From Candidatus Uhrbacteria bacterium RIFOXYC2_FULL_47_19 (GTDB taxonomy: Bacteria; Patescibacteriota; Patescibacteriia; SG8-24), in NCBI GenBank assembly GCA_001791745.1, contig MGFG01000032.1, forward strand, positions 3,775 to 67,774: a stretch of DNA of 64,000 nucleotides. Direction: 5' to 3'. Positions within the stretch are counted from its first letter, which is position 1. Each line of letters begins with the position of its first letter. The notes beneath the pieces are model-generated. The model was given only the letters and a program-made list of their open reading frames with translations, had not been told where the DNA came from and did no database searches. The position numbers and the translations under genes are program-made. Of the stretch, positions 1-64,000 are shown piece after piece.

Positions 1-586
1 TGGATCTACCGATGGGACAGAAGAAATACTTCGTCCTTTTTTGTCGAGGATTTCTTATGTCTGGCAGGAGAATCAAGGTGCGAATTCAGCCAGAAATCGC
101 GGTTACCGCGAAGCTCGTGGCAGGTTGGTTTTATTTTGTGATGCTGACATCGTTATGAAACCTAATTGCCTAAAGAAGATGGTTCAGATTCTTGAATCAC
201 AGCCTGATGCAGCTTATGTTTATTGTTCATTCATGTATGGCTGGAAGAAGTTTCGACTTTGGCCTTTCGATCCAGTTCGATTACGACGAATAAATTATAT
301 TCACACCACTTCATTGATTCGACGAGAGTACTTTCCTGGTTTCGATGAAGCTATCCATAAACTACAAGACTGGGATTTATGGCTAACCATGCTTGAGCGT
401 GGACAGTTTGGGGTTTGGATACCCGAGTATTTGTTCTTAGCCATACCACATCGAGGTGGTATTAGTACTTGGATACCAGGAATTTTTTATCGTATACCGT
501 GGATTAGACTAGGTCTTCGAATGCGAGCTGTAGAAAGGTTTCAAATAGCGGAACGTATCATTAAAAAGAAACATCATTTGAACTGA
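1..586 (+). CDS. Family 2 glycosyltransferase, 5'-truncated by the window edge. The frame is open from nt 2, with the first in-window Met at 41.
   Basis: Translation shows a GT2 core. The DxD-like motif is CDADIV, followed by the conserved C-terminal GT2 region (DWDLWLTMLERG). There is no stop codon upstream in frame. Confidence 0.7.
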   Translation, partial: GSTDGTEEILRPFLSRISYVWQENQGANSARNRGYREARGRLVLFCDADIVMKPNCLKKMVQILESQPDAAYVYCSFMYGWKKFRLWPFDPVRLRRINYIHTTSLIRREYFPGFDEAIHKLQDWDLWLTMLERGQFGVWIPEYLFLAIPHRGGISTWIPGIFYRIPWIRLGLRMRAVERFQIAERIIKKKHHLN

Positions 587-590
587 GAAT

Positions 591-3053
591 ATGGATTTAA
601 GCGTTATTATTCTCAATTGGAAGGTTAGAGAGTTATTGCGTCGTTGCTTGGCTTCAATTTTTGAACAGACTGCTGGATTAAGCTTTGAGGTTATTGTCGT
701 AGACAACAACTCCGGCGACGGTAGTGCGGAAATGGTTCGACGGGAGTTTCCACAAGTGCGACTCATTGAGAATTCAAGCAATGTAGGATTTGCTGCTGGC
801 AACAATCCTGGCATCGCCGCAGCTAAAGGAGAATTTATATTATTGTTAAACCCAGATACTGAACTGCGAGGCAATGCTTTGTTTGGGATGGTTAGAGTCA
901 TGCGTGATCAACCGGATTTAGGGGTGCTAGGTCCTCGCTTATTAAATCCAGACGGGTCACTACAAGAGTCGGTTCGGGCTTTTCCTGGTTTAGTGGACCA
1001 AGCCATGATTATGTTAAAACTACATCGTCTTTTTCCAGACTGCGCTTCACTACGTCGTTATTTATGTGCCGATTTTGATTATTCAGTCACAGCGGATGTT
1101 GATCAGGTTATGGGTGCAGCTTTTTTAACCCGGCGGTCAGTGTTAGATCAGATCGGTTCGCTCGATGAAGATTATTTTATTTGGTTTGAGGAGGTTGATT
1201 TTTGTCGGCGTGTGCAGATGGCTGGATTGCGAGTTGGTTATACTCCCGAAGCCGAGGTGGTGCATCATGGTGGAGAGAGTTTTGCTCAGAAGATGGGTCC
1301 AATCAAACAACGTTTTTGGAATACCAGTCTACGGACTTACATGCGTAAACATGGAAACTTATTGTCGCGATTAGTAGTATCTTTATTGCATCCAGTATCT
1401 ATGCTACTTTCATGGGTTATATATTTAATTCCCAGCCTGTTTTGTAGAGGTGTTGACCCCAAGAGTCGGCAATTGTCTGGTTCGCACCTCTTTTTAATTT
1501 TATTAGCTGGCTACACTCTTTTAGAGCTCGTATCCTGGATTGGCTACAATTTTTCATGGTTGAATCAAGTAGCATTTTTTATTGTAGTTTTGGTTGTAGC
1601 TATACTAACTTGGTTTCGACCATGGTTGGGGGTTGTAGCAGTTTTGGGTGAGCTGTTTATTGGGTCGCAGGGCGGCTATCTATTGGCAGTTGGACCAGCT
1701 GATGTTGATGGTGCCATTCTGTCGTTACGAATGGGTTTATTTTTGACCGTGTTTGGAGTTTGGGCGGCTCGAAATATACTAATGTTGGTTACGGGACTTA
1801 GACATCGTTCTATTAAAGCACCAGCTTGGTATAAGGAGATGCAGTCGTCCGGTTTATTATGGCCGTATTTAATTTTTTTGGTCATGTTAGTTTTTAGTGG
1901 ACTGCGTGGGCTATTGGCTAGTAATGGTTTTAGTAATGTTTTCTTTGACGCCAATGGTTACGCTTTTTTTGTCTTATTTCCGGCTTTTATTGATGGTTGG
2001 CCAGGACTTAAAACTGGACGAGTGCTGTTTTATGTATTGGCTGCGGCCATGACAGTGTCGGTTGCAAAATCACTGGCTACACTTTATTTCTTTTCACACC
2101 ATCTTTTTTATGTTGCTGCCAATATGTATGTTTGGGTCCGCGACACCAGAGTAGGGGAGGTGACCATAATGACTGCGGATTTTCATCGGGTATTTTTTCA
2201 ATCACATCTCTTTGTACTGACTAGTATTTTTGTCGTGCTACTTTTAGCTGCGACTGCACCTCGCATATTTCGTCGGCGATCATTTTGGCTTCCGTTTGGA
2301 TTGTTAGCCTGGGGCTTAATTGGTTTGTTACTAGGGTTATCAAGAAGTTTTTGGTTTGGTGGGTTCATTGGGACCGGTGTGATGATTGGATTGCTACTCT
2401 GGACCGGTGGTGGGCGTGGTCTTTGGCATAGGATGATACTTATTGCTCCATTATCGTTGATTGCATCCACAGCGATCATTACTGCAGTCTATATTTTTCC
2501 GTTTCCCAATAAGACCGGAGACATGTCGTTAACCTCATTGTTGGGAGAAAGGGTCTTTTCTGTATCCGGTGAGGCAGCAGCTAATAGTCGTTGGGCATTA
2601 TTGCCGGAGTTATGGACTGCCGGTTGGCGACATCCAATATTTGGGTCAGGACTCGGTACCGAAGTTACTTATACCACTAGTGATCCTCGTCTACTCGTCG
2701 ATAATCCGACAGGACGTTACACTACCTTCGCCTTCGAGTGGGGCTATCATGATCTTTGGATAAAATTTGGATTATTAGGGCTTGTAATTTATGCTTGGTT
2801 AATCGCTGTTGTATTGAAACCCATCATGCTTTTCATTTGGGAAGGATCAATACGAAAGAGTGGGTCGGTCGATAAAGGTCGATTGGTTTCTCGTGAAGTA
2901 CTAGTTGCTATCGGTGTAGTGTCGGGTGTAGCAGCGTTACTTGGAACCCATATTTTTAGTCCATATTTGAATCATCCATTAGGTATTGGTTTACTAATGG
3001 CAGTTGCGGCTTGGGGTATTTCATTGAGAAAAGTTGGTGATTCTAAGATATAA
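591..3053 (+). CDS. Fusion protein: N-terminal GT2 glycosyltransferase (about 250 aa) plus a roughly 570-aa polytopic membrane domain with a Wzy_C / O-antigen-ligase-like motif.
   Basis: The N-terminus (VIILNWKVRELLRRCLASIFEQT...VIVVDNNSGDGS...NVGFAAGNN...DEDYFIWFEEVDFC) is a typical GT2. The C-terminal half has many TM helices and the WaaL/Wzy_C-like segment RWALLPELWTAGWRHPIFGSGLGTE...EWGYHDLW. Confidence 0.65.
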   Translation: MDLSVIILNWKVRELLRRCLASIFEQTAGLSFEVIVVDNNSGDGSAEMVRREFPQVRLIENSSNVGFAAGNNPGIAAAKGEFILLLNPDTELRGNALFGMVRVMRDQPDLGVLGPRLLNPDGSLQESVRAFPGLVDQAMIMLKLHRLFPDCASLRRYLCADFDYSVTADVDQVMGAAFLTRRSVLDQIGSLDEDYFIWFEEVDFCRRVQMAGLRVGYTPEAEVVHHGGESFAQKMGPIKQRFWNTSLRTYMRKHGNLLSRLVVSLLHPVSMLLSWVIYLIPSLFCRGVDPKSRQLSGSHLFLILLAGYTLLELVSWIGYNFSWLNQVAFFIVVLVVAILTWFRPWLGVVAVLGELFIGSQGGYLLAVGPADVDGAILSLRMGLFLTVFGVWAARNILMLVTGLRHRSIKAPAWYKEMQSSGLLWPYLIFLVMLVFSGLRGLLASNGFSNVFFDANGYAFFVLFPAFIDGWPGLKTGRVLFYVLAAAMTVSVAKSLATLYFFSHHLFYVAANMYVWVRDTRVGEVTIMTADFHRVFFQSHLFVLTSIFVVLLLAATAPRIFRRRSFWLPFGLLAWGLIGLLLGLSRSFWFGGFIGTGVMIGLLLWTGGGRGLWHRMILIAPLSLIASTAIITAVYIFPFPNKTGDMSLTSLLGERVFSVSGEAAANSRWALLPELWTAGWRHPIFGSGLGTEVTYTTSDPRLLVDNPTGRYTTFAFEWGYHDLWIKFGLLGLVIYAWLIAVVLKPIMLFIWEGSIRKSGSVDKGRLVSREVLVAIGVVSGVAALLGTHIFSPYLNHPLGIGLLMAVAAWGISLRKVGDSKI

Positions 3054-3082
3054 CATCTTCATCGGACTAAAAGCCATGAATC

Positions 3083-3116
3083 AAAATACCGCCCTTATTG
3101 GGCGGCTATTTTTTAA
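3083..3116. terminator. Bidirectional rho-independent terminator between the convergent GT2-fusion gene and fmt.
   Basis: The hairpin is CCGCCC-ttatt-GGGCGG, with an A-run on one side and a T-run (ctatttttt) on the other. Confidence 0.6.
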
Positions 3117-3117
3117 G

Positions 3118-4068
3118 TCAGATTAATTTTGGGGGTGGATAGCCATGTAAGAAGTCGGTGCCAGACATGGCTCTACGCCCCTCAGGTTGGACTGCTATTA
3201 GTTGTACTGCCTCATCGTTCATAACGACTACAGCAGGCAGGCCATCTTTGGTCTCGATAACTGTGCCAGGGGTTTGACCATTTGCATGAATAATTTCGGC
3301 ACGAAGTAGTGCAGTACGTACTTTTTTATTATTCCTGGTTATCCAATCGAAACGAACACCAGGCCATGGACGATAGGCTCTGATCTGACGTTCGATTCTC
3401 CAGGCATTAGCCGTAGTCCAGTTTATTAATGCATCCTCTTTTCGGATCATTTTAGTAAAGGTCGCCAACTCGTGATTTTGTTCTTGAGGAAGTAAGGTTC
3501 GATCAGCTAGCATGGGTAGACTTTCAACAAGTAGTCCGGCGGCAGCTTCGGACAAACGACCAGTCAGTGATAGATAGTCGTCATCTTCTTTAATGTTTTC
3601 AATTGTAGTGGCTAAAATTGGACCATGGTCCATTTTCTCGTCCATTAGAATTAGAGTAACCCCGGTTTCGGTCTCGCCTTCGAGAATGGCAGTTTGAATA
3701 GGGGAAGCACCTCGATATTTTGGTAGCAGTGAACCATGGAGATTTATTGAACCAAGCTTCGGCATTTCGATAACCTGGCGTGGTAATATTCGTCCGTAGG
3801 CAGCTACAATAAATAGGTCAGCTTGTAATTTGTGCAGGGTTTTCAAGAAGGATGAGTCAATATTCTCTGGTTGGAGCAAGAGTAGGTTTGATTGGCGGGC
3901 GACTATGCTCACTGGCGAAGATTGGTTTTCTTGATGTCGACCCACGAGTCGGTCCGGCTGTGAGACCACTGCTATAACATCGAAGACTTCTGGGTGAGTG
4001 AGTAGTGATTGGAGTGATGGTACAGCGAAGTCTGCTGTTCCAAAGTAAACGATATGAATTGGTTCCAT
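3118..4068 (-). CDS. fmt: Methionyl-tRNA formyltransferase.
   Basis: Formyltransferase core motifs SINLHGSLLPKYRGASPIQ, and a C-terminal Fmt domain. Confidence 0.9.
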   Translation of the reverse strand: MEPIHIVYFGTADFAVPSLQSLLTHPEVFDVIAVVSQPDRLVGRHQENQSSPVSIVARQSNLLLLQPENIDSSFLKTLHKLQADLFIVAAYGRILPRQVIEMPKLGSINLHGSLLPKYRGASPIQTAILEGETETGVTLILMDEKMDHGPILATTIENIKEDDDYLSLTGRLSEAAAGLLVESLPMLADRTLLPQEQNHELATFTKMIRKEDALINWTTANAWRIERQIRAYRPWPGVRFDWITRNNKKVRTALLRAEIIHANGQTPGTVIETKDGLPAVVVMNDEAVQLIAVQPEGRRAMSGTDFLHGYPPPKLI

Positions 4069-4112
4069 GCGTTTGATTATAAAAAATCGTAACCGAAGTA
4101 CAAGAAAAGACG

Positions 4113-4577
4113 TTAGGTCCGATTTTGTTCTTCAATGCGGTCGACGAATAATATGCCATCAAGGTGGTCCATTTCATGTTGCATGACTCGAGCAAAGAAT
4201 CCTTTGGCAGTGAAAGTTATCTTTTTGTCTTCGAGTGTCAAAGCCTCAATATCCACTTCTGTTGCTCGTCGAACTAAACCGTATTTTCCGGGAATAGATA
4301 GGCAACCTTCCTCATAGGGAGTAGTTTTTTTTGACATCTTGGTGAACTTGGGATTGATGAGGGCAATTGGTCCAGCTGAGGTTTCAGCCACAAAAACACG
4401 TTGGTTGATTCCTATTTGTGGGGCGGCCAGGCCAACTCCTTGGGCAGCGCGCATTGTTTCGATCATGTTTTCTACTAAACATCTAAAAACATCAGTCCGA
4501 ATTTCATCAAGATCGATTTCGTTGGCACGTTGGCGTAGTATTGACTCGCCGATGGTTACTATCTTTTTTATTGACAT
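4113..4577 (-). CDS. def: Peptide deformylase.
   Basis: The three PDF motifs are present: GVGLAAPQIG, EGCLSIPG and HEMDHLDG. Confidence 0.9.
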   Translation of the reverse strand: MSIKKIVTIGESILRQRANEIDLDEIRTDVFRCLVENMIETMRAAQGVGLAAPQIGINQRVFVAETSAGPIALINPKFTKMSKKTTPYEEGCLSIPGKYGLVRRATEVDIEALTLEDKKITFTAKGFFARVMQHEMDHLDGILFVDRIEEQNRT

Positions 4578-4590
4578 ACAATTTTATTGC

Positions 4591-6471
4591 TCAGCCAATC
4601 ATTTCTGGATTACGGTCCACAATATAGCTTTCTGGTAAGTTGGTGAGTGCTTGTTGGATACTTGGTGGGATGTTTATTTCGGTTTTGACTACAACCACGC
4701 TTCTCCATAGTCCATCACGAAATGGACGGCGGTGGCGTAGCGGACCAGCAACGATTCCATGTTCCGAAGCTATCGTCTTTTTAAGTGTGGTGAGTAATTC
4801 TTTTGCTTGTCGTTCAGTTTCGTTCTGATCAGGATTTCTGACAGTAATTGTTAGAAGTGTACCAAATGGAGGATAGGCTGAATTTTGTCTAGCTTCTAGT
4901 TCTGCTGTTACAAAGTCATGTTCGTTCGAGTTGAGTAATTTGATTTTGGTGCCATCTGGATCAAGTGTCTGCATTAGGAGTGATGCATTAGATGAAGCAG
5001 CAATATCTTTAAGTGTTCGAATGGTTCGCCAGGCGTCTTCCATTACACGGAAGCCAGGAAATGTTAGTAGTCCATCTAGATCAGTTACAACTACACAACC
5101 CCAGTCGCTTCGTGAAGGTAGTTCAGCTAGGTCGTGCAGCATTAAACGGGTACCGATAAGTATATCGGATTCATCGATAGTTCTGTCATGCTTCTCATTC
5201 AAGAGATCTGAATCGTAGGCAGCTACTTTATTTTTTGGGAACTCTCTTTGTAGAGCCGTTTCAAGTGACTTAGTACCCAGGCCTATGTTGTGTAAATTAA
5301 CATCGCCACATTTGGGACAGACTATCGGCAGGGTTGAGATGGTAGCGCAGCGTGGGCAGCGTAGATTACCGTTACCAACACCCAGTGCAATGTCGCACCG
5401 CTCACAACGGAACACTAATCGACAACCATTGCAGATTAAGGCTCCAGCTGTGCCGAGGCGGTTATGGTAAACTAGCACCTTTTTCCCTTGATGTAAAGAC
5501 TCGACTGCTCGATCCATAACCACCGGTGATAGTGGATGATCATAACCTTTTGGATTGCCAGTGATATTGATCAACACTGTTTTTGGATCAGAGGTTGGTG
5601 TGGCTAGTCGAGACAATTGATTTTTAGCAGCCAGAGCATACTCTTCTAGACGTGGAGCATGTGATAGATAAGCCAGACTAGCCTTAGACTCGTCTGCTCG
5701 CCAGAGTGCGATTTCTCGGGAGTCGTAACGAGGATTTTGATCATATTGACGTAGATCAGGACTATCAGACTCAAGTACTAAAAACAGACCTGGATTGCGA
5801 ACTGGAGCAAGAGCAGCTAGTCGAGTTCCGATCACAATCGCGATTGGTTCAGCTAGAAGGCGTTTCCAATTAGTACGTAGCTGTGAGTTCGTTAATTTAC
5901 CATGGATTTCCACGACAGGCGGACCATCAGGAAAGGTCAGTGCTTTGTTTAGCCTAGTGATTTCAGTGCTGTGTGGTGTAATTATAATGACACCATGACC
6001 AGAATTAATAGTACTCTTTGTTAGACGTATTGTTTCGGCAATTTTTTCATCAGAATGTCGGTATCTGATCAGCGATCGTTCGGTAGAATTAATCTTCGTC
6101 CCAACGATTTGTTCTGATAATCCTTTAGGGTCGTCGGTTAGTAATTTGGTCTTAGGTGTTCTAGGTAGGAAAGATTTTAGGGCTGTGGCTGGCGAGACCA
6201 AATAATGGTCTGACATTTTTTGCGGCAAATTAAGTAAATCTTCTCCTAGAACATGATAGTCGCCGAATCCGAGTAATTCAACGATTTGTTTATTTTTGAA
6301 CGTTGTGGTTTCGGAAAGTTCAATTACCAATCCATCGACCGGTCGTCCTCGCCAGGGGACGACAACCCATGAGCCGCGCTGCACCAAACCGCGGTACCTT
6401 TCTGGTACCGCGTAATCATACGCTCCTAAGTTTTTTGGTAGGCGGACGGCTGGGATGATTTTAGCGAACAT
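4591..6471 (-). CDS. priA: Primosomal protein N' (PriA) homolog with degenerate helicase ATPase motifs.
   Basis: An N-terminal 3'-DNA-binding-like region. A four-CxxC zinc module (CNGC...CERC...CPRC...CPKC). A C-terminal PriA domain. The Walker A position reads RYRHSDEK instead of GxTGSGKT, and the DExH position reads LVLESD. Confidence 0.75.
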   Translation of the reverse strand: MFAKIIPAVRLPKNLGAYDYAVPERYRGLVQRGSWVVVPWRGRPVDGLVIELSETTTFKNKQIVELLGFGDYHVLGEDLLNLPQKMSDHYLVSPATALKSFLPRTPKTKLLTDDPKGLSEQIVGTKINSTERSLIRYRHSDEKIAETIRLTKSTINSGHGVIIITPHSTEITRLNKALTFPDGPPVVEIHGKLTNSQLRTNWKRLLAEPIAIVIGTRLAALAPVRNPGLFLVLESDSPDLRQYDQNPRYDSREIALWRADESKASLAYLSHAPRLEEYALAAKNQLSRLATPTSDPKTVLINITGNPKGYDHPLSPVVMDRAVESLHQGKKVLVYHNRLGTAGALICNGCRLVFRCERCDIALGVGNGNLRCPRCATISTLPIVCPKCGDVNLHNIGLGTKSLETALQREFPKNKVAAYDSDLLNEKHDRTIDESDILIGTRLMLHDLAELPSRSDWGCVVVTDLDGLLTFPGFRVMEDAWRTIRTLKDIAASSNASLLMQTLDPDGTKIKLLNSNEHDFVTAELEARQNSAYPPFGTLLTITVRNPDQNETERQAKELLTTLKKTIASEHGIVAGPLRHRRPFRDGLWRSVVVVKTEINIPPSIQQALTNLPESYIVDRNPEMIG

Positions 6472-6488
6472 GGCACATATCCGATTAA

Positions 6489-7289
6489 TCAGGAGGTTTT
6501 GATACTAGCGACTAGGTAGCCGACGCCCAATGGTTTTTCGTAGGAAAAAATTTGTGGTTCGACATTCATACCATCGAGTAATCCAAAGAGCAGGGCTAAT
6601 GGTGCTGCACCACAGGCCTGGGCCTCTTTAGCCCAATCATCATCGACATCTAAGATGCCTATTGGGTTTCGCTCCTTGAGTAGTTCAACGATCTTATCGT
6701 CAAAAGCCACTCCTTTCGGGGACAAGCCACTAGGAGAATCTTCACCTACACGATGGGATAGATCTGCAGAAGCAATAACAGCTATTCTAGAAGTGGAATC
6801 CATTATTTCTGACTTAAGTGCTGTACCGATTTCAAAATGGGCCTTTAGACCTAATTCTGACGATGGACGTAGAGGTACAATGCGTACCTCCTTAAGACTT
6901 TCAGTTAGATAGTGTAGAGGTACCGAGGAACCGTAATCTAGAAAATCCTCACTCGTTAGCGTTAGTGGTAAATGTAATCGTTTAAAATCCTCGCGCAGTC
7001 TGTCTATGAGCATGGTGGCTGGTCGCCATTCGTCCTTAGTTACCAGATCACCAAACTCATCAAAGCGGCTGACATATTTGGAGTTAAAATTGATGGTAAT
7101 AGCGTCGACTAGCATCTCACCGTGGGGTGAGATTATAACAATAATATCCGGTCGGGCTGCTAAGAGCTCTTGTTCTAGTTGTTTCATTGATTGACTAGTC
7201 TTTTCTATTATTTTGAGACCCTCAACCTTGCCAATCTTTGGCATTAGAATAGGGGTATGGGCGGCAATACCGCTGAAAATTAAAGTCAT
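6489..7289 (-). CDS. Memo-like / LigB-superfamily (class III extradiol dioxygenase fold) protein.
   Basis: Segment DIIVIISPHGEM resembles the Memo/LigB metal-binding His motif. Its size of 266 aa fits the family. Confidence 0.4.
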   Translation of the reverse strand: MTLIFSGIAAHTPILMPKIGKVEGLKIIEKTSQSMKQLEQELLAARPDIIVIISPHGEMLVDAITINFNSKYVSRFDEFGDLVTKDEWRPATMLIDRLREDFKRLHLPLTLTSEDFLDYGSSVPLHYLTESLKEVRIVPLRPSSELGLKAHFEIGTALKSEIMDSTSRIAVIASADLSHRVGEDSPSGLSPKGVAFDDKIVELLKERNPIGILDVDDDWAKEAQACGAAPLALLFGLLDGMNVEPQIFSYEKPLGVGYLVASIKTS

Positions 7290-7401
7290 ATGGATAATTT
7301 ATACCATTTTAAAAGTCAAAAGACGATTCCTGTCTAGCGATATTAGACTAGATATTATTGGGTGTATGTAACCAATTCCTTGGTTGTACACAGGGGAGTC
7401 T

Positions 7402-7430
7402 TTGACGTTCGGTTTTTGTTCGGGTATGAT
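7402..7430 (+). promoter_or_regulatory. Sigma70-like promoter of lexA: -35 TTGACG (7402-7407), a 17-nt spacer, and -10 TATGAT (7425-7430). The spacer contains a direct repeat GTTCGG-N5-GTTCGG.
   Basis: Read directly from the sequence, about 20-35 nt upstream of the lexA start. Confidence 0.4.
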
Positions 7431-7449
7431 TTAGTTAGGTCTGAAGAGG

Positions 7450-8088
7450 GTGTGGATAGATTTTATGAACAGACAAGAAAAATTAACAAAAAAACAACAT
7501 CAGATTCTTGAGTATGTGACCGGATACATCCGGGGGAACGGCTACGCTCCATCCTATCGGGATATAGGTGAAGCGCTTGGCTTGTCCTCGACTGCTACGG
7601 TCCACGAGCATATCAAGAATTTGAAAGAGAAAGGGTGTTTGTCGAGCGGTAATGGTGAAGCACGAGCCTTGGAAGTAGATCCGGAGTTGTCTAGGATTGC
7701 GGTAGCTGTGACCTTACCACTCCTAGGTTTGATAACGGCTGGGGAGCCGATTGAGGCGGTAGAGGGTAAAGAGACCATGGATATTCCAGCAACACTAGTC
7801 AGAAAGCCGGATGATACTTTCGTCTTACGGGTAAGAGGGGAGTCAATGAAAGATGATGGTATTTTATCCGGCGATTTAGTGATCGTAGAGAAGAATCCTG
7901 CACCTCGTGATGGAGATACAGTAGTGGCTCTATTGGATAATGAGTATGCAACACTGAAGCGTTTCTATCGAGAGAAGGGAAGGGTGAGACTGCAGCCGGC
8001 GAATAGTTCTATGGAACCAATTTACGTAAAGGAATTGGCGGTTCAGGGTGTAGTTAGAGCGGTGATTAGAGATTTTCGGTCGGGTTAA
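7450..8088 (+). CDS. lexA: LexA repressor (S24 peptidase). The ORF-track start at 7450 is GTG, and the ATG at 7465 is the likelier start.
   Basis: An N-terminal winged HTH (YAPSYRDIGEALGLSSTATVHEHIKNL), the cleavage region, and the S24 catalytic motifs VRGESM...LKRF. Confidence 0.85.
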   Translation: MWIDFMNRQEKLTKKQHQILEYVTGYIRGNGYAPSYRDIGEALGLSSTATVHEHIKNLKEKGCLSSGNGEARALEVDPELSRIAVAVTLPLLGLITAGEPIEAVEGKETMDIPATLVRKPDDTFVLRVRGESMKDDGILSGDLVIVEKNPAPRDGDTVVALLDNEYATLKRFYREKGRVRLQPANSSMEPIYVKELAVQGVVRAVIRDFRSG

Positions 8089-8137
8089 ACTTCAGGCTAT
8101 CACCCTTGTTTCATTAAAGGTCGTTTTAATAAACAAA

Positions 8138-8176
8138 AACGTCACGCCCGTGGGAGAGTGGCGCGACGTTTTCCCG
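8138..8176 (+). terminator. Candidate lexA terminator hairpin.
   Basis: An 11-bp stem AACGTCACGCC / GGCGCGACGTT with one mismatch and a 12-nt loop, followed by TTTTCCC. Confidence 0.4.
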
Positions 8177-8382
8177 GGACGAGCCTTTTGGTTCGACCCG
8201 ATCCACGCACTGTGGCACCATTATTTTAGCATGGTGCCGTAACTTAGCCAAGTTATGGTTAGGAGGAAAGTTAGAGCGATGTGGCGTCAATATTTCGGCG
8301 CCGTCATCGATGTAATAATTGCTCGCTAGAATGCGAGTCGCGAGGTCGCCGCCGAATATTGAGCAGGCCTCAACAATGCGGC
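8177..8382 (+). ncRNA. Candidate structured small RNA or structured 3' UTR in the lexA-clpB convergent spacer. Strand is uncertain.
   Basis: Several perfect hairpins read directly: GGCACCAT-N9-ATGGTGCC (8213-8237), CTCGC-tagaat-GCGAG nested inside TTCGGCGCCG...CGCCGCCGAA, and TTGAG-caggcc-TCAA. It ends at a strong terminator. No ORF longer than 31 codons. Confidence 0.2.
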
Positions 8383-8421
8383 GAAAACCCCCGGTCTCCT
8401 TTCGGGGGTTTTGTTTTTTTT
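8383..8421. terminator. Strong bidirectional rho-independent terminator, serving clpB on the minus strand and the spacer transcript on the plus strand.
   Basis: ACCCCCG-gtctccttt-CGGGGGT, flanked by AAAA on the 5' side and TTTTGTTTTTTTT on the 3' side. Confidence 0.7.
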
Positions 8422-8436
8422 AAATAAGATTAATGG

Positions 8437-11088
8437 CTAATGGACATTAGTCTTTTTTGAAATTTTGATCGTTAATTCGCTGTTTTTTGCGTCAACCTTA
8501 GCTTGATCGCCGGATTCCAATCGTCCATCGATGATCATCATAGCTAGAGGGTCGAGGATTTCATGTTGAATTACACGTTTGAGTGGTCTGGCTCCGAAGG
8601 ATGGGTCGTATCCTTTTTTAGCGATAAGTTCTCGGGCTATATTGGAGACACTTAATCCAATATGTTGTTCTGCCAATCGAATAGCCACTCGATCGAGTTG
8701 AATCTGTGCTATTTGAGTTATCTCAGTTTCGTTCAGTGATCCAAAGACGATTACTTCGTCCAAACGGTTCAAGAATTCCGGTTTCATTTGATCCTTTAGG
8801 AGTTCTAGTATTTTACTGCGAACCGAGTCTTCTTCATGTACATCGGAATCGGAGAAGCCAAGGTGTCCACGGTGATCAGCTTCGAGTATGGTATCCGAGC
8901 CAATGTTGGAGGTCATGATAATGACTGTATTTTTGAAGTTGACCTTACGTCCTTTAGAGTCAGTTACTCGACCCTCATCCAATATTTGTAGAAAAGTATT
9001 CCAGACATCTGGATGAGCTTTTTCGATCTCGTCCAGTAGAACAACTGAGTATGGACGACGGCGGACTTGTTCGGTTAGTTGGCCACCTTCATCGTGGCCG
9101 ATATAGCCAGGAGGGGATCCAAGCATTCGGGAGACGGTATGTCTTTCGCCATATTCAGACATATCGAGCCTAATCATCGCATTTTCATCATTGAACATGA
9201 ATTCAGCCAGGGCTCGGGCTAATTCGGTTTTTCCCACACCAGTTGGTCCGAGGAAGAGGAAAGATCCAATAGGCCGATTTTCTTCGGCTACACCGGCCCT
9301 AGATCGACGGATGGCACCTGCGACCGCGTGTACAGCCTCCTTTTGTCCAACAACACGCTTTTCTAATTCTTCCTCCATGTTAGCCATTTTTGTCGCCTCC
9401 TCGCGGAGCATTTTAGAGACTGGTATGCCTGTCCAACGAGAGACAACCTTAGCTACGTCCTCCTCATTTACCTCTTCCTTTAGAAAGCGATGTCCGTGTT
9501 GTAGTTCAGCTAATCTTTGAGTAGCTCGATCTAAGTTTTTTTGAGCCTCTGGTATTTCGCGATGTAGTATCTCACCAGCTCGAATCATGCTACGATCATC
9601 GCCACTTCTTTGAGCAATTTCCGCTTCTTGTCTGAGCTCATCTGTGCGTCTGCGACTGGAGCGTATCTCAGCAATAGCCTCTCGTTCATTTTTCCATGAC
9701 AATTCGAGTGAGGAATAGCGTTCATTGAGTTCAGCTAGATCTTTTTCTATCTCTGATAACCGTTCCTTGGAATCATTATCTTCTTCTTTTTCCAGGGCTA
9801 ATTTTTCTAGCTTTAGACGCATTAAACTACGCTTAAGCGCGTCGATTTCCTGTGGCTCGGAGTCAATCTCCATACGTAAAGCCGAAGCAGCTTCATCAAT
9901 TACGTCGACTGCCTTGTCTGGCAAAAAACGGTCTTGGATGTAGCGTGTGGAAAGTTCTACTGTTGTAACTACTGCTGGATCGGTAATGCGAACACCATGA
10001 TGTAGCTCGTAGCGTTCTTTGATACCACGAAGAATGGCGACTGCATCTTCGAAAGACGGTTCAGCTACTGAGACTGGTTGAAAACGGCGTTCGAGTGCTG
10101 CATCCTTTTCGATATATTTTTGATATTCCTTTGGTGTTGTAGCACCGATTGCTCGTAACTCGCCTCGAGCCAAGGCTGGCTTTAACATGTTGGAGGCATC
10201 AAGCGGTGAACCATCACTTGATCCGGCACCGACTAGAGTATGTAATTCGTCAATAAAGAGAATAATTCGTCCAGCTGAATTCTCGATTTCTTTAAGAAGA
10301 GCCTTGAGACGATCCTCAAATTCACCACGAAACTTTGATCCAGCCACTAATGAACCAAGATCCAAAGCTGCAATTTCTTTGTCTTTTAAAAGTTCTGGCA
10401 CATCACCTTGGACAATACGCTGGGCCAAACCTTCAACGATTGCTGTTTTACCAGTACCGGCTTCACCAATTAATACTGGATTATTTTTAGTTCGTCGCGA
10501 TAAGACTTGCATTACTCGACGTATTTCCTCATCACGTCCAATAACTGGATCAAGCTTCTCTTGGCGAGCAAGTTCAGTTAAATTGCGGGAGTATTTTTTT
10601 AGAGCTTGATACTTTTGTTCCGGTTCTGGAGAGTCTACTTTTTGAGAACCTCTAATTTCGACTAAGACCTTCATTACCCCATCATGAACTATTCCAGCTT
10701 CATCGAGCAGAGTCTTAGCTGGAGAGGGGATCTCGAGCAGTGCCAGTAGTAGGTGTTCGGTTGAAATATATTCATCACCGAAACTCTTAGCTTCTTTTTC
10801 AGCCTGACGAAGGACACGAACCGTAGTTGGGTTTAATGCTAGTGGGGCAGTATCGGACGAGGGTTCTTGTTTAGGTAGTCGAGAAATGAGATTTTGTGTT
10901 CGACGGTCCAGATCCGATCGATCGGCCTCTAATTTATCACAAACTGATCCAATAACCCCTTCAGACTGTTCCAATAGTGCAGCTAGGAGATGTAGTGGGT
11001 TTAGCTCCAAGTTGCCGTTCTCAAAAGCTTGAATTTGGGCCGACTCTATGGCCTCGCGAGATTTGGTGGTGAAGTTTTTTGGAAGCAT
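8437..11088 (-). CDS. clpB: ATP-dependent chaperone ClpB.
   Basis: Two AAA+ modules (GEAGTGKT and GPTGVGKT Walker A), a long coiled-coil middle domain, and a Clp N-domain. Confidence 0.9.
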
Positions 11089-11126
11089 AGGCTTTTAGCC
11101 GGATTTTTAAGCAAGATTGGTTCTTT

Positions 11127-11153
11127 TTAGCACTCTCATATGGTGACTGCTAA
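11127..11153. promoter_or_regulatory. CIRCE-like inverted repeat (HrcA operator), 39 nt upstream of the clpB start.
   Basis: TTAGCACTC-N9-GACTGCTAA, against the consensus TTAGCACTC-N9-GAGTGCTAA. That is 17/18 matches, and the left half is perfect. Confidence 0.55.
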
Positions 11154-11236
11154 TAATATTGTTATATCTAACCAGAACTGTGTCAAGTTAAGAACTTCGC
11201 CTTTTCTTTTTTAGGCATGCTATTCTTCATGCTGTT

Positions 11237-12013
11237 ATGAGAATTCGATTATTGGGGGTTCCAATTGATACCCTGACCAATCAGGAGGTTGAGCACAAAA
11301 TAGCTGATTTTTTAGTTAAAAAAGTGGGTAGGGCAGTTTTTACTCCAAATCCGGAGATGCTTGTTAGAGCTAGGAAGAATCAGTCGTTTTGCGACACTTT
11401 GCAAAAAGGCGATCTAAATATACCCGATGGAGTAGGACTACTTTGGGCTGCCAGCCTTTTCGGACTAAAGATCCCTGAACGAGTAACCGGCACTGATCTA
11501 ATGGACGTGGTTTGTCGTTTAGCAGCAGAACGTGGTCGAACTGTTTATTTTTTGGGTGGTGAAGATGGAGTAGCCAGTCGAGCTGCACGACGAATGCAAG
11601 ATCGTCATCCGACCCTGAAGGTTGTCGGAGCTTTAGGAGGTGGTCGTGTTTCAATTAATGCGGACGGCGAACCGTTATTAAGTCCAGAAGTAGAAAAATC
11701 TATTTTGATTACTGCGCCGGATGTTCTCCTTGTCGCTTTTGGACACGAGATTCAGGAGAGGTGGATCGCCTCGCATCTACAGAAATTTTTCTCGGTTAGG
11801 GTAGCCATGGGAATTGGTGGCGCTTTCGATTTTTGGGCTGGAGACGTGTCTCGGGCACCTCGTTGGGTTCAAAAAATATGGTTAGAGTGGTGTTGGCGCC
11901 TTATCTTGCAGCCACGACGTATTGGTCGCATACTAACAGCCGTGATACTCTTTCCAGCCTTGGTCTTAGGGGTGCGGCTTGGTATCATTAAGGCAGAAAG
12001 TAACAAACTATGA
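11237..12013 (+). CDS. WecB/TagA/CpsF-family glycosyltransferase (N-acetylmannosaminyltransferase family).
   Basis: Family hallmarks: VFTPNPEMLV...DGVGLLWAA...RTVYFLGG...VASHLQK. Confidence 0.8.
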   Translation: MRIRLLGVPIDTLTNQEVEHKIADFLVKKVGRAVFTPNPEMLVRARKNQSFCDTLQKGDLNIPDGVGLLWAASLFGLKIPERVTGTDLMDVVCRLAAERGRTVYFLGGEDGVASRAARRMQDRHPTLKVVGALGGGRVSINADGEPLLSPEVEKSILITAPDVLLVAFGHEIQERWIASHLQKFFSVRVAMGIGGAFDFWAGDVSRAPRWVQKIWLEWCWRLILQPRRIGRILTAVILFPALVLGVRLGIIKAESNKL

Positions 12014-13476
12014 CTAGAATCAGATTTGCGCCTTCGCCAACTGGATTTTTACATGTTGGCGGATTACGTACTGCACTCTATTGCGAACTTTTCGCCCGGA
12101 AGAATAATGGGCGACTTATTTTGCGTATTGAGGACACTGATCGTACTAGGTTAGTGGATGGTGGTGTTGAGAATATCATTAGAACATTGGAGTGGGCTGG
12201 GATTAAGCCGGATGAAGGTCCTTATGTAGACGATAAGGGTCAATTGAAGCAACGGGGTGATTATGGACCCTACATACAATCCGAAAGATTAGACATCTAC
12301 AAAAAGTATATTGATCAACTTTTAGAGAATGGCAAGGCTTATCGTTGTTATTGTACACCAGAAAGACTAGAGGAGATGCGAGATCATCAGAAGTCTGAAG
12401 GGACTCAGACTATGTATGATCGTCGTTGTCGCAACTTGGATTATGAGATTTGTAAAAAATTGGAAGATGAAGGTCGACCATTTGTTGTTAGATTAGCAAT
12501 GCCAACAGAAGGTGTAACAGTTTGGGATGACCTAATACGTGGTCATATTGAGATTTCGAATGATCAAATTGATGATCAGGTATTACTAAAATCAGATGGA
12601 TTTCCGACCTATCATCTAGCTGTTGTGGTCGACGACCATCTTATGGGAATAACACATGTTATTCGGGGTGAGGAATGGTGTCCTTCAACACCTAAGCATG
12701 TTGTGCTCTATGAAGCTTTTGGTTGGGAACAGCCAAAGTTTGCACATCTTCCATTACTTTTGAATCGGGATCGTTCTAAGCTCTCAAAGCGTCAAGGTGA
12801 TGTAGCCGTTGAGGATTATCGTGATAAGGGCTATCTATCTGAAGCCTTGGTTAATTTTGTAGCTTTGTTGGGTTGGAACCCGAATGGTGACCGGGAAATT
12901 TATGATCGTCAGGAACTAGTTGACTCTTTTGATCTATCTAAAATTAATCGTGGTGGAGCTGTCTTTGATTTAGAGAAACTTAATTGGATGAATGGTGAGT
13001 ACATAAAAAAACTATCAGATGAAGAATTGGTTGATTTAGTAAAACCATTCTTTGAGAAGGTAGGTTTGGGAACAGATCAAGAGATAATTGCTAAAGCCGC
13101 GTTACTTGAGCGTAGTCGAGCTAAGACACTATCAGAGATACCGGCTGCATTACTTTTCATATTTGTCGATCCTGAAGTGGATCCAGATTTACTTCCATGG
13201 AAGAAATCAACGCCAGAGATTGCCAAGGATCGTTTGGTGGGGCTAAGAGAATATATTTTGGGGTTGGATTCAAAAATTTTTGATAGCCAGGAGTTGATTG
13301 AAATGGAATTATTGGGCTTTATTACTAAGATGGGTTGGACCAATGCTGAGACACTTTGGCCGATGCGTGTGGCATTAACTGGATTGTCTGTATCGCCAGG
13401 TCCGTTCGAAGTAGCCTGGGTTTTAGGCCAAAAGGTAACTATTCAGCGTCTTGAGTCGGCAATAGTCAAACTTTAG
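12010..13476 (+). CDS. gltX: Glutamyl-tRNA synthetase.
   Basis: Class I HIGH region (PSPTGFLHVGG) and the KMSKS variant KLSKRQG. Its start overlaps the preceding stop (ATGA). Confidence 0.9.
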   Translation: MTRIRFAPSPTGFLHVGGLRTALYCELFARKNNGRLILRIEDTDRTRLVDGGVENIIRTLEWAGIKPDEGPYVDDKGQLKQRGDYGPYIQSERLDIYKKYIDQLLENGKAYRCYCTPERLEEMRDHQKSEGTQTMYDRRCRNLDYEICKKLEDEGRPFVVRLAMPTEGVTVWDDLIRGHIEISNDQIDDQVLLKSDGFPTYHLAVVVDDHLMGITHVIRGEEWCPSTPKHVVLYEAFGWEQPKFAHLPLLLNRDRSKLSKRQGDVAVEDYRDKGYLSEALVNFVALLGWNPNGDREIYDRQELVDSFDLSKINRGGAVFDLEKLNWMNGEYIKKLSDEELVDLVKPFFEKVGLGTDQEIIAKAALLERSRAKTLSEIPAALLFIFVDPEVDPDLLPWKKSTPEIAKDRLVGLREYILGLDSKIFDSQELIEMELLGFITKMGWTNAETLWPMRVALTGLSVSPGPFEVAWVLGQKVTIQRLESAIVKL

Positions 13477-13480
13477 TTAG

Positions 13481-14740
13481 ATGACAAAAAGTTGGTTTAT
13501 AAAATTAAGGACATCAAGATTGAATGCGTTGTTGTTTGTTTTTATTGTTTTTGTTTTATTCATTGGTTTTTTGATTCCTATTAATTCAGCTTTTGCTGAA
13601 AGTTCAGACGTTAAGAGTGAAATAGAGGAAATGAATTCCGAAGTACAGAAAAAAAAGACACAAGTTAAGGAACTCAATGATCGGATAGAGCACTATCGAC
13701 AGCTAATTTCTCAGAAGAAGATTGAGGGTGCATCAATAGAGGATCAGATTAATTTGATAGAGAGCCAGGTAGCCAAAACTAAGGTTAGTATTGAGGTCTC
13801 TGAGCAGGAAATTAAAGTCATTGAACTTCAGGTTAGTGGTCTAGATGTCAGAATTGGTGAAGCAGAGGCTCGAATAGAGCACGAACGATTATTGTTAACC
13901 TCTTTAATTCGTGACCTTCATCGTCGCCAATCAAATTCAAGCGTTCTAGGAATTCTACTTTCGCATGATACTTTTTCAGATTTCTTTGATGAGCTTTATG
14001 CCGTAGTTTCTCTACAACGCAATCTAGACCTATCTCTTAAAAATATTTCTGAGTTGAAATTAAGTTTAGAGAGCGAGCGTCAAGATAGAGAGAATAAGCG
14101 TATTGAAACTGTATCTCGTCGATTAACCTTGGAGTCAACCAGAAGAAAGATGGAAGACGAGTTAATGCTCAAAGATACTTTGCTCTCTGAGACCATGTCG
14201 TCTGAGCTTGAATATCGCTACATGCTAGCTGAATTGAAGCGTGAACAGAATGAGGCAGACTCAGAAATAACTTCTTTAGAGAGAACCCTACGAGAAAAGA
14301 TGGATCTTTCTGAGCGTTTAGGTGCGTCTTCTACTGTGTTGGCTTGGCCAGTCAATCCGGAACGTGGTCTATCGACTATTTTTCATGATCCAGATTATCC
14401 ATTTCGCAATATTTTCGAACATCCCGGTATAGACATTCGAGCTTATCAAGGAACTCCGATACGAGCTGTTGCATCTGGAGTTGTAGGTCGGGCCAAAAAT
14501 GCTGGCATGGGTTATAGCTATGTATTGTTAGTGCACGGTAATAATCTTTCCTCGGTTTATGGACATCTGAGCCGCATTACTGTAAAGGAAGATACTTTTG
14601 TCGAAAGAGGGGAACTAATTGGTTATTCTGGAGGAATGCCAGGGACACCTGGTGCCGGACAACTGACCACTGGTCCTCATCTTCATTTTGAAGTTCGTCT
14701 TAATGGTATTCCGGTTAATCCGATGCAATATTTGCCATAA
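13481..14740 (+). CDS. M23 family metallopeptidase with an N-terminal signal/TM segment and a long coiled coil (EnvC-like murein hydrolase or activator).
   Basis: A C-terminal LytM/M23 domain (HPGIDIRA...GHLSRITV...TGPHLHFEV), preceded by about 250 aa of heptad-rich sequence. Confidence 0.8.
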   Translation: MTKSWFIKLRTSRLNALLFVFIVFVLFIGFLIPINSAFAESSDVKSEIEEMNSEVQKKKTQVKELNDRIEHYRQLISQKKIEGASIEDQINLIESQVAKTKVSIEVSEQEIKVIELQVSGLDVRIGEAEARIEHERLLLTSLIRDLHRRQSNSSVLGILLSHDTFSDFFDELYAVVSLQRNLDLSLKNISELKLSLESERQDRENKRIETVSRRLTLESTRRKMEDELMLKDTLLSETMSSELEYRYMLAELKREQNEADSEITSLERTLREKMDLSERLGASSTVLAWPVNPERGLSTIFHDPDYPFRNIFEHPGIDIRAYQGTPIRAVASGVVGRAKNAGMGYSYVLLVHGNNLSSVYGHLSRITVKEDTFVERGELIGYSGGMPGTPGAGQLTTGPHLHFEVRLNGIPVNPMQYLP

Positions 14741-15242
14741 AAAGAAATGGTGTCGTAAAATAGAAAAAGGGGGATTTAGGAGATTAGATAGGAGATTAGA
14801 GAAGGTGGAAAAAGTAGGTCAAGCAAGAAGAATTATTGTTATGGATCTCGGTCCATGATTTTTATTTTTGGTAGAGGATGATGATTAAGATAGGAATTTT
14901 TGCCCAAGAATCGAATCTGGGATTTAGTCAGATTATTATCAGCGATCTTCAAGGTCGTATTAGGGGCCTAAAATAGGGTCAAAATTTCAACTTTGAGCCA
15001 TTTTATGAGGCGTTTAAACGCGCTGTGTTATTTTGGAAGGTACTAGGGGGTTATGATTTTTAAAAAGGAGAATGGTGTTTTTGAAGAAGTTATTGTTAGG
15101 GCCTAAAAAACATTTCTGGTGTCGTTTAAGGTATATTGTGCGTCACAAGATATAAGTGATTAACCTCACTAAAAGTTAAAGAGTGATTTGTCTTCTATTC
15201 CCTACTTTTATTTCCAACTTTACTTTGTACTTTGTTAATTAT

Positions 15243-15275
15243 TAAAAAAGGTCCGGAAGCTCGGACCTTAGTTTC
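15243..15275 (-). terminator. Rho-independent terminator of the 82-aa ORF.
   Basis: GGTCCG-gaagct-CGGACC, followed on the minus strand by a T-run. Confidence 0.6.
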
Positions 15276-15300
15276 GTCACTTAATTCTTCTTTACTTTGT

Positions 15301-15549
15301 TCAATTAGCGACCGAGACTGACGTGAATCCATCAACGTGCCTAATCTGAGTGATTGTTTCATCGTCGATCGGACCTTCTAGCAAGAAGATGCTAGGATGG
15401 TCCTCTCTTAAGTAGAAAACATCTCTTCGATCACCTAGCAGCTCTTCTAATTGTTTTGCTACGTGTTTCTTGGTTGTACCTTGACTGGCTATTATTTTGA
15501 TAACCATACCCTCTCCATCTCCATTCTTGTTTGGGGCCAACATTAACAA
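15301..15549 (-). CDS. Small hypothetical protein (82 aa, or 68 aa from the internal Met).
   Basis: An isolated ORF with its own flanking terminators. No family recognised. Confidence 0.4.
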   Translation of the reverse strand: MLMLAPNKNGDGEGMVIKIIASQGTTKKHVAKQLEELLGDRRDVFYLREDHPSIFLLEGPIDDETITQIRHVDGFTSVSVAN

Positions 15550-15594
15550 AGATATGTTATTGAGGCAAGGATTAGTTGTTTTTGGATTTAGTAA

Positions 15595-15628
15595 ATAAAA
15601 ACCCGACTAATGAAGTCGGGTTTTTATG
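15595..15628 (-). terminator. Rho-independent terminator of the DsbA-like gene.
   Basis: ACCCGAC-taatgaa-GTCGGGT, flanked by A- and T-runs. Confidence 0.6.
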
Positions 15629-15639
15629 CCTAGGGGTTA

Positions 15640-16383
15640 TTAGAGGACCGCTTCAAGCATAGCTTTCAATTGGTCGTAAGGAATAGCTCCAGGTACAAGA
15701 GTTGGTTGTCCATCAGAGCCAACAATGATAGTACCAGGGGTTCCTTGAACCCCTGCTGTCATTCCACCTGATAGGTCAGCACTGATTTTACTGTCGTACT
15801 TCGAGGAAGTAATACAATCGTCAAATTTACTTAGATTGAGTTTCAAGTTTTTCGCTAGAGTCTCATATCTGTCTGAACCTAAGATGGTTTGATCTTCAAA
15901 GAGGCCATCAGCAAACTCCCAAAATTTACCTTGCTCAGCTGCACACTCAGCAGCATTGGCTGCAGTTCGGGCATTAGGATGAAAGGATAATGGGAAATGA
16001 CGGAAGACTACTTGGATTCGTCCCTCATATTCGTCCATCAACTGTTTAAAAGATGTGTGAAATCGTCCACAATATGGACACTCGAAGTCGGAGTAAAGAT
16101 AGACTGTGGCTTCAGCATCGTCTGGGCCGACGATATGATCAGTGTCGTCGATGGGTTTGATTTCTCCAACCTCGTCGGATAAACCATCATCGACCGGTGA
16201 AGGGTAGGTGTCATCGTAAGCCAGATTTTGATCTGAATTAGATAGATCCGAGCTAGCTTGGTTATTAAACACGTAACTTAGCAAGATAAAAAAACCAATA
16301 GTACACAGTACTAGCACTCCGCCTATTAAACCAAGGGCGAAACTGGTTTTTGGTGAGATGACTACATTACCGTCATGACTCAT
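15640..16383 (-). CDS. DsbA-family thiol:disulfide oxidoreductase with an N-terminal TM anchor.
   Basis: Thioredoxin-fold CxxC active site FECPYCGRFH, and an N-terminal hydrophobic helix. Confidence 0.75.
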   Translation of the reverse strand: MSHDGNVVISPKTSFALGLIGGVLVLCTIGFFILLSYVFNNQASSDLSNSDQNLAYDDTYPSPVDDGLSDEVGEIKPIDDTDHIVGPDDAEATVYLYSDFECPYCGRFHTSFKQLMDEYEGRIQVVFRHFPLSFHPNARTAANAAECAAEQGKFWEFADGLFEDQTILGSDRYETLAKNLKLNLSKFDDCITSSKYDSKISADLSGGMTAGVQGTPGTIIVGSDGQPTLVPGAIPYDQLKAMLEAVL

Positions 16384-16587
16384 ACAAATCTTTTGGGTAG
16401 ATGATAATTAGTTTGATTGGCTCGCCCACTGGATTTATCCAAACATGGACGGTGAGAATTTACTTTATCAGAAAAGATCCTCCAACAACAAGAAACTTAT
16501 TCACTCTGGTAGATTTGTAGATTAGTTTTTTAGCCAAAAACTAGAACCCATTAAATTTTTCTTTAGTTTAAGCCATTTTTTGCATAG

Positions 16588-17595
16588 CTAATTATCACCT
16601 CCAATAAAACGGAAAAATATTCTTTCATCATAGCGTAAATCGACATATTCTAGTTCACCTCGTCTTTCTCCTATCTTTTCCCTTAAAACCAATGATAATC
16701 TTGTGGCTTGTGTCTCAAAAGGAATGAGTGTGGTTAGGTAGACGTGCCAACCTTCCTTAAGCATTACATCGACAGTGTCAGCTGCTGGGTCAAGCACGAA
16801 CCACCTTACTCCTGTACCAGACACATCTGATAGTTGATTATAGGCTTGTAAAACAAGTTTTAACATTTCATTTGCAACTGCCGTTCCACTTGGTTCATAG
16901 TCACCCCCAACCTTATCCCAGTCTAGTATTAGTGGTATTGGATTGCTATTTTTTCGATCTTTATCAGGATCGGTGATTGTATTTGGATCTATGTCCCCCA
17001 CTCCGACCGATTCTGCTCCGAGTTCACCTGCTGCCACACCTTCGAATCCTTCCGGTAAATCGATTAGGGCAATTCTTTCTCTTTTTGTTAGCTCTCTAAT
17101 TACATAACCTTCCTCATCAATAGCCAAAAATTGACCTTTAGCCAAAAAAGCTCCAACTGACGTTTTTTCTTCTGCCTTAACTAAGATTGTACCAGGAAGT
17201 TTTTTTCTAATTTCTAAGGAATTAAGATAAAACTTTTGAGTAATATCTGATTCTGCTGTTTTAGTATCAAAGATAAAAATTGAAGCTTGTGGTAAAAAAA
17301 TCAAACGTCTTTTTTGTAGACGACTCTCCATTAATTCCCTAATTATGGTTGAAGTATCAGCTGATACACCTTCGATTGTTATGTTTGAAATACGAAAAGA
17401 CTGACTCCAAAATAAGTACCAACCTACAAATAGTAATAGAGCAAAACTTATCGTTATTAAAACGATAATCTTAAGAAGGCGTGGATCACGTGTCTTTCGT
17501 TTATTGTTTTGTCCACCAAAAAGCGGATTACCGTAATTGCGTCGACTGTAGTCGCGAGTGCTCCGTAACGATTTTTTGCTATGATAATCCTTCAT
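16588..17595 (-). CDS. ftsQ: Cell division protein FtsQ/DivIB-like (POTRA domain).
   Basis: A basic cytoplasmic tail, a single TM, and a POTRA-like segment (ISNITIEGVS...TSTIIREL). It sits immediately downstream of the ddl remnant, as in dcw clusters. Confidence 0.65.
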   Translation of the reverse strand: MKDYHSKKSLRSTRDYSRRNYGNPLFGGQNNKRKTRDPRLLKIIVLITISFALLLFVGWYLFWSQSFRISNITIEGVSADTSTIIRELMESRLQKRRLIFLPQASIFIFDTKTAESDITQKFYLNSLEIRKKLPGTILVKAEEKTSVGAFLAKGQFLAIDEEGYVIRELTKRERIALIDLPEGFEGVAAGELGAESVGVGDIDPNTITDPDKDRKNSNPIPLILDWDKVGGDYEPSGTAVANEMLKLVLQAYNQLSDVSGTGVRWFVLDPAADTVDVMLKEGWHVYLTTLIPFETQATRLSLVLREKIGERRGELEYVDLRYDERIFFRFIGGDN

Positions 17596-17607
17596 GAGAG
17601 CGGTTAA

Positions 17608-17886
17608 TCAATTAAGTTCTCTCTTAAGGTTGGATGTAGTATAAGAACGTTCTTCCGCTGTCCTGATTAGTCGATCAAGTAAGGTCTGATAATGAATACC
17701 ACTAGCTGCTAATAGTTTTGGAAACATGCTGAATTGAGTAAATCCAGGCATTGTATTGATTTCATTGAGGTAAAGTTCATCAGACTTTGGATTGAGTGTC
17801 TTGGCAATTGAAATAGCAGAACGTACAGATACTTCATGTTCACTGGATTTTCCTCCGTACAGCAGTAGCAGTGATTTCTTCGGCAT
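17608..17886 (-). pseudogene. ddl: D-alanine--D-alanine ligase remnant. An in-frame internal deletion has left 92 aa.
   Basis: Residues 5-27 ([26 protein letters not shown]) match the Ddl N-terminus. Residues 39-75 ([39 protein letters not shown]) match the extreme Ddl C-terminus. The central ATP-grasp region, about 220 aa, is absent. Confidence 0.7.
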
Positions 17887-17895
17887 AGAAGTCGA

Positions 17896-19035
17896 TTAGC
17901 GTACAACAATGCGCGGCAGCATAGGGTTAATTCTAGTTACTGCTTCGTAGTTTACTGTACCTATACGTTCGGCGAATTCTTCTGCTGAAATTTCTTCTCT
18001 CCCTTGTCGACCAATGATCACTACTTCATCCTCCTCGTAGACACGATGTATGTCGGTCACGTCAACAATTGTCATATTCATACAAACTCTTCCTAGAACT
18101 TTGGCTCTAGATCCATTTATTAAAACATTACCAACCGATGATTGGCCACGATCAAAACCATCCCAATAACCGACAGGGATGATTGCGACAATCGAGTCAC
18201 GTCTAACTTTTTCTGTTAAGCCGTAGCTCACTGGGGTTCCGGATCGGATTTTTTTTACTTGAGCCACTATGGTTTTCCAAGTTAATGCCGGTTTGAGTTG
18301 GATATTGATTCCCCGGTCTACTGCTGCACCCTTCGTGATCTTGGATGACCAAAGGCCGTAAAGTGAGATTCCAGTTCTAATTAGATCAAATTGGGTTTCC
18401 GGATAAATTATAGCTGCTGCGCTGCAGGCAGTATGGAGGAAGGGAGGTTTTTTACCTAGTCTTTCAACAATTTTGACTGCTTCTTTAAAGCGTTTGAGTT
18501 GAAGGAAGGCATAGGCTGGGTCGGCTGTGTCTTCAATATTGGCAAAATGGGTCGATAAACCCTCAACTATTAAATTAGGGCGTCGATAAATGTAGCGCAA
18601 AAATGTTGGCAGTTCCTTAGTTTCTATTCCTTGTCGTGAGGTACCGGTTTCTAGTTTTATGTGCACCTTAGCTGGTCGACTTTTAGTAGCGTGTCGACTT
18701 AGTAGGTCGATTGTTGGACGACTGTAGACTACTTGACTGAACCCTTGCTTAACTACAGATTTCAATAATTGATACGGAACATAGCCCAGGATCAGAGTTG
18801 GTTTTTTTGACTTCGCCTCTCTAACTATTTCTGCTTCCTCTAAAGAATCCACACCAAACCAGTCTGCTTGTCGATTAACAGCTTTTACTGTCTGGCGGAT
18901 TCCGTGACCGTAGGCGTTTGACTTGACTACAGCCATGAACGCTGAATCTCCCGCCAGGCGTTTTAACTCATTAGCGTTTGAGACCAGAGCTGAGGATGAA
19001 ACATCCACCCAGCTTTTTGCTGTTCCATTTTTCAT
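17896..19035 (-). CDS. alr: Alanine racemase.
   Basis: PLP-lysine motif AVVKSNAYGHG and a C-terminal beta domain. Confidence 0.85.
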   Translation of the reverse strand: MKNGTAKSWVDVSSSALVSNANELKRLAGDSAFMAVVKSNAYGHGIRQTVKAVNRQADWFGVDSLEEAEIVREAKSKKPTLILGYVPYQLLKSVVKQGFSQVVYSRPTIDLLSRHATKSRPAKVHIKLETGTSRQGIETKELPTFLRYIYRRPNLIVEGLSTHFANIEDTADPAYAFLQLKRFKEAVKIVERLGKKPPFLHTACSAAAIIYPETQFDLIRTGISLYGLWSSKITKGAAVDRGINIQLKPALTWKTIVAQVKKIRSGTPVSYGLTEKVRRDSIVAIIPVGYWDGFDRGQSSVGNVLINGSRAKVLGRVCMNMTIVDVTDIHRVYEEDEVVIIGRQGREEISAEEFAERIGTVNYEAVTRINPMLPRIVVR

Positions 19036-19039
19036 GGGT

Positions 19040-20353
19040 TTATTGGCCGATACTTTCTTGACCTCCCATAAGTGGAATTAGGATCTTTGGAATTGCTATC
19101 TTTCCGTTGGATTGCTGATTATTCTCCATTATTGCTACCAATATTCGACCCATAGCTAAGGCTGTAGCATCATTCATGTGTACGTATTGAACACTACCGT
19201 CATTTCTTTTTACTCGCGTAGATAATCGTCTAGCTTGGTAATCAGTCATAAGGTCGGCTGAGTGTGTCTCACGATACTTTTCCTGTCCCGGCATCCAGCA
19301 CTCCATGTCTATTTGTCGTGCATCAGGTTTACCCATGTCTCCAGTACAGACATTCATAACTCGATATGGAATCTCTAGGTCACGTAGGAAGTATTCTTGA
19401 ATGGCTACCAATAAATCCTGTTCTTTTCGTGATTGCTCTGGTAGACAGAAAGTTTCCATTTCAATTTTATCGAACTGGTGCTGACGGATGATACCGCGAG
19501 TATCCTTGCCATAGGAACCGGCTTCTCGTCGGAAGGCTGCAGTGTAGGCCACATAACGAAGAGGTAGATCAGCTTCTTTGAGCAGCTGATCCATGTGTAG
19601 TGGCCCCAGAGTATGTTCAGCACTGCCGATTAAGTAAAGATCATCAGATTCAATGTGATAGCGTTCGTCACGTGGTTCTAGACGATCCATACGTCCAAAA
19701 GCCTCAGGGCGGATCATGAGTGGTGGTACAACCGGTATAAATGGCGTATCTGGTAAATCAAGACCTGTCTCAGTAATAATTCGACCGATCTCCTTTCGGC
19801 TAGTGAGGAGGTTCAGTGCATACTGCAATAGAGCAAACTGCATTCTGGCCAAGTCACCCATAATGTAGGCAAAGCGACTACCAGTGACTTCAGCTGCCCG
19901 TTGGGAATTTAGTAGTCCTAAAGTTTCGCCAAGTTCAGTATGATCCTTGATTTCGAAGTCGAATTTTTTTGGTTCACCCCAAGATCGCAATATTTCATTG
20001 CCGGATTCGTCCGCACCAACTGGTACATCTTCCAGTGGAACATTAGGTAAATCTAGAAGTAGTGCGTTAAATTCTTGCTGGATAGGCTCCAATAATTCTT
20101 CGGCTTCTTTCAGTCCATCTTTAAGCTCACGCATCCTTTCGATTGCCGCTTGCTTTATCTTTGGATCAGACTCTTTGGCAATATCTTCGCTAGTACGGTT
20201 TTGCTCACTCCTTCGGCCCTCAATATCTGTTATTAGTTGCCGTCTTTTTTCGTCAAGAGTAAGCAGCTGGTCGAGGTCGACCTTAACATTCTTATTTTTG
20301 ATGGCCGCCCGAATTTTTGGCTGATTTTCTCTAATGTAGTTTATGTCTAACAT
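19040..20353 (-). CDS. serS: Seryl-tRNA synthetase.
   Basis: An N-terminal coiled-coil arm and class II motifs (FRREAGSYGKDTRGIIRQHQF, GSAEHTLG). Confidence 0.9.
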   Translation of the reverse strand: MLDINYIRENQPKIRAAIKNKNVKVDLDQLLTLDEKRRQLITDIEGRRSEQNRTSEDIAKESDPKIKQAAIERMRELKDGLKEAEELLEPIQQEFNALLLDLPNVPLEDVPVGADESGNEILRSWGEPKKFDFEIKDHTELGETLGLLNSQRAAEVTGSRFAYIMGDLARMQFALLQYALNLLTSRKEIGRIITETGLDLPDTPFIPVVPPLMIRPEAFGRMDRLEPRDERYHIESDDLYLIGSAEHTLGPLHMDQLLKEADLPLRYVAYTAAFRREAGSYGKDTRGIIRQHQFDKIEMETFCLPEQSRKEQDLLVAIQEYFLRDLEIPYRVMNVCTGDMGKPDARQIDMECWMPGQEKYRETHSADLMTDYQARRLSTRVKRNDGSVQYVHMNDATALAMGRILVAIMENNQQSNGKIAIPKILIPLMGGQESIGQ

Positions 20354-20480
20354 ATGGGGTGTTTTAGCTCGGTAAATACCCGAGTAATGATGCCATCTGC
20401 GGCACCGAGCCGCAAGAAATCGGTTTTTGGGATGAATGGTTTGTAAATTTGTAGTTTTTGCTTAGATGATACATTTAAGA

Positions 20481-20510
20481 AAAGAAAATCCCCCTTACGG
20501 GGGTTTACTT
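20481..20510 (-). terminator. Rho-independent terminator downstream of the nucleotidyltransferase gene.
   Basis: CCCCC-ttac-GGGGG, followed on the minus strand by TTTTCTTTT. Confidence 0.55.
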
Positions 20511-20620
20511 CGGATTTTTGGCAGTCCAAAGTCACCCCCGATTAGACTGAGGATGACGACGAGTTAAAGGTATTATTACTTTGATTATTCATGTTTTTAA
20601 TCTACCTTCGATGACTTAGA

Positions 20621-21079
20621 CTAGTCAAGTAATCGTCGTCTAAGAATCGAACTAGAGAGTTCTTTACCATTACGCCTTGGTAGTTTGATGATTTTAGGTG
20701 TTTGAGGCAATGCGCTTATCTGTTGTTGTATCTCTGGCCGATCGGTGGATTGATCAAAACCTAGGCAGATGATGTTTGGTTGGTAACGGGTAATAATGGA
20801 CCATTCTCCTGGTGCATCTCCAGGTACAGCTTCATCAACCGATTTGAGAGCGCGAATTAGTTCTAGTCTTTCCTCTAGCGAGAGTACCGGTCGTCGGCCC
20901 TTCGAGTTTTCGGCTCGGTCATCGCGGCAGACAACCACGACTAGGTGGTCACCATATCTCCTAGCCTGTTCGAGAAAGAAGATGTGACCGGGATGTAGTA
21001 AATCAAAAACACCGAACACCAAAACAGTTTTTAGCCGTTCGACATTCGATGTTTTTGGATGAAGGTTTACTGGGGTCAT
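20621..21079 (-). CDS. Cytidylyltransferase-like (HxGH) nucleotidyltransferase, TagD/RibL-like.
   Basis: Motif VFGVFDLLHPGHIFFLEQAR. Size 152 aa. Confidence 0.6.
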   Translation of the reverse strand: MTPVNLHPKTSNVERLKTVLVFGVFDLLHPGHIFFLEQARRYGDHLVVVVCRDDRAENSKGRRPVLSLEERLELIRALKSVDEAVPGDAPGEWSIITRYQPNIICLGFDQSTDRPEIQQQISALPQTPKIIKLPRRNGKELSSSILRRRLLD

Positions 21080-21111
21080 GGTAGCTGTGGATCGTCTCTG
21101 GCTTTTTAAGA

Positions 21112-22623
21112 CTAGGACGACTCCCCTCCTCCAGATTTTTCATCTTGGTCATCTTCTGGGCGCATGGTTGGGAACAGTATTACCTCCTTGAGACTATGTG
21201 AGCCGGTTAGAATAGCGGCTAGACGGTCGATACCCATACCAAAACCGGCCGTTGGTGGCAATCCCGTTTCCAGTGCTTCAATGAAGTCTTCGTCCATTCG
21301 TTGAGCTTCATCATTACCGTCCTTGCGGAGGTTTTCTTCTTCAAGAAAACGATTCCTTTGATCTATCGGGTCATTGAGCTCCGAATAAGCATTGCAAAGT
21401 TCGCTACCGCGCCCTAACACCAGGTGAAAGCGTTCAGTATATCGTTCGTCTGAGGATAGTTTTTTGGCCAATGGAGACAGTTCGATCGGATCGTTGATGA
21501 CGAACGTTGGATTAACAATATGGGGTCGGACAAACTTTTTATAAATGTTGTCCATTATATCTCCACGACCATGCGAGCTCTCGACTTTAACCCCAGCTTC
21601 TTCCGCTGCCTTAGCTAATGAAGCGCGATCCGTGAAAATCTGAATGTCTGGACCACCACGTTCCACGATGGCCTCTCTGAAGCTAATCCGTGGGTAAGGT
21701 GGAGTGAAGTCAATCGTTTCGTCGTCAAACTCGACTTGCAGCGATCCATTAACTTCTTGGGCTATTTTTGGCATCAGCCTTTCAGTTAGGTCCATCAGGT
21801 CGTTGTAGTCGGCGTAGGCCTGGTAAAACTCGACCTGGGTAAACTCCGGGTTATGCAGGTGATCAATGCCCTCATTACGAAAGCAACGGGCGATTTCGAA
21901 GACTTTCTCCATTCCACCGACAACCAATCGTTTTAGATAGAGTTCTGGCGCTACACGGAGGAATAGATCAATATCTAGGGCATTGTGGTGGGTGACAAAT
22001 GGACGGGCTGTAGCTCCACCGGCCAGTGGTTGCAAGATTGGCGTTTCAACCTCAATGAAACCCTCAGACTGAAAGAAGTCCCGAATCGTTTTGACTATCA
22101 GACTACGCTTCAGGAAGTTATTTTTTACTTCTGGATTGGATATCAAGTCAAGATATCTTTTTCGATAGCGGATTTCGGTGTCAGTTAGACCGTGCCATTT
22201 ATCAGGCAATGGTCTTAGTGATTTACTAAGCATTACCACCTCTTGACTCTCAATACTTTTTTCTCCACGGCGAGTCGTAAACACTTTGCCAGTCACTTGA
22301 GCAAAGTCACCCAAGTCGAAGTCACTCTCAAAGAGGTCGTAGGCTGAAGCTCCGACTACATCTTGACGTAGATGTATCTGAATTCTGCCCGAACTATCCT
22401 CTAGATCGAAGAAACTAGCTCCTCCATGTCCTCGTTTAGCTCTGATCCTGCCAGCTACGGTCAGCCTTTCACTTGATTTTTCTAATAATTCGAAGTCAGC
22501 TAGAACCTTACTAATCAAATGTGTTCGTTGTGATCCAGATGGATATGGATCGACGCCATTTTCGATTAGATGATGCAGTTTTTCTAATCGGACGACCGAT
22601 TCGTCGTTGGGCAAACTCGTCAT
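21112..22623 (-). CDS. lysS: Lysyl-tRNA synthetase (class II).
   Basis: An N-terminal OB anticodon-binding domain and a class II catalytic core (motifs 2 and 3: FRNEGID..., GMGIDRL). Confidence 0.9.
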
Positions 22624-22634
22624 ATGCTTGTTGG

Positions 22635-23096
22635 TCAGCTGATTTCAATGACAGTATAAGTCAGTTCGCCGGCAGGTACTTTTACAGTGACATTATCGCC
22701 GACTTTTTTGCCGATTAATTCTTGTCCTAATGGTGATTCATTAGAGATGATACCACGACTTGGTTCTGCCTCAGTGGCACCTACTATTATGATTGATTTT
22801 TCTTTGCTGTTGCTACTAAGTTTAACACTGGAGCCGATACCAATCGTTGTACTGTCACCTTTTTCTACGATTTGGGAACGTGCAATCTGATCTTCAATAC
22901 GACGAATGCGTCCCATAACCATGCTCATTTCATCCCTAGCATCGTGATACTCAAAGTTTTCTTTTAGGTCACCCATTTCTTTGGCTCGACCGATACGTTC
23001 GGATAACTCCTTTTGTTTGGTGCTTTTTAGAAACTCAAGCTCTTTTTTTAGCTTAAGTAGTCCTTCTTTAGAAATGAAGACCGTCTGGTTCTGCAT
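22635..23096 (-). CDS. greA: Transcription elongation factor GreA.
   Basis: An N-terminal coiled coil carrying the acidic tip ([11 protein letters not shown]), and a C-terminal FKBP-like domain. Confidence 0.85.
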
Positions 23097-23187
23097 AGTT
23101 ATCTTGCCTTAACTTTGGTCGCGAACAACATTGAGAATACGGTTGGTTGGCTGGGGTGTCAAGCCTTAAAAACTACACGAAAAGGGT

Positions 23188-25155
23188 TTATTCTTGTCTT
23201 CCAGCAAAAAAGCTCTCAAGAATCTTGCGGGCTACAGGTACTGCTGTACGTGATCCTTCTCCACCTTCTTCGATCATAACAGTGACTACAACCTCTGGTT
23301 GATCATAGGGTGCGAAGGCAGTAAACCAAGCATGATTATCGTGTTGACTACTCCATTGGGCGGTTCCTGTTTTTCCTGCAGCTGACACAGGTAGAAGCGA
23401 AAGTCCGCGGGAACTACCATAAAGAACAGAGTCACGCATTCCCTGACGTACTGCTGCGATGTGCTCTGATGGGACAACTTGACGAGCAATAGGTTCAGGT
23501 GTGAGATTTTGGCGTTGACCATCTCCAGAAATTAGAGCGCGGACAACATGAGGATGTACTAGGTCACCACCATTAGCAAACGTTGCAGTCATAACTGCTA
23601 CTTGCAGTGGTGTAACTAGTAAGTCACCCTGTCCGATTGAAAGATGATAGGTGTCACCAATGAACCATTGTTCGCCTTTCGTCTCTAACTTCCACTCTTC
23701 TGAAGGAAGAAAGCCAGCTCCCTCACTCGGAAGATCGATACCGGTCTTAGATCCAAACCCAAAAAGTCTTGCATATTTTGTTATGCGTTCTGGACCCAGT
23801 CCTTCACCTCCTTCGTATCCACCGCCAATGATGTAGAAGTAAGTATTGACTGACTCAGAGAGTGCTTTGGCTAAGTTGGTTGATCCGTGTCCACCAGCTT
23901 TCCAGTCAGGAAAGAACCATTGTCCGACATAAAAGCCACCAACTGAAAGGAAAGTTGTTTGAGGTGTAACGATCTTTTCGGTTAATGCTGCCGCTGCTAG
24001 TACTGGTTTGAAGACCGAGCCGGAAGGTAGAGAAGCTCCGATTGCTCGCGAGAAAAGTGGTGCGTCTATGTCTTCTGACAATACTGCGTAATCCTCACTC
24101 GAAATTCCACTAGCAAATTGATTATTATCATAAGCTGGCCAGCTCACAAGTGCTAACATCTCACCATTATGTGGGCGCATGATGACAACACTTCCTCGAT
24201 TTAAGCCAGCCGTCTCTAACTCCTGTTGTAATGCATTCTGCGCTGCTTGTTGTAGTTCGGTATCGATAGTTAGGATTAAATTTTGTCCAGCAGAACCTGG
24301 CTCTTCGGCAATCGTCGTTTTACGATGACCTAGTGCGTCGACCTCGACCCGTCTTCGACCGTACTTACCTCGTAACTCAGTCTCGTAACTACGTTCTAAT
24401 CCAGTCCGTCCTATCCGATCAGTGGGGAGAAAGTCACCCGATTCAACATCTTCAGCTGTGACTCCACTCTCGAAACCAATAATGTGCGACATTGATGAGA
24501 TTTCTGTTGCTTGTGGATATTCACGCTTGGTTCCACGTAACAATTGTACCCCCATCCAGCGCGAGGACATGATTTCAACTAGAATGGCTTGTTCATGGTT
24601 GATATCTTCAGCTATTGGTACAGCAACCGAATCTAAACTATTAGCATAAATCAGTTTTTCCTCGATATCGCGTGGTGTCAATTCAACTATTTCAGCAAGT
24701 CGTCCGAGCACCAAACGTCTATCTGCTTCGTTCGTTGGGAGGTCAGAGGGAATTACCGTTGCTGTAAATTTGGGCATGTTCTGAACTAAAATTAAGTCAT
24801 TACGGTCAAAAACAACCCCTCTTTCAGCTGGTATTCGTTCAATACGACTACGGTTTCCTTCAGCTAACGCAGCAAATTGCGCTCGTTTTATGATTTGTAT
24901 TTGTCCACATCTGATCAATACTACAATTAGACCGACCAACAGAATCAACCAAATTGGTAGTAATTTGTCCGTCCCTACTGAAGTACCAATACGTCTATTC
25001 TTCTCATTTTCTGGAGCACTTCGTCCTCCCCAGTCAGCCAAAGTATCGTCAACAAAAATTAATCCTTCATCAGTAATCACTGATCCGATTTTTTCATTAA
25101 GACTTATCGGAAATGCAGAGATGTCATCCGGAATACTGTTTTCATCTAACTTCAT
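23188..25155 (-). CDS. mrdA: Penicillin-binding protein 2 (class B transpeptidase).
   Basis: SxxK (SGSVFK), SxN (SESVN) and KTG (KTGTA) motifs. An N-terminal TM. Located downstream of mreBCD. Confidence 0.85.
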   Translation of the reverse strand: MKLDENSIPDDISAFPISLNEKIGSVITDEGLIFVDDTLADWGGRSAPENEKNRRIGTSVGTDKLLPIWLILLVGLIVVLIRCGQIQIIKRAQFAALAEGNRSRIERIPAERGVVFDRNDLILVQNMPKFTATVIPSDLPTNEADRRLVLGRLAEIVELTPRDIEEKLIYANSLDSVAVPIAEDINHEQAILVEIMSSRWMGVQLLRGTKREYPQATEISSMSHIIGFESGVTAEDVESGDFLPTDRIGRTGLERSYETELRGKYGRRRVEVDALGHRKTTIAEEPGSAGQNLILTIDTELQQAAQNALQQELETAGLNRGSVVIMRPHNGEMLALVSWPAYDNNQFASGISSEDYAVLSEDIDAPLFSRAIGASLPSGSVFKPVLAAAALTEKIVTPQTTFLSVGGFYVGQWFFPDWKAGGHGSTNLAKALSESVNTYFYIIGGGYEGGEGLGPERITKYARLFGFGSKTGIDLPSEGAGFLPSEEWKLETKGEQWFIGDTYHLSIGQGDLLVTPLQVAVMTATFANGGDLVHPHVVRALISGDGQRQNLTPEPIARQVVPSEHIAAVRQGMRDSVLYGSSRGLSLLPVSAAGKTGTAQWSSQHDNHAWFTAFAPYDQPEVVVTVMIEEGGEGSRTAVPVARKILESFFAGRQE

Positions 25156-25694
25156 AGTCTGTCGAATTCAGAGGTGATCAGAACTAGTTTTCTGAGTTTG
25201 CTACCAGTTTTGGTTACCAACCATCTCATCATTAACACCACTCCGCATTGAATTGGTAAGGCCAGAGCGACATAACCTGCAGCTAGGACTGAAGCTGGAT
25301 GCAGGAATGGACCGCCAGAAATTGCTCTGGCTATTGCTTCGATTATAAATGTCATTGTATAAAAAAGAAGAAAAGACACTGCGTTTGTACCGACACTAGA
25401 AACGGCAGTCCGATGACTGACAAATCTTGTAACTAGGAACGACACAATTATCACAGTAAACAATAAGGCAAATGTATAGGTTCCTATCTGGCGAGAAATT
25501 AAAGAATCACCAACTAACCCAGCTACGATAGCTAAAAAAAAGGCCAATCGAAAACGGAAGGATAAGGTCAGACCAATGATTATTATTAATACTGGGTTTA
25601 TGATGGCTAATGACGTTGGTAATGAAGATAAGGTAGTCGCTTGGAACAGTGCCAGAACAAAAATTAAGACCGTAAACAACAGAGATTTTTTCAT
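25152..25694 (-). CDS. mreD: Rod shape-determining protein MreD.
   Basis: A 180-aa polytopic membrane protein overlapping the mreC stop, in the mreBCD-mrdA context. Confidence 0.6.
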   Translation of the reverse strand: MKKSLLFTVLIFVLALFQATTLSSLPTSLAIINPVLIIIIGLTLSFRFRLAFFLAIVAGLVGDSLISRQIGTYTFALLFTVIIVSFLVTRFVSHRTAVSSVGTNAVSFLLFYTMTFIIEAIARAISGGPFLHPASVLAAGYVALALPIQCGVVLMMRWLVTKTGSKLRKLVLITSEFDRL

Positions 25695-26533
25695 GGTCTT
25701 TCGTCTGATAGTGAATCCAACTTCTGATCTTCATCGATTGAGTTGGGAGTAACATCAGAAATCAAGGTTTGAACCAAAATTGGTCGGGCAGTGCTTTCGA
25801 AAGGTTTGACGATAGCTGTCTGGAAGGGTTCTTGACTATCCTTTTGGACTCTTTCGACAGTGCCAACGATTAGGCCAGCCCTGATTCCTGGCTCTAATCC
25901 AGAGGTTACAACAATATCTCCTGGTGCGATTCGTTCAGCCTGAGGTATTAGAGTTATGGCTAGGCTTATACCACGATCACCCTCTAATACACCCAAGGTA
26001 CCAGAGCCTCCTTGGACAGCTACTGCTAGACGACTTAATGAGTCATTGAGAAATAAAACCGAAGCGGACTTCCGCCAAACATCCTGAATTTTGCCGACTA
26101 TAATTCCATCACCAATCAAAACTGGTTGACCTGGGGCCAGGCCAATGTCATGGCCGCCATCAATTATTAATCCAGAAAAGGTGGGGTCGACCGACTGAGA
26201 TAGCACTCTGGTCATGACCAGATGTCCAGACTCTCTATCTCTGAAGTCTAGTGCAGTTTTTAAAGCGGCGTTTTCTGATACTAGACTGCGCAGTCTAGAG
26301 TTTTCTAATTTTAAAGTTTCTATTTCTACGGCTATTTCATTACAGTTTCCATTATCATTAGCCTCTGGCTGAACTATAGATGAAATGCGATGCATTGGTG
26401 CAGCGATTCCATGTAGCAAAAAAACTCCAGCGTCGGATAGTGCGGATAAAACACCTAAGAGTTTGAGAGCTACGAGTATTGTAGCCATGATTACAGCTAC
26501 GGCCGCAACTCGTTGTATTTTTTCCGGTCGCAT
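25691..26533 (-). CDS. mreC: Rod shape-determining protein MreC.
   Basis: An N-terminal TM, a coiled coil (LENSRLRSLVSENAALKTAL) and the MreC beta domain. Confidence 0.75.
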   Translation of the reverse strand: MRPEKIQRVAAVAVIMATILVALKLLGVLSALSDAGVFLLHGIAAPMHRISSIVQPEANDNGNCNEIAVEIETLKLENSRLRSLVSENAALKTALDFRDRESGHLVMTRVLSQSVDPTFSGLIIDGGHDIGLAPGQPVLIGDGIIVGKIQDVWRKSASVLFLNDSLSRLAVAVQGGSGTLGVLEGDRGISLAITLIPQAERIAPGDIVVTSGLEPGIRAGLIVGTVERVQKDSQEPFQTAIVKPFESTARPILVQTLISDVTPNSIDEDQKLDSLSDERP

Positions 26534-26598
26534 TATTCTGCAGTTATCTTTATAGAGCGCAGTCGACCGATATTTTATTACAGAAGAATTGTAATCTG

Positions 26599-27669
26599 CT
26601 ATCTGAAGGCAGTGTAGGCCTCCTTCTGAGTTTCTTGAGACGAGGGCAATGCTACTGTTTGTAAAAGGTTTCTATCTTCGAGGAGCATGCCAGTACCTCG
26701 AACTACGCAAGTTAGTGGATCGTCGGTGATACGGACTGGGACTTCAGCCGCTCGTGAGATGACTGCATCCATCCCACGTAGCAGTGCTCCTCCACCAGTC
26801 ATAACGATTCCTCGTTCGTAAATATCTGCTACTAATTCAGGTGGTGTGCTCTCTAGAGCGATTTTTACACTGTCGACGATAGTCTTAACTGATCGGCTTA
26901 ATGCTTGTCGTATTTGAGAATCGTTGACAATAATTTCTTTAGGTAGACCAGTAATCATGTCACGACCACGCATTTCAATCTCTAATGGTTCTTCTGGTTC
27001 GGCAGCTGTACCAACACGGATTTTGATATCTTCAGCTACGCGTTCGCCTAGGAGTAGGTTAAAAGTCTCGCGTGCGTATTTGATAATGTTTCTAGTCATT
27101 TCGTCTCCAGCCACTCGTAACGACTTCCAAGTTACTACGCCACCAAGTGAGATTATTGCGATTTCCGTCATTCCACCACCAATGTCGACTATCATATTTC
27201 CGACGGGTTCGGTGATCGGTAGACGTGAACCAATCGCTGCCGCCATAGGTTCTTCGACCAGGTAAACTTCACGAGAGCCGGCGTTAAGAGCAGCGTCTTC
27301 AACAGCTTTTCGTTCTACTTCAGTTAGATCGAGTGGTACGCTAACCACAACTCGCGGACGTGGCATGAAGAAGAAACTGTCACGATGAACGCGTTCGATA
27401 AAAAATTTTAGCATTTTTTCGGTGACCTCGAAGTCAGAAATAATCCCTGACACCAGTGGTTTGACGGTGCTAATATGGGCTGGTGTCTTACCGATCATGT
27501 CTTTAGCATTCCGACCGACAGCTACAATCTGTCCGGTTCGGATGTTTAGGGCAACAACCGATGGTTCGTTGATCACAATCCCCTTGTCTCGGCAGTAGAC
27601 CAGAGTATTTGAAGTACCCAAATCAATGCCTAAATCCTTTGAAAATTTGCCCAGGTAGTTCTTGAACAT
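26599..27669 (-). CDS. mreB: Rod shape-determining protein MreB (actin homolog).
   Basis: DLGIDLGTSNTLVY phosphate-1 motif and a DIGGGMTEIA adenosine motif. Confidence 0.9.
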   Translation of the reverse strand: MFKNYLGKFSKDLGIDLGTSNTLVYCRDKGIVINEPSVVALNIRTGQIVAVGRNAKDMIGKTPAHISTVKPLVSGIISDFEVTEKMLKFFIERVHRDSFFFMPRPRVVVSVPLDLTEVERKAVEDAALNAGSREVYLVEEPMAAAIGSRLPITEPVGNMIVDIGGGMTEIAIISLGGVVTWKSLRVAGDEMTRNIIKYARETFNLLLGERVAEDIKIRVGTAAEPEEPLEIEMRGRDMITGLPKEIIVNDSQIRQALSRSVKTIVDSVKIALESTPPELVADIYERGIVMTGGGALLRGMDAVISRAAEVPVRITDDPLTCVVRGTGMLLEDRNLLQTVALPSSQETQKEAYTAFR

Positions 27670-27775
27670 CTTTGTTGTTCATCAATGATAGTGCCTTGCA
27701 AAGGCAGGCCCAGTATACACAGGGTGTTACCTTAGTACAATAACAAAAAGAGCGTTTTTGGACGCCCCTTAAATC

Positions 27776-28159
27776 CTAAGGTCGACCACTGGCTGAGATA
27801 AAGAAGGATTCAAGGGCGGTAGCCGCTCCTACGATGAGTAGCGCATTCCACCAAGTAAGGACGTCGTGACTCCGTAAAAAGAGAGCAAAGACCAAAATTA
27901 AGGCTAATATGAAGGCCTGGCGAAAAGAAACTGCCACTTGTCTTGAGAGTTGTTCTCGTTTTCCTAAGGTGGTCACCCTAGTGACAAATCCGATTAAAGA
28001 GAAGGTTCCAGTCAAAGCCAAAAGGAGACTGATATAGAAAATTGCAAAAACCGCTGGACGAGAGACAGTTGGGTCAATCATTGTGACCATTAATCCGACA
28101 GCACCCCAAGACAAGGCAGTGCCTACGGCCATCATGATTAGGTATTGGCGTAGGGTCAT
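27776..28159 (-). CDS. Small integral membrane protein (four predicted TM helices), function unknown.
   Basis: Hydrophobicity pattern only. Confidence 0.4.
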   Translation of the reverse strand: MTLRQYLIMMAVGTALSWGAVGLMVTMIDPTVSRPAVFAIFYISLLLALTGTFSLIGFVTRVTTLGKREQLSRQVAVSFRQAFILALILVFALFLRSHDVLTWWNALLIVGAATALESFFISASGRP

Positions 28160-28195
28160 AACTAACTCAACATGTGACTATCATACCACTGAGTT

Positions 28196-28489
28196 TCAAG
28201 TCACGGCCACTAGTTGCTTAACAACATCAGATTCTAGGTGGTGATTAATCTCCTCAATTAGTTCATTGGCGACTAGACGGATATCTTCGGCTAGTACTGA
28301 TGTGCCACAGACTAGCGTCACCTTTCCATCTTTAAAACGGCGAACAATCAACTGATCAGTTTTTGAACCAAACCTTTCTTTTATTACCAATAAGGTGGTA
28401 TTAGCCACGATGGCCGCTCGGACTTTACCAGCAGCACCAGCCCGTTGGAGTGAACCGCTCATCAAGTTATCCAGTTTTTCGAAAGGCAT
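28196..28489 (-). CDS. DciA (DUF721)-like protein. Shortened from the ORF-track call. The start MPFEKL lies 4 nt after the upstream stop.
   Basis: The C-terminal segment RRFKDGKVTLVCGTSVLAEDIRLVANELIEEIN matches the DUF721 pattern (G-T-L-x-V...S-x-W/L-A-x-E-L...N). Confidence 0.45.
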   Translation of the reverse strand: MPFEKLDNLMSGSLQRAGAAGKVRAAIVANTTLLVIKERFGSKTDQLIVRRFKDGKVTLVCGTSVLAEDIRLVANELIEEINHHLESDVVKQLVAVT

Positions 28490-28493
28490 GGAC

Positions 28494-31484
28494 TTAAGAT
28501 TTGAGGTTGAATTCACAAATACCAGCAAAATCGCAATTTTGGCAGTTGATTGAACTAGGGTTGGGGGTGAAGTCTCCAGAGTTGATTTTTTCGATAGTGG
28601 TCTCAATTTCTTCTTCTAGCTTTCCTAAATCATCATCATTACCAATAAAGCTCTGTCGAGAGCCGTCTTTGAGATAATGAAAAGTTAGTCTAGTTGGTTG
28701 AAGCTCAAGAACACGGGCAGTAGCGAGCTGGTACAGAAGTAATTGACGCTTGTCATCTTTTGATAACTTTTCTTTAGGCGATCCGGTCTTATAATCAATA
28801 ATTTCGTGCGTACCATCGCAGAGTAAATCTATTCGATCGATTTTGCCGCGAAAAACACAGCCACCGAGTTTTAGTCGAAAATCCTGCTCGAGTAGAAATG
28901 GGTTTGGATGCTCGATGGTTAGTTGTTCGTAAAAACGTTCCAACATCTGACGGCCTTTTACACGAAAATTTTCTCTTTCTGTGTCGTCTTTATACCAATC
29001 ATTAATCCAACAGTCGTCGTATGTCTGAAGTAGCTCTTTTAAGGTTAGTGGTAGGCTAGAAAGGTTAGAAGAATCTTTTGAATCGCTGTTAAATAGATTG
29101 GTCTGCTTAGTAGAGGTTCGGACCACTAGTTCATCCATAAATTTCTCTAGAGTTGCATGCATGGTCTTACCGAAACTCATTGATGCTTTACCAAAGACCG
29201 GTAAACGTAAGACGTGTGCAAATTTGTATTGAAGAGGACACCGGTCATAGGCCTCGAGTTGAGAGAAACTAAACGAGTTAGGTGGTTGGTAGTCAGGGGG
29301 TGCAGAATTAATTTGAGGTGTTGGTTTTATCTCTTCGAGGAGTTCCATAGAGGGAGCGATCGGTGTTCGGTCGAAGCCTAATTCGGACAGGAAACGCGAT
29401 GGTTTCTTTTTTCGTCGACCGCCGTAATCCTCAGCTGAGGTTAGGAACAAACCATCTTTGGCACGGGTCATGGCCACGTAAAATAACCGACGTTCTTCTT
29501 CTAAGTGCATGTCGCCCTCTGGAATGATCTCCTTGGTAAGCGCGTCCGGTAGCTCAATCTCTCCTCCTCGTCGGTTGGTTGGGAAGCGTTGATCCACCAG
29601 ATTAACCACGAAGACATAAGGGAATTCTAGTCCTTTAGAAGAATGTACAGTCATGATTCGAACCATGTCTGGACCTGTGTTGATATCGAAAGCCAGTGTA
29701 CCAGCATTACCTCCTTCGCGTTCTAGCTCTAATTCTTGCATGAAGTGGCGTAAATTGGGGTCATCATGTCCATCCTCATAGCGTTTAATTCGGTCTAGGA
29801 ATTGTTTTAAAAGAGCCAAACTTTCGTGTTTCTCGGCTGTATCTGCAGCCTTGAGATGGTTGACATAGCCAGAGTCGTACAACCAGCGTACGGCTGCTTC
29901 TCTGACTCCTTGTCGTCGAACGACGTCGGTGTGTCCTGCCAAGTGCCCCATGAGTCGGTCAAGCAGTGCTTGACCCTCTGGTGTAATAGTCGTTAACTCA
30001 TGACGTCGTTTAATCACTTCGTAGAGTGATTCCCCTTTCAATCGGTCAGCGGTATGGGTTAACTCGATTAAGTCTGGTCCAGGTAGTGAGTATGGCGGGC
30101 AGACCAGAATGCGATACAGGGCCGCACTTTCATGATAGTTATCGAGCAGTTTTAGATAAGCAATGCAGTCGAGTACTACCGGTTTAGTGTAAAGACCTTT
30201 GAGAGCTAAGTATTGGAATGGAATACTACGACGTTGGAGTTCAGCAGCAAAAGGATCAGCTTGGCTATGTGAACGGACTAAAATAGCAAAATCGCTCCAA
30301 GAGTGTTCATCTGAGCTGCCCTTGATTTCGGAGATAACTTGTATGGTCTCTCGGACCTCATCTTGGAGTGTGGCGTAGTGTAAGTGAGCCACACGAGCTT
30401 GACCTGGCCGGTGTGCAGTAAGTCGTTTGGAAAGTCCTTGACCATCAGGTCCAGCTAGTCTGATTTCTAGACGATTAGGGTTGTTGCCTTGGATAAAGCG
30501 ATAAGAGATATCTAAAATTTCTTGCAACGAACGATAATTGATGTTCAAAATTACCTCTCGTGAATTTGGAAAATCATCCTTGAACTGAAGAATGTTAGAG
30601 ATGGATGCTCCACGGAATTTATAGATTGATTGATCATCATCACCTACAACCGTGACATTTTTAGTATCTCCTGCCAAAGCTTTTACTAGTTCGTATTGCG
30701 CCCAATTAGTGTCTTGAAATTCATCAATAATTATGTAGCGGAAACGTTCCTGTAATTCTTTAAGTACGGTTGGTCGTCTCCTCAATAATTCGAGGACGTA
30801 CATGTTGAGATCACCAAAGTCCAGATCTCCATGTTCTAACAGTAATCGTTGATAGGTGTGATAGGCATCGGCTTGTTCTTGTAGTCGTGAAGCTTCATCA
30901 GCGTCTGCACTGCCGGAACGGTCCTGATCCAGAGCCACGCCTTTCGCATATTCTAGATATTCATCTGGCGTCACTGCTTCATCTTTGGCACGGGAAAAGT
31001 GTTTTAGTAAAGCTTGGACAAATTTAGTCGGATTGCCAGCCGGTCGATAATAGTCCAAATCAAACTGACTAAAATTGCTTCTAACTAACAAGTATTGGTC
31101 AATTTCATTTAGCAGATGAAAATCATTCGGTAGGCCAATTTGTAAGCCGTATTCTTGAAGGATACGTTGGCAGAATGAATGGAAGGTCGAGATCCAGAGG
31201 TCTACATAACCCATCGGCATCAATCGATCTACTCGTTCCTCCATTTCTTCGGCCGATTTGTCAGTAAAAGTTAGGGCTAAAATTTGATCCGGCTTAGCTC
31301 GTCCAGTAGCTACCAACCAGGCGATCCGCTTGGTTACTACCATTGTTTTTCCAGTACCGGCCCCAGCCACAATAATTTGTGGTCCATCACCATGAGTTAC
31401 AGCTGACAACTGACGATCATTAAGGCTATCGAGTAGCCCATCGACATTAATGTCTTTCTCATTTTTGGCGTTAAGTATAGACAT
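28494..31484 (-). CDS. UvrD/PcrA-like SF1 helicase fused to a C-terminal RecB-family PD-(D/E)XK nuclease with a Cas4/AddB-type Fe-S cysteine cluster.
   Basis: The N-terminus carries Walker A (AGAGTGKT) and helicase motifs. The last roughly 250 aa carry CPLQYKF...DRIDL...IIDYKTG...CQNCDFAGIC. Confidence 0.8.
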   Translation of the reverse strand: MSILNAKNEKDINVDGLLDSLNDRQLSAVTHGDGPQIIVAGAGTGKTMVVTKRIAWLVATGRAKPDQILALTFTDKSAEEMEERVDRLMPMGYVDLWISTFHSFCQRILQEYGLQIGLPNDFHLLNEIDQYLLVRSNFSQFDLDYYRPAGNPTKFVQALLKHFSRAKDEAVTPDEYLEYAKGVALDQDRSGSADADEASRLQEQADAYHTYQRLLLEHGDLDFGDLNMYVLELLRRRPTVLKELQERFRYIIIDEFQDTNWAQYELVKALAGDTKNVTVVGDDDQSIYKFRGASISNILQFKDDFPNSREVILNINYRSLQEILDISYRFIQGNNPNRLEIRLAGPDGQGLSKRLTAHRPGQARVAHLHYATLQDEVRETIQVISEIKGSSDEHSWSDFAILVRSHSQADPFAAELQRRSIPFQYLALKGLYTKPVVLDCIAYLKLLDNYHESAALYRILVCPPYSLPGPDLIELTHTADRLKGESLYEVIKRRHELTTITPEGQALLDRLMGHLAGHTDVVRRQGVREAAVRWLYDSGYVNHLKAADTAEKHESLALLKQFLDRIKRYEDGHDDPNLRHFMQELELEREGGNAGTLAFDINTGPDMVRIMTVHSSKGLEFPYVFVVNLVDQRFPTNRRGGEIELPDALTKEIIPEGDMHLEEERRLFYVAMTRAKDGLFLTSAEDYGGRRKKKPSRFLSELGFDRTPIAPSMELLEEIKPTPQINSAPPDYQPPNSFSFSQLEAYDRCPLQYKFAHVLRLPVFGKASMSFGKTMHATLEKFMDELVVRTSTKQTNLFNSDSKDSSNLSSLPLTLKELLQTYDDCWINDWYKDDTERENFRVKGRQMLERFYEQLTIEHPNPFLLEQDFRLKLGGCVFRGKIDRIDLLCDGTHEIIDYKTGSPKEKLSKDDKRQLLLYQLATARVLELQPTRLTFHYLKDGSRQSFIGNDDDLGKLEEEIETTIEKINSGDFTPNPSSINCQNCDFAGICEFNLKS

Positions 31485-31624
31485 TTTTCTAAGTATAATA
31501 TGGTTTTTGGGTAAAAAGATGCATTCTGATGAATTTTGTACAAAAATTCAAAATTCGATTGCCTTCTGTCCGCTGTGGCGGATTTTATTTTATCCGTTTA
31601 GCTGTAAACAATGAATAGCCGGGT

Positions 31625-31655
31625 AAGAAAAGATCCCGAAAAGCTTCGGGATTCG
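31625..31655 (-). terminator. Candidate terminator of the small nuclease-fold gene.
   Basis: ATCCCGAA-aagc-TTCGGGAT, an 8-bp perfect stem. Confidence 0.45.
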
Positions 31656-31674
31656 GTAACAGTTTGAGGTCGAT

Positions 31675-32133
31675 TTATTGAATCGAATACAAGGGTAGAT
31701 AGGCCATTTTCCTGGCCGCCATTTCGTCAACCAGTCTAATGCGAATACCACGGTACCGCAGCAAATCGGTAATTTTTTTCAATCCGATCTTTGGATATTG
31801 TCCGTCGGAACAACGTTGTTTAAGCTCCAGTCCATGTATGGGCTCTAGACTACCATCACCGATCCAGAAGTAGGCTTTCCCCACGAAGATAAAATCCGGC
31901 ACATAGACGAACTCACGATCACCCCCTAGTGGCTGCCAGCTGGTCCGTACATCTGGCACGAACGGAATTCTTTGTTTCGTCAATAGTTGAGCTACACGTA
32001 GTTCACCGAGTGAGGCATAGCTAACTTCATTGAAACTCAAGTCGGGCCTTTTTCCTACTGGAGTACTTACTAACTTTATACCTGACCAGTCGACTTCGTC
32101 ACCAGGTTGATCTATTTCAATAGCCTGGGCCAA
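31675..32133 (-). CDS. Small PD-(D/E)XK / Vsr-DUF559-like endonuclease-fold protein.
   Basis: YVPDFIFVGKAYFWIGDG...LELK resembles the DUF559 core (vDF...aiEvDGg), with the expected Glu replaced by Ile. Confidence 0.35.
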   Translation of the reverse strand: MAQAIEIDQPGDEVDWSGIKLVSTPVGKRPDLSFNEVSYASLGELRVAQLLTKQRIPFVPDVRTSWQPLGGDREFVYVPDFIFVGKAYFWIGDGSLEPIHGLELKQRCSDGQYPKIGLKKITDLLRYRGIRIRLVDEMAARKMAYLPLYSIQ

Positions 32134-32270
32134 AACCGCCTCCTCTCTAGTTTAAGGAACCAACAACAGCTTACCGATAGTTGTTTTAGGTTGCAACTAC
32201 TCTGTTTAGATGACGATTTTAAATACAAAAGCCGCCTACTTTGGACGGCTTTTGATCGATTAATGTCTAG

Positions 32271-32714
32271 CTACTGAGAAATGGGACGCTTTTTGAGATC
32301 ACGATACCTTTTGACTGTACGTTCACGCGCTAATTCGCGTTCTAGAGCAGCAAAAGCGGCTGCACTCGATACTTCGTCCAAACCACGTTTTTCCTCGAGT
32401 GCTAGACGAGCACGCTCTCTAGCTTCTTCAACTTTTTCTAAATCGAGTTCCTCGGCGCGATCAGCAGTATCAGCTAAAATAATCACTCGACCATCTGGCC
32501 GTATTTCAACAAAGCCGCCAGATACAGCCAAAAAAGTCTCTTCGGTGCCATGACGCAAGGTGATCATGCCGGATTTGAGTGTTGCCACTAGTGGGATATG
32601 TCCTGGCAGGACAGTAATTTCCCCTTCTTGGGTTGGTAAGGTGACCGATTCGGCTGGCCGGTCCTCAACTACCCGCTCCGGAGTGGTGAGTTCAAATTTT
32701 AACTGTTTGGCCAT
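32271..32714 (-). CDS. atpC: F1 ATP synthase epsilon subunit.
   Basis: An N-terminal beta-sandwich (VTLPTQEGEITVLPGHIPLV) and a C-terminal helical hairpin. Confidence 0.8.
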   Translation of the reverse strand: MAKQLKFELTTPERVVEDRPAESVTLPTQEGEITVLPGHIPLVATLKSGMITLRHGTEETFLAVSGGFVEIRPDGRVIILADTADRAEELDLEKVEEARERARLALEEKRGLDEVSSAAAFAALERELARERTVKRYRDLKKRPISQ

Positions 32715-32744
32715 AGGTTCATTCAGTAAACCGCACCAGCAGTC

Positions 32745-34148
<1,404 letters not shown>

Positions 34149-34158
34149 TTAGTCACCA

Positions 34159-35088
34159 CTAGCGGCTTTTTTCGAGTGCGGCCTTGCCAGAGGAAATCTC
34201 CGCGATCTCCGCGGTGATACCCGCCTGTCGGGCCTGGTTATAGCTTAAAGTCAAACTATCGATCATCTCTTCAGCTGAGTCTGATGCGGTTCGCATGGCC
34301 AACATTCGGGCCGAGTGTTCCGATGCTGACGACTCGAGTAGTGCCTGATAGATTTGTGATTCAACTAATCGTGGCAGCATAACATCAAGAACTTCGCTGG
34401 GTGAAGGCTCGAATAGATATTCATGACTTGGGTCGGTGATGTTGAGTTCATTCTTTTCGTTTTGACTTTGAGCTAGAGCCTCACCGACCTCTCCTAGGCC
34501 TTCAATTCTAGCGACGGGTAATAACTGGCTAACTCTCGGCTTTTGCACTAAGGCCGAAACGTAGTCAGTAAAAGCCAGATAAATAGCTCGGCATTTACCA
34601 GCAGTGAAGTCACCAACAGCCAGATCAGCAATTGGTCTCATCTCAGCCACTGTTGGATGACTCGCCAATTCATTGAAGGTAGCAATCAAACTAAGACCTT
34701 GTCTTTGGATAGCGACCTGCCCCTTGCGTCCGATGGTAACAAAATCTACAGGTAGGTCTTTTGGCAACTTTCCTGTAAATTGGCTTACCTGACGTAGTAA
34801 TTGAGAATTAAATCCGCCACACAGTCCACGTTCAGAAGTAAACAGTATAACCATTACTCGTTCGGCGTCTGGTTTAGTCGAAAGTAATGGGTGAAGTCCA
34901 GCGTCTGTAACCTTAGCCATCTCTTTAATGGCCGTCCAAGCGGCCTCGGCGTAAGGTTGTGAGGCTAGTACTGAACTGACAGCCTTCCGCATTTTGGAAG
35001 CAGCCACTAACTCCATCGCTTTAGTGATTTTGCGAGTGCTAGTGACCGACTTGATGCGTCGACGAATTAATCTAGTCGAGATCGCCAT
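34159..35088 (-). CDS. atpG: F1 ATP synthase gamma subunit.
   Basis: Typical gamma N- and C-terminal helices, and its position in the operon. Confidence 0.85.
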   Translation of the reverse strand: MAISTRLIRRRIKSVTSTRKITKAMELVAASKMRKAVSSVLASQPYAEAAWTAIKEMAKVTDAGLHPLLSTKPDAERVMVILFTSERGLCGGFNSQLLRQVSQFTGKLPKDLPVDFVTIGRKGQVAIQRQGLSLIATFNELASHPTVAEMRPIADLAVGDFTAGKCRAIYLAFTDYVSALVQKPRVSQLLPVARIEGLGEVGEALAQSQNEKNELNITDPSHEYLFEPSPSEVLDVMLPRLVESQIYQALLESSASEHSARMLAMRTASDSAEEMIDSLTLSYNQARQAGITAEIAEISSGKAALEKSR

Positions 35089-35092
35089 ATAG

Positions 35093-36604
35093 CTAAGCTT
35101 CAGCCGTTACTGTTTTTTTGAATTCAGCGATAGCCTCTATTAGTTTGGCCTCAGTCTCTTCGTTAAGATCGCCAGTTTCTTCGATAATGGTCAGTACATC
35201 ACGTCGACTTCCGTCTAGGTAACGGTGGAAATCATTTTCCCACTCTCTAACCTTGTTAGTTTTGACGTCATCCAAGTAACCACGAGTGACAGCAAAAAGT
35301 ATTGCTACTTGTTGGGCTACTGTCATGGTCTCGTATTGGTCTTGTTTCAAGACCTCAACCGCACGTTTGCCACGTGAGATCTGTTTACGAGTGGATTCAT
35401 CAAGATCACTCGCGAATTGAGCGAAGGCCTCAAGTTCGCGGAACTGAGCCATATCTAAACGTAAGCGTCCAGCCACTTTTTTCATGGCTTTGACTTGGGC
35501 TGCTGAACCGACACGTGAGACAGAGATGCCAATGTTTAGTGCTGGTCTGATACCACGATAAAATAGATCTGGCTCTAGATAGATTTGACCATCAGTGATG
35601 GAGATGACGTTCGTTGGGATGTAGGCTGAGACGTCACCGGCCTGGGTTTCAATAACTGGAAGGGCAGTTAGTGAGCCGCCACCGTTGTCTTCGTTTAGTC
35701 GAGCTGAGCGTTCTAGTAAGCGAGAGTGCAAGTAGAAGACGTCACCAGGATAAGCCTCACGTCCCGGTGGGCGTCGTAGTAAAAGCGAAACTTCACGATA
35801 GGCCCAGGCATGCTTGGATAAGTCATCATGCACCACCAGTGCGTCTCGACCCTGATCCATAAAGTATTCGCCAATGGCTGTACCAGAATACGGTGCCAGG
35901 AACGATAGTGGAGCTGGATCTGAGGCACCAGCTACAACCACAATGGTGTTAGCCATAGCTCCAGATTCCTCGAGTTTGGCCACCATCTTAGCGACTTTCG
36001 ACTCTTTTTGACCAATGGCTACATAGATGCAAATGACACCGGTATCCTTTTGATTGATGATGGTGTCGATGGCTACAGCGGTCTTGCCGGTTTGACGGTC
36101 ACCAATAATCAATTCACGTTGTCCACGACCGATTGGAATCATGGAATCAATAGCCTTCAATCCAGTTTGAAGCGGTACGCTCACTGATTTTCGGGTAATG
36201 ACGCCTGGTGCGATTTTTTCAATTGGCATTTGTCGATCTTCGGCAATTGGACCACGACCATCAAGCGGTCTTCCTAGCGGATCAATTACCCGACCAATGG
36301 TCCCTTCGGAGACTGGAATCGATAACACTCGACCAGTAGTTTTAACTTCGTCCCCTTCTTTGATGTGGGTACAATCACCCAGAATCATGGCACCAACCGT
36401 TTCTTTTTCGATGTTTAAGGCTACACCAAAAGTACCGTCTGAAAATTCAAGCATTTCCATGGACAAACATTCAGATAGTCCAGTCATGCGAGCGATACCG
36501 TCTGCTACTTCGACTACAGTGCCGACCTTCTGGACCTTGGCTTCAATGTCCAATAGTCCGATCTCCTTTTTGAGGGATTCGATGATGAAATCTTTTGATG
36601 CCAT
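35093..36604 (-). CDS. atpA: F1 ATP synthase alpha subunit.
   Basis: P-loop GDRQTGKT. Confidence 0.95.
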
Positions 36605-36630
36605 ATGCAGTGTCTTATGGACAGTCGTTT

Positions 36631-37032
36631 TTAGGACGACCGAACGAACTTTTCCTTCAATGTAACTAAGTGGTTTTTGAGCGTAGCGTCATAAACTGTA
36701 TCGCGACCACGAACTCGAATGCCGCCGAGTAAGTCTGGATTGACGTGCATGGTGACCTCGGATTGATTTCGATCTCCTCCGATTAATCCAACCGCTCGAT
36801 CGGCTAACTCGGAGTTTAGTTCATGAGCAGATTCAACGGTTACTTCTTCGATACCGTCTAATTTTCTAGCTGCCGCCGGCAACCCCCGCAGGATTAGTGG
36901 TAATAGCGCGATTAAACCACGATCTTTCAATTTACCCACGAAGCGTTTGATGGATACTGTAGCTTCTTTATCCTTCAATCCACGTACTCCGGAATAGAGA
37001 GCTTCAGCATATTCTTTTGATGTGTACATCAT
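36631..37032 (-). CDS. atpH: ATP synthase delta (OSCP) subunit, shortened to 133 aa.
   Basis: Operon position between atpF and atpA, and helical composition. Confidence 0.55.
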
Positions 37033-37047
37033 AAAACAGTGGATCGA

Positions 37048-37590
37048 CTAAACAGATTGTTCTTCAGCCGATTTGATTGCCGACTCAACTAGTTCCAGGT
37101 CCTTTTTTGGGTCAATCTTTTCACGTAAGATCTTCTCTGTGGCGGCAATAACTAGACTAGCAATTTCTGATTTAGCTTCCTTGAGCATGGTTTCCTGTTC
37201 ATCTCGCAGACGACGCTTTCCATCTGTCACTATCCTCTCTACTTCGGTGCGAGTTTTAACTGCAGTCTCTTCTTGTCGACGCTTAGCATCAGCTTCGGTC
37301 GTCTCCATAATCTCTTTGGCCTGCCGACGTGCCTCAACGATCAATTTTTGTTTCTCGGTTTCCGCTAATTCACGCAAAGCCTTAGATTCTTCTGCGTCTT
37401 TAAGACCGCGTTCAATTTTACCCGAGCGTTCGTCCATGACCTTCATAAGTGGTCGATAGACAAATCGCCAAACAACAATCAAAACTAACCCGAAGTTAAC
37501 GAGCTGGGCAAGAAAAAGTTTCCAGTTTAGACCGAGGGTGGCTGCTACACCGACTCCTTCGACGACCTGTTGTGCTTCAGCTGGATCCAT
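37048..37590 (-). CDS. atpF: Fo ATP synthase b subunit.
   Basis: An N-terminal TM followed by a long charged helix. Confidence 0.75.
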   Translation of the reverse strand: MDPAEAQQVVEGVGVAATLGLNWKLFLAQLVNFGLVLIVVWRFVYRPLMKVMDERSGKIERGLKDAEESKALRELAETEKQKLIVEARRQAKEIMETTEADAKRRQEETAVKTRTEVERIVTDGKRRLRDEQETMLKEAKSEIASLVIAATEKILREKIDPKKDLELVESAIKSAEEQSV

Positions 37591-37710
37591 AGGCGTAAAA
37601 TTTACCGAGTGGAATTGTGATTACCTCTGCTAACGTCTGCCTTTGACTATAGTCGAAGGCAGACGTCAGCCCTGGTGTTACGGACACCAGGAGCTAGTTC
37701 GTGATTGCGA

Positions 37711-37998
<288 letters not shown>

Positions 37999-38116
37999 TC
38001 ACTTTTTGGATCGACAGGGGTTGGGGTTTAACGTCGTCCTGAGCGAAAGGCGGTTAAGATTAGGGCCGATAGTCTGATAGTCCATTCAGCAGACAATCGC
38101 CTCTGATCTCGACGAC

Positions 38117-38983
38117 CTAAGCAGTAGCCGAAGCTTTGACTGACAGTTCTTGAGATTTATGTTTCTGTTCGTGACCCTCCTCTTCGCCGTGCGGTTTAGA
38201 GGTGGCTATTGTTAGATAAACTAGGGTCAACAAAGAGAAGACTAATGCTTGAACAATACCTACGATTACTTCCATAAACATGAACGGAATGGGTACAACA
38301 AAAGCGATTAATGAAGAGATAACATGAATAAGCACCTCGCCAGCGAAGATATTACCAAAGAGACGTAGTGAGAGAGAGACCATTTTGGCTACTTCAGATA
38401 CTAGTTCAATCAATCCAACACCCAACTCAATAAAAGCAACAAAAATACCGAGTAGATAATCAACTGGAGATTTGTGACGGAATCCGATCAAAGCCTTCCA
38501 GAAGGTTCCGAGTTGAATGAATTTGTTCCAATGACGGAAAAAGCCAAGGCTGACGATACCGAAAGCATGTGACATGACCACAGCAGCAATGCCCATGGCC
38601 AGGGTCATGTTCAGATCGCTAGTTGCTGGACGAAAGATCGGGATTAAGTGGCCATGCTCACCATTCAGACCGAAGGTGCCAACACCAGGCAGTAACCCCA
38701 TCCAATTTGAGAGTACAATAAAAAGAAAAAGAGTACCGACTAATGGGAAAAATCGTCGCGATTTAGCACGGTCCCCGGTTACTTGGTCCATAAACCCAAG
38801 CATGAATTCAAGGAGTGCTTCGACGGCATTTTGAATTCCTCGCGGCGCACCGTTTTTTGGGCGTCTTAGTAACCAGGCTAAAACAACAAAAGCGGCGATA
38901 GCAACCCAGGCGTTGACCATTGAATTGGTCACCGGCAGGTCTCCGATCAAGAATAGCTTCTCGGCTGGGACTGGTACGGCCAT
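38117..38983 (-). CDS. atpB: Fo ATP synthase a subunit.
   Basis: A conserved Arg-containing helix (LSLRLFGNIFAGEV). Confidence 0.85.
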   Translation of the reverse strand: MAVPVPAEKLFLIGDLPVTNSMVNAWVAIAAFVVLAWLLRRPKNGAPRGIQNAVEALLEFMLGFMDQVTGDRAKSRRFFPLVGTLFLFIVLSNWMGLLPGVGTFGLNGEHGHLIPIFRPATSDLNMTLAMGIAAVVMSHAFGIVSLGFFRHWNKFIQLGTFWKALIGFRHKSPVDYLLGIFVAFIELGVGLIELVSEVAKMVSLSLRLFGNIFAGEVLIHVISSLIAFVVPIPFMFMEVIVGIVQALVFSLLTLVYLTIATSKPHGEEEGHEQKHKSQELSVKASATA

Positions 38984-39021
38984 ATTCTTTTAATGTGTAG
39001 TCAGATGAAAATCGGTATAGC

Positions 39022-39423
39022 TTAGTGATCAGATTCTTCGTCCCTTGTTCTTGTTTGAGGGGTCGAAGCAGAATTTTTCAAGACGTTCTTTTGAACGTGC
39101 TCGATCGTCTGATACTCATGGCCAAACTGTTTTGCTCGACGGTAAATACTAACACTAGACAGAACTGCTGCCAAAACAAAACCAGCAATCAAGAAGATTG
39201 GTGAGGTTTCATAGCGTGCATCCACATATCTACCAAGTAAAGTTAGAAGTACTATGGGTACTGCGATAATGGCACCAAATTCACCTACAATTCGTAGGCC
39301 TAATTGGATGTACTTTCGGTCTTGATCTGAAGTGGACATTAAGGCAGCTTCTGAAAAAGAGAAACGCCAACCGTAGTATCGGAATGGCGCGACAATTTTA
39401 GGCCATGAGCGATCAACAGTCAA
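39022..39423 (-). CDS. AtpI/AtpZ-like small membrane protein leading the atp operon.
   Basis: Two TM helices, basic flanks, and its position immediately upstream of atpB. Confidence 0.4.
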   Translation of the reverse strand: MTVDRSWPKIVAPFRYYGWRFSFSEAALMSTSDQDRKYIQLGLRIVGEFGAIIAVPIVLLTLLGRYVDARYETSPIFLIAGFVLAAVLSSVSIYRRAKQFGHEYQTIEHVQKNVLKNSASTPQTRTRDEESDH

Positions 39424-39493
39424 GCTGGTTTTCCACTTAGTTAAGCGTGAAAGTTGGTCAGATCGTCTTGACAGAGCTAGAAAAATGGCTTAG

Positions 39494-40090
39494 TCAGGCC
39501 AGTTCCTTAACTACAGCTCCGAGTATTACTTGCTCTCTTTTGCGTTGCATCTTCCGTCCGAACCAGGCACACCAAGTGGTAGTTTGATAGTAGTGTTTGT
39601 CCTGAGTTACTAGCTCTAATATGGAGACCGGCATGATATTTGGGTCGCCGAAATAGGGATCGTCCAATTCTGTATGTTCTTCAATTTGAATTGGATCGGT
39701 TTGCCAGCGTCCTCGACAACGATAACGCCACTTTGGACGTAATGTGCCATCAACTTGTGGGTCGAAGAAGATTTTTAATCCATCCTGGTCAATCTCTTTC
39801 CTAAGACTCGACAACACAGCTGCTAGTAATTGACGTACTTGTAAATTTGAGATTAAACGGTCACGTGACTCAGTTGATAACTCGTCGAGTTTAGCCCTAG
39901 ATTCTTTAGCTATATATTGCCCAGACAAAGGTTCGTGCTCTTCGTATCGATCTACTAGTTCTAGGTTTGATTCCGTAACTTCTAGGTCATAGCGTAAAAA
40001 ACGACGACGTAATGGCCGGTTAGTCAAATGATCGCTACCCCTCAAATAGCTTTTACGGAAAGAAGTCATTGTTCCCAACCAACCTTGCAT
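39494..40090 (-). CDS. Hypothetical protein (198 aa, charged and soluble).
   Basis: ORF only. No family recognised. Confidence 0.4.
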   Translation of the reverse strand: MQGWLGTMTSFRKSYLRGSDHLTNRPLRRRFLRYDLEVTESNLELVDRYEEHEPLSGQYIAKESRAKLDELSTESRDRLISNLQVRQLLAAVLSSLRKEIDQDGLKIFFDPQVDGTLRPKWRYRCRGRWQTDPIQIEEHTELDDPYFGDPNIMPVSILELVTQDKHYYQTTTWCAWFGRKMQRKREQVILGAVVKELA

Positions 40091-40138
40091 ACAGCGTCAA
40101 TATGTGGTTTTAGAGCAATTAAATAACCAGCCAAGTGA

Positions 40139-41044
40139 TCAGATTCTGAATAGATTTTGTGTATTTTTAAGTGTTTGACTATAAACCTCATCCAGATCTA
40201 GGTTCTTGATTTCAGCGATCTTGTTTGCTACGAGACGCACAAAAGCTGGTTCGTTTTTTTCTCCACGATGAGGTACTGGAGTCAAATATGGTGCATCGGT
40301 TTCTATAATTAGCCGTTCGATAGGTATGGCTCGCACTACATCATGAAGCGTTTCTTCGGTGTTTGGTGAAACCTTGCGTGGTTTGTAGGTTACATTGCCA
40401 GTAAATGATAGATACAAACCGAGATCCAGATACGACTCTGCTTCAGCGATCGTACCAGAAAAACAGTGTACATCGCCGCGCGGCAATCTTCCTGCCACTC
40501 GATGGTCGTTCAGGATTCTTAGAACCTCTCCGTGTACATCAGTCGAACCGTCGGCTGCATTTCGAGTATGGATCATTAGTGCTAGTCCACGCTCAAAAGC
40601 TAAGTCAATCTGAAGACGAAAAAGCTCTTCTTGTTTGGCACGAAAAATTAATGGATCAACATTGACTGGGACATGGTAGTAGTCCAAACCACACTCCCCT
40701 ATTCCAACTGTTTTGGAACTTTGATCGATCAATGAATTATAATAATTCGGATCAAAAATTTCAGCTCGACTGCGGAAGTGAACTAACTCGCCACCTTCTT
40801 CCTCGCTTTCATCGACCTCTTGTTCAAATAAATGAAGCGGGTGTAGCCCAACTACAGCCCAAACATTGTCGTATCGTTCAGCACATTCAACCGCTCGTTG
40901 GCTAGTCGAAGACTGCGAACCAACAACAACTAAACCGATACGATCATTAGCTGCTCGTTGAATAACATCTTCGAGATCATTGCGGTAGGCACTGAAGTTA
41001 GTGTGACAGTGTGCATCAATGAGTTGTAATTCAGTAGTGTTCAT
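40139..41044 (-). CDS. TatD-family metal-dependent hydrolase (paralog 2).
   Basis: N-terminal HxH (IDAHCH) and TatD-family His/Asp signature positions. Confidence 0.8.
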   Translation of the reverse strand: MNTTELQLIDAHCHTNFSAYRNDLEDVIQRAANDRIGLVVVGSQSSTSQRAVECAERYDNVWAVVGLHPLHLFEQEVDESEEEGGELVHFRSRAEIFDPNYYNSLIDQSSKTVGIGECGLDYYHVPVNVDPLIFRAKQEELFRLQIDLAFERGLALMIHTRNAADGSTDVHGEVLRILNDHRVAGRLPRGDVHCFSGTIAEAESYLDLGLYLSFTGNVTYKPRKVSPNTEETLHDVVRAIPIERLIIETDAPYLTPVPHRGEKNEPAFVRLVANKIAEIKNLDLDEVYSQTLKNTQNLFRI

Positions 41045-41140
41045 GGTTTTGATATTAAATCAGGTAGGAGTACATAATTTACAATAAAAAATCCGGCTAA
41101 AGCAACCAGATGATGGACCGTTCTGAATGAATGATCGAAC

Positions 41141-41983
41141 TTAGGAACCGATGCGTCTAAAAATCTTATGAGCATTGGCTGATAGTTGCTTCTCTACTTC
41201 GATAACCGACAAATGGCGTAAGCTCGCAATATTATCGGCTACTTGACGTACATAAGCCGGCTCACTTCTTCTTTGACTCCAAGGAGTCGTGGTTTGAAAA
41301 GGACAGTCACTTTCTGCAAGTAAATTGGATAACGGTGCTTTTTTGAGTAGTTCACTCTGATAACCACCATGCGCAATGATGCCAGTGACTGAAATCATGA
41401 AGCCGAGACTGAAATACTTGCGAGCTTGTTTCCAAGTACCAGAGAAACAATGCACTACACCACGCGAGTCAAACCCTGTTGTACTTTGATCCCAGTTCGT
41501 GAGCAATTTTAGCATTTCATCGTGTGCATCGCGACAATGTAATAGTACCGGCAATCGAAGCTCACGTGATAATTGAAGAAATAAACCGAAGGTGCGAATT
41601 TGATTACGTCGAATGCGCTCAGCTAATTCAATCTCTGGTCCGCCACGCCGTCCGGTTGGTAAATCATGATAATCTAAACCGGTTTCACCGATGGCTACCA
41701 CCTTAGATCGACTGGCTAAATGACGATAGGCTCCAAAGTCGATCAGTTTATCATCTGCAATTAGGTCACCAGTTACTTTTGATGGATGTAGTCCAACTGC
41801 GGCATAGACTCCTTCGTGTTTTTCGGCGATACCTACCGCTAGCGTCGAGGTGACGTAGTCGCAACCCAAAGTCACAACTCCGACATTTTCGTGTCTAGCA
41901 TGTTCGACCACAACTTCAAGATCCCGATCAAAAATCGGGTCATCCAGATGAGCATGGGTATCGATCAAACGATATGATTTCAT
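41141..41983 (-). CDS. TatD-family metal-dependent hydrolase (paralog 1).
   Basis: N-terminal HxH (IDTHAHLD) and conserved His/Asp positions. Confidence 0.8.
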   Translation of the reverse strand: MKSYRLIDTHAHLDDPIFDRDLEVVVEHARHENVGVVTLGCDYVTSTLAVGIAEKHEGVYAAVGLHPSKVTGDLIADDKLIDFGAYRHLASRSKVVAIGETGLDYHDLPTGRRGGPEIELAERIRRNQIRTFGLFLQLSRELRLPVLLHCRDAHDEMLKLLTNWDQSTTGFDSRGVVHCFSGTWKQARKYFSLGFMISVTGIIAHGGYQSELLKKAPLSNLLAESDCPFQTTTPWSQRRSEPAYVRQVADNIASLRHLSVIEVEKQLSANAHKIFRRIGS

Positions 41984-42003
41984 GGTGAAAGGGAGAGACT
42001 GGA

Positions 42004-42516
42004 TTACAGCACTGAGTGCAGCATCTGAATCGCTTGAGGTAAGAGTGGAGAAACAGCTAAACCAACTAAGTTCAAAGCATCAGCCAAGATCGATTCGTCC
42101 AACATTGGTCCAAAACCTTCAAAAAATGGAAATCGACCAGAGAAGTAAACTGCTAGTCCTAAGACCAAGGTTCCTTCGATTAGACCGAAGAGTGCACCCA
42201 ATAATCGATTGAAGGTCTTAAGAAAAGGCAAAAAGGAAACAACATCGAAGATTTTTTCTAGTAGAGAGAACAATACTCCAACCAGCCGAGTAATTAGGAG
42301 GAACAAGACAAAAAAAGCAATGATGTCTGCTAAGTTTTGATTACCACCAATAAATCGAATCAGAACATCACCAACCTGCTCATAGAGACGACCAGCAATG
42401 AAAGCTCCAACCACGAAGCCAACCAATGAGCCAACCATGTGAATAATACCGAACCACAAACCGTATAGGACGAAACCACACAGTACGATTAGCGCTATCA
42501 GGTCGATGATGTTCAT
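42004..42516 (-). CDS. CvpA-family membrane protein.
   Basis: Four TM helices. The N-terminus (MNIIDLIALIVLCGFVLYGLWFG) is typical of CvpA. Confidence 0.65.
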   Translation of the reverse strand: MNIIDLIALIVLCGFVLYGLWFGIIHMVGSLVGFVVGAFIAGRLYEQVGDVLIRFIGGNQNLADIIAFFVLFLLITRLVGVLFSLLEKIFDVVSFLPFLKTFNRLLGALFGLIEGTLVLGLAVYFSGRFPFFEGFGPMLDESILADALNLVGLAVSPLLPQAIQMLHSVL

Positions 42517-42602
42517 GTCTTTAGAAAATGATGGGACTTACTTCGTGTTAGGCACACAAAGCACCCTCCTGGCCCCATTGTATCATTTTTTACTCGTCTG
42601 CG

Positions 42603-44135
42603 TCAGACGGAAAGGCGTGGGAAGAGTATCTCATTCTTGCTCACCTTGGTGCCTGGTTCGAGTCCGCCCCATTTACTACCTTCGGGTAGTCGGGCCGCGA
42701 CGACATCAATCGATAGTTGGGCCAAAGTTTTTTCGGCAGTGTTTGGCACTATCGGCAATAAGGCCAATCCGATCTGACGTAATGCCTCAGCGATTTGGTA
42801 CATGAACGGTGATACGTCGATCCCCTCCTTGGCTTTCTTAAACGGCGCTTCAGTGTCGATCGCCTGGTTAACCGAAGTTACATAGCGTTCGATTGTTCGA
42901 ACTGCCTCGTCGAAACGAAAAGTAGACAGTGCACTTTCGTAGGCTGACCAGAAGGCCGGAGTCTCGAAACGATCTGGCTGTTTGACTGGAACCTGGCCGT
43001 CACAGTACTTCTCGACCATGGTCGCGGTCCGAGCCGCTAGATTGCCTATACCGTTTACCAGTTTGGAAGTGTAGATCTCCTCGAAAGTGCGGGCAGAGAA
43101 GTCTCCATCTTCGTACGAGGGTAGGCCGCCAAGTAGAAAATAACGGACTGCATCGGTACCGTACTTTTCTACCAGATCGTAGGGATTGACTACGTTGCCG
43201 AGCGACTTAGACATTTTTTGTCCGTCCGCAGTGATGAAGCCGTGAATGAACACCTGTCGCGATATCGGCAAACCGGCCGACAGCAGCATTGCCTGCCACA
43301 TAGCCGACTGCTGGCGTAGATTGTCTTTACCTGCAACCTGCACGCCGGGCCAAAAAGCCTCGAAGTTTGTCTGATCATCGGGCCAACCCAAGGTTGAAAT
43401 ATAGTTGACCAGTGCATCGAACCAAACGTACATGACATGCTCGTTATCGTCCGGTACTGCTATGCCCCACGGCATCTTGGCTTTGAGGCGCGAAATACTG
43501 AAGTCCTGCAGTCCACCACGCACGAACGAAGTGATTTCATTAAATCGTGATGTTGGTATTACGAAGTCCGGCTGAGCGGCGTAGTGCTTGAGTAGACGAT
43601 CGGCGTAGTTCGACCAGCGGAAGAAGTAGTTCTCCTCGTCGCGTAGCTCTATCTCTAAATTGGGGTGCACTGGACAGTGTCCATCCTCCAATTCAGAGTC
43701 GGTCTTCTCTAACTCGCAGCCGACACAGTACTTGTTTTGGTAGTGCGCTTTGTAGATGTCGCCAGACGCGGTGCAGCGACGCCAAAATTCCTGGGCTGCA
43801 GTGATGTGATGCTCATCGGTCGTGCGGATGAAGTTGGTGTAAGTCAAATTGAGCGACTCTTTGAGTCCGTCGAATCTAACCGCGAAGCCATCACAGTATT
43901 CCTTCGGATCAAGTTCAGCCTCCTGCGCTTTAAGGTAAATTTTCTGTCCGTGCTCATCCGTACCGGTGTTAAAAATCACCTCGTCACCCAAGAGTCGTCG
44001 CCAACGCGCTAATGTGTCGGCTTGGATTATCTCCAAGGCAAAACCAATGTGTGGCTCGGCGTTGACGTAGGGCAAGGTAGTTGTGATGTAGTATTTTCCC
44101 ATATGATCAGTTCTTTCCGTCAATGACGATGACAA
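42603..44135 (-). CDS. metG: Methionyl-tRNA synthetase (short form).
   Basis: HIGH-region variant (NAEPHIGF), a zinc-knuckle cysteine segment, and KMSKS. Confidence 0.9.
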   Translation of the reverse strand: MSSSLTERTDHMGKYYITTTLPYVNAEPHIGFALEIIQADTLARWRRLLGDEVIFNTGTDEHGQKIYLKAQEAELDPKEYCDGFAVRFDGLKESLNLTYTNFIRTTDEHHITAAQEFWRRCTASGDIYKAHYQNKYCVGCELEKTDSELEDGHCPVHPNLEIELRDEENYFFRWSNYADRLLKHYAAQPDFVIPTSRFNEITSFVRGGLQDFSISRLKAKMPWGIAVPDDNEHVMYVWFDALVNYISTLGWPDDQTNFEAFWPGVQVAGKDNLRQQSAMWQAMLLSAGLPISRQVFIHGFITADGQKMSKSLGNVVNPYDLVEKYGTDAVRYFLLGGLPSYEDGDFSARTFEEIYTSKLVNGIGNLAARTATMVEKYCDGQVPVKQPDRFETPAFWSAYESALSTFRFDEAVRTIERYVTSVNQAIDTEAPFKKAKEGIDVSPFMYQIAEALRQIGLALLPIVPNTAEKTLAQLSIDVVAARLPEGSKWGGLEPGTKVSKNEILFPRLSV

Positions 44136-44784
44136 ATTCTCCTTTGATGCTGCCTTTCGCTAGTCCAGCCATAACTTCAACCGCTGTCCCGCGGTAGGCC
44201 GTCTCGTGAATTTTAGTTAGTTCTCTAAGGACACAGATTCGGCGTTCTGGATCGAGTTCACTAATTGACTCCAATGCCTTATTAATGCGATGTGGTGACT
44301 CGTAAACCACGATCGGATGCGGATTCTCAAGAGCTATTCTAAAAAACGCCCCACGCCCTTTCTTGTGCGGTGGGAAACCGAGGAAAGTGAAGGCAGATGA
44401 TGGGAAGCCAGCAACTGAAACCGCTGCTAAGGCTGCACTCGGTCCAGGAATCGGAATAATCTTAAGCTCCGGTTCCTCGGCCAGTAGGTCGCGAATTAGC
44501 AACGAACCAGGATCACTAACTCCAGGTGTTCCGGCATCGCTCACTAATCCCACTTTCCTACCCTCCCGTAACAGCTCTAGAACACGACCAAGCTTTCGAC
44601 CATGCACTTGTTCACGATAGCTTTCGGCGACGATCTTGATTTCATATCTATCAAGTAGTCGTCGTGTCACTCGAGTGTCTTCACAAAAAAGTACATCAAC
44701 TTTTTTCAAGATTTCAAGAGTTCTTAGAGTTACGTCTCCAAGGTTACCGATCGGAGTGGCAATGACGTAAAGAATTCCTAACAT
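44107..44784 (-). CDS. rsmI: 16S rRNA (cytidine1402-2'-O)-methyltransferase RsmI.
   Basis: LYVIATPIGNLGDVTLR N-terminal signature of the tetrapyrrole-methylase-fold RsmI. Confidence 0.85.
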   Translation of the reverse strand: MLGILYVIATPIGNLGDVTLRTLEILKKVDVLFCEDTRVTRRLLDRYEIKIVAESYREQVHGRKLGRVLELLREGRKVGLVSDAGTPGVSDPGSLLIRDLLAEEPELKIIPIPGPSAALAAVSVAGFPSSAFTFLGFPPHKKGRGAFFRIALENPHPIVVYESPHRINKALESISELDPERRICVLRELTKIHETAYRGTAVEVMAGLAKGSIKGEFVIVIDGKN

Positions 44785-44804
44785 AGTCTAAATATTGTAC
44801 CCGT

Positions 44805-46070
44805 TTATTGACCCAACGTCTCACGTTCAGTTTGAGTCAATGCAGTTTCGAGTAAGTGGTTGTAATCGAGTTTTGACTCCTCAGCTGCGACTTGCTCTGG
44901 ATTGGAACGTAGTTCGGGATGGTCGGGTACGAACAGCGAACAACAATCGTCATGCGGTTCAATCGAGATGGTATAAGTGCCGATAGTGCGAGCTAGATCT
45001 ACAATATCACGTTTATCTTCGCCGATGAGTGGTCGATAAATTGGTAGTTTTGTGGCAACACTTACGGTTAGTAGATTTTCTGGCGTCTGTGAGGCGACCT
45101 GGCCTAAACTATCGCCGGTCACTAAACCAAGTGCTCCTTCATGAATAGCCAGTCGTTCGGCCAGCCGCATCATTAAACGACGGTACATAATGATCCTCAA
45201 GGCTTGATCAGTCTTGGTTGTGATTTCCCGTTGCGCTTCGGCAATTGGCACAGTGTACAGGACAGAGCGTCCTTGGAAGCGATCGAGAGATTCAGCTAGT
45301 CGTCGAACTTTATCGATGGACTCACGTCCAACGTGCGGATAGCTGTGGAAGTGAACGAACACCGTTCGGCAACCGCGACGCATTAGTTTCCAGGCTGCAA
45401 CCGGCGAGTCGATTCCGCCAGAGAGCAGTACGACCATGGTGCCGGTTGTACCGGTTGGTAGTCCACCTGGACCCTGCTGTCGATTTACTGCCACGAATGC
45501 CCCATCGATATTGATTTCGATAAAGATGGTGTGATCTGGATTGGTTAAATCAACCTGTAGGGCAGGGTTCGCCTCTAGAACTCCAGCTCCGACCACCCTG
45601 GCGACTTCGACTGAGTTAAGTGGAAAAGATTTGTCGGCTCGCTTAGCTGTAACACGAAACGAACCGGACTTAGTGGTCATTGACTGGCTAGCCGTACGGG
45701 AGATTTCTTCAATTTGGCAAGGACAGCTCTGGGCGAAGGTGAAATTGCTGATACCGAACACTTCGGACAGTGCGGTTCGGAGCTGATCGATCTTGGGAGT
45801 CAGGTCACGGTCTGACCTCAACAGCATCAATCCCTTGCGGAAACTGATCTTGAGGTCAGGAAATTCGCCCAGCCGTCGGCGAGCGTTGTCTCGAAGTTGA
45901 CGCTCAAAAAAAGCTCGGTTATTGCCCTTGAGTGCGATCTCGTCGGTATGTATGAGTATCGAATCGATCATAGAGAGATAGGATAGCGTGCTCGTCAGAT
46001 TTTGGCTAGGTTTGCGACATCCAGACAAAAAGAAAAGCGGCCCGTTTGTGGACCGCCGGAGAGGTTCCAT
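44805..46070 (-). CDS. thiI: tRNA 4-thiouridine synthase ThiI (THUMP plus PP-loop, no rhodanese domain). The likely true start is the internal Met near 45971.
   Basis: PP-loop SGGIDSPVAAW and an N-terminal THUMP-like region (IHTDEIALKGNNR). Confidence 0.8.
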   Translation of the reverse strand: MEPLRRSTNGPLFFLSGCRKPSQNLTSTLSYLSMIDSILIHTDEIALKGNNRAFFERQLRDNARRRLGEFPDLKISFRKGLMLLRSDRDLTPKIDQLRTALSEVFGISNFTFAQSCPCQIEEISRTASQSMTTKSGSFRVTAKRADKSFPLNSVEVARVVGAGVLEANPALQVDLTNPDHTIFIEINIDGAFVAVNRQQGPGGLPTGTTGTMVVLLSGGIDSPVAAWKLMRRGCRTVFVHFHSYPHVGRESIDKVRRLAESLDRFQGRSVLYTVPIAEAQREITTKTDQALRIIMYRRLMMRLAERLAIHEGALGLVTGDSLGQVASQTPENLLTVSVATKLPIYRPLIGEDKRDIVDLARTIGTYTISIEPHDDCCSLFVPDHPELRSNPEQVAAEESKLDYNHLLETALTQTERETLGQ

Positions 46071-46088
46071 CGTCCGTCTCGGATTCGT

Positions 46089-46952
46089 TTAGGAAGGGTT
46101 AGTTGTCAGGTGCAGCACGCGTTTGGAGACGACTTCCCAGTTGAGGATGCCGAAAGCTGCACCGAGCAGTCCACCAAAGATCACCATTGTTGCCTGTTGA
46201 GCGAACGATCCGGTTGACTGGGCCAGCCAGAGGTAGCTGACCGTCCCACCGAGAGTCCCGTCGATCGCACACAGAACTCGCTTTTGCGAATGAATCAGCT
46301 TGAACAGATGCCAGCCGACTAGAACGACGAATTTAGCTGCCAAGAAGATACTGATAGCGACGTATTTCCACAACGTCCAGGCGGAGAACTTGATGATGGC
46401 CATCATTCCCCGTAGGACCATCGTCGCCACGATACTGTAACCGGCGTTTTCCAAAAAATCTTCTTGACTTGGTCTTTTCCAAATCACAAAGTCGTCGACT
46501 ACTATGCCAAATTCAGCCAGTGCATATAACACCACAGAAGTCATGATAGCCACTCCAACAGCAATGAGGACGGAAAGGGAGAAAACAAAAAAATATATCT
46601 GCAACTGCTCCACTAAAGAATTGGCCGAATTTCTCTGTAAGACATCAACAGCGAAGACCGTAGCAGAAACAAACCCCACTACGGCTCCGAAATAAACGAA
46701 CGGATGCGGCTTTCGGAGCCACTGCCAGGCTATCTTCCTCCCTTCGGTCAGCCCCCGATCGGTTCCCTCAGCCGCCCGGCGAAGGGCCGTTGGTATGGCC
46801 CGCAGCACCTGCCGGAACTCGTAGCCCAGGTAGCCGCCAGCCCCTCCGGCCAACAAGCCCAGATACCAAAACTTGGGAGTGAACAGGAGCGCCACCAAGC
46901 AGCACAGTGCGCCACCCACGAAACAGGCCAATGCGATCTTTTTCGTCTCCAT
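46089..46952 (-). CDS. Polytopic membrane protein, function unknown.
   Basis: Hydrophobicity only. The N-terminal 80 aa are encoded by an unusually GC-rich stretch. Confidence 0.4.
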   Translation of the reverse strand: METKKIALACFVGGALCCLVALLFTPKFWYLGLLAGGAGGYLGYEFRQVLRAIPTALRRAAEGTDRGLTEGRKIAWQWLRKPHPFVYFGAVVGFVSATVFAVDVLQRNSANSLVEQLQIYFFVFSLSVLIAVGVAIMTSVVLYALAEFGIVVDDFVIWKRPSQEDFLENAGYSIVATMVLRGMMAIIKFSAWTLWKYVAISIFLAAKFVVLVGWHLFKLIHSQKRVLCAIDGTLGGTVSYLWLAQSTGSFAQQATMVIFGGLLGAAFGILNWEVVSKRVLHLTTNPS

Positions 46953-47079
46953 CGGAGACCTCCTTCCTTTTTCAAGGTGCGTAGTTTTGGCTTAGACGGG
47001 CGTATTCCCATCTTCGCCTGAAGGAAGGAAAGCGGATTTCGGAGGAATCGTCAAGACTTTAATTACCGCTAGTTTTAAA

Positions 47080-47112
47080 ACCAAAAACGCCCAATCAAGG
47101 GCGTCTTTTTAT
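47080..47112 (-). terminator. Rho-independent terminator of the glutaredoxin-like gene.
   Basis: ACGCCC-aatcaa-GGGCGT, flanked by an A-run and a T-run. Confidence 0.6.
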
Positions 47113-47123
47113 CTCCTTATCTT

Positions 47124-47375
47124 TTATTCCAGTCCCAGTGTCTTGATGATCGCTTCTTGATCGAAACCAATAATAACTGTTTCACCGATCATGATCACTG
47201 GTACGCCCATTTGCCCGGTCTTCTCGACCATTTCACGAGCGGCCTCCTCGTCAGTCGCTACGTTAATATCGCGGTAATCAATCCCCCTTTCTTTGAGAAA
47301 CGATTTGACCATGACACAGTACGGACAGGTCGGAGTCGAATAGACAGTAACTTTTTTCTGGTTCTCTTCTTCCAT
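47124..47375 (-). CDS. Glutaredoxin / NrdH-like redoxin.
   Basis: CPYC active site within a thioredoxin fold (VTVYSTPTCPYCV...GVPVIMIG). Confidence 0.7.
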   Translation of the reverse strand: MEEENQKKVTVYSTPTCPYCVMVKSFLKERGIDYRDINVATDEEAAREMVEKTGQMGVPVIMIGETVIIGFDQEAIIKTLGLE

Positions 47376-47460
47376 AAAAGAATGCGATTGACGAGTTAAA
47401 TACCTGAACGGAGGATAGCATGGTCATAATTACCGGACCAGCAAAAACACTTTTACTTAA

Positions 47461-48195
47461 CTAAATATTACTAAATCCCTTTTCCTCGATCTCTAGCGCT
47501 AACTCCGGACCTCCATTGCGGACAATTAGACCATCTTTCATTACTAGTACCCGATTCGGTTTAAGATAGTTGAGAATTCGGGTGTGATGAGTAATGAGCA
47601 ACAAGCCGGTTCCTTCGGATTGCAGCGCGCCGACTCCCTCAGCCACCAACTTGAGCGCGTCAACATCTAAACCTGAATCGGTCTCGTCGAGTACGGCGTA
47701 CTTGGGCGAGAGTACCGCAAGTTGCAACATCTCCGCTTTCTTGCGCTCACCGCCGGAGAAACCCTCATTGACCCCACGATCGGCGAATGAGGCCGGCAAA
47801 CTGAATCGCTTGAGCTGCACCTCGAGCATCTGCCGAAAGTCGATCGAGTCAATATCTTGATCGTGTACAGCGTTGTAGGCTAGACGCAAAAATTCAGCCA
47901 GTGGCACACCTGGTATCTCGGGCGGTGACTGCAGCGACAGTAGTAATCCGAGTTTAGCCCGTCGGTCCGGTGTTAGGGACGTAATGTCTTCGCTGTCCAG
48001 CAAGACACTGCCATCCGTAATTGTGTAATCGGGATGCCCCATGAGTGCATTTGCCAGCGAGCTCTTACCTGATCCGTTCGGACCCATTAAAACCTGAATT
48101 GTACCAGCTGGTATTTCAAACGAGATACCATGAACGATTTCTTGTTCATTACGACTTACTTTTAAGTTTTTTATTTTCAATATCTTCTTAGACAT
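47461..48195 (-). CDS. sufC: Fe-S cluster assembly ATPase SufC.
   Basis: ABC ATPase Walker A (GPNGSGKS), signature (FSGGERKK) and Walker B. Confidence 0.9.
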   Translation of the reverse strand: MSKKILKIKNLKVSRNEQEIVHGISFEIPAGTIQVLMGPNGSGKSSLANALMGHPDYTITDGSVLLDSEDITSLTPDRRAKLGLLLSLQSPPEIPGVPLAEFLRLAYNAVHDQDIDSIDFRQMLEVQLKRFSLPASFADRGVNEGFSGGERKKAEMLQLAVLSPKYAVLDETDSGLDVDALKLVAEGVGALQSEGTGLLLITHHTRILNYLKPNRVLVMKDGLIVRNGGPELALEIEEKGFSNI

Positions 48196-48199
48196 AAAA

Positions 48200-48610
48200 T
48201 CATTGTTTCTTTTCGGAAATATCTTGCAGTGCCTTTTTTAATGTCTCTAAACCTAGTAATGCGCATTTTAATCGTGCTGGTCCAACTTCTACACCTAATA
48301 ATTCAAAGATAAAACCTCTGCCAAGTGTCAATACCTCGGTAGTGGTTAAACCTTTAGCCTTCTCGGTTAGCATCGAAGTTGCGGCCTGACTGATAGCACA
48401 ACCAACACCATCGAAGCTTAGATCGGTAATACGGTCATCCTCTATCCGGACAAAAATCTCTACGTCATCGCCACAGCTCATGTTGACCTCGCGTTGGCTA
48501 ATCGTCGCATTATCCATTCGTCGCTTATTGCGCGGCGAACGATTGTGGTCCAAGATGTTCTGCCGATAAAGATCAGCTCGCCCAATTCGGTCGTGATCGA
48601 TACTGTTCAT
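48200..48610 (-). CDS. sufU: SufU/IscU-like Fe-S scaffold / sulfur acceptor.
   Basis: Conserved cysteines within MSCGDDV and GVGCAISQA. Confidence 0.75.
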   Translation of the reverse strand: MNSIDHDRIGRADLYRQNILDHNRSPRNKRRMDNATISQREVNMSCGDDVEIFVRIEDDRITDLSFDGVGCAISQAATSMLTEKAKGLTTTEVLTLGRGFIFELLGVEVGPARLKCALLGLETLKKALQDISEKKQ

Positions 48611-49860
48611 GCCTTTAAGGTCTTAATGGCTTTCAGGATAGCACTGTGCAGTGCCTCGATGTCTTTCTCGCAGTTGTACAGACCAAAACTAGCTCGGGTT
48701 GTACCTGGTAACCCCAATCGCCGCATGAGCGGCATAGCACAATGATGTCCGCCTCGCGTACAGACACCCTCGCCACCCAGAATATCAGTCATATCGTGCG
48801 GATGGATACCTTCGACATTGAAAGATACAACTCCACCACGATCTAACCCTTCATCTGAAGGTCCGTAAATTTTTAATCCCGGAACAGTAGTCAGTCGATT
48901 GAGTGCCTCACGAGCTAATGTCCTCTCGTGTTTCTCAATATTCTCCACACCAATTGAAGTTACAAAGTCTACCGCTGCGCCCAGACCGATCGCTCCAGCA
49001 ATATTCGGTGTGCCAGCCTCAAACTTGTGTGGCAGCTCGTTCCATTTTGAGTCTTCTTCAGTCACCTCTAAGATCATATCACCACCATAGAGGAAAGGAT
49101 TGAGTGCATTAAGTTGTTCGCGCTTACCATATAACGCACCAATACCAGTTGGCCCATACATCTTGTGTCCAGAGAAAGCTAAAAAGTCACAATCCATTGC
49201 TTTAACATCGACTGGCCGATGACCAATTGACTGTGCAGCGTCAACTACAAATAGTGCACCATTCTGTCGTGCCAGATTACGTAATTCGGTCAAAGGTAGA
49301 ACAGTACCGAGCGCATTCGAGATTTGCATCACTGAAACCACCTTAGTTTGCGGACCAATTAAACGCCGAGCTTCCTCTATATCTAGAGTAAAATCATCTT
49401 TTAGACTAATAAATTTCACCTTGAACCCGTACTGTTTAGCGAACTGCTGCCAAGTAACCAGGTTGGCATGATGTTCCATGATCGAGATAACCACCTCATC
49501 ACCCGGCCCGAGTTGTGGGGCTATTTTATAGGCAACCAAATTGAGAGATTCAGTGGCACCGCGAGTGAAAATAATTTCCTCTGACGTGGCGTTCAATAGT
49601 CCGGCGACCTTAGCACGGGCCGTCTCATACTCTTCTGTAGCTCTGGCGCTTTCATCGTACATACCGCGATGCACGTTACAGCGATATTGTCGGTAGTAAC
49701 CATCCATGGCACGTAAAACAGATTCCGGTGTCAGAGCTGAAGCTGCTGAATCGAGATAATGAAAAGGCCGACCGTTACGATCACGACAAGCAACGTCTTG
49801 AAGCATTGGAAATTCCTGACTAGCTAGTCCGACGGCAATGATAGGTTTCTGTTCATTCAT
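48607..49860 (-). CDS. sufS: Cysteine desulfurase SufS (class V aminotransferase).
   Basis: PLP-lysine motif FSGHKMYGPTG and a C-terminal catalytic Cys region. Confidence 0.9.
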   Translation of the reverse strand: MNEQKPIIAVGLASQEFPMLQDVACRDRNGRPFHYLDSAASALTPESVLRAMDGYYRQYRCNVHRGMYDESARATEEYETARAKVAGLLNATSEEIIFTRGATESLNLVAYKIAPQLGPGDEVVISIMEHHANLVTWQQFAKQYGFKVKFISLKDDFTLDIEEARRLIGPQTKVVSVMQISNALGTVLPLTELRNLARQNGALFVVDAAQSIGHRPVDVKAMDCDFLAFSGHKMYGPTGIGALYGKREQLNALNPFLYGGDMILEVTEEDSKWNELPHKFEAGTPNIAGAIGLGAAVDFVTSIGVENIEKHERTLAREALNRLTTVPGLKIYGPSDEGLDRGGVVSFNVEGIHPHDMTDILGGEGVCTRGGHHCAMPLMRRLGLPGTTRASFGLYNCEKDIEALHSAILKAIKTLKA

Positions 49861-49864
49861 AGGT

Positions 49865-50881
49865 TTAATCTGTTCGACACTCTAGTCGCGATTCAATCAT
49901 ACTCAAAACTGTTTCTTGGGTCTCGTCATCCCAGACCTGATTGGCAAGTGGGCGAAAGAACCCCAAAGCAATCAATTGTCTCGCTTGTTTCATCGATAAA
50001 CCGCGTGATCTCAGATAAAACAATGATTGTATGTCGGGTTGACCAATCGATGCACTATGCGAACAAATCACATCATCAGTGCCGATCTCTAATGATGGTG
50101 TGATTTCGGCCTGCGCTGTGGGTGAGAGTAATAAAATTTGACTGTCCTGGCGTCCATTGCAGTTGTTGATCCTTGATCCAATATTAGTTAATAATTTCCA
50201 ATCGGCAAACGCGGTATCAGTCAAAACGCCCCTGGTCATAATATATGAAGATGTCCCGACGGCGAAATGTCGAATCGTATCGCTTATCTTATGGCGTCCA
50301 TTCTCGGTTCCTAGAACCAATCCATACCTCTCGACCACTGCGTTCTGACCTTCGAGTAAGATTTCTGTCTGGCAATCCAAGCGTCCTCCACCCAACAACC
50401 CAGAAAAGAGTTTTAGTTGTCCATTTTTAGCCACCGAGGCCCAGATTTTTCCATTGAATCGCTGACCTTCAGACAAACAGCGTAATTCAGCTAAACGAAC
50501 CGTTGCATTTTGACCGACAAGAATAAAAAGTTTGGTTTCCTGTTTTTTATCACCACAACCACAACGTGCCGTATCAAGTAAAGTGAGATTACTATTAGCT
50601 TCAGTCACAACTACTAAAGTTTCATTTGATGAATTGCAGGCAGCGAGTTGAATTGGATCTTTGGTTTGCTGACCAGCTGGAACGAAAACCACTGTTCCAT
50701 CAGTCAAAGTAAGATTACTTGGTAATTTAGCTAGGACTGCTTTGATCGTCTGATGTTGTACAGCCTCTGACCAGCTCAAAATTTGTACCTCCTTCTCATT
50801 GGAGGGTTTAATCTTGCACATCCTACAATTGTTTGTTGAACAATCCACTGTGCTACATTTTTTATTTATAACTGTCTTCAT
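49865..50881 (-). CDS. sufD: SufD-like Fe-S assembly protein carrying an atypical N-terminal four-Cys cluster.
   Basis: SufB/D beta-helix family C-terminus (SMKQARQLIALGFF). The N-terminus reads KKCSTVDCSTNNCRMCK. Confidence 0.7.
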   Translation of the reverse strand: MKTVINKKCSTVDCSTNNCRMCKIKPSNEKEVQILSWSEAVQHQTIKAVLAKLPSNLTLTDGTVVFVPAGQQTKDPIQLAACNSSNETLVVVTEANSNLTLLDTARCGCGDKKQETKLFILVGQNATVRLAELRCLSEGQRFNGKIWASVAKNGQLKLFSGLLGGGRLDCQTEILLEGQNAVVERYGLVLGTENGRHKISDTIRHFAVGTSSYIMTRGVLTDTAFADWKLLTNIGSRINNCNGRQDSQILLLSPTAQAEITPSLEIGTDDVICSHSASIGQPDIQSLFYLRSRGLSMKQARQLIALGFFRPLANQVWDDETQETVLSMIESRLECRTD

Positions 50882-50885
50882 AGTT

Positions 50886-52298
50886 TCATCCGACAGTACT
50901 TTCCATCTCTAACTCAACTAGACGATTAAGTTCAACCGCATACTCGAGTGGTAGTCGCCGCACCACTGGATCGATAAAGCCACCAATAATAATTTTAACT
51001 GCCTCATCTGCTGTTAGTCCGCGACTCATCAAATAAAATACTTCCTCAGTACCGATTCGTCCGACTCGCGCTTCATGAGTGAGCTCGGAATCACCACGAG
51101 CCGTTCGCATAGTCGGCCAGGTATCAGAACCCGACCCAGAACCGATAATCAATGCATCACAATTAACTGATGAACGTGCTGCAGTTGCCTCCGGTCCGAT
51201 CTGAACCAGGCCACGATATGAGGCCCGCCCCTCGTCCTTGCTAATACTTCTGGTTCTGATCGTTGAGGTTGTGTCTGGTGCTAGATGGATTGCCTTGAAA
51301 CCAGTGTCTTGATGTTGTCCGGTACCAGCCATAGCAATACCCAGGGCATCTGAACGTGCTCCCCGTCCTGCCAGGACACTGCAAGGGTAGAGCATAGTGA
51401 TACAACTCCCTAAATTACCAGATAACCATTCAATTGTGCCCCCCTCTTCAACTACAGCGCGTTTAGTGTTTAGGTTATAGACGTTCTTGCTCCAATTCTC
51501 AATTGATGAGTAGTGCACGGTAGCGTTACGCCCAATGAAAATCTCGACGCAACCGGCGTGCAATGAGCTGGTCGAGTAGTTCGGCGCTGAACAACCCTCG
51601 ATGTATTCGACTGTACTACCTTCGTCGGCGATGATCAGCGTGTGTTCAAATTGCCCACCACGCTCCGAGTTCATACGAAAGTAAGCTTGCATTGGCACTG
51701 TGACTTCCACCCCTGGCGGCACGTAGATGAAAGTTCCACCACTCCAGACTGCGGCATGTAAAGCGGTGAATTTATGTTCGCCGATTGGAACGCAGTGATT
51801 CATGAATTTTCCTTGTACCAATTCTGGATACTTGCGCACTGCCACGTCCATACTTTCAAAAATCACACCTAACCTTTCCCACTCCTCTTTCAAATTATGA
51901 TAAACAACATCAGAGTCAAACTGTGCGCCCACGCCGGAGAGTGCTTTTTGTTCAGCTTGAGGTAGACCCAGCTGATCGAAAGTTCGTCGAATCTCCATTG
52001 GTACATCCTCCCAGGACCGTGATTCTTCGGCATCCGGACGGACGAAGTAGGATAGTTTGTTCAGCTCTAATCCATCGAGCGACGGACCCCAAGTTGGCAT
52101 CGATTTATCTTCCCATAACTTTAACCCGCGCAACCGCTTCTTGAGCATCCATTCCGGTTCTTCTTTCTGTCTTGAAATCTCAATTACCAACTCTCTAGTT
52201 AGTCCTGGAGTAGATTGAAATCTAGCTGGTAATCGTGAAGCCCGGGCTAATTCCTGATTCAGCCTCGAATCTTCTTTTTTTATTTGACCATCAGTCAT
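50886..52298 (-). CDS. sufB: Fe-S cluster assembly protein SufB.
   Basis: A 470-aa SufB-family sequence with the conserved C-terminal region (FIDPVVRRLPLEYAVELNRL). Confidence 0.9.
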   Translation of the reverse strand: MTDGQIKKEDSRLNQELARASRLPARFQSTPGLTRELVIEISRQKEEPEWMLKKRLRGLKLWEDKSMPTWGPSLDGLELNKLSYFVRPDAEESRSWEDVPMEIRRTFDQLGLPQAEQKALSGVGAQFDSDVVYHNLKEEWERLGVIFESMDVAVRKYPELVQGKFMNHCVPIGEHKFTALHAAVWSGGTFIYVPPGVEVTVPMQAYFRMNSERGGQFEHTLIIADEGSTVEYIEGCSAPNYSTSSLHAGCVEIFIGRNATVHYSSIENWSKNVYNLNTKRAVVEEGGTIEWLSGNLGSCITMLYPCSVLAGRGARSDALGIAMAGTGQHQDTGFKAIHLAPDTTSTIRTRSISKDEGRASYRGLVQIGPEATAARSSVNCDALIIGSGSGSDTWPTMRTARGDSELTHEARVGRIGTEEVFYLMSRGLTADEAVKIIIGGFIDPVVRRLPLEYAVELNRLVELEMESTVG

Positions 52299-52744
52299 AA
52301 GTCAGAGGATCTACCGAGTACATCAGCCAAAGTCATTTCGGTCATAGATTCTTCAACTCGTTTTTGGACGTTGGCCCAAACCTGTCGAGTTGAGCATTTG
52401 CTGGACATGTTGCAAGATCCACCGCCTAAGCAGTCAATAAAAGCCATTGGTCCTTCGACTGCAGTTACAATATCGGAAATAGTAATATGTTTTGCCGAAC
52501 GAGATAAAACATAGCCACCACTCGCTCCACGCCGAGCCTCAATCAAACCAGCTTCTTTAAGCAGAACCGCGATCTTCTCTAAGAAGCCGCGTGATAATCC
52601 ATTTCTCTCAGCCACCTCGTTTAAGGACACCAAAATACCGTCTCGCCCATGCTCGGCCAGGTCGGTCATTAAGATAACCGCATTGTGGATCCGTTGAGGC
52701 ACCTTTAGGAATTGACGCATTGGGCTTAATTCACAGTTAAACAC
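52295..52744 (-). CDS. Rrf2-family transcriptional regulator (IscR/SufR-like). The likely start is the internal Met near 52720.
   Basis: An N-terminal wHTH, and three cysteines (CLGGGSC...C) positioned as in IscR cluster ligation. Confidence 0.75.
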   Translation of the reverse strand: MFNCELSPMRQFLKVPQRIHNAVILMTDLAEHGRDGILVSLNEVAERNGLSRGFLEKIAVLLKEAGLIEARRGASGGYVLSRSAKHITISDIVTAVEGPMAFIDCLGGGSCNMSSKCSTRQVWANVQKRVEESMTEMTLADVLGRSSDL

Positions 52745-52917
52745 TATGATTTAATCTTAATGGAAGAAGATCGTCAAGTATTGGAAGGGTTTTTTGGAAT
52801 GGAGAAAGAAAACAAAATTTGCAAGTGTCGCAAAACTTACTAGCTGTATCTTTGAATCTAAAAAGAGACCGTTACCTTTACGATCTCTCTCTCTCTTCTT
52901 CACTTATACCTACTGGA

Positions 52918-53595
52918 TCAATCAAGCTCTGAGCTCAATCGATTCTGCCAACCACAGTACTCACAGCGAGTATGAGCCTCCGGCTCTGTTCCTCTTAGGC
53001 AGGCCACTGCTCGCTCCAAGGTTTTCCTGGCCCGCTTTACGTCAACTTTGATCTCAACCGTTTCAACTCCAAACTTTACTGTTCCCTGCCCGTAGACACT
53101 CAACGGATAATAATAAATCAAAAAACCACTTCGACCAGCAGTAAAACCATTAGTGTCCAAAAGAAGAGCGTAGCAGTCTAGCTGATTACGATAATAAGAT
53201 TCCATGCCGTTACTCTTCTCTGGTTTAAAACCACGAGTTTTGTAATCGAGTGGGAGGTACTCTTGATTATCAACAAGACAATCATCAAGTGCTCCAAACA
53301 AAATCGTGTCTAACTCAGTAATCGATACTTCCAGTCCAGTCTTCCAGTTACGCCAACAGTCCATCAACTTCTGATCGCTAACCAATCGACCATGCACTCG
53401 TCCATCAATCTCAGGTGGGAGTTCATTCTGACTTCGATACCGATCAAAGTAATCTTTGATCACTAGATCCATCCCGCCCGGCAGTGATGGAAAGAAGGTC
53501 TTGGGACGATGTATGTCTTGATTGAACTGCAACCAAAAACAGCGTGGACAATTAAGAAACAGATTTAAACTGGTTGGAGAAAGTCGATAGCTCAT
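52918..53595 (-). CDS. Standalone Cas4-like / DUF83 PD-(D/E)XK nuclease with Fe-S cysteines.
   Basis: N-terminal CPRC. A PD-(D/E)XK core (DDCLVDNQEYLPLDYK). C-terminal C-x12-C-x2-C. No CRISPR array or cas genes are present in the window. Confidence 0.6.
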   Translation of the reverse strand: MSYRLSPTSLNLFLNCPRCFWLQFNQDIHRPKTFFPSLPGGMDLVIKDYFDRYRSQNELPPEIDGRVHGRLVSDQKLMDCWRNWKTGLEVSITELDTILFGALDDCLVDNQEYLPLDYKTRGFKPEKSNGMESYYRNQLDCYALLLDTNGFTAGRSGFLIYYYPLSVYGQGTVKFGVETVEIKVDVKRARKTLERAVACLRGTEPEAHTRCEYCGWQNRLSSELD

Positions 53596-53598
53596 ACT

Positions 53599-54321
53599 TT
53601 AAGCGACCACCTCTATACCAGTCAAAATAGCTACAACTTTACCGATAATGAATCCAACGATTCCAGCCGAGGCCGCCACTGTCATCATTTCGAACGCACC
53701 TTTCCAGGTGGAAGTATTAGTCTTACCTGCTTTCCACCAACCAATCGCAAACAATGTGACCAAAAATAAAACCACAGTGGTTACAACCGCCATGTGGATG
53801 GGTAAAAATAAAAATGGTACTAACGGAATTATTCCTCCAGCCATGTTGGCTAGCCACATAACCAGAGCATTCCCCTTACCCTGCTCCAACTCATGCAACC
53901 CTACACCTAGGTCTTTACAAGAAATTTCCTCTAGCCAAACCTCATGATCACTGGTCATGAGTTGAATTAATGCTTCTGTCTCAGCTGTATCAAAACCGCG
54001 TCGAAGATAGATCTCACGTAACTCTTCACGTTTTTTGTTCGGGTCATCGGCAATTTGTTTCCTGGCCCGCTCTACTTTATTCTCAATCACCTGCCGAGCA
54101 GATTTGGTTGATAAATAGGAACCTGATGCCATCGACAGAGCTTCAACTACAACTACAACGAATCCAGATAGCACCACTATTCGACTATCCCCTGTCCCAG
54201 CAGCGATGCCGATCGTTACTCCGCCAGAAGAAACCATTCCATCTTCCAATCCAAAGATCACCTCACGCATGAATGGTCCAATCCCCTCCTCTAATGAATG
54301 GCGATGCTTCCAACGAAACAT
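53599..54321 (-). CDS. VIT1/CCC1-family iron/manganese transporter.
   Basis: GLEDGMVSSGGVTIGIAAG, and a second membrane repeat with the same signature. Confidence 0.65.
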   Translation of the reverse strand: MFRWKHRHSLEEGIGPFMREVIFGLEDGMVSSGGVTIGIAAGTGDSRIVVLSGFVVVVVEALSMASGSYLSTKSARQVIENKVERARKQIADDPNKKREELREIYLRRGFDTAETEALIQLMTSDHEVWLEEISCKDLGVGLHELEQGKGNALVMWLANMAGGIIPLVPFLFLPIHMAVVTTVVLFLVTLFAIGWWKAGKTNTSTWKGAFEMMTVAASAGIVGFIIGKVVAILTGIEVVA

Positions 54322-54445
54322 ACTTAGTGATGAATGAATCTAATAAACTGCGGCCAGTTTACCATGATGCGAACCGTAACGAGAACAGACTATTCAACTA
54401 CAGTCGCTTTCCTAGGAAGGGGGTCAGGTTATATAATGCCCCCGT

Positions 54446-55897
54446 ATGACTGATCATAAAAAGCCTCCAAGAAAAACCTGGCTGATAGTCTTTTTGCTTA
54501 TCACTGCCAGTCTAGTGCCCGGACAGACGCCGGCTGTCGCCGCTCACTTCAATCCTAACTATATTATCTCTGACAGTGAGATGCGCGACGCCAACGCTAT
54601 GTCGTTTGGTGATATCTACAGCTTCCTCGGTCAACGAGGTAGTTTAAATAATCAATTCGACATCGACCCTGCCGATGGATTACTAAAAGGCACAGCTCAG
54701 TTAGTAGACGATGCGGCTAAGCGCTACAGCATCAACCCCAAATACGTACTGGTATTAATGCAAAAAGAATCTGGAGTAATAGAATCCACAGCTCCGACTG
54801 CTAAGCGACTTGAGTGGGCAACCGGTTATGCGCTTTGTGATGGTTGCTACAAATCAAGCGATCTAGCTCAAAAGTATAAAGGTTTCTCCAAACAGATCGA
54901 TGCCGGCGCAGGTTGGATGGATTGGTACCTAACCAATGCCACGAATTTTTCCTATCTCAAACAACCTGGCATTACCTATGCCCTGAGTGGTACTCAAATT
55001 ACCCCAGCTAACCTAGCTACCGCTGGTCTTTATAGCTACACACCACACCTGCATGGAAATCAACTTTTTTGGAACATCTGGCAGCGTTGGTTTGGTGAGG
55101 GAGCAGCCGATATTAGATTTCCAGATGGTACTCTTTTGACTAACGTCACAACTGGTGAATTTGCCGTAATTCAAGGTAGTCAGTTCCGCCTTATTACTAA
55201 TTTATCTGTACTAGAAAGTCGATTCCGTTACCTAACACCGATTGAACTTAGTAATAATGACTTTCAGACAGTTAGTCAGGCCAATCCAGGTCAACCCATC
55301 GCCTTTGCTGACTTGACTCTGGTTCGAGACGAAACTGGTGCCATCTTCTTACTTTCCGGTAACGAACGCCGACCAATAGAATCCCAAGAAACTTTCCGAT
55401 TAATCGGTTTCAATCCAGAAGAGATAGAAGATGTACTAGCGGCAGATATCGAAGATTACGAATTAGGACTACCTATCATGCCGGAAGAGTCATATCCACT
55501 TGGTCAGTTAGTTCAAGACAACATCAGTGGTGCTGTCTTTTGGGTAAACTCCGGTGTTCGTCATCCAATTTGGGATAAATCGATCCTAGGTGTCAGATTT
55601 TCTGGACAACCAATCGTTCAAGCTACCCCAAATCAACTCGAATTGTTCATTATCGGTGAACCAGTCACCATTCCTGACGGAACACTCATTAAAGCTCCTG
55701 ATGATCCAACCGTCTATGTCGTCGAATTGGGACGTCGCCGCCCTATCCCCTCCGAAGAGGTCTTCTTAGGTTATGGCTACCGTTGGACCTCGATCGTCAC
55801 TTGTAGCCCCGGTGTACTAGCTCTACACCCAATCGGTGACGCATTACTCTTGATCTCCGAAGATGAACAAGTCACAGCCGCTGCAGTTGGACTCTAA
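54446..55897 (+). CDS. Secreted protein (signal peptide) with four tandem repeats of about 45 aa. Possibly a cell-wall-associated binding or hydrolase protein.
   Basis: N-terminal signal MTDHKKPPRKTWLIVFLLITASLVPGQTPAVAA. Repeats centred on ...RRPI..E.F... Confidence 0.5.
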   Translation: MTDHKKPPRKTWLIVFLLITASLVPGQTPAVAAHFNPNYIISDSEMRDANAMSFGDIYSFLGQRGSLNNQFDIDPADGLLKGTAQLVDDAAKRYSINPKYVLVLMQKESGVIESTAPTAKRLEWATGYALCDGCYKSSDLAQKYKGFSKQIDAGAGWMDWYLTNATNFSYLKQPGITYALSGTQITPANLATAGLYSYTPHLHGNQLFWNIWQRWFGEGAADIRFPDGTLLTNVTTGEFAVIQGSQFRLITNLSVLESRFRYLTPIELSNNDFQTVSQANPGQPIAFADLTLVRDETGAIFLLSGNERRPIESQETFRLIGFNPEEIEDVLAADIEDYELGLPIMPEESYPLGQLVQDNISGAVFWVNSGVRHPIWDKSILGVRFSGQPIVQATPNQLELFIIGEPVTIPDGTLIKAPDDPTVYVVELGRRRPIPSEEVFLGYGYRWTSIVTCSPGVLALHPIGDALLLISEDEQVTAAAVGL

Positions 55898-55955
55898 AGT
55901 ACGGTTATGAAATCAAAAAGCCCGGCCTTCTCAGGTCGGACTTTTTATTTTGACA

Positions 55956-56552
55956 CTACCTTAGAACAACAGCAGTTTCTGGATGTTCTAGAAACAGTGG
56001 TGAGCTCCATTTACGATCTCCCCAACGTAGAGCTGAGGCAGCATAACCATTGTTGATGTTACAACCGTTATGACACTGCACAGCGTAAGTCACATAACGA
56101 GGATAACCGTTCTGTTCCAGGTAGCTAAGCGTCCAGTTAGACGAACAATGTAGGTCCTCGGCACAACCGACCGGAATCCCATGTAGACGATAGTGAATCT
56201 GAAAGTAACCACGAGCACGGCCACTATCACCAATCGCCTTGGCGTCGTTCAGTGATTCCTTCCATAGCATGCCCAACAGTGTCCGTGCGCAATCCTCTCC
56301 ATAACCGCGAGATTCACACACGTCGAGCAGTACACCTTGTACAGTTTCAAAAATCTTGGTCGTAGGCAGCTCGGCCGTAATAGAAGAGTCTTCTAACTCC
56401 TCTGATTGCACGGCGGCACTTACATAATGGACCCCCGGCAACGCATCCCCATCCCACGCACCAACCGCCCGGTCGATAGACACAGCCACGACCAAACAGG
56501 CCAATATAAGGATAAGATTGATATGCTTTGGATCATTTCTCATGTTGTTCAT
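55956..56552 (-). CDS. Secreted SLT-domain lytic transglycosylase-like protein, cysteine-rich.
   Basis: SLT motif ...MLWKESLNDAKAIGDSGRARGYFQI (an E-S...GY/LMQI pattern) after a signal peptide. Confidence 0.6.
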   Translation of the reverse strand: MNNMRNDPKHINLILILACLVVAVSIDRAVGAWDGDALPGVHYVSAAVQSEELEDSSITAELPTTKIFETVQGVLLDVCESRGYGEDCARTLLGMLWKESLNDAKAIGDSGRARGYFQIHYRLHGIPVGCAEDLHCSSNWTLSYLEQNGYPRYVTYAVQCHNGCNINNGYAASALRWGDRKWSSPLFLEHPETAVVLR

Positions 56553-56714
56553 GGGTTTGATTCAAAAGACTGACTCTCTCCGGGTCAGTCAACCACGCAG
56601 TATGGCACAAAAAACCCTTTTTGTCAAGATTGACAAGCGAATTCTGGGCTAAGATTAGCCAAAAATACTAAAACTTTTTGATCGATCGGGTAGATATTCA
56701 TCCTGGTTGCAAAA

Positions 56715-57476
56715 TTGACCAACCGACCAGCCAACGGTACGATATCTGGCATGAATACCAGACTAAATAAATACCTTTCCATTAACGGTTTTTGCTCCCG
56801 GCGTCAGGCCGACGAGTTAATCGCTGCTGGTCGGGTCAAAATCAACGGTCAGTTGGCAAAAGTGGGTCAAGTAGTCGAACCGAACGATCGAGTGACAGTC
56901 GATAATAAGGCTGTTCAACAGTCCGTCGGGCATACTTATCTAATGGTCAATAAGCCGATCGGTGTAATCTGTACCTCCGACCGCCGGGCTAAAGACAATG
57001 TCCTTGATTTAGTCGGCTCCAACCAGCGCCTTTTTCCAGTTGGACGACTGGATGTCGAATCCTCGGGTCTGCTGATTCTGACCGATGATGGCGAACTAAC
57101 CAACCGACTAACCCACCCTCGCTACGGCCACGAGAAGGAGTATTTAGTTCGATTAGCTGAAGACATCTCCGACGCTGACTTAGCTGTACTAGCCACTGGA
57201 ATCGAACTCGATGGCACTAAAACTCAACCGGCCGATATCCGACGTATTGATACCAATCGTCTGACCATCACTATTAGAGAAGGACGTAATCGGCAGATCC
57301 GACGCATGTGCGAAGCAGTCGGACATCGAGTCATTGGACTCAGGCGCGTCCGTATCCATACCTTAATGCTCGGTCAGTTGCCACCAGGAGCCTGGCGCGA
57401 ACTAACCAAACAAGAGGTAGCTCAACTAAAAACTGATAGTCGCCCCAAACCACTAACCGATCGACGTCGTCGATAA
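56715..57476 (+). CDS. RsuA/RluB-family rRNA pseudouridine synthase.
   Basis: An N-terminal S4 domain and a catalytic Asp motif GRLDVESSGLLILTDDG. Confidence 0.85.
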   Translation: MTNRPANGTISGMNTRLNKYLSINGFCSRRQADELIAAGRVKINGQLAKVGQVVEPNDRVTVDNKAVQQSVGHTYLMVNKPIGVICTSDRRAKDNVLDLVGSNQRLFPVGRLDVESSGLLILTDDGELTNRLTHPRYGHEKEYLVRLAEDISDADLAVLATGIELDGTKTQPADIRRIDTNRLTITIREGRNRQIRRMCEAVGHRVIGLRRVRIHTLMLGQLPPGAWRELTKQEVAQLKTDSRPKPLTDRRRR

Positions 57477-57556
57477 AAGTTATCCACATTATGATGGGGC
57501 CGATCACCTAGTTCGTTCGGCACCACGACAGATTACATAATTGTCGAAAGAAAAAC

Positions 57557-59395
57557 ATGCACAGCCCCGAAAACAACCCAAATGAAATACTTGGTACTAA
57601 CTCGTCTGTCTGGGACCTATCCGAGCTCTACTCCGGACCAAATGATCCAAAAATTGACACCGACTTGGCCGAATTCCGACAGTTAGCCGAACGATTTGCC
57701 GCCAAATATCGCGGTCGACTCGACGAATTACTGAGCGAAGCAATCAATGACTATCGTGCCTTGTCCACTCTAGCCGAACAGCCAATTGTCTTTTTGGAAC
57801 TATGTCGAGCATTGGATACTGGCGAACAGACGATCAAAAAACGTTTAGCCGAGGTCCAGGAATTACTCTCCATCGTATCCGGTGAACATTTAACCTTTTT
57901 AGAAATCGAGTTAGCGTCTCTCTCTGAAGATGTTATTACTAGACAAGCCGAAGCTAACCCGATAGTTAAGCATCATCTACCCTGGCTCAAAAAAATACGT
58001 CTTTTCCGAGATCACTTACTATCCGAACCAGTTGAGCAAGCACTTACTAAACGTGAACCATTCGGTCCGTCATCTTGGGCTCAATTTTACAACGAGGTGG
58101 AAGCCGATCTTCGTGTCGTATTACCAAGTGGAGAACTGACACTACCACAAGCTCTACATGAGCTAACTGAAAACAAGAATCAAGAACATCGTACTGATGT
58201 GCTCAAATCTATTCATGATTCCTTAGGTGGATTTTTTCTAAAATACTCGACCGAAACTCTAATGGCTACGGTACGCAGTAAGTCATTGGAGGATCAAGAG
58301 CGCGGCTACGCCCATCCCATGGCCCTCCGCAATTTATCTAACTTACTTGATGATCACACTGTAGAGGCTCTGCATAAAACCGTTGCTGATCGCGCTGCAC
58401 CGGCCATGCTTAAATACTACCGACTCAAGGCTGCTCACTTAGGAATAGAACGACTGGCCTGGAGCGATCGTAGCGCCCCACTACCTTTCCATAACAACAC
58501 AATTATTCCATTTTTCGAGGCTCGACAATTAGTCGAGTCAGCCTATGAGTCGTTCAGTCCAACACTAGCTCGATTAGTTAAGGATCAATTCGATAATCAT
58601 CGAGTTGATGCACCACACCAACCCGGCAAACAGGGCGGGGCCTTCAATCTATCGTTCTGCCTACCTGATGGCCGACCACTATCTTTCACTCTGCTCAACT
58701 ATCTAGGATCACCGCGAGATGTGGCTACCTTGGCTCATGAGCTAGGACATGGCGTACACGGACTTCTGGCCGGTGAGGCACAGGGTTCACTAATGCAGCA
58801 TGCACCAATAGCCTATGCTGAGACCGCTAGTATTTTTGGTGAGATGATAACTTTCGATTTTATATTGAAAAGATTAAGACAATCTGGAGACAATCGAGCA
58901 GCACTCGCCCTGCTTATGGAAAAATGTGAGGACTTTGCCAATTCTGTAGTCAGACAAATCGGTTTTTCCAACTTCGAACGTCAGGTCCATGACGCAAATG
59001 TTCGTCTGTCACCCACAGAACTAAATGACGTCTGGTTACAAACCACTCAAGAACTCTATGGCCCACCAGGAGAAGTCTTCACCTACAACCATACTGAACG
59101 ACTTTGGTCCTATGTCAGTCATTTTCACCGCCCTTTCTATGTCTACGCTTATGCGATTGGCGAACTACTAACCAGAACTCTCTATCGTTTACGTGAAAAA
59201 TTCGGTGATCAATTTGAACCAATGTACTTAAATCTTTTACGTGCTGGTGGTACTCAGTCACTCACCGATCTATTACGCCCGTTCGGTGAGAATCCAACCA
59301 ATCCACATTTCTGGGAAATAGGCATCGAAACATTCGAGTCACAGATAGATGAGGCCATACGATTGTCAGCCGAGATGGGTATATCGGTGAACTAG
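57557..59395 (+). CDS. pepF: Oligoendopeptidase F (M3B family).
   Basis: HELGHGVHG zinc-binding HExxH plus the downstream Glu region. Size 612 aa. Confidence 0.85.
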   Translation: MHSPENNPNEILGTNSSVWDLSELYSGPNDPKIDTDLAEFRQLAERFAAKYRGRLDELLSEAINDYRALSTLAEQPIVFLELCRALDTGEQTIKKRLAEVQELLSIVSGEHLTFLEIELASLSEDVITRQAEANPIVKHHLPWLKKIRLFRDHLLSEPVEQALTKREPFGPSSWAQFYNEVEADLRVVLPSGELTLPQALHELTENKNQEHRTDVLKSIHDSLGGFFLKYSTETLMATVRSKSLEDQERGYAHPMALRNLSNLLDDHTVEALHKTVADRAAPAMLKYYRLKAAHLGIERLAWSDRSAPLPFHNNTIIPFFEARQLVESAYESFSPTLARLVKDQFDNHRVDAPHQPGKQGGAFNLSFCLPDGRPLSFTLLNYLGSPRDVATLAHELGHGVHGLLAGEAQGSLMQHAPIAYAETASIFGEMITFDFILKRLRQSGDNRAALALLMEKCEDFANSVVRQIGFSNFERQVHDANVRLSPTELNDVWLQTTQELYGPPGEVFTYNHTERLWSYVSHFHRPFYVYAYAIGELLTRTLYRLREKFGDQFEPMYLNLLRAGGTQSLTDLLRPFGENPTNPHFWEIGIETFESQIDEAIRLSAEMGISVN

Positions 59396-59403
59396 CAACG
59401 AAT

Positions 59404-59436
59404 AAAAAAGGAGGGCTGTGAAGCTCTCCTTTTTGT
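59404..59436. terminator. Bidirectional terminator between pepF and the small zinc-ribbon gene.
   Basis: GGAGGGCT-gtga-AGCTCTCC, flanked by AAAAAA and TTTTT. Confidence 0.5.
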
Positions 59437-59444
59437 ACGAGGGA

Positions 59445-59582
59445 CTACTCTTCGTCATCGTCCGACTCGAAGTCGTCGTCCTCGTCGTCCATGTCCTCAT
59501 CGTCGGACCCAACGGACTCGCAGTCTGAGCAGAGCTGGTCCTGATTCGGTTCCAGCTCGGCGCCACAGGAAACACATTCCAT
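59445..59582 (-). CDS. Un-called 45-aa zinc-ribbon protein with a poly-acidic C-terminal tail.
   Basis: Manual translation gives MECVSCGAELEPNQDQLCSDCESVGSDDEDMDDEDDDFESDDDEE. It has a CxxC-x11-CxxC motif. The locally GC-rich codon-like composition stands out against AT-rich flanks. It has its own terminator and promoter. Confidence 0.5.
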   Translation of the reverse strand: MECVSCGAELEPNQDQLCSDCESVGSDDEDMDDEDDDFESDDDEE

Positions 59583-59622
59583 ATTCGGCAGCGTACGAAT
59601 TATTGAATGATTTAGCGACCGG

Positions 59623-59650
59623 ATTATACCAATCCGAATATATTGTGCAA
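59623..59650 (-). promoter_or_regulatory. Sigma70-like promoter for the zinc-ribbon ORF: -35 TTGCAC, a 16-nt spacer, and a perfect -10 TATAAT (minus-strand sense).
   Basis: The reverse complement of 59623-59628 is TATAAT, and the reverse complement of 59645-59650 is TTGCAC. Confidence 0.4.
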
Positions 59651-59808
59651 GACCCCTTTTAAGGTCAATTTTTACCCAAGAATTAGCGAATTTTTTCTAA
59701 CCAACCTAATCGTTTATCGTGAGCTAGCAGAGTTATCCACGACTTCTAGCCTTCTAAAATACCTTAGACCTTGTCCGCTCATAGCTACAACGCTACTCTA
59801 ATTTCCAT

Positions 59809-60180
59809 ATGGACATCCTCGTTTTTGGCAACACAGTATACGAACCAGACTCACTACCGCTTAAAGTTCTACCTGATTTACGTCGTCAACTACCTGGCAA
59901 TCGTTTTCTAACTCTTGATCCTAATGAAGAGTGGGACATAAGTGGTGATCTGATTGTCATTGACACAGTCATCAATCTGAGTGAACCAACAATCTTTAAG
60001 TCACTCAATGCTTTCCAGACGTCACCACGCTGCTCGACCCATGACTTTGACGCGCTAGCCCAGCTACGACTACTCGACAAACTAGGCCGAATCGGCCGAG
60101 TGACGGTAATCGGCCTGCCGCCGCAGATGAGTGAAGCTGCAGCTTCGGACTTCATTGCTACCGTATTGGCGGAATTATGA
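59809..60180 (+). CDS. [NiFe]-hydrogenase maturation endopeptidase (HycI/HoxW family).
   Basis: MDILVFGNTVYEPD...LIVIDTV...STHDFDALAQLRLL...RVTVIGLPP aligns with HycI. The conserved Glu/Asp/His nickel ligands are in place. Confidence 0.7.
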   Translation: MDILVFGNTVYEPDSLPLKVLPDLRRQLPGNRFLTLDPNEEWDISGDLIVIDTVINLSEPTIFKSLNAFQTSPRCSTHDFDALAQLRLLDKLGRIGRVTVIGLPPQMSEAAASDFIATVLAEL

Positions 60181-60191
60181 TATCGATTACA

Positions 60192-60228
60192 GAAAAACGC
60201 CCTATTTGGGAGCGTTTCTTTTTTTCTA
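60192..60228. terminator. Bidirectional terminator between the maturation protease gene and the hydrogenase operon 3' end.
   Basis: AAACGCCC-tattt-GGGAGCGTTT, followed by TCTTTTTTTC. Confidence 0.5.
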
Positions 60229-60233
60229 TATTT

Positions 60234-60437
60234 TCAAGAACACTCACTTAATTGACTCGCAAGGCAGGGCACTAGATTTTTCAACAACACAATGCGTTCG
60301 TCCGTATCGTTAATGAACGTCAACTTGTCATCAAGTAAGTAAAAGAACAGTCTAGCTGAGGTTAATAATGTAAAGATACCAATAATCAACCCGAGAACAA
60401 CGACCGGAATCAGGAGCAGGAGTCTTGCCTTACTCAT
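60234..60437 (-). CDS. Small single-TM protein (67 aa), translationally coupled (ATGA overlap) to the 3' end of the hydrogenase large-subunit gene.
   Basis: A 4-nt start/stop overlap with the large-subunit gene, and a hydrophobic helix LLLLIPVVVLGLIIGIFTLL. Confidence 0.35.
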   Translation of the reverse strand: MSKARLLLLIPVVVLGLIIGIFTLLTSARLFFYLLDDKLTFINDTDERIVLLKNLVPCLASQLSECS

Positions 60438-61729
60438 ACCAAATCCCAGTTAACTTTTAGGAAGTGCGTGGCGCAACTCATACAAGGGTCGTAGGCTCGG
60501 ATGAGTTTCTCGATCTCATGCTCAATGGTCGACCTATCCGTGTCAGGCAGCAGTCCATCGACCAATCCGGCGATGTCACGCTCGATGTTAATTTGATTTT
60601 GCCCAGTAGGAACGATGACCTCGCCACGTCGAACCAAACCATCTTCTCCGACTACAATCTTGTGATAGAGCGTCCCGCGTGGCGCCTCGACTACGCCAAT
60701 TCCCTCTCCTTCACAAATCTCCGGCTTGATAGGCGTCTCGATCACAAATTCACGCCCCTGCAATAGTTCGATCGCATGATCAATGCTATGCAAAAGTTCG
60801 ATCGCCTGTGCCAAGTTATTGCGGTAGATGTTGGTAGAAGGAAAAAGCTTAAGTGTCTTGCTAAGTGACTTCCTAGTCTGCGGGTGTAACGTCTCTTTAG
60901 CTAGATTTAATCGAGCCAGCGAACCAACCATAAATGGTCTCCCTTCGTGTGTATAGGCCGAAGCGGTCGAGTACGGTAACACTACGTGTTCCAGTAGATC
61001 CGGATAACGCTTCTCGTTATACCGTTCGCCCTGACTCGTAACCACCTCACCGTCTAGGAACCAATAATTTCCCTCCGGTACCAACGCCTGATAGTCCATG
61101 TCGCGATCGAAACTCCAGTCGCAACGTTCAAAGGTCGCGATGCAACGCAAAGCCGCCGGACGTGCTGCCTCCAATTTGCGCACTGCTTCCTCGATCTCCT
61201 CTTTGGATGGCAAATGATTGAATCCACCGAGAGTGGGAAAAGTCGCATGAACCGACCGACCGGCCACGATCTGAGCCAGGTAATTACCTGCTGCCTTAAT
61301 TTCAAAACAATCGTGCAAATGCTGATGCTGTTCTTCATCATTCTCATCGAAAGAGAGAAAATTGTCTTTGTTGTATAGATCCGGCATGACAAAAATGTAC
61401 AGATGTAGAGCGTGATCGCGAATGTTCAATCCGTACATGGTTAGATGGCGAAGATCCATGGTCTGAAGCGACGGCTGCAAGCCAATTGCATTCTCACAAG
61501 CTTCAATAGCACACATGATATGAGCATTCGAACAAGTACCACAGATTCTCGATAGTAACGGCGGAATAGCCACGAGTGGTTTACCCTCAACCGCTTTAGA
61601 AAAGAAACGTTTATACTCCTGAATCTGATAGTGAACATGCTCTACCTTACCATCGCGAATACGTAAGTCGAGTTTGGCGTGACCTTCAACCTTACTAATG
61701 GCGTCGAGCGAGATGTCTTGAGAATGCAT
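60434..61729 (-). CDS. [NiFe]-hydrogenase large subunit (group 3-type, cytoplasmic).
   Basis: N-terminal RICGTCSNAH (RxCGxCxxxH) and C-terminal DPCMSCATH (DPCxxCxxH), followed by a 9-aa extension (FLKVNWDLV) typical of the protease-cleaved tail. Confidence 0.85.
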   Translation of the reverse strand: MHSQDISLDAISKVEGHAKLDLRIRDGKVEHVHYQIQEYKRFFSKAVEGKPLVAIPPLLSRICGTCSNAHIMCAIEACENAIGLQPSLQTMDLRHLTMYGLNIRDHALHLYIFVMPDLYNKDNFLSFDENDEEQHQHLHDCFEIKAAGNYLAQIVAGRSVHATFPTLGGFNHLPSKEEIEEAVRKLEAARPAALRCIATFERCDWSFDRDMDYQALVPEGNYWFLDGEVVTSQGERYNEKRYPDLLEHVVLPYSTASAYTHEGRPFMVGSLARLNLAKETLHPQTRKSLSKTLKLFPSTNIYRNNLAQAIELLHSIDHAIELLQGREFVIETPIKPEICEGEGIGVVEAPRGTLYHKIVVGEDGLVRRGEVIVPTGQNQINIERDIAGLVDGLLPDTDRSTIEHEIEKLIRAYDPCMSCATHFLKVNWDLV

Positions 61730-61741
61730 AGGCTTCAGGTA

Positions 61742-62251
61742 TTACTTTTCTGAGGACCAACTGGCCTTAATCTGAGCCACAGCCGAGTCAACCGTATCGA
61801 GAAAACGCTGTGGATCCATTGGACAACCTGGTACTTCGGCGTCAACCTTAATCACATCACTCAACTTGAGTACCTGATCCAAGTGACCGAAGCGTTCGAC
61901 TAGAAACTCAACATCCTGCTTCTGTTCGTCACTAAACAAATTACGTTGAGCTGATGGCATGCCAGTTACAGCACAAGAACCGATTGCAACTACCAAAGTC
62001 GCTAACTTTCTAATTTCGCGAATCTTCTCAGCTTGTGGTTCACCAGCTACAGCTCCTTCAATGAAGGCGATGTCCATTTGATCAAGAACATTGTTGGTTT
62101 GTAGTACACGAGCATGCCGGAAATCAAATAACTCACGCCACTCCTGCCAACGCTCATTTAGGAGCTCCGTCATGACAATGGTGTTATCCTCGCAACAAGC
62201 GAAACTAAACCAGCCAATACGCACTTTCCTGGGCTTGTCTTGTTCATTCAT
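61742..62251 (-). CDS. [NiFe]-hydrogenase small subunit, short HoxY-like form with the proximal cluster only.
   Basis: Cys ligands at FACCED, IGSCAVTG and VPGCPM. Size 169 aa. Confidence 0.8.
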   Translation of the reverse strand: MNEQDKPRKVRIGWFSFACCEDNTIVMTELLNERWQEWRELFDFRHARVLQTNNVLDQMDIAFIEGAVAGEPQAEKIREIRKLATLVVAIGSCAVTGMPSAQRNLFSDEQKQDVEFLVERFGHLDQVLKLSDVIKVDAEVPGCPMDPQRFLDTVDSAVAQIKASWSSEK

Positions 62252-62260
62252 AAAAATCGT

Positions 62261-63505
62261 TTAGTCTTTCGGTAAAAGTGCCATCAAATCTGATTCCGGA
62301 TCTGATAATAACTCTAGTTGATTAGAGATATTAACAGCACTCTCAATAGCCGACTTAATCGGAGCTAAATCCTCGCCACGATTAATCAGGAAAGCGCCAG
62401 CAATTCGTTGATTATTTCGAACAACTAGACAACCGTACGAGTTAGACTCCACTCGGCCACGAGGAAAAAGTTGACTATCTTTGCATCTAACCTGGCCAAC
62501 AAAAACTAAACTCAAACCAAAGCCATGAGAAGTGTATGACGACACGATCCGATAAGGCAGACGCTTGCCAAGCATATTAAGTGCAGCAGTCCGCCCTTGC
62601 TCTTGAGCATCCAACCAAGTTCCGCAAATATACGGCTCACCAATAGCTGGATCGTTTAGCTCGGCAACATCACCCGCTGCCCAAATTCCATCTAGGTTAG
62701 TTTTTAAATACTCATTGGTTCTGATACCACGACCAACCGTAATTCCAGCTTGCTCCAGCCAACCACCATCAAACTGCACACCGATACCAATTACTAGCAA
62801 ATCACAATCGATACTGGTTCCATCCTTCAATTTAACACCTTCAACTTTATCCTGACCCAAAACCTCAGCAATTTCAGAATTTAGACGAACCGTAACTCCA
62901 CCACCAATTAATGCTCGCTCGATGATCTGGCCGGCATCTTGATCCAGAACTGGTTCCCAAAAGTAAGATTCACGCACTACTACGTCAACTCCCAAGCCAG
63001 CTAATCGTAATAAGTTACACATCTCAAAACTGACGAAACCAGCACCGATGACTACCGCCCTTTTGGCGTGCTTAATTTCCGTCATGACCGCCTGTGCATC
63101 ATTTACTGTCTTCATATAGCTGACGCCGGTCTTTTCTGCCAGTCCTGGCACATTTAATTGTCTAACCGGACAACCAGTGGCCAAAAGTAATTGACCAAAA
63201 CCAAGTTCAATACCATCATCAAGTGTCACCTTATTATCTTTAGTAGAAAGCTGTTCAGCACGATGCCCAGATAAAAAATCAATTCCCCGTTCAGCATAGT
63301 GTTCCGGCTGTCTCATCCAGATTGTCTCGAACGGTATTTTACCTAAAAAAAGATTTGGTTTAGATAATAAAATACGCGAATAGAGCGGATACGGCTCATC
63401 CGAAACAATAGCCACCCGTGCGGAAGGTTTCTCTTTCTTTAACGTTTCAGCGGCGGTCGTCCCTGCGATACCGCCGCCAATAATCAGATAATCGTACTTT
63501 TCCAT
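62261..63505 (-). CDS. FAD-dependent pyridine nucleotide-disulfide-oxidoreductase-family flavoprotein (ferredoxin/rubredoxin-NAD(P) reductase-like). No redox-active CxxxxC.
   Basis: Two Rossmann dinucleotide motifs (YLIIGGGIAGTTAA and AVVIGAGFVSFE) and the GD motif (AAGDVAE). Confidence 0.75.
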   Translation of the reverse strand: MEKYDYLIIGGGIAGTTAAETLKKEKPSARVAIVSDEPYPLYSRILLSKPNLFLGKIPFETIWMRQPEHYAERGIDFLSGHRAEQLSTKDNKVTLDDGIELGFGQLLLATGCPVRQLNVPGLAEKTGVSYMKTVNDAQAVMTEIKHAKRAVVIGAGFVSFEMCNLLRLAGLGVDVVVRESYFWEPVLDQDAGQIIERALIGGGVTVRLNSEIAEVLGQDKVEGVKLKDGTSIDCDLLVIGIGVQFDGGWLEQAGITVGRGIRTNEYLKTNLDGIWAAGDVAELNDPAIGEPYICGTWLDAQEQGRTAALNMLGKRLPYRIVSSYTSHGFGLSLVFVGQVRCKDSQLFPRGRVESNSYGCLVVRNNQRIAGAFLINRGEDLAPIKSAIESAVNISNQLELLSDPESDLMALLPKD

Positions 63506-63519
63506 CTGTCGAAATTTTA

Positions 63520-63801
63520 TTAGGCCGGAAAGATCTGGTTACCGGATTCATCATAAAGATAGATGGCTCGAACCGGACAGGATTGAGCTGCAGCTAAAAG
63601 CGTATCATCAGAAATATCTCCATCTTCGAGGTCGATTTTACCAGTTTGGTCCGAAACTCGTTCACCGCTCTTTCTCTTTAATACAGCCTTTTGCTCAGCA
63701 TCGAGTTCAAATACACTACCAGCTGCTGCTACACAAGGTGCAGCTCCAATGCAACTGTCACGATCAACTTTGATACTAGCGATCTTTTTCTCTTCTGACA
63801 T
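63520..63801 (-). CDS. Small monocluster ferredoxin, likely [3Fe-4S] (three Cys).
   Basis: CIGAAPC...SCPVRAI, the Pyrococcus-type Fd pattern with Ala in place of the Asp/Cys second ligand. Confidence 0.7.
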   Translation of the reverse strand: MSEEKKIASIKVDRDSCIGAAPCVAAAGSVFELDAEQKAVLKRKSGERVSDQTGKIDLEDGDISDDTLLAAAQSCPVRAIYLYDESGNQIFPA

Positions 63802-63835
63802 AAATGTAGGATTAATTTTAAATACCTAAAAAATT

Positions 63836-64000
63836 TTATTTATCCGATTTAACCTTAGCAGCCCGTTCCCTTAATAGCCGCTCAGTTTTCTTATTACAAA
63901 TCTCAATCGCTGCATCTGGACAAATCTGCTCACAAAGTTCACAGCCAATGCAGATGGCAGTATCGATTTTGATTGCTGGTTCACCTAGTAAGCCCAGTTC
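63836..64000 (-). CDS. C-terminal part of a 4Fe-4S ferredoxin-domain protein. The gene runs off the window edge.
   Basis: Manual translation of the minus strand gives ...ELGLLGEPAIKIDTAICIGCELCEQICPDAAIEICNKKTERLLRERAAKVKSDK*, which carries a CxxCxxCxxxCP motif. Confidence 0.6.
   Translation of the reverse strand, partial: ELGLLGEPAIKIDTAICIGCELCEQICPDAAIEICNKKTERLLRERAAKVKSDK

Follow-up and report, generated by a model that had tools for sequence, protein, structure and literature searches.

Brucella WadA joins an N-terminal cytoplasmic Leloir glycosyltransferase (GT) of ~260 aa to a C-terminal domain of the O-antigen-ligase fold that has essential loop arginines (Servais et al. 2023, PMC9938171). 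The protein described here, encoded in a 64-kb stretch of Patescibacteria DNA (the window), resembles WadA (GT25 + GT121) in joining a GT to a multi-pass ligase-fold domain with a large outside loop and predicted active sites on both membrane faces. The two differ in the soluble module (GT25 in WadA, GT2 in the fusion), in the number of membrane helices (12 versus 14), and in the catalytic column, which holds His in WadA and apparently Glu in the fusion. Unlike that of WadA, the GT module of the fusion is optional and has repeatedly been fused and split; its membrane module has no detectable sequence similarity to solved or enterobacterial WaaL proteins; WadA itself was compared by its published description. 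The initial annotation had pointed to an atypical surface-glycan pathway, which overstates the case: GT fusions of the O-antigen-ligase type are known (WadA, PMC9938171), and the layout is already machine-annotated in public databases. Lipid A-core would be unexpected as an acceptor because the host belongs to the Patescibacteria and no linked LPS gene was seen in the 64-kb window. To our knowledge, LPS is absent from Patescibacteria.

For WaaL, two reports (PMC10920833, PMC12800693) describe the roles of diphosphate-binding arginines (R191 and R265 in CmWaaL) and of a catalytic His. The fusion shares with WaaL (GT121; C. metallidurans 7TPG/7TPJ, and E. coli) the Wzy_C region as judged at family level, both arginines, the H-P-x-x-G-x-G-x-G and GxxG motifs at near-equal spacing, and three transmembrane (TM) helices after the large loop. 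It differs in having two more N-terminal TM helices, ~120 extra residues, an invariant Glu apparently standing where WaaL has its catalytic His, and an identity of only 12–14%. Its invariant outside motifs E354, R380, D453/N455, the 503–537 beta-hairpin, and H795 have no described WaaL counterpart, and it is encoded beside wzx and GT genes, whereas WaaL is encoded beside core-oligosaccharide genes.

Three further groups of enzymes invite comparison. Meitil et al. reported that the catalytic column holds Glu/Asp in inverting Wzy polymerases and SEDS proteins but His in ligases (PMC10920833). The fusion family appears to share the Glu/Asp column with the inverting Wzy and SEDS proteins of clan GT-C1, and co-encoding with wzx and GT genes with Wzy; in contrast to inverting Wzy proteins, the fusion has no O-ag_pol_Wzy match and no Wzz/PCP in the window, and its family is conserved across the whole superphylum, far beyond typical Wzy proteins. 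In Bacillus anthracis, the CL0499 proteins WpaA and WpaB have been proposed to polymerise or ligate lipid-linked repeats in a monoderm pathway with TagO/TagA and a MOP/MATE flippase, their activity being unproven (PMC6030368). The window likewise encodes a TagA/WecG homolog, but WpaA and WpaB are PF13425 members (no match in the fusion) and are not fused to a GT. PglL, PilO, and PglS resemble the membrane enzyme proposed here: they are Wzy_C GT-C_B enzymes of ~550–600 aa with at least 13 TM helices that use Und-PP-glycans delivered by a Wzx-type flippase and tolerate distal glycan variation; they differ in keeping the catalytic His (PglS H324) and carrying Wzy_C_2/PglL_A domains, and the fusion has no linked pilin or S-layer gene.

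The fusion gene

The fusion gene (Table 1) is one intact open reading frame (ORF) with a GT2 half and a membrane half, as had been annotated. Gene calls on 14 independent contigs, from separate assemblies, gave the same fused protein, and over its first 12 kb the window matches ENA contig L004 with 100% identity, so that an assembly artefact was ruled out for the fusion. Besides the identical ORF, ~80 distant fused homologs were found. The membrane part, previously put at ~570 aa, measured 564 aa (aa 257–820), and the quoted motifs were located at R667-W668, P682-I-F-G-S-G-L-G689, and Y719-H720-D721.

Table 1. Features of the fusion gene and its neighbourhood, in window coordinates
Feature	Position	Strand	Description and evidence
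GT2a, 3' part of upstream GT2 gene	1..586	+	Third gene in operon; PF00535 E=2.3e-14 on partial ORF
Fusion ORF	591..3053	+	820 aa, ATG start, TAA stop; GT2 + WaaL/Wzy-fold membrane domain
GT2 (GT-A fold) catalytic domain	591..1358	+	aa 1–256, predicted cytoplasmic; Pfam, Foldseek, motif conservation
Hydrophobic anchor helix and flexible basic linker	1359..1478	+	aa 257–279 and aa 280–296; AF2 helix, pLDDT dip, ortholog alignment
14-TM membrane domain	1479..3050	+	aa 297–820; WaaL/SEDS (GT-C_B) fold, predicted N-in and C-in
R585	2343..2345	+	S-R-S motif; invariant in 102/102 homologs; outer end of TM9/TM10
Large extracytoplasmic loop (predicted)	2496..2774	+	aa 636–728; conservation, positive-inside rule, Wzy_C match
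R667	2589..2591	+	101/102 homologs; S-x-R context
E716	2736..2738	+	Pfam coordinate mapping, GxxG spacing, register score, conservation
H720, His of 'YHD'	2748..2750	+	One helical turn after E716; 30/102 homologs
GC-rich hairpin CCGCCC-TTATT-GGGCGG	3088..3106	.	T-runs on both strands; consensus scan only
WecG/TagA/TarA-family glycosyltransferase	11237..12013	+	PF03808 E=5.7e-52

GT2 half and linker

Pfam analysis supported the annotated GT2 domain, with PF00535 at aa 4–159 (79.5 bits against a cutoff of 23.3 bits) and PF13641 at aa 3–233 (54.8 bits against a cutoff of 27). AF2 modelled aa 1–230 with pLDDT values of 96–98, and Foldseek matched GT-A enzymes (ppGalNAc-T, RmlT) at E values of ~1e-10. 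The GT2 motifs D38/N39, D43, N87-P88-D89, E200-E201-x-D203, and H225 were all present, and D38, D43, N87-P88-D89, and E200-E201-x-D203 were kept in at least 90% of 84 fused homologs; the conserved acidic residues probably have nucleotide-sugar/metal-binding and catalytic roles. The domain scored below the NCBIfam equivalog cutoffs, its best matches being MftF (75 bits; cutoff 280) and a rhamnosyltransferase (59 bits; cutoff 200). The named relatives closest to it use polyprenyl-PP-linked acceptors (WbbL-type homolog annotation; TIGR01556 rhamnosyltransferase).

The GT2 domain is followed by an AF2 helix at aa 257–279, after which pLDDT falls to 58–77 (aa 280–300). Stand-alone GT2 orthologs align through aa 276 and end in the same helix, which places the fusion junction in the linker, whose length among homologs ranges from 0 to 47 aa. 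This helix is unlikely to be a true membrane span, and that interpretation was rejected: with one more crossing, the GT2 domain or else the whole set of basic loops would lie on the wrong side.

Fold and topology of the membrane half

Foldseek results for the full-length model were swamped by GT-A matches, and the membrane half was therefore modelled on its own. The resulting model had the GT-C_B (WaaL/SEDS) membrane fold, with a WaaL-like core at aa 297–820 and 14 rather than 12 predicted TM helices. WaaL ranked first in the fold search, a rank that cannot tell a ligase from a polymerase because the solved structures with this fold are those of a ligase and SEDS proteins only; the search contained no clan GT-C1 Wzy structure. 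With the AF2 helices, 18 Lys/Arg residues fell among the 79 'in'-loop residues versus 11 among the 168 'out'-loop residues, and the positive-inside rule accordingly predicts the GT2 domain to be inside and aa 636–728, the Wzy_C loop, to be outside, as the initial annotation had supposed. This loop carries R654, R667-W668, H681-P682, G685-x-G687-x-G689, Y694, D698, R700, T712, E716-W717-G718, H720, and K725. The ~45 nearly invariant residues of the protein concentrate in the outside loops and include the two WaaL arginines and GxGxG.

Neither the full protein nor aa 271–820 gave a Pfam Wzy_C (PF04932) match. When aa 571–820 were scanned alone, Wzy_C covered aa 572–734 with 30.7 bits, against a gathering cutoff of 31.7 bits (E=3.3e-7), whereas 36 of 43 homologs matched PF04932 at E≤1e-3, the best at E=8.1e-14. 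A missing Wzy_C signal was the outcome that the annotation had named as refuting it. The signal is formally borderline in the fusion protein, 1 bit short in the excised fragment, and recovered in most of its homologs; a single-sequence Pfam search does not do this protein justice, and the family and fold evidence overrule the borderline outcome. The family profile, run against all PDB chain sequences, gave only GT2 matches at full length and none with the membrane-only profile. In hhalign, the family profile aligned with the single E. coli WaaL at a probability of 0.2% and with a 25-sequence enterobacterial WaaL profile at 5.7%, the latter with a different local alignment, informative for the two Arg only and unreliable for the His. 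Pfam scans of the full protein and fragments detected no PglL_A or Wzy_C_2 domain in the membrane half and no polymerase match, including O-ag_pol_Wzy, at E≤10.

The lack of Wzy_C on the full protein, the 1-bit shortfall of the excised fragment, and the empty membrane-only search of PDB sequences could suggest that the membrane half is no more than a multi-pass anchor, transporter, or flippase of a generic kind that takes no part in glycan transfer, or that an error of sequencing or annotation created the fusion. This explanation is very improbable and is effectively refuted by the nearly invariant outside-loop residues with the WaaL Arg pair and GxGxG, by the 14 contigs with an identical ORF and the distant fused homologs, and by the separate Wzx flippase that the operon already has. 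The central claim of the annotation, a cytoplasmic GT2 domain joined to a WaaL/PglL/Wzy_C-like polytopic domain with an outside loop, is supported by family Pfam matches, topology, and synteny.

Putative active-site residues

R585 was the sole residue invariant across all 102 aligned homologs. In hhalign, R585 and R667 align with EcWaaL R215 and R288, and their motif context and spacing match CmWaaL R191 and R265; R667 lies 14 residues from H-P-x-x-G-x-G-x-G, as in WaaL, and the S-x-R context is shared. From this correspondence in sequence, we propose that R585 is equivalent to CmWaaL R191/EcWaaL R215 and R667 to CmWaaL R265/EcWaaL R288, both binding the Und-PP diphosphate.

E716 was found in 97 of 102 sequences in the mixed alignment and was invariant in the 91-sequence membrane-only alignment. 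Position 130 of the Pfam Wzy_C profile corresponds to CmWaaL H313, and placing G727/G730 on positions 141/144 puts E716 in column 130; furthermore, the ungapped profile-profile register score was +5.0 for E716 versus −20.8 for H720. E716 thus appears to occupy the catalytic-His column of WaaL, a mapping that rests on sequence register rather than structural superposition, and we propose it as the acceptor-activating base. So mapped, R585, R667, and E716 would give the residue pattern of inverting Wzy polymerases (one or two Arg plus Glu/Asp in the ligase-His column), whereas the His of the H-N-x-x-x-E...GxxG helix typical of ligases and O-oligosaccharyltransferases (O-OTases) would be replaced by E716.

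The 'YHD' His, put forward as part of the family signature, did not hold up as such: position 720 is His in 30 of 102 homologs and Leu in 64. The conserved signature consists instead of R585, R654, R667, GxGxG, D698, R700, E716, and K725. H720 is possibly an auxiliary residue in the subclade of the fusion protein.

These residues bear on whether the membrane domain acts as a terminal ligase or oligosaccharyltransferase, making a single transfer of the flipped Und-PP-glycan to a final acceptor other than LPS, which could be a membrane glycolipid (cf. TacL of pneumococcal lipoteichoic acid), Ser/Thr of a pilin or S-layer protein (as with PglL/PilO/PglS), or a wall linkage unit. We regard this reading as tentative but credible. 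H720 is close to the catalytic column, one turn from E716, so that a WaaL/PglL-like His mechanism is possible in the fusion protein, and the three highly conserved outside loops suggest one conserved acceptor. However, the characterised ligases and O-OTases all keep the catalytic His (WaaL H313/H338, WadA H605, PglS H324) where the fusion appears to have Glu, no His occurs anywhere in aa 714–727 in 43 of 102 members, and the PglL_A and Wzy_C_2 domains were not detected.

Operon, neighbourhood, and distribution

The operon comprises genes for a Wzx flippase, a GT4, GT2a, and the GT2-membrane fusion, in that order, with overlapping or 4-nt junctions. The annotated upstream GT2 gene is real but truncated by the window start: full-length GT2a has 241 aa (L004 9271–9996; window position 1 is L004 position 9411), and the fusion ORF begins 4 nt past its stop. 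In the synteny analysis that the annotation had proposed, the Wzx-GT4-GT2-(GT2)-membrane order recurred across Patescibacteria. Most of 80 related loci showed it, and the membrane gene invariably closed the operon. At least 16 of the 80 loci lack the second GT2 and run Wzx-GT4-GT2a-membrane. No second Wzy-like gene was found within the operon. The flippase scored 37.8 bits with the 'O-glycosylation flippase' model of NCBIfam, a weak match far under cutoff.

At least 576 GTDB species, almost all of them Patescibacteria, carry the membrane domain. In related genomes, orthologs of the GT2 and membrane halves occur as adjacent separate genes, with identities of 56–60% for GT2 and 62–64% for the membrane half, and at least five fusion/fission transitions were counted. 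A search for O-antigen ligase or Wzy in CPR/Patescibacteria returned nothing relevant in the literature collection searched.

The hairpin downstream of the fusion gene is a candidate bidirectional terminator between it and the convergent fmt gene. The operon adjoins ribosomal-protein and fmt-def-priA core genes. A WecB/TagA-family gene, cited earlier as nearby, does exist but is no operon member, being 8.2 kb off with six unrelated genes between; WecG immediately followed the membrane gene in one of the 80 related loci. The product of the window gene scored 133.8 bits with NCBIfam TarA, under the equivalog cutoff of 350, and belongs to a family that acts on GlcNAc-PP-undecaprenol; it possibly performs an early step in making this lipid-linked glycan or a different one. 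A 152-aa cytidylyltransferase (20621–21079) was not assignable as TagD. Among essentially all ORFs of at least 150 aa in the 64-kb window, no gene for an initiating phosphoglycosyltransferase, LCP ligase, Wzz/PCP, pilin, or S-layer protein was found.

The optional second GT2 also bears on a logic like that of WadA, in which GT2 would cap an acceptor in the cytoplasm (e.g., a membrane glycolipid anchor) and, after flipping, the cap would be the attachment point for the fused ligase. Such a mechanism has been shown for Brucella WadA, the sole characterised GT-ligase fusion (PMC9938171), and Meitil et al. suggest that the two modules work in a coupled way (PMC10920833). It is nevertheless improbable here: the otherwise identical operons that have no GT2 module indicate that the membrane enzyme is independent of GT2, the nearest named relatives of GT2 use polyprenyl-PP-linked acceptors, and the GT2 gene stands in line with the donor-building GTs.

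The operon also offers points in favour of the ligase/oligosaccharyltransferase reading introduced above. A flippase, two or three GTs, and one WaaL-fold enzyme with no Wzz resemble general O-glycosylation loci, the weak Wzx match is to an O-glycosylation model, and the membrane enzyme is constant with or without the distal GT2, as expected of an enzyme that reads the reducing end only. The lack of a linked gene for a candidate acceptor counts against this reading.

Proposed function

Our best reading is that the fusion is a bimodular enzyme: a sugar is added to an Und-PP-glycan inside, and the flipped glycan is polymerised or ligated outside. For the whole of the model that follows, with a Wzy-type polymerase as the membrane activity, we estimate a probability of about 0.45.

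Anchored to the membrane through its hydrophobic helix, GT2 would transfer one sugar in the cytoplasm from a nucleotide sugar to an Und-PP-oligosaccharide begun by other enzymes, as its family membership suggests. Because the second GT2 is optional in related operons, the sugar probably ends the unit or forms a branch. Wzx, judging from the operon, would turn the lipid-linked unit to the outer face, where R585 and R667 of the 14-TM domain may grip the diphosphate of the flipped donor. The glycan would then pass en bloc to the acceptor, a hydroxyl of which E716 would activate, with H720 perhaps helping. We consider the next lipid-linked repeat unit to be the most likely acceptor, in which case the protein would be the Wzy-type polymerase of a conserved Patescibacteria surface glycan. 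Polymerase activity is favoured because the catalytic column appears to hold a carboxylate and not His, the gene lies beside wzx and GT genes like a wzy gene, and the operon has no other Wzy. The fusion itself would reflect gene adjacency and a common membrane location, and may have arisen by loss of the stop codon between neighbours.

The family is, however, far more conserved than typical Wzy proteins, and an optional GT2 with a constant membrane enzyme fits a distal-tolerant ligase at least as well. The absence of Wzz/PCP, LCP ligase, and initiating phosphoglycosyltransferase from the 64-kb window also counts against the polymerase model.

Implications for CPR envelope biology

The genomes of CPR/Patescibacteria are tiny, and most of these bacteria live attached to other cells. 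We know of almost no experimental work on their surface glycans. The retention, in hundreds of species and beside core housekeeping genes, of a five-function glycan operon with a flippase, two or three GTs, and one WaaL-fold enzyme offers a concrete way into the biology of the CPR envelope through specific residues and a defined operon. Its terminal enzyme represents a divergent branch of the WaaL/Wzy/SEDS enzymes in which a carboxylate appears to replace the ligase His, and which has repeatedly been joined in evolution to the preceding glycosyltransferase. After Brucella WadA, the fusion is a second, independent case of the 'one polypeptide, two membrane faces' design. Current understanding is not overturned, because the architecture and the fold are both of known kinds.

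A broader interpretation, which we consider rather unlikely as it stands, is that the membrane enzymes form an undescribed Patescibacteria-wide WaaL-fold family (14 TM helices, Glu for His, extra invariant outside loops) making a conserved 'common antigen'-like CPR surface glycan, with the fused forms physically linking synthesis in the cytoplasm to polymerisation or ligation outside. If true, such a glycan would possibly serve envelope integrity, S-layer anchoring, or host-cell attachment.

Operon and genomic neighbourhood

The window begins within an operon, and the complete unit is visible on contigs that have the same genes or related ones: four genes, overlapping or 4 nt apart, encode a flippase, two glycosyltransferases and, last, the 820-aa fusion protein. 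A 64-nt gap separates the fusion gene from the convergent fmt gene (fmt-def-priA) and holds a GC-rich hairpin (CCGCCC TTATT GGGCGG) with T-runs on both strands, which looks from its sequence like a shared bidirectional intrinsic terminator. The initial annotation had placed a WecB/TagA-family gene nearby; a WecG/TagA gene is indeed present, but six unrelated genes lie between it and the operon. Scanning of the window revealed no further glycan genes besides this one and one unassignable cytidylyltransferase. The latter resembles cytidylyl/adenylyltransferases, shows RfaE-domain-II and TagD-like similarity under all equivalog cutoffs, and might provide activated sugar or glycerol phosphate for building a wall polymer.

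The usual site of the Wzx-GT-MEM unit (MEM, the membrane-domain gene) is between an S13-S9 ribosomal block and fmt-def-priA. In relatives (contigs L001-L003 and L008-L010), the glycan operon comes right after the ribosomal S13-S11-S4-rpoA-L17-L13-S9 block. In place of this block, positions 1-6500 of L004, the contig matching the window, carry a Y1 (IS200-like) transposase, a 23S-rRNA-intervening-sequence protein and other genes, indicating that the window's own genome has been rearranged locally. Where the window has its WecG/TagA gene, the 82%-identical relatives carry an IS1595-family transposase after clpB; this transposase is intact in L001 (20727-21596) and split in L002 and L003 (~21100-21700).

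Elsewhere in the window, cumulative GC skew peaks at ~14000-16000, genes run on the plus strand at 11237-14740 and then almost continuously on the minus strand from 15640 onward, and the stretch from 12 to 18 kb has a lowered GC of 0.39-0.40; the ~14000-16000 region may be a replication-terminus-like convergence point. A tandem pair of TatD-family DNase genes and a small hydrogenase-like module in this reduced genome were also identified, the hydrogenase-like genes adjoining an oxidoreductase gene. Five ORFs of 198-483 aa had no Pfam match at E≤1e-5.

Features of the operon and the window (window coordinates)
Feature	Position	Strand	Remarks
Operon gene 1, Wzx-type MOP flippase			488 aa
Operon gene 2, GT4			393 aa
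Operon gene 3, GT2 (GT2a)	1..586 (3' part)		241 aa
Operon gene 4, fusion ORF	591..3053	+	ATG to TAA, 820 aa
Hairpin	3088-3106		putative terminator
WecG/TagA gene	11237..12013	+	
ORF without Pfam match	16588-17595	-	
Cytidylyl/adenylyltransferase-like	20621-21079	-	152 aa
ORF without Pfam match	39494-40090	-	
TatD-family DNase pair	40139-41983	-	301 and 280 aa
ORF without Pfam match	46089-46952	-	
ORF without Pfam match	54446-55897	+	
ORF without Pfam match	55956-56552	-	
Hydrogenase-like module	60434-63505	-	NiFe-hydrogenase large-subunit-like (431 aa); small-subunit-like, NADH-quinone oxidoreductase 20-kDa-like (169 aa); pyridine-nucleotide-disulphide oxidoreductase (414 aa)

Domain architecture of the fusion protein

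Independent ENA and JGI assemblies yielded the identical 820-aa protein on 14 contigs, the first 12 kb of the window are 100% identical to L004, and an 82%-identical ortholog is on deposit as 'hypothetical protein, Candidatus Uhrbacteria bacterium CG_4_10_14_0_8_um_filter_58'. These matches establish the single long reading frame as real, confirming the fusion of a GT2 and a membrane domain that had been proposed from the sequence.

Pfam analysis of the full protein identified Glycos_transf_2 at aa 4-159 (79.5 bits against a cutoff of 23.3) and Glyco_tranf_2_3 at aa 3-233, while an NCBIfam scan gave sub-threshold similarity only, to MftF, rhamnosyltransferase, EpsD and others. The acidic and nucleotide-binding motifs conserved at ≥90% among 84 fused homologs are all retained (D38/N39, D43, N64-G66-F67, N87-P88-D89, E200-E201-x-D203, H225), showing at the level of motifs an intact GT2 domain. 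Wzy_C was unreported by Pfam for the full protein and for aa 271-820; when aa 571-820 were scanned alone, PF04932 matched aa 572-734 one bit below the gathering score (30.7 bits, E=3.3e-7). Of the two domains expected from HMM searches, Glycos_transf_2 was thus recovered outright and Wzy_C only below cutoff in this protein, but 36 of 43 aligned homologs match PF04932 individually (best E 8.1e-14), and these profile matches make the Wzy_C signal clear at the family level.

Predicted structure and topology

AlphaFold2 modelled the full-length protein confidently, with a pLDDT of 93.5 and a pTM of 0.83 (102-sequence alignment) and the membrane half alone with values of 92.1 and 0.92. A Foldseek search of the PDB with the membrane half returned one significant match, the WaaL O-antigen ligase 7TPG (E=1.3e-4, probability 1.0), whereas sequence profiles of this half reached no solved chain among PDB chains; within the GT-C_B (WaaL/SEDS) / clan GT-C1 fold, the modelled membrane half is therefore a distant branch.

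Fourteen membrane-spanning helices were counted on the model between aa 297 and 815. Because Lys and Arg number 18 in 79 residues of cytoplasm-assigned loops and 11 in 168 of outside-assigned loops, the predicted topology puts the GT2 domain and a basic linker (aa 280-296) inside and the conserved 93-residue loop (aa 636-728) outside, as anticipated for the Wzy_C loop. WaaL has nine helices before its large loop and three after, whereas the fusion protein has eleven and three, which keeps both the parity and the N-in orientation. The GT2 unit includes a hydrophobic helix (aa 257-279) that is probably a non-spanning membrane anchor. This predicted topology is consistent with active sites on opposite membrane faces. 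Together with the Pfam GT2 match, the family-level PF04932 signal and the WaaL fold match, it supports the initial reading of a GT2 joined to a WaaL/PglL/Wzy_C-like domain.

Conserved residues and the catalytic column

Among 102 homologs, R585 is the sole fully invariant residue, and conservation of at least 90% was observed for R654, R667-W668, P682, G685-x-G687-x-G689, Y694, D698-P699-R700, T712, E716-W717-G718, K725, G727, G730 and H795, and in other outside loops for E354, R380, D453/N455 and the 503-537 hairpin. We compared these with Cupriavidus metallidurans WaaL (CmWaaL), whose motifs were read from a phmmer alignment of E. coli WaaL (EcWaaL) to the 7TPG chain. CmWaaL R191 lies in 'NGTRG' and R585 in 'LSRSF'; CmWaaL R265 lies in 'SVGVRL...HPWTGVGVG' and R667 in 'ANSRW...HPIFGSGLG', with an Arg-to-His-Pro spacing of 14 residues in both. 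Alignment to an enterobacterial WaaL profile by hhalign had a probability of only 5.7% and nevertheless paired R585 and R667 with EcWaaL R215 and R288. These alignments show the membrane domain carrying WaaL's two diphosphate-binding arginines.

The histidine of the 'YHD' signature noted initially is poorly conserved across the family: of the 102 homologs, just 30 carry H720 and 64 have Leu there, His is absent throughout aa 714-727 in 43, and by sequence register E716 aligns at the catalytic column instead. In an ungapped CmWaaL fragment, H313 falls at Pfam Wzy_C profile position 130 and the GxxG glycines at 141 and 144; in the fusion protein the last matched residue is Y734, at position 148, placing G727 and G730 at 141 and 144 and, ungapped, E716 at 130. 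The His-to-Gly spacing of +11/+14 in CmWaaL and EcWaaL is matched by E716 and not H720, and ungapped profile-profile scoring over the catalytic segment favoured the E716 register (+5.0 versus -20.8 for H720). Judged by sequence register, E716 thus appears to occupy the WaaL catalytic-His column. According to Meitil et al., in clan GT-C1 this column is His in ligases, Glu/Asp in inverting Wzy polymerases and Asp in SEDS (PMC10920833); O-OTases retain the catalytic His (PglS H324; PMC12800693).

Distribution and fused and split forms

The membrane half alone retrieved 1,069 cluster representatives (50% identity clusters) at E≤1e-3, 639 of them at E≤1e-30, and most are stand-alone proteins of ~500 aa. 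Scanning of GTDB species representatives confirmed at least 576 loci with this family, nearly all labelled in their MAG record titles as Patescibacteria (Uhr-, Falkow-, Kerfeld-, Buchananbacteria, Parcubacteria) or coming from unlabelled MAGs. In the best 80 loci, MEM is invariably the final gene of Wzx>GT4>GT2a>(GT2b)>MEM, where GT2b is the GT2 fused in the window; GT2b is absent from many, 16 having Wzx>GT4>GT2a>MEM.

On L007 and L008, the last two modules are separate neighbouring genes 5-6 nt apart. Stand-alone GT2 proteins share 56-60% identity with the N-terminal 276 aa (anchor helix included) and stand-alone membrane proteins 56-64% with the C-terminal half, the next fused homologs being further away (~50%). 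In a neighbour-joining tree of the membrane domain, the fusion protein is placed among split forms and at least five fused/split transitions are needed. On L009 the fusion instead joins GT4 and the first GT2, and putative triple fusions of ~1,100 aa occur. ORFs of ~1,108-1,138 aa (L015 4300-7623; protein P0122) carry an extra N-terminal ~270 aa before the GT2 and membrane domains and may be triple fusions including the upstream GT2a. The same GT2 domain type, 43-47% identical, is joined to other partners in P0106 and P0107-P0114: a PMT_2 (ArnT-like GT-C_A) membrane domain in an 877-aa Patescibacteria protein and GT4 domains in Chloroflexia proteins. This GT2 appears to fuse promiscuously.

In Brucella WadA (GT25 + GT121), described at the time as the first bifunctional O-antigen ligase, a GT is joined to an O-antigen-ligase-type domain and the catalytic His is retained (H605; PMC9938171). 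A WadA-like role, with the GT making the acceptor, is improbable here, since many operons do without the GT module. CAZy has noted a bimodular clade (PMC10920833), and the GT2 + PF04932 combination can already be seen in Pfam's precomputed annotation for dozens of proteins in databases; NCBI calls some of these 'glycosyltransferase' or 'O-antigen ligase family protein'. Our literature search found no paper on this family, its operon or a Glu-for-His active site in CPR bacteria.

Proposed function

We lean towards a Wzy-type polymerase (probability roughly 0.45) because the catalytic column appears to hold a carboxylate, the gene lies together with wzx and GT genes, and no second Wzy-like gene was seen in the operon. 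Almost as probable is a terminal ligase or O-oligosaccharyltransferase: the best fold match is WaaL, H720 is present in the protein's own subclade, no Wzz was seen in the window, and the membrane enzyme is conserved with or without the distal GT2. Readings of the protein as an artefact or as non-catalytic can in effect be dismissed.

Among monoderms, the closest analogy is the SCWP pathway proposed for B. anthracis, with TagO/TagA, a flippase, WpaA/WpaB and LCP, in which WpaA/WpaB share a Pfam clan with the membrane domain (PMC6030368). In the operon, the fusion protein is accompanied by a Wzx flippase and two further GTs. Its GT2 domain would extend an Und-PP-linked oligosaccharide by a late or branch sugar, Wzx would flip the product, and the membrane domain would take the flipped glycan as donor and transfer it to an acceptor activated by E716.

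Follow-up and report, generated by a model that had tools for sequence, protein, structure and literature searches.

The priA locus and its gene neighbourhood

The window, that is, the whole 64-kb stretch of DNA analysed, carries an uninterrupted open reading frame (ORF) on the minus strand at 4591..6471, which starts with ATG and encodes 626 aminoacids plus a stop. We confirmed this ORF as an intact PriA homolog. An earlier note on this DNA had claimed a PriA architecture for the product, and the Pfam match of its 3'-end-binding domain (3'BD), its relatives in the PDB, its four CxxC pairs and its fold all bear this out.

Upstream, after a gap of 17 nt, lies a LigB/Memo-like gene (6489..7289, minus strand; PF02900 at 1e-26), which is probably the first gene of an operon with priA. 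On the other side, 13 nt downstream of priA, is an ORF at 4113..4577 (minus strand) that we take to be def (peptide deformylase), from its translation and the well-known priA-def-fmt order. The next ORF is fmt (methionyl-tRNA formyltransferase; 3118..4068, minus strand), and for both genes tblastn synteny agrees. Memo/LigB-like gene, priA, def and fmt follow one another in loci of the tiny-celled Patescibacteria (candidate phyla radiation, CPR), whether these encode the degenerate PriA or a canonical one. In terms of tblastn, def is syntenic in nearly all related loci, and priA-def-fmt is found in most of the 51, canonical-PriA loci included. By position, the gene is thus the orthologous priA. 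Co-regulation of the operon by the SOS response, through a divergent lexA, was considered and set aside; several relatives have another gene between lexA and the operon. A conserved 19-mer adjoins the divergent lexA. An Rfam scan of the whole window gave no match, and no rRNA or tRNA.

The 3'BD covers aa 1-103 (6163..6471, minus strand). PF17764 (PriA_3primeBD) matches aa 15-103 with 49.7 bits, against a cut-off of 22.7 in the Pfam scan. Two residues of its pocket, D19 and Y20, are invariant in a 22-sequence clade alignment. Aligning the clade profile with PDB sequences places them opposite D17 and Y18, the 3'-end pocket residues of E. coli PriA (PMC5778457). As for the helicase core, neither DEAD nor Helicase_C has a match above its own Pfam cut-off anywhere in the 626 aa. 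The closest solved structures are the PriAs of K. pneumoniae and E. coli, with E 4e-37 for the single sequence and 1e-97 for the clade profile. The AlphaFold (AF2) model has a pLDDT of 87.7 and reaches TM 0.73 against PriA structures. In Foldseek, the top nine matches are all PriA (E 3e-40 to 6e-30, TM 0.63-0.73), and the next family, Mfd, follows at 1e-8.

The AF2 secondary structure and Foldseek matches to PriA delimit RecA-like lobe 1 at aa 132-300 (5572..6078, minus strand) and RecA-like lobe 2 at aa 301-530 (4882..5571, minus strand). Inserted in lobe 2 is the cysteine-rich zinc region, aa 344-396 (5284..5442, minus strand), with its CxxC pairs at C347/350, C356/359, C372/375 and C385/388. 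The eight cysteines are invariant in the 22-sequence alignment. Finally, the probable PriA C-terminal domain spans aa 531-626 (4594..4881, minus strand) and contains a YPP motif that is also conserved in the clade alignment. PriA_C (PF18074) scores 22.6 bits here, under the Pfam cut-off of 26.9. The alignment of the clade profile covers this domain of 4nl4 as far as residue 744, and in the AF2 model the topology is beta-alpha-beta, as expected. An aromatic-rich loop, RQYDQNPRYDSR, is found at aa 241-252 (5716..5751, minus strand) and is kept across the clade, with Q242, D244, Q245, P247, R248, Y249, D250 and R252 invariant in the 22 sequences.

The winged-helix (WH) domain is absent. In its place, between the 3'BD and lobe 1, stands a short linker of 28 aa (aa 104-131; 6079..6162, minus strand). 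Part of it is disordered, with aa 116-126 having a pLDDT <50 and no predicted secondary structure in the AF2 model. The spacer from the 3'BD to motif I is 37 aa, compared with about 99 aa in PriAs of at least 700 aa. The only structure to which the clade profile aligns at full length in a single alignment is 6dcr, an E. coli WH-deletion construct that is also among the top Foldseek matches of the model. A link between the loss of this domain and the loss of ATPase motifs described below was rejected, because canonical CPR PriAs likewise lack the WH spacer (median 50 aa).

Helicase motifs and their fate in the clade

Motif I was placed by a MAFFT alignment with 101 homologs and by a profile-versus-PDB alignment, and both agree. 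The earlier note had read RYRHSDEK at this site and LVLESD at motif II, and both placements hold in the HMM, the multiple alignment and the structure. The degenerate Walker A is YRHSDEKI (aa 137-144; 6040..6063, minus strand), at the site of GxxGxGKT and opposite GVTGSGKT, with the three glycines and the Thr gone. Motif II is LESD (aa 233-236; 5764..5775, minus strand), at the site of DExH and opposite DEEH of K. pneumoniae PriA. The earlier note had also expected these motifs to lack the Lys and Asp/Glu residues. This is only half the case, because K143, opposite E. coli K230, keeps the lysine position of Walker A and E234 keeps the first Glu of motif II, while the Walker B Asp is gone.

The degeneration extends beyond the two motifs first noticed. 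Motif III reads SHA instead of SAT, and motif V reads GTRLMLHD instead of GTQMxxKG. Motif VI is TLKDIAAS (aa 486-493; 4993..5016, minus strand), which stands opposite QVAGRAGR, lacks the QxxGRxGR consensus and has lost both arginines. The degenerate motifs V and VI both fall in lobe 2. We looked for an intact GKT/DExH that a mis-alignment could have hidden, both in the protein and in the other frames, and found none. The 626-aa protein has no GK[ST], no GRxxR and no DExH in a Walker-B context, and the other two frames, with 40 and 52 stops, contain no GK[ST], GRxxR or DExH motif. A frameshift artefact is therefore excluded.

Among the 150 best cluster representatives, about 135 have no ATPase motifs. 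Conservation was calculated on 135 representatives of clusters at 50% identity, taken from the profile search. Among them, the Walker A glycines are kept in 1-3% and the Thr in 9%, the motif VI arginines in 1% and 6%, and the A and T of motif III in 7% and 15%. Positions that contact DNA or belong to the structural framework present a different picture. The Pro of motif Ia is kept in 96%, GTR of motif Ib in 96/96/84%, N/R/G of motif IV in 90/78/99%, P/R/Y of the aromatic-rich loop in 99/92/78%, the YPP motif in 89-99% and the eight cysteines in 99-100%. The 51 loci L001-L051 were found by the pattern Q[YS]DQNPRY, so the conservation of the loop in them follows from the pattern, and we draw nothing from it. 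For the loop, the percentages and invariant residues given here are taken from the profile search and the clade alignment.

In terms of species-level genomes, the ATPase motifs are absent at 41 of the 51 loci, from Uhrbacteria, Falkowbacteria, Kerfeldbacteria and Veblenbacteria. Saccharibacteria, Doudnabacteria, Moranbacteria and other Parcubacteria keep the canonical motifs. The earlier note had asked whether the CPR/Patescibacteria clade shares the loss; it is the mark of one large sub-clade rather than a CPR-wide trait. In a literature search that was not exhaustive, no publication turned up that connects the loss of PriA motifs to the CPR.

In a neighbour-joining (NJ) tree, 151 of 152 degenerate sequences form one clade free of canonical PriAs, and 81 of 100 bootstraps keep at least 95% of them in one group. 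The sister group consists of canonical short CPR PriAs. The tree supports a single origin of the motor loss, nested among canonical Patescibacteria PriAs. A few degenerate PriAs from outside the CPR also fall inside this clade, which means that long-branch attraction is possible.

The gene is under strong purifying selection. Compared with the 78%-identical ortholog in L001, priA has pN 0.119 and pS 0.744, where pN/pS is used in place of dN/dS because synonymous sites are saturated (pS 0.74-0.82). Its pN is similar to the 0.098 of def and the 0.145 of fmt, and the constraint is equal on the two helicase lobes.

Alternative readings of the degenerate motor

That the gene could be a decaying relic or pseudogene, or that an assembly or frameshift artefact conceals intact motifs, is already refuted, and we give it almost no credence. 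Nothing speaks for it except the missing motifs themselves. The ORF is full-length, at least 135 clusters at 50% identity show the same length and architecture, pN is far under pS, AF2 predicts the fold with confidence, and the other frames are rich in stops and contain no motifs. It is also very unlikely, although less so, that we are dealing with a diverged paralog with no part in replication restart, with the canonical PriA encoded elsewhere in the genome. The 64 kb open to inspection leave room for a second, canonical PriA or for a compensating helicase, and the NCBIfam equivalog TIGR00595 scores 197.5 bits on the query, under its cut-off of 230.35. Against this, the gene holds the ancestral priA-def-fmt position that canonical CPR PriAs share, and CPR genomes are small, with few paralogs. 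Furthermore, a scan with the single aromatic-rich-loop pattern found one matching locus per genome in 51 of 51 genomes, including a complete 886-kb chromosome (OZ246416.1) and an 881-kb contig (JAKAGM010000001.1).

Another alternative, which we also regard as unlikely, is that the ATP site has been repurposed, either to bind a nucleotide or other ligand without canonical hydrolysis or to act as a conformational latch or partner-binding site. In the near, Uhrbacteria-like clade the substitute motifs are well conserved (YxSPxEK, LE[SA]DS, SHAPR, GTRLLLHD) and the K143 position is K or R throughout. Together with the retention of K143 and E234, this makes a residual or altered ligand role of the old pocket possible, and E. 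coli PriA has been discussed as having a second nucleotide site, a weaker one (PMC5778457). However, every glycine of the P-loop and both motif VI arginines are lost. Across the 135 representatives of the wider clade the former ATP-site positions show no consensus at all, which indicates relaxed rather than redirected constraint.

A proposed reading: a motorless PriA as a fork-recognition scaffold

The reading that we consider quite likely is that of an orthologous priA whose SF2 motor is permanently off, the product acting as an ATP-independent scaffold for fork recognition and helicase reloading. The earlier note had already predicted an ATPase-dead PriA. The loss of motifs III, V and VI, the conservation across the clade and the purifying selection strengthen that prediction, which is made from sequence. 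Because the P-loop, the Walker B Asp, motif III, the C-terminal half of motif V and the motif VI arginines are missing, we infer that the protein would neither hydrolyse ATP nor translocate or unwind DNA. Binding to ssDNA and forks, and the interaction with DnaB, are predicted to be retained, judging from how well the pocket of the 3'BD, the aromatic-rich loop and motifs Ia, Ib and IV are conserved.

In the proposed mechanism, the 3'BD pocket would take the nascent leading-strand 3' end and the aromatic-rich loop would wedge into the junction, as it does into the fork junction in E. coli PriA (PMC10175261). Motifs Ia, Ib and IV would provide backbone contacts, and the two-zinc cysteine-rich region and the C-terminal domain would have been kept for fork recognition. 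The substrate would be forks and D-loops in which the lagging-strand template is already single-stranded, and this strand may be enclosed by the cysteine-rich region, lobe 2 and the C-terminal domain, like in E. coli PriA. In E. coli, the loop and the pore of the cysteine-rich region explain the capture of forks and ssDNA, and no unwinding is needed when the lagging strand is single-stranded (PMC10175261, PMC13594977). The protein would be a static landing pad, from which DnaB could return to the DNA, with no intermediary as in D. radiodurans or with the help of a DciA-type loader. The naming of DnaB and DciA as partners is an extrapolation.

The precedent that the earlier note mentioned for divergent ATPase-dead PriAs is real. 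In biochemical work, the PriA of D. radiodurans showed neither ATPase nor helicase activity but did bind ssDNA, forked DNA and DnaB (Lopper et al. 2015, PMC4504706). Like the query, the Deinococcus-Thermus protein is a PriA ortholog in which Walker A and Walker B depart from the consensus and the DNA-binding domains are kept, and both are expected to be ATP-independent restart scaffolds, which for the query is predicted from its sequence. By its description, however, the Deinococcus-Thermus PriA still has a recognisable P-loop, with K changed to R. In the query the erasure is far more radical: the P-loop glycines, motifs III and V and the motif VI arginines are gone, whereas the lysine position is kept. 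The query also has no WH domain and is much shorter (626 aa). The two losses appear independent, because the NJ sister group of the query clade is canonical CPR PriAs, in a tree without a Deinococcus sequence. The best explanation is that this clade is a new, apparently independent member of the D. radiodurans-type PriA pseudohelicases.

When compared to the E. coli and K. pneumoniae PriAs (4nl4, 6dgd, 8fak), the query has the same order of domains: 3'BD, lobe 1, lobe 2 with the cysteine-rich insert, and a probable C-terminal domain. All share the aromatic-rich loop, the D/Y pocket for the 3' end, motifs Ia, Ib and IV and the eight cysteines, and what the query lacks is the ATPase motifs and the WH domain. 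The residues on which PriB docks in E. coli, D438, S481, T482 and H483, are G, D, V and N in the query by the clade profile alignment. This points to different partners, and PriB and DnaT are not expected. Closer to home, the canonical short PriAs of Moranbacteria, Saccharibacteria, Doudnabacteria and other Parcubacteria are, like the query, WH-less and compact, with the loop motif QYDQNPRY and the same gene neighbourhood. Unlike the query, they keep GSGKT, DEEH/Q, SAT, GTQMxxKG and QxxGRxxR.

In E. coli, the priA300 mutant (K230R) is ATPase-dead and still supports PriA-PriB restart (PMC5778457), showing that primosome assembly is possible there in a protein that, in this respect, the query is predicted to resemble. 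Both priA300 and the WH-deletion PriA (6dcr) are engineered single changes in a canonical protein that works with PriB, DnaT and DnaC. In the query the two features occur naturally and together, and they have become fixed in a lineage. The clade is a natural counterpart of these variants. Here the PriA motor would have been lost a second time, apparently independently and far more completely, and the loss is fixed in a radiation of Patescibacteria that is both large and diverse, with at least 135 protein clusters (50% identity) and 41 genomes at species level. This would support the idea that what is essential and conserved in PriA is to recognise forks and recruit the helicase, not to unwind, and that small-genome bacteria with DciA and without PriB, PriC and DnaT can dispense with the motor. 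For structural studies of how PriA couples to DnaB and DciA, the clade provides a natural and compact scaffold of 626 aa.

A bolder proposal, which we hold to be rather doubtful, is that a class-level branch of Patescibacteria has long relied for restart on a motorless, WH-less PriA whose old pocket is re-used as a regulatory or partner site. If true, PriA would be a purely structural fork sensor there, and DnaB would be handed directly to a DciA-type loader through an interface unlike those of the studied systems.

Lastly, a candidate for such a helicase-loading partner is encoded at 28196..28489 (minus strand), a gene of about 97 aa with its start inferred at M40 of the ORF. The presence of a DciA-like gene in the window had been noted before. 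The gene is there, but its match to PF05258 (DciA/DUF721) is sub-threshold, at 22.5 bits against a cut-off of 24 (E 1.4e-4), so that the DciA-like assignment is tentative. One of three database homologs carries the DciA (PF05258) annotation, and a hypothetical protein from Candidatus Uhrbacteria RIFOXYC2_FULL_47_19 matches the product at 100% identity.

The PriA homolog and its helicase motifs

The priA gene at 4591..6471 (-) starts with ATG and encodes 626 aa without interruption. In terms of Pfam domains, the 3'-end-binding domain (3'BD) of PriA is matched at 49.7 bits (cut-off 22.7) and the PriA C-terminal domain below threshold, with no DEAD or Helicase_C domain above cut-off. The NCBIfam matches are PriA models only, all under their equivalog cut-offs (TIGR00595, 197.5 vs 230.35). 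Among solved structures, relatives are limited to K. pneumoniae and E. coli PriA, found at E 4e-37 by sequence and at E 1e-97 with a profile of 22 clade sequences.

The AlphaFold2 model, with the clade alignment as input (pLDDT 87.7, pTM 0.89), starts with the 3'BD (aa 1-103), which a short linker, disordered in part (aa 104-131), joins to lobe 1 (aa 132 to about 300). Lobe 2, which runs to about aa 530, carries the zinc module as an insert (aa 344-396) and is followed by the C-terminal domain (aa 531-626). All four CxxC pairs are present (C347/350, C356/359, C372/375, C385/388). The nine best Foldseek matches in the PDB are all PriA: 8fak_H (E 3e-40, TM 0.73) is followed by 6dcr, 6dgd, 4nl4 and 4nl8. 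The nearest non-PriA family is Mfd, at 1e-8.

The winged-helix (WH) domain is absent: 37 aa separate 3'BD from motif I, where PriAs of at least 700 aa have about 99 aa. Canonical short PriAs of the candidate phyla radiation (CPR, or Patescibacteria; e.g. database matches P0028 and P0029 and scanned loci L028-L044) are also short-spaced, with a median of 50 aa, so the WH domain was lost before the ATPase, and not only in the proteins that lack the latter. Judging by these spacers, PriAs of the CPR seem to lack the WH domain in general.

Three independent alignments (phmmer against 4nl4, MAFFT L-INS-i with 101 homologs, and the clade profile against E. coli and K. pneumoniae PriA) concur on the placement of the motifs and confirm a PriA homolog with degenerate motifs I and II, as the earlier note had read it. 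Motif I (Walker A, aa 137-144) is YRHSDEKI instead of GVTGSGKT, with three glycines and the threonine lost and K143 exactly at K230. Motif II (DExH, aa 233-236) is LESD instead of DEEH. The note had expected Lys and Asp/Glu to be missing from these motifs; the Asp is gone, but the Lys position (K143) and the first Glu (E234) are kept. The losses also go beyond these two motifs: motif III (around aa 270-272) reads SHA for SAT, motif V (around aa 440-447) GTRLMLHD for GTQMxxKG, and motif VI (aa 486-493) TLKDIAAS for QxxGRxGR, where both arginines are gone. As for the two errors that the note allowed for, no GK[ST], GRxxR or Walker-B-type DExH occurs at other positions of the protein, and a frameshift hiding the motifs is ruled out, since the other two frames hold 40 and 52 stops.

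Spread and origin of the motif loss

Residue retention was measured in 135 representatives of degenerate PriA clusters at 50% identity. In this clade the ATP-handling residues are erased, and constraint lies on DNA-contact elements, the zinc module and the 3'-end pocket. Kept at low frequency are the Walker A glycines (1-3%) and Thr (9%), motif III A and T (7% and 15%), motif V K and G (26% and 1%) and the motif VI arginines (1% and 6%); the Walker A Lys is kept in 56%. High retention is seen for motif Ia Pro (96%), motif Ib G-T-R (96, 96 and 84%), P, R and Y of the aromatic-rich loop (99, 92 and 78%), motif IV N, R and G (90, 78 and 99%), the eight cysteines (99-100%), YPP (89-99%) and the 3'BD Tyr (96%).

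In database matches P0001-P0022 (29-100% identity) the 3'BD is the sole Pfam domain; DEAD and Helicase_C are present from about 25% identity downward. Of the 51 loci from the genome scan, almost all carry a Patescibacteria/CPR label or are unclassified. The motifs are degenerate in 41 of them and canonical in nine, including Saccharibacteria and Doudnabacteria; one is a fragment. The loss, which the note had proposed to check across the CPR, is thus not CPR-wide but marks one large sub-clade. Degenerate loci bear names such as Uhrbacteria, Parcubacteria SG8_24, Falkowbacteria, Veblenbacteria and Kerfeldbacteria, groups that probably all belong to GTDB class ABY1. Many loci with Patescibacteria-type PriA and synteny (L012, L005, L015, L019 and others) are titled "uncultured Gammaproteobacteria bacterium", and single ones Pirellulales and Chlorobiaceae; the probable cause is default labels set at submission or faulty binning.

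When 1.84 billion cluster representatives were searched with the profile, 11,074 PriA-like proteins were recovered at E < 1e-30; among the best 150 (all >400 bits), both Walker A and motif VI are missing in about 135. In a neighbour-joining tree of 243 sequences, a single clade without canonical members holds 151 of the 152 degenerate sequences, and 81 of 100 bootstraps keep at least 95% of them together. Its sister group consists of canonical short PriAs from Moranbacteria and other Parcubacteria. This topology, from a tree without Deinococcus sequences, argues for one ancient loss within CPR, apparently independent of Deinococcus-Thermus. Long-branch attraction is possible, because a few non-CPR degenerate PriAs fell inside the clade.

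Outside the main clade, P0037, P0038, P0032, P0094, P0098 and P0100-P0102 are further PriA homologs in which Walker A, DExH and motif VI are missing; one of these is labelled Microthrixaceae (actinobacterial). Such cases suggest that bacteria have lost the PriA motor more than twice.

A possible role at the fork

The order of a LigB/Memo-like gene (6489..7289, (-)), priA after a 17-nt gap, def (4113..4577) after 13 nt, and fmt (3118..4068), which probably form one operon here, is seen again in most of the 51 loci, also where PriA is fully canonical (L028, L032, L037). Because of this common order, the gene is the positional ortholog of priA and not a stray paralog. A canonical PriA encoded elsewhere, beyond the 64 kb of genome in view, is unlikely: the synteny speaks against it, as does the single match per genome in the scan, which included one complete 886-kb chromosome. 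A pseudogene or sequencing artefact was refuted. Against the 78%-identical ortholog of locus L001, priA has pN 0.119 and a saturated pS of 0.744; its pN is similar to that of def (0.098) and fmt (0.145), and constraint on the two helicase lobes is as strong as on the 3'BD.

A repurposed ATP pocket would agree with the retained K143 and E234 and with substitute motifs conserved within the near clade. We consider it improbable, as the pocket positions have no consensus across the wider clade.

Most likely, by analogy with E. coli PriA, its priA300 allele and D. radiodurans PriA, the protein acts as an ATP-independent fork sensor. The E. coli 3'BD captures the leading-strand 3' end via Asp17, Tyr18, Gly37 and Lys61, and ATPase-dead priA300 still supports PriA-PriB restart (PMC5778457). 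A lobe 1 loop of the E. coli protein acts as a wedge in the fork junction; fork binding then rotates the cysteine-rich region, so that it makes a pore enclosing the single-stranded lagging-strand DNA, and uncovers a partner-docking surface (PMC10175261). Unwinding is required only for a duplex lagging arm (PMC13594977). D. radiodurans PriA binds ssDNA, forks and DnaB without ATPase or helicase activity (PMC4504706). Substrates of the fork sensor would be forks and D-loops that already have a single-stranded lagging template, and it would recruit DnaB directly or with a DciA-type loader. In the clade-profile alignment, the E. coli PriB-docking residues D438, S481, T482 and H483 are G, D, V and N, which fits a different partner.

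This kind of PriA pseudohelicase is already known in Deinococcus-Thermus, but the Patescibacteria case is more radical, lineage-wide, apparently independent and combined with a minimal WH-less architecture. As such a second case it appears to be new; full-text literature searches found no paper linking PriA motif loss and CPR bacteria. It is useful for understanding the core function of PriA.

Other genes in the window

The DciA-like gene named in the earlier note was located at 28196..28489 (-), with a Pfam match that is sub-threshold. Its 97-aa product matches hypothetical protein A2480_03950 of Candidatus Uhrbacteria bacterium RIFOXYC2_FULL_47_19 at 100% identity, so the window derives from this MAG or one almost the same. 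It lies just downstream of a 996-aa fusion of a UvrD/PcrA-type helicase and a C-terminal PD-(D/E)XK nuclease (AddA-like; 28494..31484, (-)), and the mechanical ORFs overlap. A repair helicase-nuclease is thereby paired with a putative DnaB loader.

Across the intergenic region 7290..7449 from the LigB-like/priA/def/fmt operon lies lexA (7450..8088, (+)). About 25 nt upstream of it, the 19-nt element GTTCGGTTTTTGTTCGGGT (7407..7425) is identical in all eight lexA-bearing related loci examined (L001-L003, L005-L008, L035), where the remaining spacer is divergent. It is a candidate LexA operator, a direct repeat CGAAC-N6-CGAAC unlike the palindromic Cheo box. The same spacer holds an imperfect palindrome, TGTATGTAACCAA/TTGGTTGTACACA, at 7363..7392. 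Lastly, a 92-aa ORF at 17608..17886 (-) is matched by the two Pfam models of D-Ala-D-Ala ligase, N-terminal and C-terminal, and resembles a ddl remnant with an internal deletion or truncation.

Follow-up and report, generated by a model that had tools for sequence, protein, structure and literature searches.

The spacer between the convergent genes lexA and clpB in an Uhrbacteria genome from groundwater (Candidate Phyla Radiation, CPR) almost certainly encodes a protein of only 24 residues on its plus strand, and very probably also encodes a small RNA (sRNA) of ~90 nt on its minus strand, with a promoter that abuts the start codon of the protein gene and points away from it. On balance, we favor a reading in which the two form one SOS-coupled module resembling the tisB/istR-1 system, in which read-through from lexA expresses the small protein and a cis-antisense RNA gates that expression.

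A small protein gene behind lexA

Within the window (the whole 64-kb stretch of DNA that was analyzed), lexA (positions 7465-8088, plus strand; 207 aa, matching PF01726 and PF00717) and its convergent neighbor clpB (8437-11088, minus strand) are separated by a spacer of 348 nt at 8089-8436, longer than the ~250 nt given in the initial annotation. The LexA encoded here is 100% identical to the LexA of Candidatus Uhrbacteria bacterium RIFOXYC2_FULL_47_19. lexA is the likely origin of plus-strand transcription that enters the spacer. None of the public contigs that carry this spacer has a gene called within it. The description of the region as highly structured was borne out: the perfect hairpins that had been noted (GGCACCAT-N9-ATGGTGCC at 8214-8238 and CTCGC-N6-GCGAG at 8322-8337) are all present, the second lies within an outer stem with arms TCAATATT/AATATTGA, and the minimum free energy (MFE) of the plus strand is −133.4 kcal/mol, versus −102.1 ± 5.4 kcal/mol for shuffled sequences (z = −5.85; the corresponding value for the minus strand is −6.18). 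A search of the whole window against Rfam at gathering thresholds, a check that the same annotation had proposed, matched no known family. A permissive scan of the spacer returned sub-threshold, terminator-driven matches only, and a scan for tRNA and tmRNA genes found none. RNase P (suggested by a GGAGGAAAG string), tmRNA and 6S RNA were considered and discarded, as no model matches them and the string is coding.

For comparison we assembled homologous spacers from 15 distinct relatives, all but one of them complete, from a scan of genomes for LexA, one metagenome pattern scan and nine contig look-ups of LexA homologs. The metagenome pattern (CCACGCACNGTGGCA-N24-32-AGCCAAG) identified seven loci, including two chance matches in coding regions. 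Ten contigs with identical LexA have spacers that are 100% identical and hence uninformative. All 15 spacers lie downstream of lexA, with clpB convergent wherever the contig extends far enough (L099 stops within the conserved element, and L100 just past lexA). Where LexA identity runs from 89 to 65%, spacer DNA identity runs from 80 to 67%, about that of the flanking genes. In some members a ~90-aa ORF separates lexA from the conserved element, which is therefore a unit that moves as a block.

Alignment of these spacers revealed an unannotated 24-codon gene on the plus strand at 8255-8329, with the product MVRRKVRAMWRQYFGAVIDVIIAR. An ORF begins at the same ATG in all 14 complete homologs and spans 24 codons in 13 of them (26 in L105), while its stop column is occupied by TAG, TAA or TGA, all three being used; an invariant TATGG just 5′ of an AGGAGG sequence corresponds to the start codon. 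Variable columns number 15, 12 and 23 of 24 at the first, second and third codon positions, respectively. Nei-Gojobori estimates give a pS of 0.72 and a pN of 0.25, and of the two alternative frames one contains stops in every sequence and the other contains stops in 7 of 13, with pN exceeding pS. From these substitution patterns we regard the ORF, with little doubt, as a real protein-coding gene under purifying selection.

The initial annotation had read this part of the spacer as non-coding, with an AGGAGG box followed by an ORF of only 16 codons. The box exists (8261-8266) and forms codons 3 and 4 of the gene (Arg3-Arg4) rather than a ribosome-binding site; the 16-codon ORF does start at an ATG (8279), which is Met9 of the longer frame, a residue that other species replace with Ile, Ala, Phe or Leu, so that what had been noted was the in-frame tail of the 24-codon ORF. 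A structured 3′ UTR and a terminator follow the gene.

According to that earlier view, the region would be a single plus-strand non-coding sRNA of ~250 nt, or a structured lexA 3′ UTR, in which any ORF is accidental. It would account for the high predicted stability of the plus strand, for some base pairs that are specific to that strand and for the strong plus-strand terminator at 8384-8421. It would not account for the codon-position pattern, a pN/pS of 0.35, pN below pS in 78 of 78 pairs or an ORF length that is kept despite changing stop codons, nor for the upstream third of the spacer being constrained on the minus strand. We consider it very improbable, and already largely refuted by the coding signature of the ORF together with the covariation of the minus-strand hairpin SL3 described below.

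The peptide family has the consensus M-x-(R/K)-R-(K/R)-(I/V)-(R/K)-A-x-(W/Y/F)-R-Q-(Y/F/L)-x-G-A-x-x-D-(V/I)-(I/V)-x-x-(R/H), in which W/Y/F/C10, R11, G15 and D19 are nearly invariant. The peptide encoded in the window has a charge of +5 and a hydrophobic C-terminal half; across the family the net charge ranges from +3 to +6, and the maximum Kyte-Doolittle hydropathy over 15 residues is 0.1-1.4, with no hydrophobic stretch of membrane length. The corresponding maxima for TisB, DinQ and IbsC are 2.6-3.2. Searches of Pfam-A and NCBIfam returned no family at E ≤ 10 save one spurious match of 10 residues, and no PDB chain matched the peptide. We rejected bTHX or another small ribosomal protein, given the lack of a profile match and the hydrophobic C-terminal half. 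In a collection of 15 billion proteins, nine of ten versions of the peptide are absent as called genes.

A profile hidden Markov model (HMM) of the peptide identified relatives beyond this clade. Behind lexA it detects an ORF of 24 residues in a Falkowbacteria genome (L083) and another in a further Patescibacteria genome (L074), whose sequence had no part in building the model and scores an E-value of 2e-7. clpB is not the neighbor in either genome, and the conserved linkage is therefore to lexA. Weaker relatives of the type seen in L105 (MSRKQKAIYRR...) also follow lexA in L084, L066 and L089.

A predicted minus-strand small RNA upstream of the ORF

The initial annotation had also proposed a discrete small transcript. 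There very probably is one, supported by covariation, but it lies on the minus strand, is ~90 nt long and is located mostly upstream of the interval to which it had been assigned. The predicted sRNA (5′-GCCACAGUGCGUGG...ACUCUCCCACG...UUUUUGUUUAUU-3′) extends from about 8216 to 8125; its start is placed 7 nt past the −10 element and its 3′ end within the U-tail. Its promoter, fold, covariation and U-tail, all read from the aligned genomes, give us high confidence that it is a real transcript unit.

The putative promoter is of the sigma-70 type and comprises an extended −10 element (TGCTAAAAT, 8223-8231, minus strand), a site that is also picked by a promoter scan, and a −35 element (TTGGCT, 8246-8251, minus strand) spaced 17 nt from it. 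The pattern TGnTAnnnT is found in all 15 homologs, its three inner bases varying freely, and it ends 7 nt before a CCAC hairpin in 14 of them (8 nt in L102). The TTGGCT hexamer and the 17-nt spacing are invariant in 11 of 15, while L099 and L103-L105 have weaker hexamers.

When each homolog was folded independently, three stem-loops proved common to all 15, and the minus strand of the sRNA region gave the better fold in every case (summed energies of −651.6 versus −584.2 kcal/mol for the plus strand). The first, SL1 (CCAC-AGUGC-GUGG, 8203-8215, minus strand), has a stem that is invariant in 15 of 15 homologs, none of its four pairs ever varying. The second, SL2 (8174-8201, minus strand), is a hairpin in every homolog, with a sequence that differs wholly between lineages (for example GGGUCGAACC.../ACGGCCGAC.../GUAGUCCCG.../GGCGCGGUU...). 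The third, SL3 (8136-8172, minus strand), has the features of a Rho-independent terminator on that strand: a 13-bp stem, an 11-nt loop (ACUCUCCCACG, 8159-8149) in which UCUCCCAC is invariant in all 15 homologs, and a UUUUUGUUUAUU tail. This hairpin had been taken for the lexA terminator; it is indeed terminator-like, but is a far better terminator on the opposite strand, where it would serve the sRNA itself. The 10 nt that follow its stem contain on average 8.5 T on the minus strand versus 4.1 on the plus strand.

Comparison of homologous spacers, which had been suggested as a check on the structure, showed conservation in 15 relatives and strong covariation in SL3. In the minus orientation, 97.4% of the cells in the alignment of 15 sequences are paired, and compensatory double changes occur in 10 of the 13 pairs, a number reached by none of 500 shuffles. 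About 18 of the cells are G·U pairs on the minus strand that become A·C mismatches on the plus strand.

Just past the U-tail of the sRNA, at 8116-8123, lies a conserved motif, AAAGGTCG (read as CGACCUUU on the opposite, minus strand); about 12 of 15 homologs, among them the divergent L103 and L105, have CGACCTTT or something close to it at this position. The AGGTCG of the motif occurs again at 8343-8348.

A covariance model built for the sRNA finds a single copy in the window (113.7 bits). Against 77 other Patescibacteria lexA loci it returned terminator-like noise only, and 18 matches to the sRNA signature in viral contigs all scored as chance (11-13 bits). As no convincing homolog was detected among those loci and contigs, the sRNA family is clade-specific. 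The peptide and the sRNA each represent a new sequence family.

These features also bear on a view in which the spacer yields no dedicated transcript and consists of two bidirectional terminators together with DNA-level sites for protein binding, such as the palindrome CCAC-N5-GTGG. U/A tracts do flank both end hairpins on both sides, CCACNNNNNGTGG is invariant, and CTGTGG-type motifs flank the lexA promoter too. Such a view leaves unexplained the coding signature, the conservation of SL2 in structure only and a textbook extended −10 element in 15 of 15 homologs, and we give it almost no weight.

Leader, start codon and 3′ end of the predicted plus-strand transcript

The hairpin at 8214-8238 (hairpin 3; GGCACCAU-N9-AUGGUGCC in the plus-strand RNA) shows compensatory changes in 4 of 8 pairs, includes an outer U·G/U-A pair that can form only on the plus strand, and is present in 13 of 15 MFE folds. 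Its arms flank the −10 element and start site of the sRNA, with the −10 element lying within its loop. A plus-strand RNA could form this hairpin only if it started upstream of it, which suggests that the leader of the ORF begins further upstream.

The start codon lies in a short, moderately supported hairpin (CCGUAACUU-AGCC-AAGUUAUGG, 8237-8258, plus strand). In 11 of 15 MFE folds the AUG is partly or fully paired, with alternative pairings and no asymmetry between strands; read by eye, the outer arms (CCrUA/UAUGG) are kept and the inner pairs vary between species. No Shine-Dalgarno sequence was found upstream of the AUG.

A conserved plus-strand promoter was sought in the spacer and not found. 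The nearest candidate is a weak −10 sequence, TAnCAT (8227-8232, plus strand), which is present in 11 of 15 homologs, overlaps the −10 element of the sRNA and is a mirror image, or by-product, of the TGnTA of that element; used as an alternative start, it would give a short leader with no sRNA overlap. Read-through from lexA is thus reached by exclusion, and the poor plus-strand U-tail of the 8136-8172 hairpin would allow transcription to continue past lexA. Judged from these sequence features, the small ORF is most likely transcribed in this way.

Such transcription would place the ORF under SOS control. A probable LexA box (GTTCGGTTTTTGTTCGG, 7407-7423, plus strand) lies between the −35 (TTGACG, 7402-7407) and −10 (TATGAT, 7425-7430) elements of the lexA promoter, and 15 of 16 relatives retain it without change in front of lexA (the sequence compared for L107 stops short of the promoter). 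A search that tolerated up to three mismatches found no second match in the 64 kb, the spacer included; any SOS control of the small ORF must therefore run through the lexA promoter. Read-through from that LexA-repressed promoter would make the ORF SOS-inducible.

At the other end of the gene, the stop codon lies in the loop of a hairpin (CUCGC-UAGAAU-GCGAG, 8322-8337, plus strand) that is kept with different sequences and shows weak covariation. It is followed by a 3′-UTR block, AGGUC(G/A)CCGCCGAA (8343-8356, plus strand), which is conserved in 11 close homologs and shows complementarity to two sites, the Gly-Ala codons of the ORF and a CGGCG further downstream. The outer stem that encloses the stop-codon hairpin (arms at 8287-8294 and 8355-8362, extending to 16-nt arms that are 81% complementary) is a long-range pairing between the ORF and its 3′ UTR that is strong in the window and is not kept in relatives.

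The strong bidirectional terminator that had been proposed downstream was confirmed at 8384-8421. It has the features of a Rho-independent terminator on the plus strand, where its UUUUGUUUUUUUU tail is strong, and is weaker on the side facing clpB (UUUUC). Its stem covaries or changes completely between homologs, while its loop (GUCUCCUUU in the window) retains GUCUCCC(U) in 9 of 14, this sequence being missing in L011, L098 and L103-L105. The retained loop resembles that of the sRNA itself and is complementary to a leader loop, GUGGGAGA; the two could make a 5′-3′ contact within the mRNA by analogy with hok, a pairing that shows no supporting covariation. The rnk_pseudo leader (RF01772) resembles this end of the transcript in that a hairpin precedes a GC-rich terminator ending in a U-tail, and scored 38.2 bits at 8318-8420. 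We rejected membership in that Pseudomonas family, as the score falls below its gathering threshold of 55 bits and the match reflects a generic terminator in the 3′ UTR of the ORF.

A proposed SOS-coupled module and its alternatives

The −35 element of the sRNA (8251-8246) abuts the ATG of the ORF (8255), and its promoter points away from the ORF, so that the sRNA would be antisense to a region 40-130 nt upstream of the coding sequence. Throughout the clade (15 of 15 members) the sRNA lies next to the ORF, and its sequence matches perfectly, as a complement, the leader that separates the ORF from lexA. Complementarity to the mRNA holds only if that mRNA starts upstream of 8216, as hairpin 3 supports.

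We therefore propose, with somewhat more confidence than doubt, that the locus expresses an SOS-coupled small protein by read-through from lexA and that this expression is gated by the cis-antisense RNA; the transcripts, their co-transcription with lexA, the antisense repression and the role of the peptide are elements that we infer. Under normal conditions, a constitutively produced sRNA would pair with the few read-through transcripts, the first contact probably being made by two complementary loops, UCUCCCAC of SL3 and GUGGGAGA of the leader. Silencing of the ORF would then come about through cleavage, through loss of a ribosome-loading region further upstream or through transcriptional interference. 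Upon DNA damage, transcription from lexA would outpace the sRNA and allow synthesis of the peptide, possibly to act as a brake on growth, division or replication, or as another SOS effector.

The closest parallel is the tisB/istR-1 system, in which control by LexA is combined with a leader that is structured and inert and with an antisense RNA that acts ~100 nt upstream of the start (PMC8145889). Both loci have a very small ORF (29 aa for tisB and 24 here), and the locus described here would share with tisB/istR-1 LexA-dependent transcription, a long structured leader with a start site that may be poorly accessible, and a separately promoted antisense RNA that targets the leader far upstream rather than the ribosome-binding site (PMC8145889). 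They differ in that the peptide described here is basic rather than membrane-like; that its sRNA overlaps the leader in cis, whereas istR-1 is divergently encoded and has a short complementary stretch; and that the LexA box does not precede the ORF, which instead lies behind lexA itself. The two share no sequence similarity. The dinQ/agrB pair is a known system similar to tisB/istR-1.

A classical type I toxin-antitoxin system, in which a membrane-damaging peptide and an sRNA antitoxin form an addictive or persistence module, would share much of this architecture: a small coding ORF (below 60 aa, with 24 codons in 13 of 14 homologs), a start codon that may be occluded, and a complementary antisense sRNA that has a promoter and a terminator of its own, all as predicted in silico. 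The putative link to SOS would likewise be shared with tisB, and dinQ and symE are SOS-linked as well. The peptide, however, is strongly basic and has no membrane-spanning stretch, unlike the hydrophobic, membrane-inserting peptides of the common class; and the two genes occur as a single copy, keep their synteny beside lexA and show vertical conservation, rather than being patchy, multi-copy or mobile, and are absent from viral contigs. We consider this reading improbable, and it is unlikely that the peptide is strictly speaking a toxin. As the peptide is not of the hydrophobic membrane type, and any toxicity is putative, we do not file the locus as a member of the type I toxin-antitoxin systems.

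Small SOS-induced inhibitors of cell division offer a second comparison. Such inhibitors lie adjacent to lexA in Gram-positive bacteria (YneA in Bacillus, SosA in Staphylococcus, ChiZ in Mycobacterium and DivS in Corynebacterium), and the SOS-induced division inhibitor SidA of Caulobacter is only 29 aa long. The gene described here resembles the lexA-adjacent group in being a small protein gene linked to lexA, and not to clpB, in several lineages of Patescibacteria. YneA, SosA, ChiZ and DivS carry a transmembrane or LysM segment and are expressed from a separate LexA-regulated promoter that in most cases is divergent from lexA; the peptide shares neither these domains nor this promoter arrangement, and has no detectable sequence similarity to them in Pfam, NCBIfam and PDB searches. 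We know of no antisense RNA for inhibitors of this type.

The sRNA and the ORF might instead be independent neighbors, comprising a trans-acting sRNA and a separately regulated protein gene, with an overlap in the leader that has no regulatory meaning. A trans-acting sRNA of this kind would use its loop UCUCCCAC, which is C-rich and anti-Shine-Dalgarno-like, to bind ribosome-binding sites of the GGGAG type in mRNAs from other parts of the genome. The best-conserved parts of the sRNA, SL1 and the SL3 loop (15 of 15), are indeed seed-like, and a purely cis-antisense RNA requires no sequence conservation; moreover, L083 and L074 carry the peptide family without this sRNA, and the sRNA is therefore not strictly needed by the peptide. 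Against this, the sRNA and the ORF are adjacent in 15 of 15 homologs with the promoter abutting the start of the ORF, no other UCUCCCAC/GTGGGAGA site occurs within the 64-kb window, and an analogous antisense layout with unrelated sequence is found in a second lineage. We view independence of the two as unlikely, though it deserves more weight than a classical toxin-antitoxin system. One specific target, the translation start of lexA, was inspected by eye and discarded, as its complementarity to the sRNA was unconvincing.

The second lineage comprises three sequences only (L066, L089 and L084). Each has a minus-strand terminator (with an invariant GGGGUGAGUUUUGUUUU and G·U pairs) between lexA and the related small ORF, and a conserved TATAAT/TATACT about 80-100 nt upstream. 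The minus strand again folds better than the plus strand (−37 to −41 versus −22 to −24 kcal/mol).

These observations have led us to a broader and more tentative hypothesis, which we consider less likely than not: that the last gene of the lexA operon in many Patescibacteria is a new basic SOS effector of ~24 residues, silenced by cis-antisense sRNAs that evolved independently in at least two lineages. CPR bacteria are uncultivated and have reduced genomes, and their RNA-based regulation and small proteins are almost unstudied; a literature search found no link of CPR or Patescibacteria to type I toxin-antitoxin systems or antisense sRNAs. The structured spacer adds a caution for scans that equate conserved intergenic structure with one RNA, as such a spacer may represent a protein gene and an RNA on the opposite strand. 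Here it yielded two predicted genes that automatic annotation had overlooked, belonging to a peptide family and an sRNA family that are both tied to the regulator of the DNA-damage response. If the hypothesis is correct, the peptide might, for example, hold back division, replication or translation in the tiny cells of these symbionts, and the modules would be, to our knowledge and within our searches, the first sRNA-controlled small-protein modules described in the CPR. The locus suggests how an organism with few regulators may set a threshold on its SOS output.

The lexA promoter

A direct repeat, GTTCGG-N5-GTTCGG, lies within positions 7402-7430 of the window, between the -35 and -10 elements of lexA. 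It occurs only once in the 64-kb window and is identical in the lexA promoters of 15 of the 16 relatives displayed (the stretch from the remaining lexA locus, L107, stops short of the promoter). This repeat is probably the LexA box of this clade; its pattern is like that of the alphaproteobacterial type of LexA box, GTTC-N7-GTTC.

The same promoter is flanked on either side by DnaA-box-like motifs that form an inverted pair: TTGTACACA upstream of the promoter (7384-7392), and TGTGGATAG (7451-7459), which lies in the lexA leader some 6-14 nt ahead of the ATG. The pair is kept in almost all of the 16 lexA loci in the promoter comparison, and the relatives' versions (TTATCCACA ... TGTGGATAA) are nearer to the consensus than those of the window. 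The motifs suggest that DnaA, or some other factor, may act on lexA.

Conserved loops and motifs in the spacer

The bidirectional terminator between the small ORF and clpB carries the loop GUCUCCUUU (8394-8402; GUCUCCCUC in relatives), which is kept in 9 of 14 homologues, above a stem that covaries. This loop is similar to that of SL3, the terminator hairpin of the predicted sRNA (8149-8159), and is complementary to the loop GUGGGAGA in the predicted leader of the small ORF, a complementarity that makes contact between the terminator and leader loops a candidate interaction. Just past the U-tail of the sRNA a further motif is conserved: AAAGGTCG at 8116-8123, which reads CGACCUUU on the minus strand. 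Its AGGTCG is present again at 8343-8348, in the 3' UTR of the small ORF.

Additional genes and candidate RNAs beside lexA in relatives

At three other loci, a second sRNA candidate, unrelated in sequence to that of the window, is found on the minus strand, in the stretch that separates lexA from a related small ORF (MSRKQKAIYRR...): L066:715-830, L089:4670-4765 and L084:4702-4815. In all three its terminator, GGGGUGAGUUUUGUUUU, is invariant and the minus strand is more stable than the plus strand by 15-19 kcal/mol; TATAAT or TATACT is positioned about 80-100 nt upstream.

Two other Patescibacteria lineages encode a conserved protein of ~155 amino acids, beginning MCAGISF..., between lexA and the 24-aa ORF (L074:~2314-2781 and L083:~4760-5235). 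A Pfam search with this protein gave no match; its cysteine at position 2, encoded next to lexA, recalls the SOS-response-associated peptidases. Several relatives have a ~90-aa ORF (MDISLNEYLKEVCLIDCRYG... / MNSVNDFTKEAFLLDCQFG...) that separates lexA from the sRNA terminator (L097, on the reverse strand; L098:3137-3409; L106:3126-3398, equal to L093; and L107:3193-3465), with a degraded remnant at L014:4640-4780. This ORF, also without a match in a Pfam search, is missing from the window.

Contig differences and gene calls

The lexA gene, spacer and clpB of contig L003 are identical to those of the window; the genes called upstream of lexA differ: where LigB-family and PriA genes would be expected, there are two ORFs of 299 and 216 amino acids (331-2049). 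The difference may come from a rearrangement at the strain level or from chimeric assembly. Gene calling in one relative produced a 94-aa minus-strand ORF that spans the conserved element (L102:3298-3582). That call is almost certainly spurious, and illustrates how annotations mask the real 24-codon gene.

Follow-up and report, generated by a model that had tools for sequence, protein, structure and literature searches.

What is left of the D-alanine--D-alanine ligase gene (ddl) when only 92 codons stand at its site in an otherwise ordinary operon, and can such a short product still have a use in the cell? The question is raised by a groundwater member of the candidate phyla radiation, Candidatus Uhrbacteria bacterium RIFOXYC2_FULL_47_19, of which a stretch of 64,000 nt from contig MGFG01000032.1 was analysed (hereafter the window). 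Between the genes for alanine racemase (alr) and an FtsQ/DivIB-like protein, the window carries an in-frame ORF of 92 aa with an ATG start (17608..17886, minus strand), identified from the ORF list and by Pfam, NCBIfam and alignment. Its product is identical to NCBI OGM00366.1 and HCC22398.1, both annotated as hypothetical protein. In the present study, we consider it about 80% probable that this ORF is a real but non-functional remnant of a native DdlA-type D-alanine--D-alanine ligase gene, left behind by a recent single deletion.

Anatomy of the ORF and of its operon

The first-pass annotation had proposed that the ORF at the ddl site keeps both ends of Ddl in frame, and this was upheld by the Pfam N and C domains, which both score above their thresholds, and by the alignments. 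Dala_Dala_lig_N was matched at E 8e-9 and 36.5 bits (cut-off 34.6), with ORF residues 6-45 on profile positions 2-41 of 121, and Dala_Dala_lig_C at E 6.8e-15 and 55.5 bits (cut-off 24), with ORF residues 33-74 on profile positions 162-203 of 204. The ORF is thus related to Ddl, its ends match the two domains, each of which is incomplete, and the middle is absent. All matches among the NCBIfam models were to Ddl/Van ligases, each in two stretches; the best of them, NF002528, reached 96.4 bits against a whole-protein cut-off of 262, and TIGR01205 reached 78.2 bits against a cut-off of 245.65. Full-length Ddls were likewise matched in two stretches, in the correct order and with both ends significant. 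In alignments with ten full-length syntenic Ddls, and then with five of the closest syntenic ones, ORF residues 1-32 corresponded to Ddl residues 1-32 and ORF residues from about 36 to 92 to Ddl residues from about 303 to 361. Compared with orthologues of 360-366 aa, the ORF lacks about 269 aa (about 807 nt) and stays in frame. The loss of the ATP-grasp core had therefore been recognised correctly, and its size, put earlier at roughly 220 aa, has to be raised to about 269 aa on the alignment with the syntenic Ddls.

By Pfam and the alignments, the N-terminal remnant (residues 1-32; 17791..17886, minus strand) comprises the first strand and helix of the Ddl N-domain with the GGxSxEHEVS motif. 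It is followed by the deletion junction, residues 33-36 (PKSD; 17779..17790, minus strand), which the alignments assign to neither side and at which the 807 nt or so of ancestral ddl are gone. The C-terminal remnant (residues 37-92 and the stop; 17608..17778, minus strand), delimited by Pfam and tblastn, holds a conserved stretch of 15 residues and the terminal helices, and by tblastn it is 61-63% identical to residues 307-360 of the syntenic Ddls. In this part the NEINT, PGFT and SM motifs are kept (LNEINTxPGFTxxSM), and the conserved ARVDF segment, which holds the R and D of the RxD motif preceding the E/N metal ligands, is deleted. The central ATP-grasp domain is wholly absent from the ORF: Ddl columns from about 33 to 302 are without a counterpart, and so is every nearly invariant central-domain column of alignment A1.

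The ORF resembles a DdlA-type Ddl (PF01820 and PF07478; NF002528 and TIGR01205) in that both ends are homologous, with 52-57% identity to syntenic Ddls in the retained columns, in that it stands in the same alr-ddl-ftsQ slot, and in that the GGxSxEHEVS and LNEINTxPGFT motifs are kept. It is unlike one in lacking about 269 of about 361 residues and in scoring below every curated cut-off, and is a relic of this type rather than a working member of it. We judge from these comparisons that the ORF is derived from ddl and occupies the ddl slot of serS-alr-ddl-ftsQ.

The neighbouring genes had also been described as intact. This was borne out for alr (17896..19035, minus strand; TIGR00492, 305 bits), which lies immediately upstream of the remnant, and for PBP2 (mrdA), MreC and MreB. 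The FtsQ/DivIB-like gene directly downstream (16588..17595, minus strand) gave sub-threshold matches to POTRA_1 and FtsQ_DivIB_C and holds a position conserved in all relatives, and mreD can be named by position only. At that position, between mreC and mrdA, stands a 180-aa ORF (25152-25694, minus strand) with no Pfam match at E<=1e-4. The remnant starts 9 nt past the alr stop and ends 12 nt ahead of the FtsQ-like ATG. Near it were found serS, lysS, greA, PBP2 (mrdA), mreC and mreB, with serS (19040..20353, minus strand; Pfam) as the first gene of a likely serS-alr-(ddl)-ftsQ transcription unit. In a scan for promoter-like sites, the nearest minus-strand sites to the operon lay upstream of serS, as hexamer pairs that are consensus matches only (20572..20628, minus strand), and inside the 92-aa ORF no promoter-like or terminator-like site and no Rfam match or RNA element was found. 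Most simply, the remnant would be a co-transcribed passenger in the serS-alr-ftsQ operon; its transcription probably continues, and it may be translated as well.

The deletion in the population and among relatives

An assembly collapse, which the first-pass annotation had raised as a caveat, is very unlikely. It would mean that a full-length ddl is present at the site and that its middle was collapsed or skipped by the assemblers. The repetition of one systematic error is conceivable, most of the contigs having been obtained at a single study site from a single, nearly clonal population. Against this, the exact 92-aa protein, with the same junction, recurs on at least 24 contigs, which represent about ten samples and no fewer than four assembly pipelines; they include Logan contigs (SRA runs), ENA megahit k141 contigs, the original ANAN16 scaffolds, three JGI metagenomes and the independent assembly GCA_003518215.1. 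In ten fetched loci, nucleotide identity to the window was 99.7-100% over stretches of up to 12.3 kb. No direct repeat above 16 nt in length was found in or around the ORF, and the sequences of the two ddl ends are unrelated, so that an assembler would have had nothing to collapse. In addition, the deletion is exactly in frame, with normal gene junctions on either side. At the deletion junction itself no repeat or microhomology was found, the ancestral sequence being too diverged for a nucleotide-exact breakpoint. An artefact being hardly credible on this evidence, we regard the deletion as real in the DNA of the sampled population, in which a minor full-length ddl allele may exist alongside the deleted form.

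All sampled copies of the remnant belong to one nearly clonal population. A 98%-identical locus from a second sample of the same study (L011, ERZ28563820) has 36 differences from the window and none of them in the remnant; 35 are substitutions crowded into 120 nt of alr (L011:1174-1292, window approx. 18030-18148), of which 8 are protein-changing, and the other is a single isolated difference. Such a patch suggests either recombination with a diverged strain or a chimeric assembly. In a further assembly (L003:3781-4463, ERZ28563792), the dsbA-like gene (window approx. 15640-16383) is broken into two called ORFs of 94 and 132 aa, and about 98 nt of the window are replaced there by 37 nt, which may be a scaffold gap or an indel variant. 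The stretch of about 900 nt between the M23 peptidase and DsbA-like genes (window 14741-15639) contains only ORFs of 55-82 aa without Pfam matches, and those of 80 and 55 aa are called by the gene caller in every assembly that has the stretch.

For comparison, relatives were taken from the contigs with the closest Alr homologues and from an Alr-based synteny census of GTDB species representatives, among the matches listed. The order mrdA-greA-lysS-(CTP transferase)-serS-alr-ddl-ftsQ-...-dsbA is conserved, and a full-length ddl (324-388 aa) lies between alr and ftsQ in at least 13 syntenic relatives (L017, L018, L020-L023, L025, L027, L037, L047 and L102-L104). The two closest of those that keep ddl, L017 and L018, have gene spacers of 9-10 nt, as the remnant has. 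The two nearest relatives of all are without ddl at the site: Uhrbacteria CG_4_10_14_0_8_um_filter_58_22 (L012-L014), with Alr 81% and the FtsQ-like protein 78% identical, and GCA_043825985.1 (L015/L016), with 64% and 67%, respectively. Their alr-ftsQ spacers measure 74 nt in L012 and 84 nt in L015. Traces of ddl seemed visible by eye in these spacers as a basic Ddl tail, and were rejected, since the local scores were no better than those of shuffles: the nucleotide scores were reached by 74/500 (L012) and 287/500 (L015) shuffles, and the BLOSUM62 protein scores by 178/300 (L012) and 80/300 (L015).

In a neighbour-joining tree of SerS, Alr and FtsQ (984 columns), the topology was ((L015,(L012,window)),(L017,L018)), and all ddl-bearing loci fell outside the first clade. 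Taken with the presence of ddl in the syntenic relatives, the tree indicates that alr-ddl-ftsQ was the ancestral arrangement and that ddl was erased within one small clade. As the two closest relatives also lack ddl at the site, its loss at this locus is read as a recurrent trait of the clade and not as a one-off.

More widely, in at least eleven more distant Patescibacteria (L030, L031, L032, L062, L064, L070, L071, L077, L081, L083 and L092) an FtsQ-like gene comes directly after alr and no ddl lies within 4 kb, and in at least five others (L028, L045, L048, L049 and L053) alr is followed by a short ddl of 315-327 aa (384 aa for the L045 ORF) that is of the DdlB and not the DdlA type. The ligase at the alr-ftsQ locus appears to be evolutionarily labile across Patescibacteria. 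In the sister Uhrbacterium, a Transposase_mut (IS256-like) gene is found just downstream of dsbA, about 2 kb from the ddl-less site (L012:9169-9867, L014:9169-10113).

The timing of the loss was approached through the divergence of the neighbouring genes. Between the window and L012, synonymous sites are saturated (the distance correction fails) and dN is 0.08-0.14 for serS, alr and ftsQ; dS was inestimable for 8 of 9 pairs because of saturation and was used solely as a sign of deep divergence with low dN. For alr, dN against the sister lineage was 0.11, with dS saturated. These neighbours, alr, serS and ftsQ, are judged to be under strong purifying selection, and, given the synonymous saturation, any sequence drifting neutrally since the L012 split would by now be unrecognisable.

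The remnant is far from that state. Of the columns without variation in ten intact Ddls it keeps 23 of 25, and of those conserved in eight or more of these Ddls it keeps 36 of 40. Its identity to L017 and L018 in the retained columns is 52-57%; between intact Ddls that are at least comparably diverged, the same columns give 46-63%. At columns conserved to at least 90% it deviates at 3 of 28 (G15S, W59L and L76T), compared with a mean of 0.9 and a range of 0-5 for 27 intact Ddls, and at columns conserved to at least 70% it deviates at 9 of 46, compared with a mean of 3.6 and a maximum of 9. Its deviations lie at the upper edge of the intact range and indicate at most slight relaxation. The ends have thus been under Ddl-type constraint for nearly all of the time since the L012 split. 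From the saturated dS and the near-intact ends together, we infer that the deletion in the window is recent relative to that split and that the losses in L012 and L015 were separate events, which would make at least two, probably three, independent erasures.

On the preferred reading, selection on the ddl copy would already have been relaxed in the ancestor of the clade, as this number of erasures in one clade suggests. A single deletion of about 807 bp would then have taken codons from about 33 to 305, and with them the bulk of the N-domain, all of the central ATP-grasp domain and the C-domain up to about its middle, and would have happened to keep the frame, the start, the stop and the tight junctions of 9 nt and 12 nt. 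An in-frame deletion that spares both junctions would minimise polar effects on ftsQ, and this may explain why it was tolerated.

Function of the remnant and comparison with known relics

ATP-dependent ligation of two D-alanines by the remnant is implausible, since the ATP-binding domain is missing, and the best reading of its sequence would be a non-functional remnant unable to ligate D-alanine. In an AlphaFold2 model built on a 28-sequence alignment, the mean pLDDT was 62, the pTM was 0.39 and no strands were predicted. The regions of the motifs, residues 11-18 and 37-49, had a pLDDT below 50, and only the C-terminal helices were confident (77-88).

A protein that has lost ligation could still be maintained for another function, and the first-pass annotation had set this possibility beside that of a very recent event. 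The mini-ORF might encode a small protein with a new role, such as binding Alr, MurF or the division machinery, or it might be a translated spacer that couples ribosomes from alr to ftsQ, in which case only in-frame deletions preserving both gene junctions would be tolerated. Such maintenance would agree with the open frame, the canonical start and stop and the preserved ancestral junctions of 9 nt and 12 nt, with the almost undecayed state of the conserved ends, and with the C-terminal helices modelled at pLDDT 77-88. However, the model shows no compact fold, the residues that were kept are the catalytic motifs of the ligase, which have no evident use without the ATP-binding domain, and the two closest relatives do without any ddl sequence, their ftsQ lying behind a plain spacer of 74-84 nt.

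The homologue searches bear on the same point. In a HMMER search of 1.84 billion cluster representatives, only the query itself was recovered at E<=1e-30, and the 90% cluster of the 92-aa protein has one member. A word-index search for the 92-aa architecture in 5.8 billion clusters returned C-terminal fragments only, so that in neither collection was another protein of the same architecture found. The other HMMER matches to both ends were full-length Ddls or unrelated ORFs of 197-297 aa with different internal deletions. A conserved 'mini-Ddl' family is accordingly not seen in these collections, and we judge that it does not exist. Overall, conservation, model and homologue search favour the very recent event, and retained function of the mini-protein is the less favoured of the two, being in our opinion quite improbable.

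Among the internally deleted ORFs, eight from public metagenomes are like the remnant in keeping both Ddl ends in frame with part of the middle gone: P0293 (197 aa), P0393 (238), P0357 (246), P0421 (257), P0349 (261), P0341 (263), P0398 (265) and P0336 (297). Two of them, P0293 and P0357, resume just before the xNEINT motif, as the remnant does. Unlike it, the eight are unrelated one-offs with other breakpoints and smaller deletions, and none has the 92-aa architecture. In-frame internal deletions of ddl may recur, or these ORFs may be artefacts of assembly or gene calling.

Pseudogene relics are familiar from reduced genomes such as those of Mycobacterium leprae and insect endosymbionts. The remnant is like these in that a housekeeping gene has been eroded by deletion with its operon neighbours intact and with relatives standing at successive stages of erasure; it is unlike them in that its frame is still open and that the lost gene is normally held indispensable wherever peptidoglycan is made. 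The object is an ordinary ddl pseudogene relic, an example of a well-known kind of gene decay. It has been deposited in databases as a hypothetical or ATP-grasp-domain protein and should be annotated as a ddl pseudogene. Furthermore, metabolic reconstructions should not count it as a Ddl, because both Pfam domains pass their gathering thresholds and an automated pipeline could wrongly score the pathway as complete.

Source of D-Ala-D-Ala and other features of the window

The wider point is that one clade of Uhrbacteria has repeatedly erased ddl from a conserved operon while keeping alr. Set against the retention of ddl in at least 13 relatives, this repeated erasure suggests that the copy at the locus had become dispensable. 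All three ddl-losing lineages retain an intact, constrained alr, and PBP2, MreB and MreC are encoded as well; presumably, then, D-alanine continues to be ligated. The likeliest cause of the relaxed selection would be a supply of D-Ala-D-Ala from another ligase elsewhere in the genome, and we consider such a second ligase probable.

Candidates for its nature are offered by known systems. In many Chlamydiae, Ddl is fused to MurC (PMC5814848), so that the ligase function resides in a different gene, and a replacement of this kind would make the ddl copy dispensable. The DdlB-type ddl that follows alr in L028, L045, L048, L049 and L053 represents a ligase from a different branch of the family, and its occurrence in these other Patescibacteria makes a swap of ligase type plausible. 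In the 84 kb formed by the window and 10 kb on each side, neither a MurC-Ddl fusion nor a DdlB-type gene was found, and the presence of either in the genome of the window is conjecture. By tblastn, a second ddl of the DdlA or DdlB type was sought in the same 84 kb, and only the remnant was recovered; the window contains no mur genes. When the closest full-length Ddl was used as query against 5.8 billion proteins, none of the best 120 matches was named for the organism of the window or its sister. A relocated native copy, which should stand in that set at about 60-66% identity, is thereby made less likely; a ligase that is divergent or was acquired horizontally would be missed by such a set of 120. 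About 10 kb beyond the window start, a second PBP_dimer and Transpeptidase gene (591 aa, FtsI-like) runs off the locus (L100:1-292, minus strand). It may open a dcw/mur cluster, an obvious place for murF and another ddl.

Bacteria of the candidate phyla radiation often live as episymbionts and have reduced biosynthetic capacities. It could accordingly be that the loss of ddl is genuine and genome-wide, so that the population of the window, CG_4_10_14_0_8_um_filter_58_22 and GCA_043825985.1 encode no ligase anywhere and yet keep alr, PBP2 and MreB/MreC under selection, the remnant being the last visible step. The cells would then import D-Ala-D-Ala or muropeptides from a host, a partner or the community, or a non-Ddl enzyme would form the dipeptide. 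This view agrees that the 92-aa ORF is a relic and differs only on the cause of the relaxed selection. It draws on the independent erasure of the same locus in three related lineages, on the single ddl trace in the 84 kb and on the best 120 Ddl homologues, none of which is a relocated native copy from this organism or its sister. On the other side, an intact and strongly constrained alr in all three lineages would be hard to understand without ligation of D-alanine, genes for PBP2, MreB and MreC are present, and about 7% of a genome of about 1 Mb (an assumed size) was inspected, with a divergent ddl not expected to rank within the best 120. In addition, a review reports Ddl, together with MurD and MurF, in all organisms thought to have peptidoglycan (PMC5814848). 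On balance, we think a clade without any ligase rather unlikely and prefer a second ligase as the source of D-Ala-D-Ala. Our literature search on a missing Ddl in Uhrbacteria, Patescibacteria and the candidate phyla radiation returned no relevant paper. If there is indeed no other ligase in these genomes, they would belong to peptidoglycan-making bacteria that depend on external or unconventional D-Ala-D-Ala, a concrete and testable case of the metabolic dependence that has been put forward for the candidate phyla radiation.

Two further features were observed in the window. At 60434-63505 (minus strand), genes for a NiFe-hydrogenase large subunit-like protein (431 aa) and a small subunit-like protein (Oxidored_q6, 169 aa) adjoin a Pyr_redox_2 oxidoreductase gene, and ferredoxin-like genes lie just past the window (L101); together with the hydrogenase genes, these look like a cytoplasmic hydrogenase module. 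At 40139-41983 (minus strand), two tandem paralogues of TatD-family DNase are encoded, of 301 and 280 aa.
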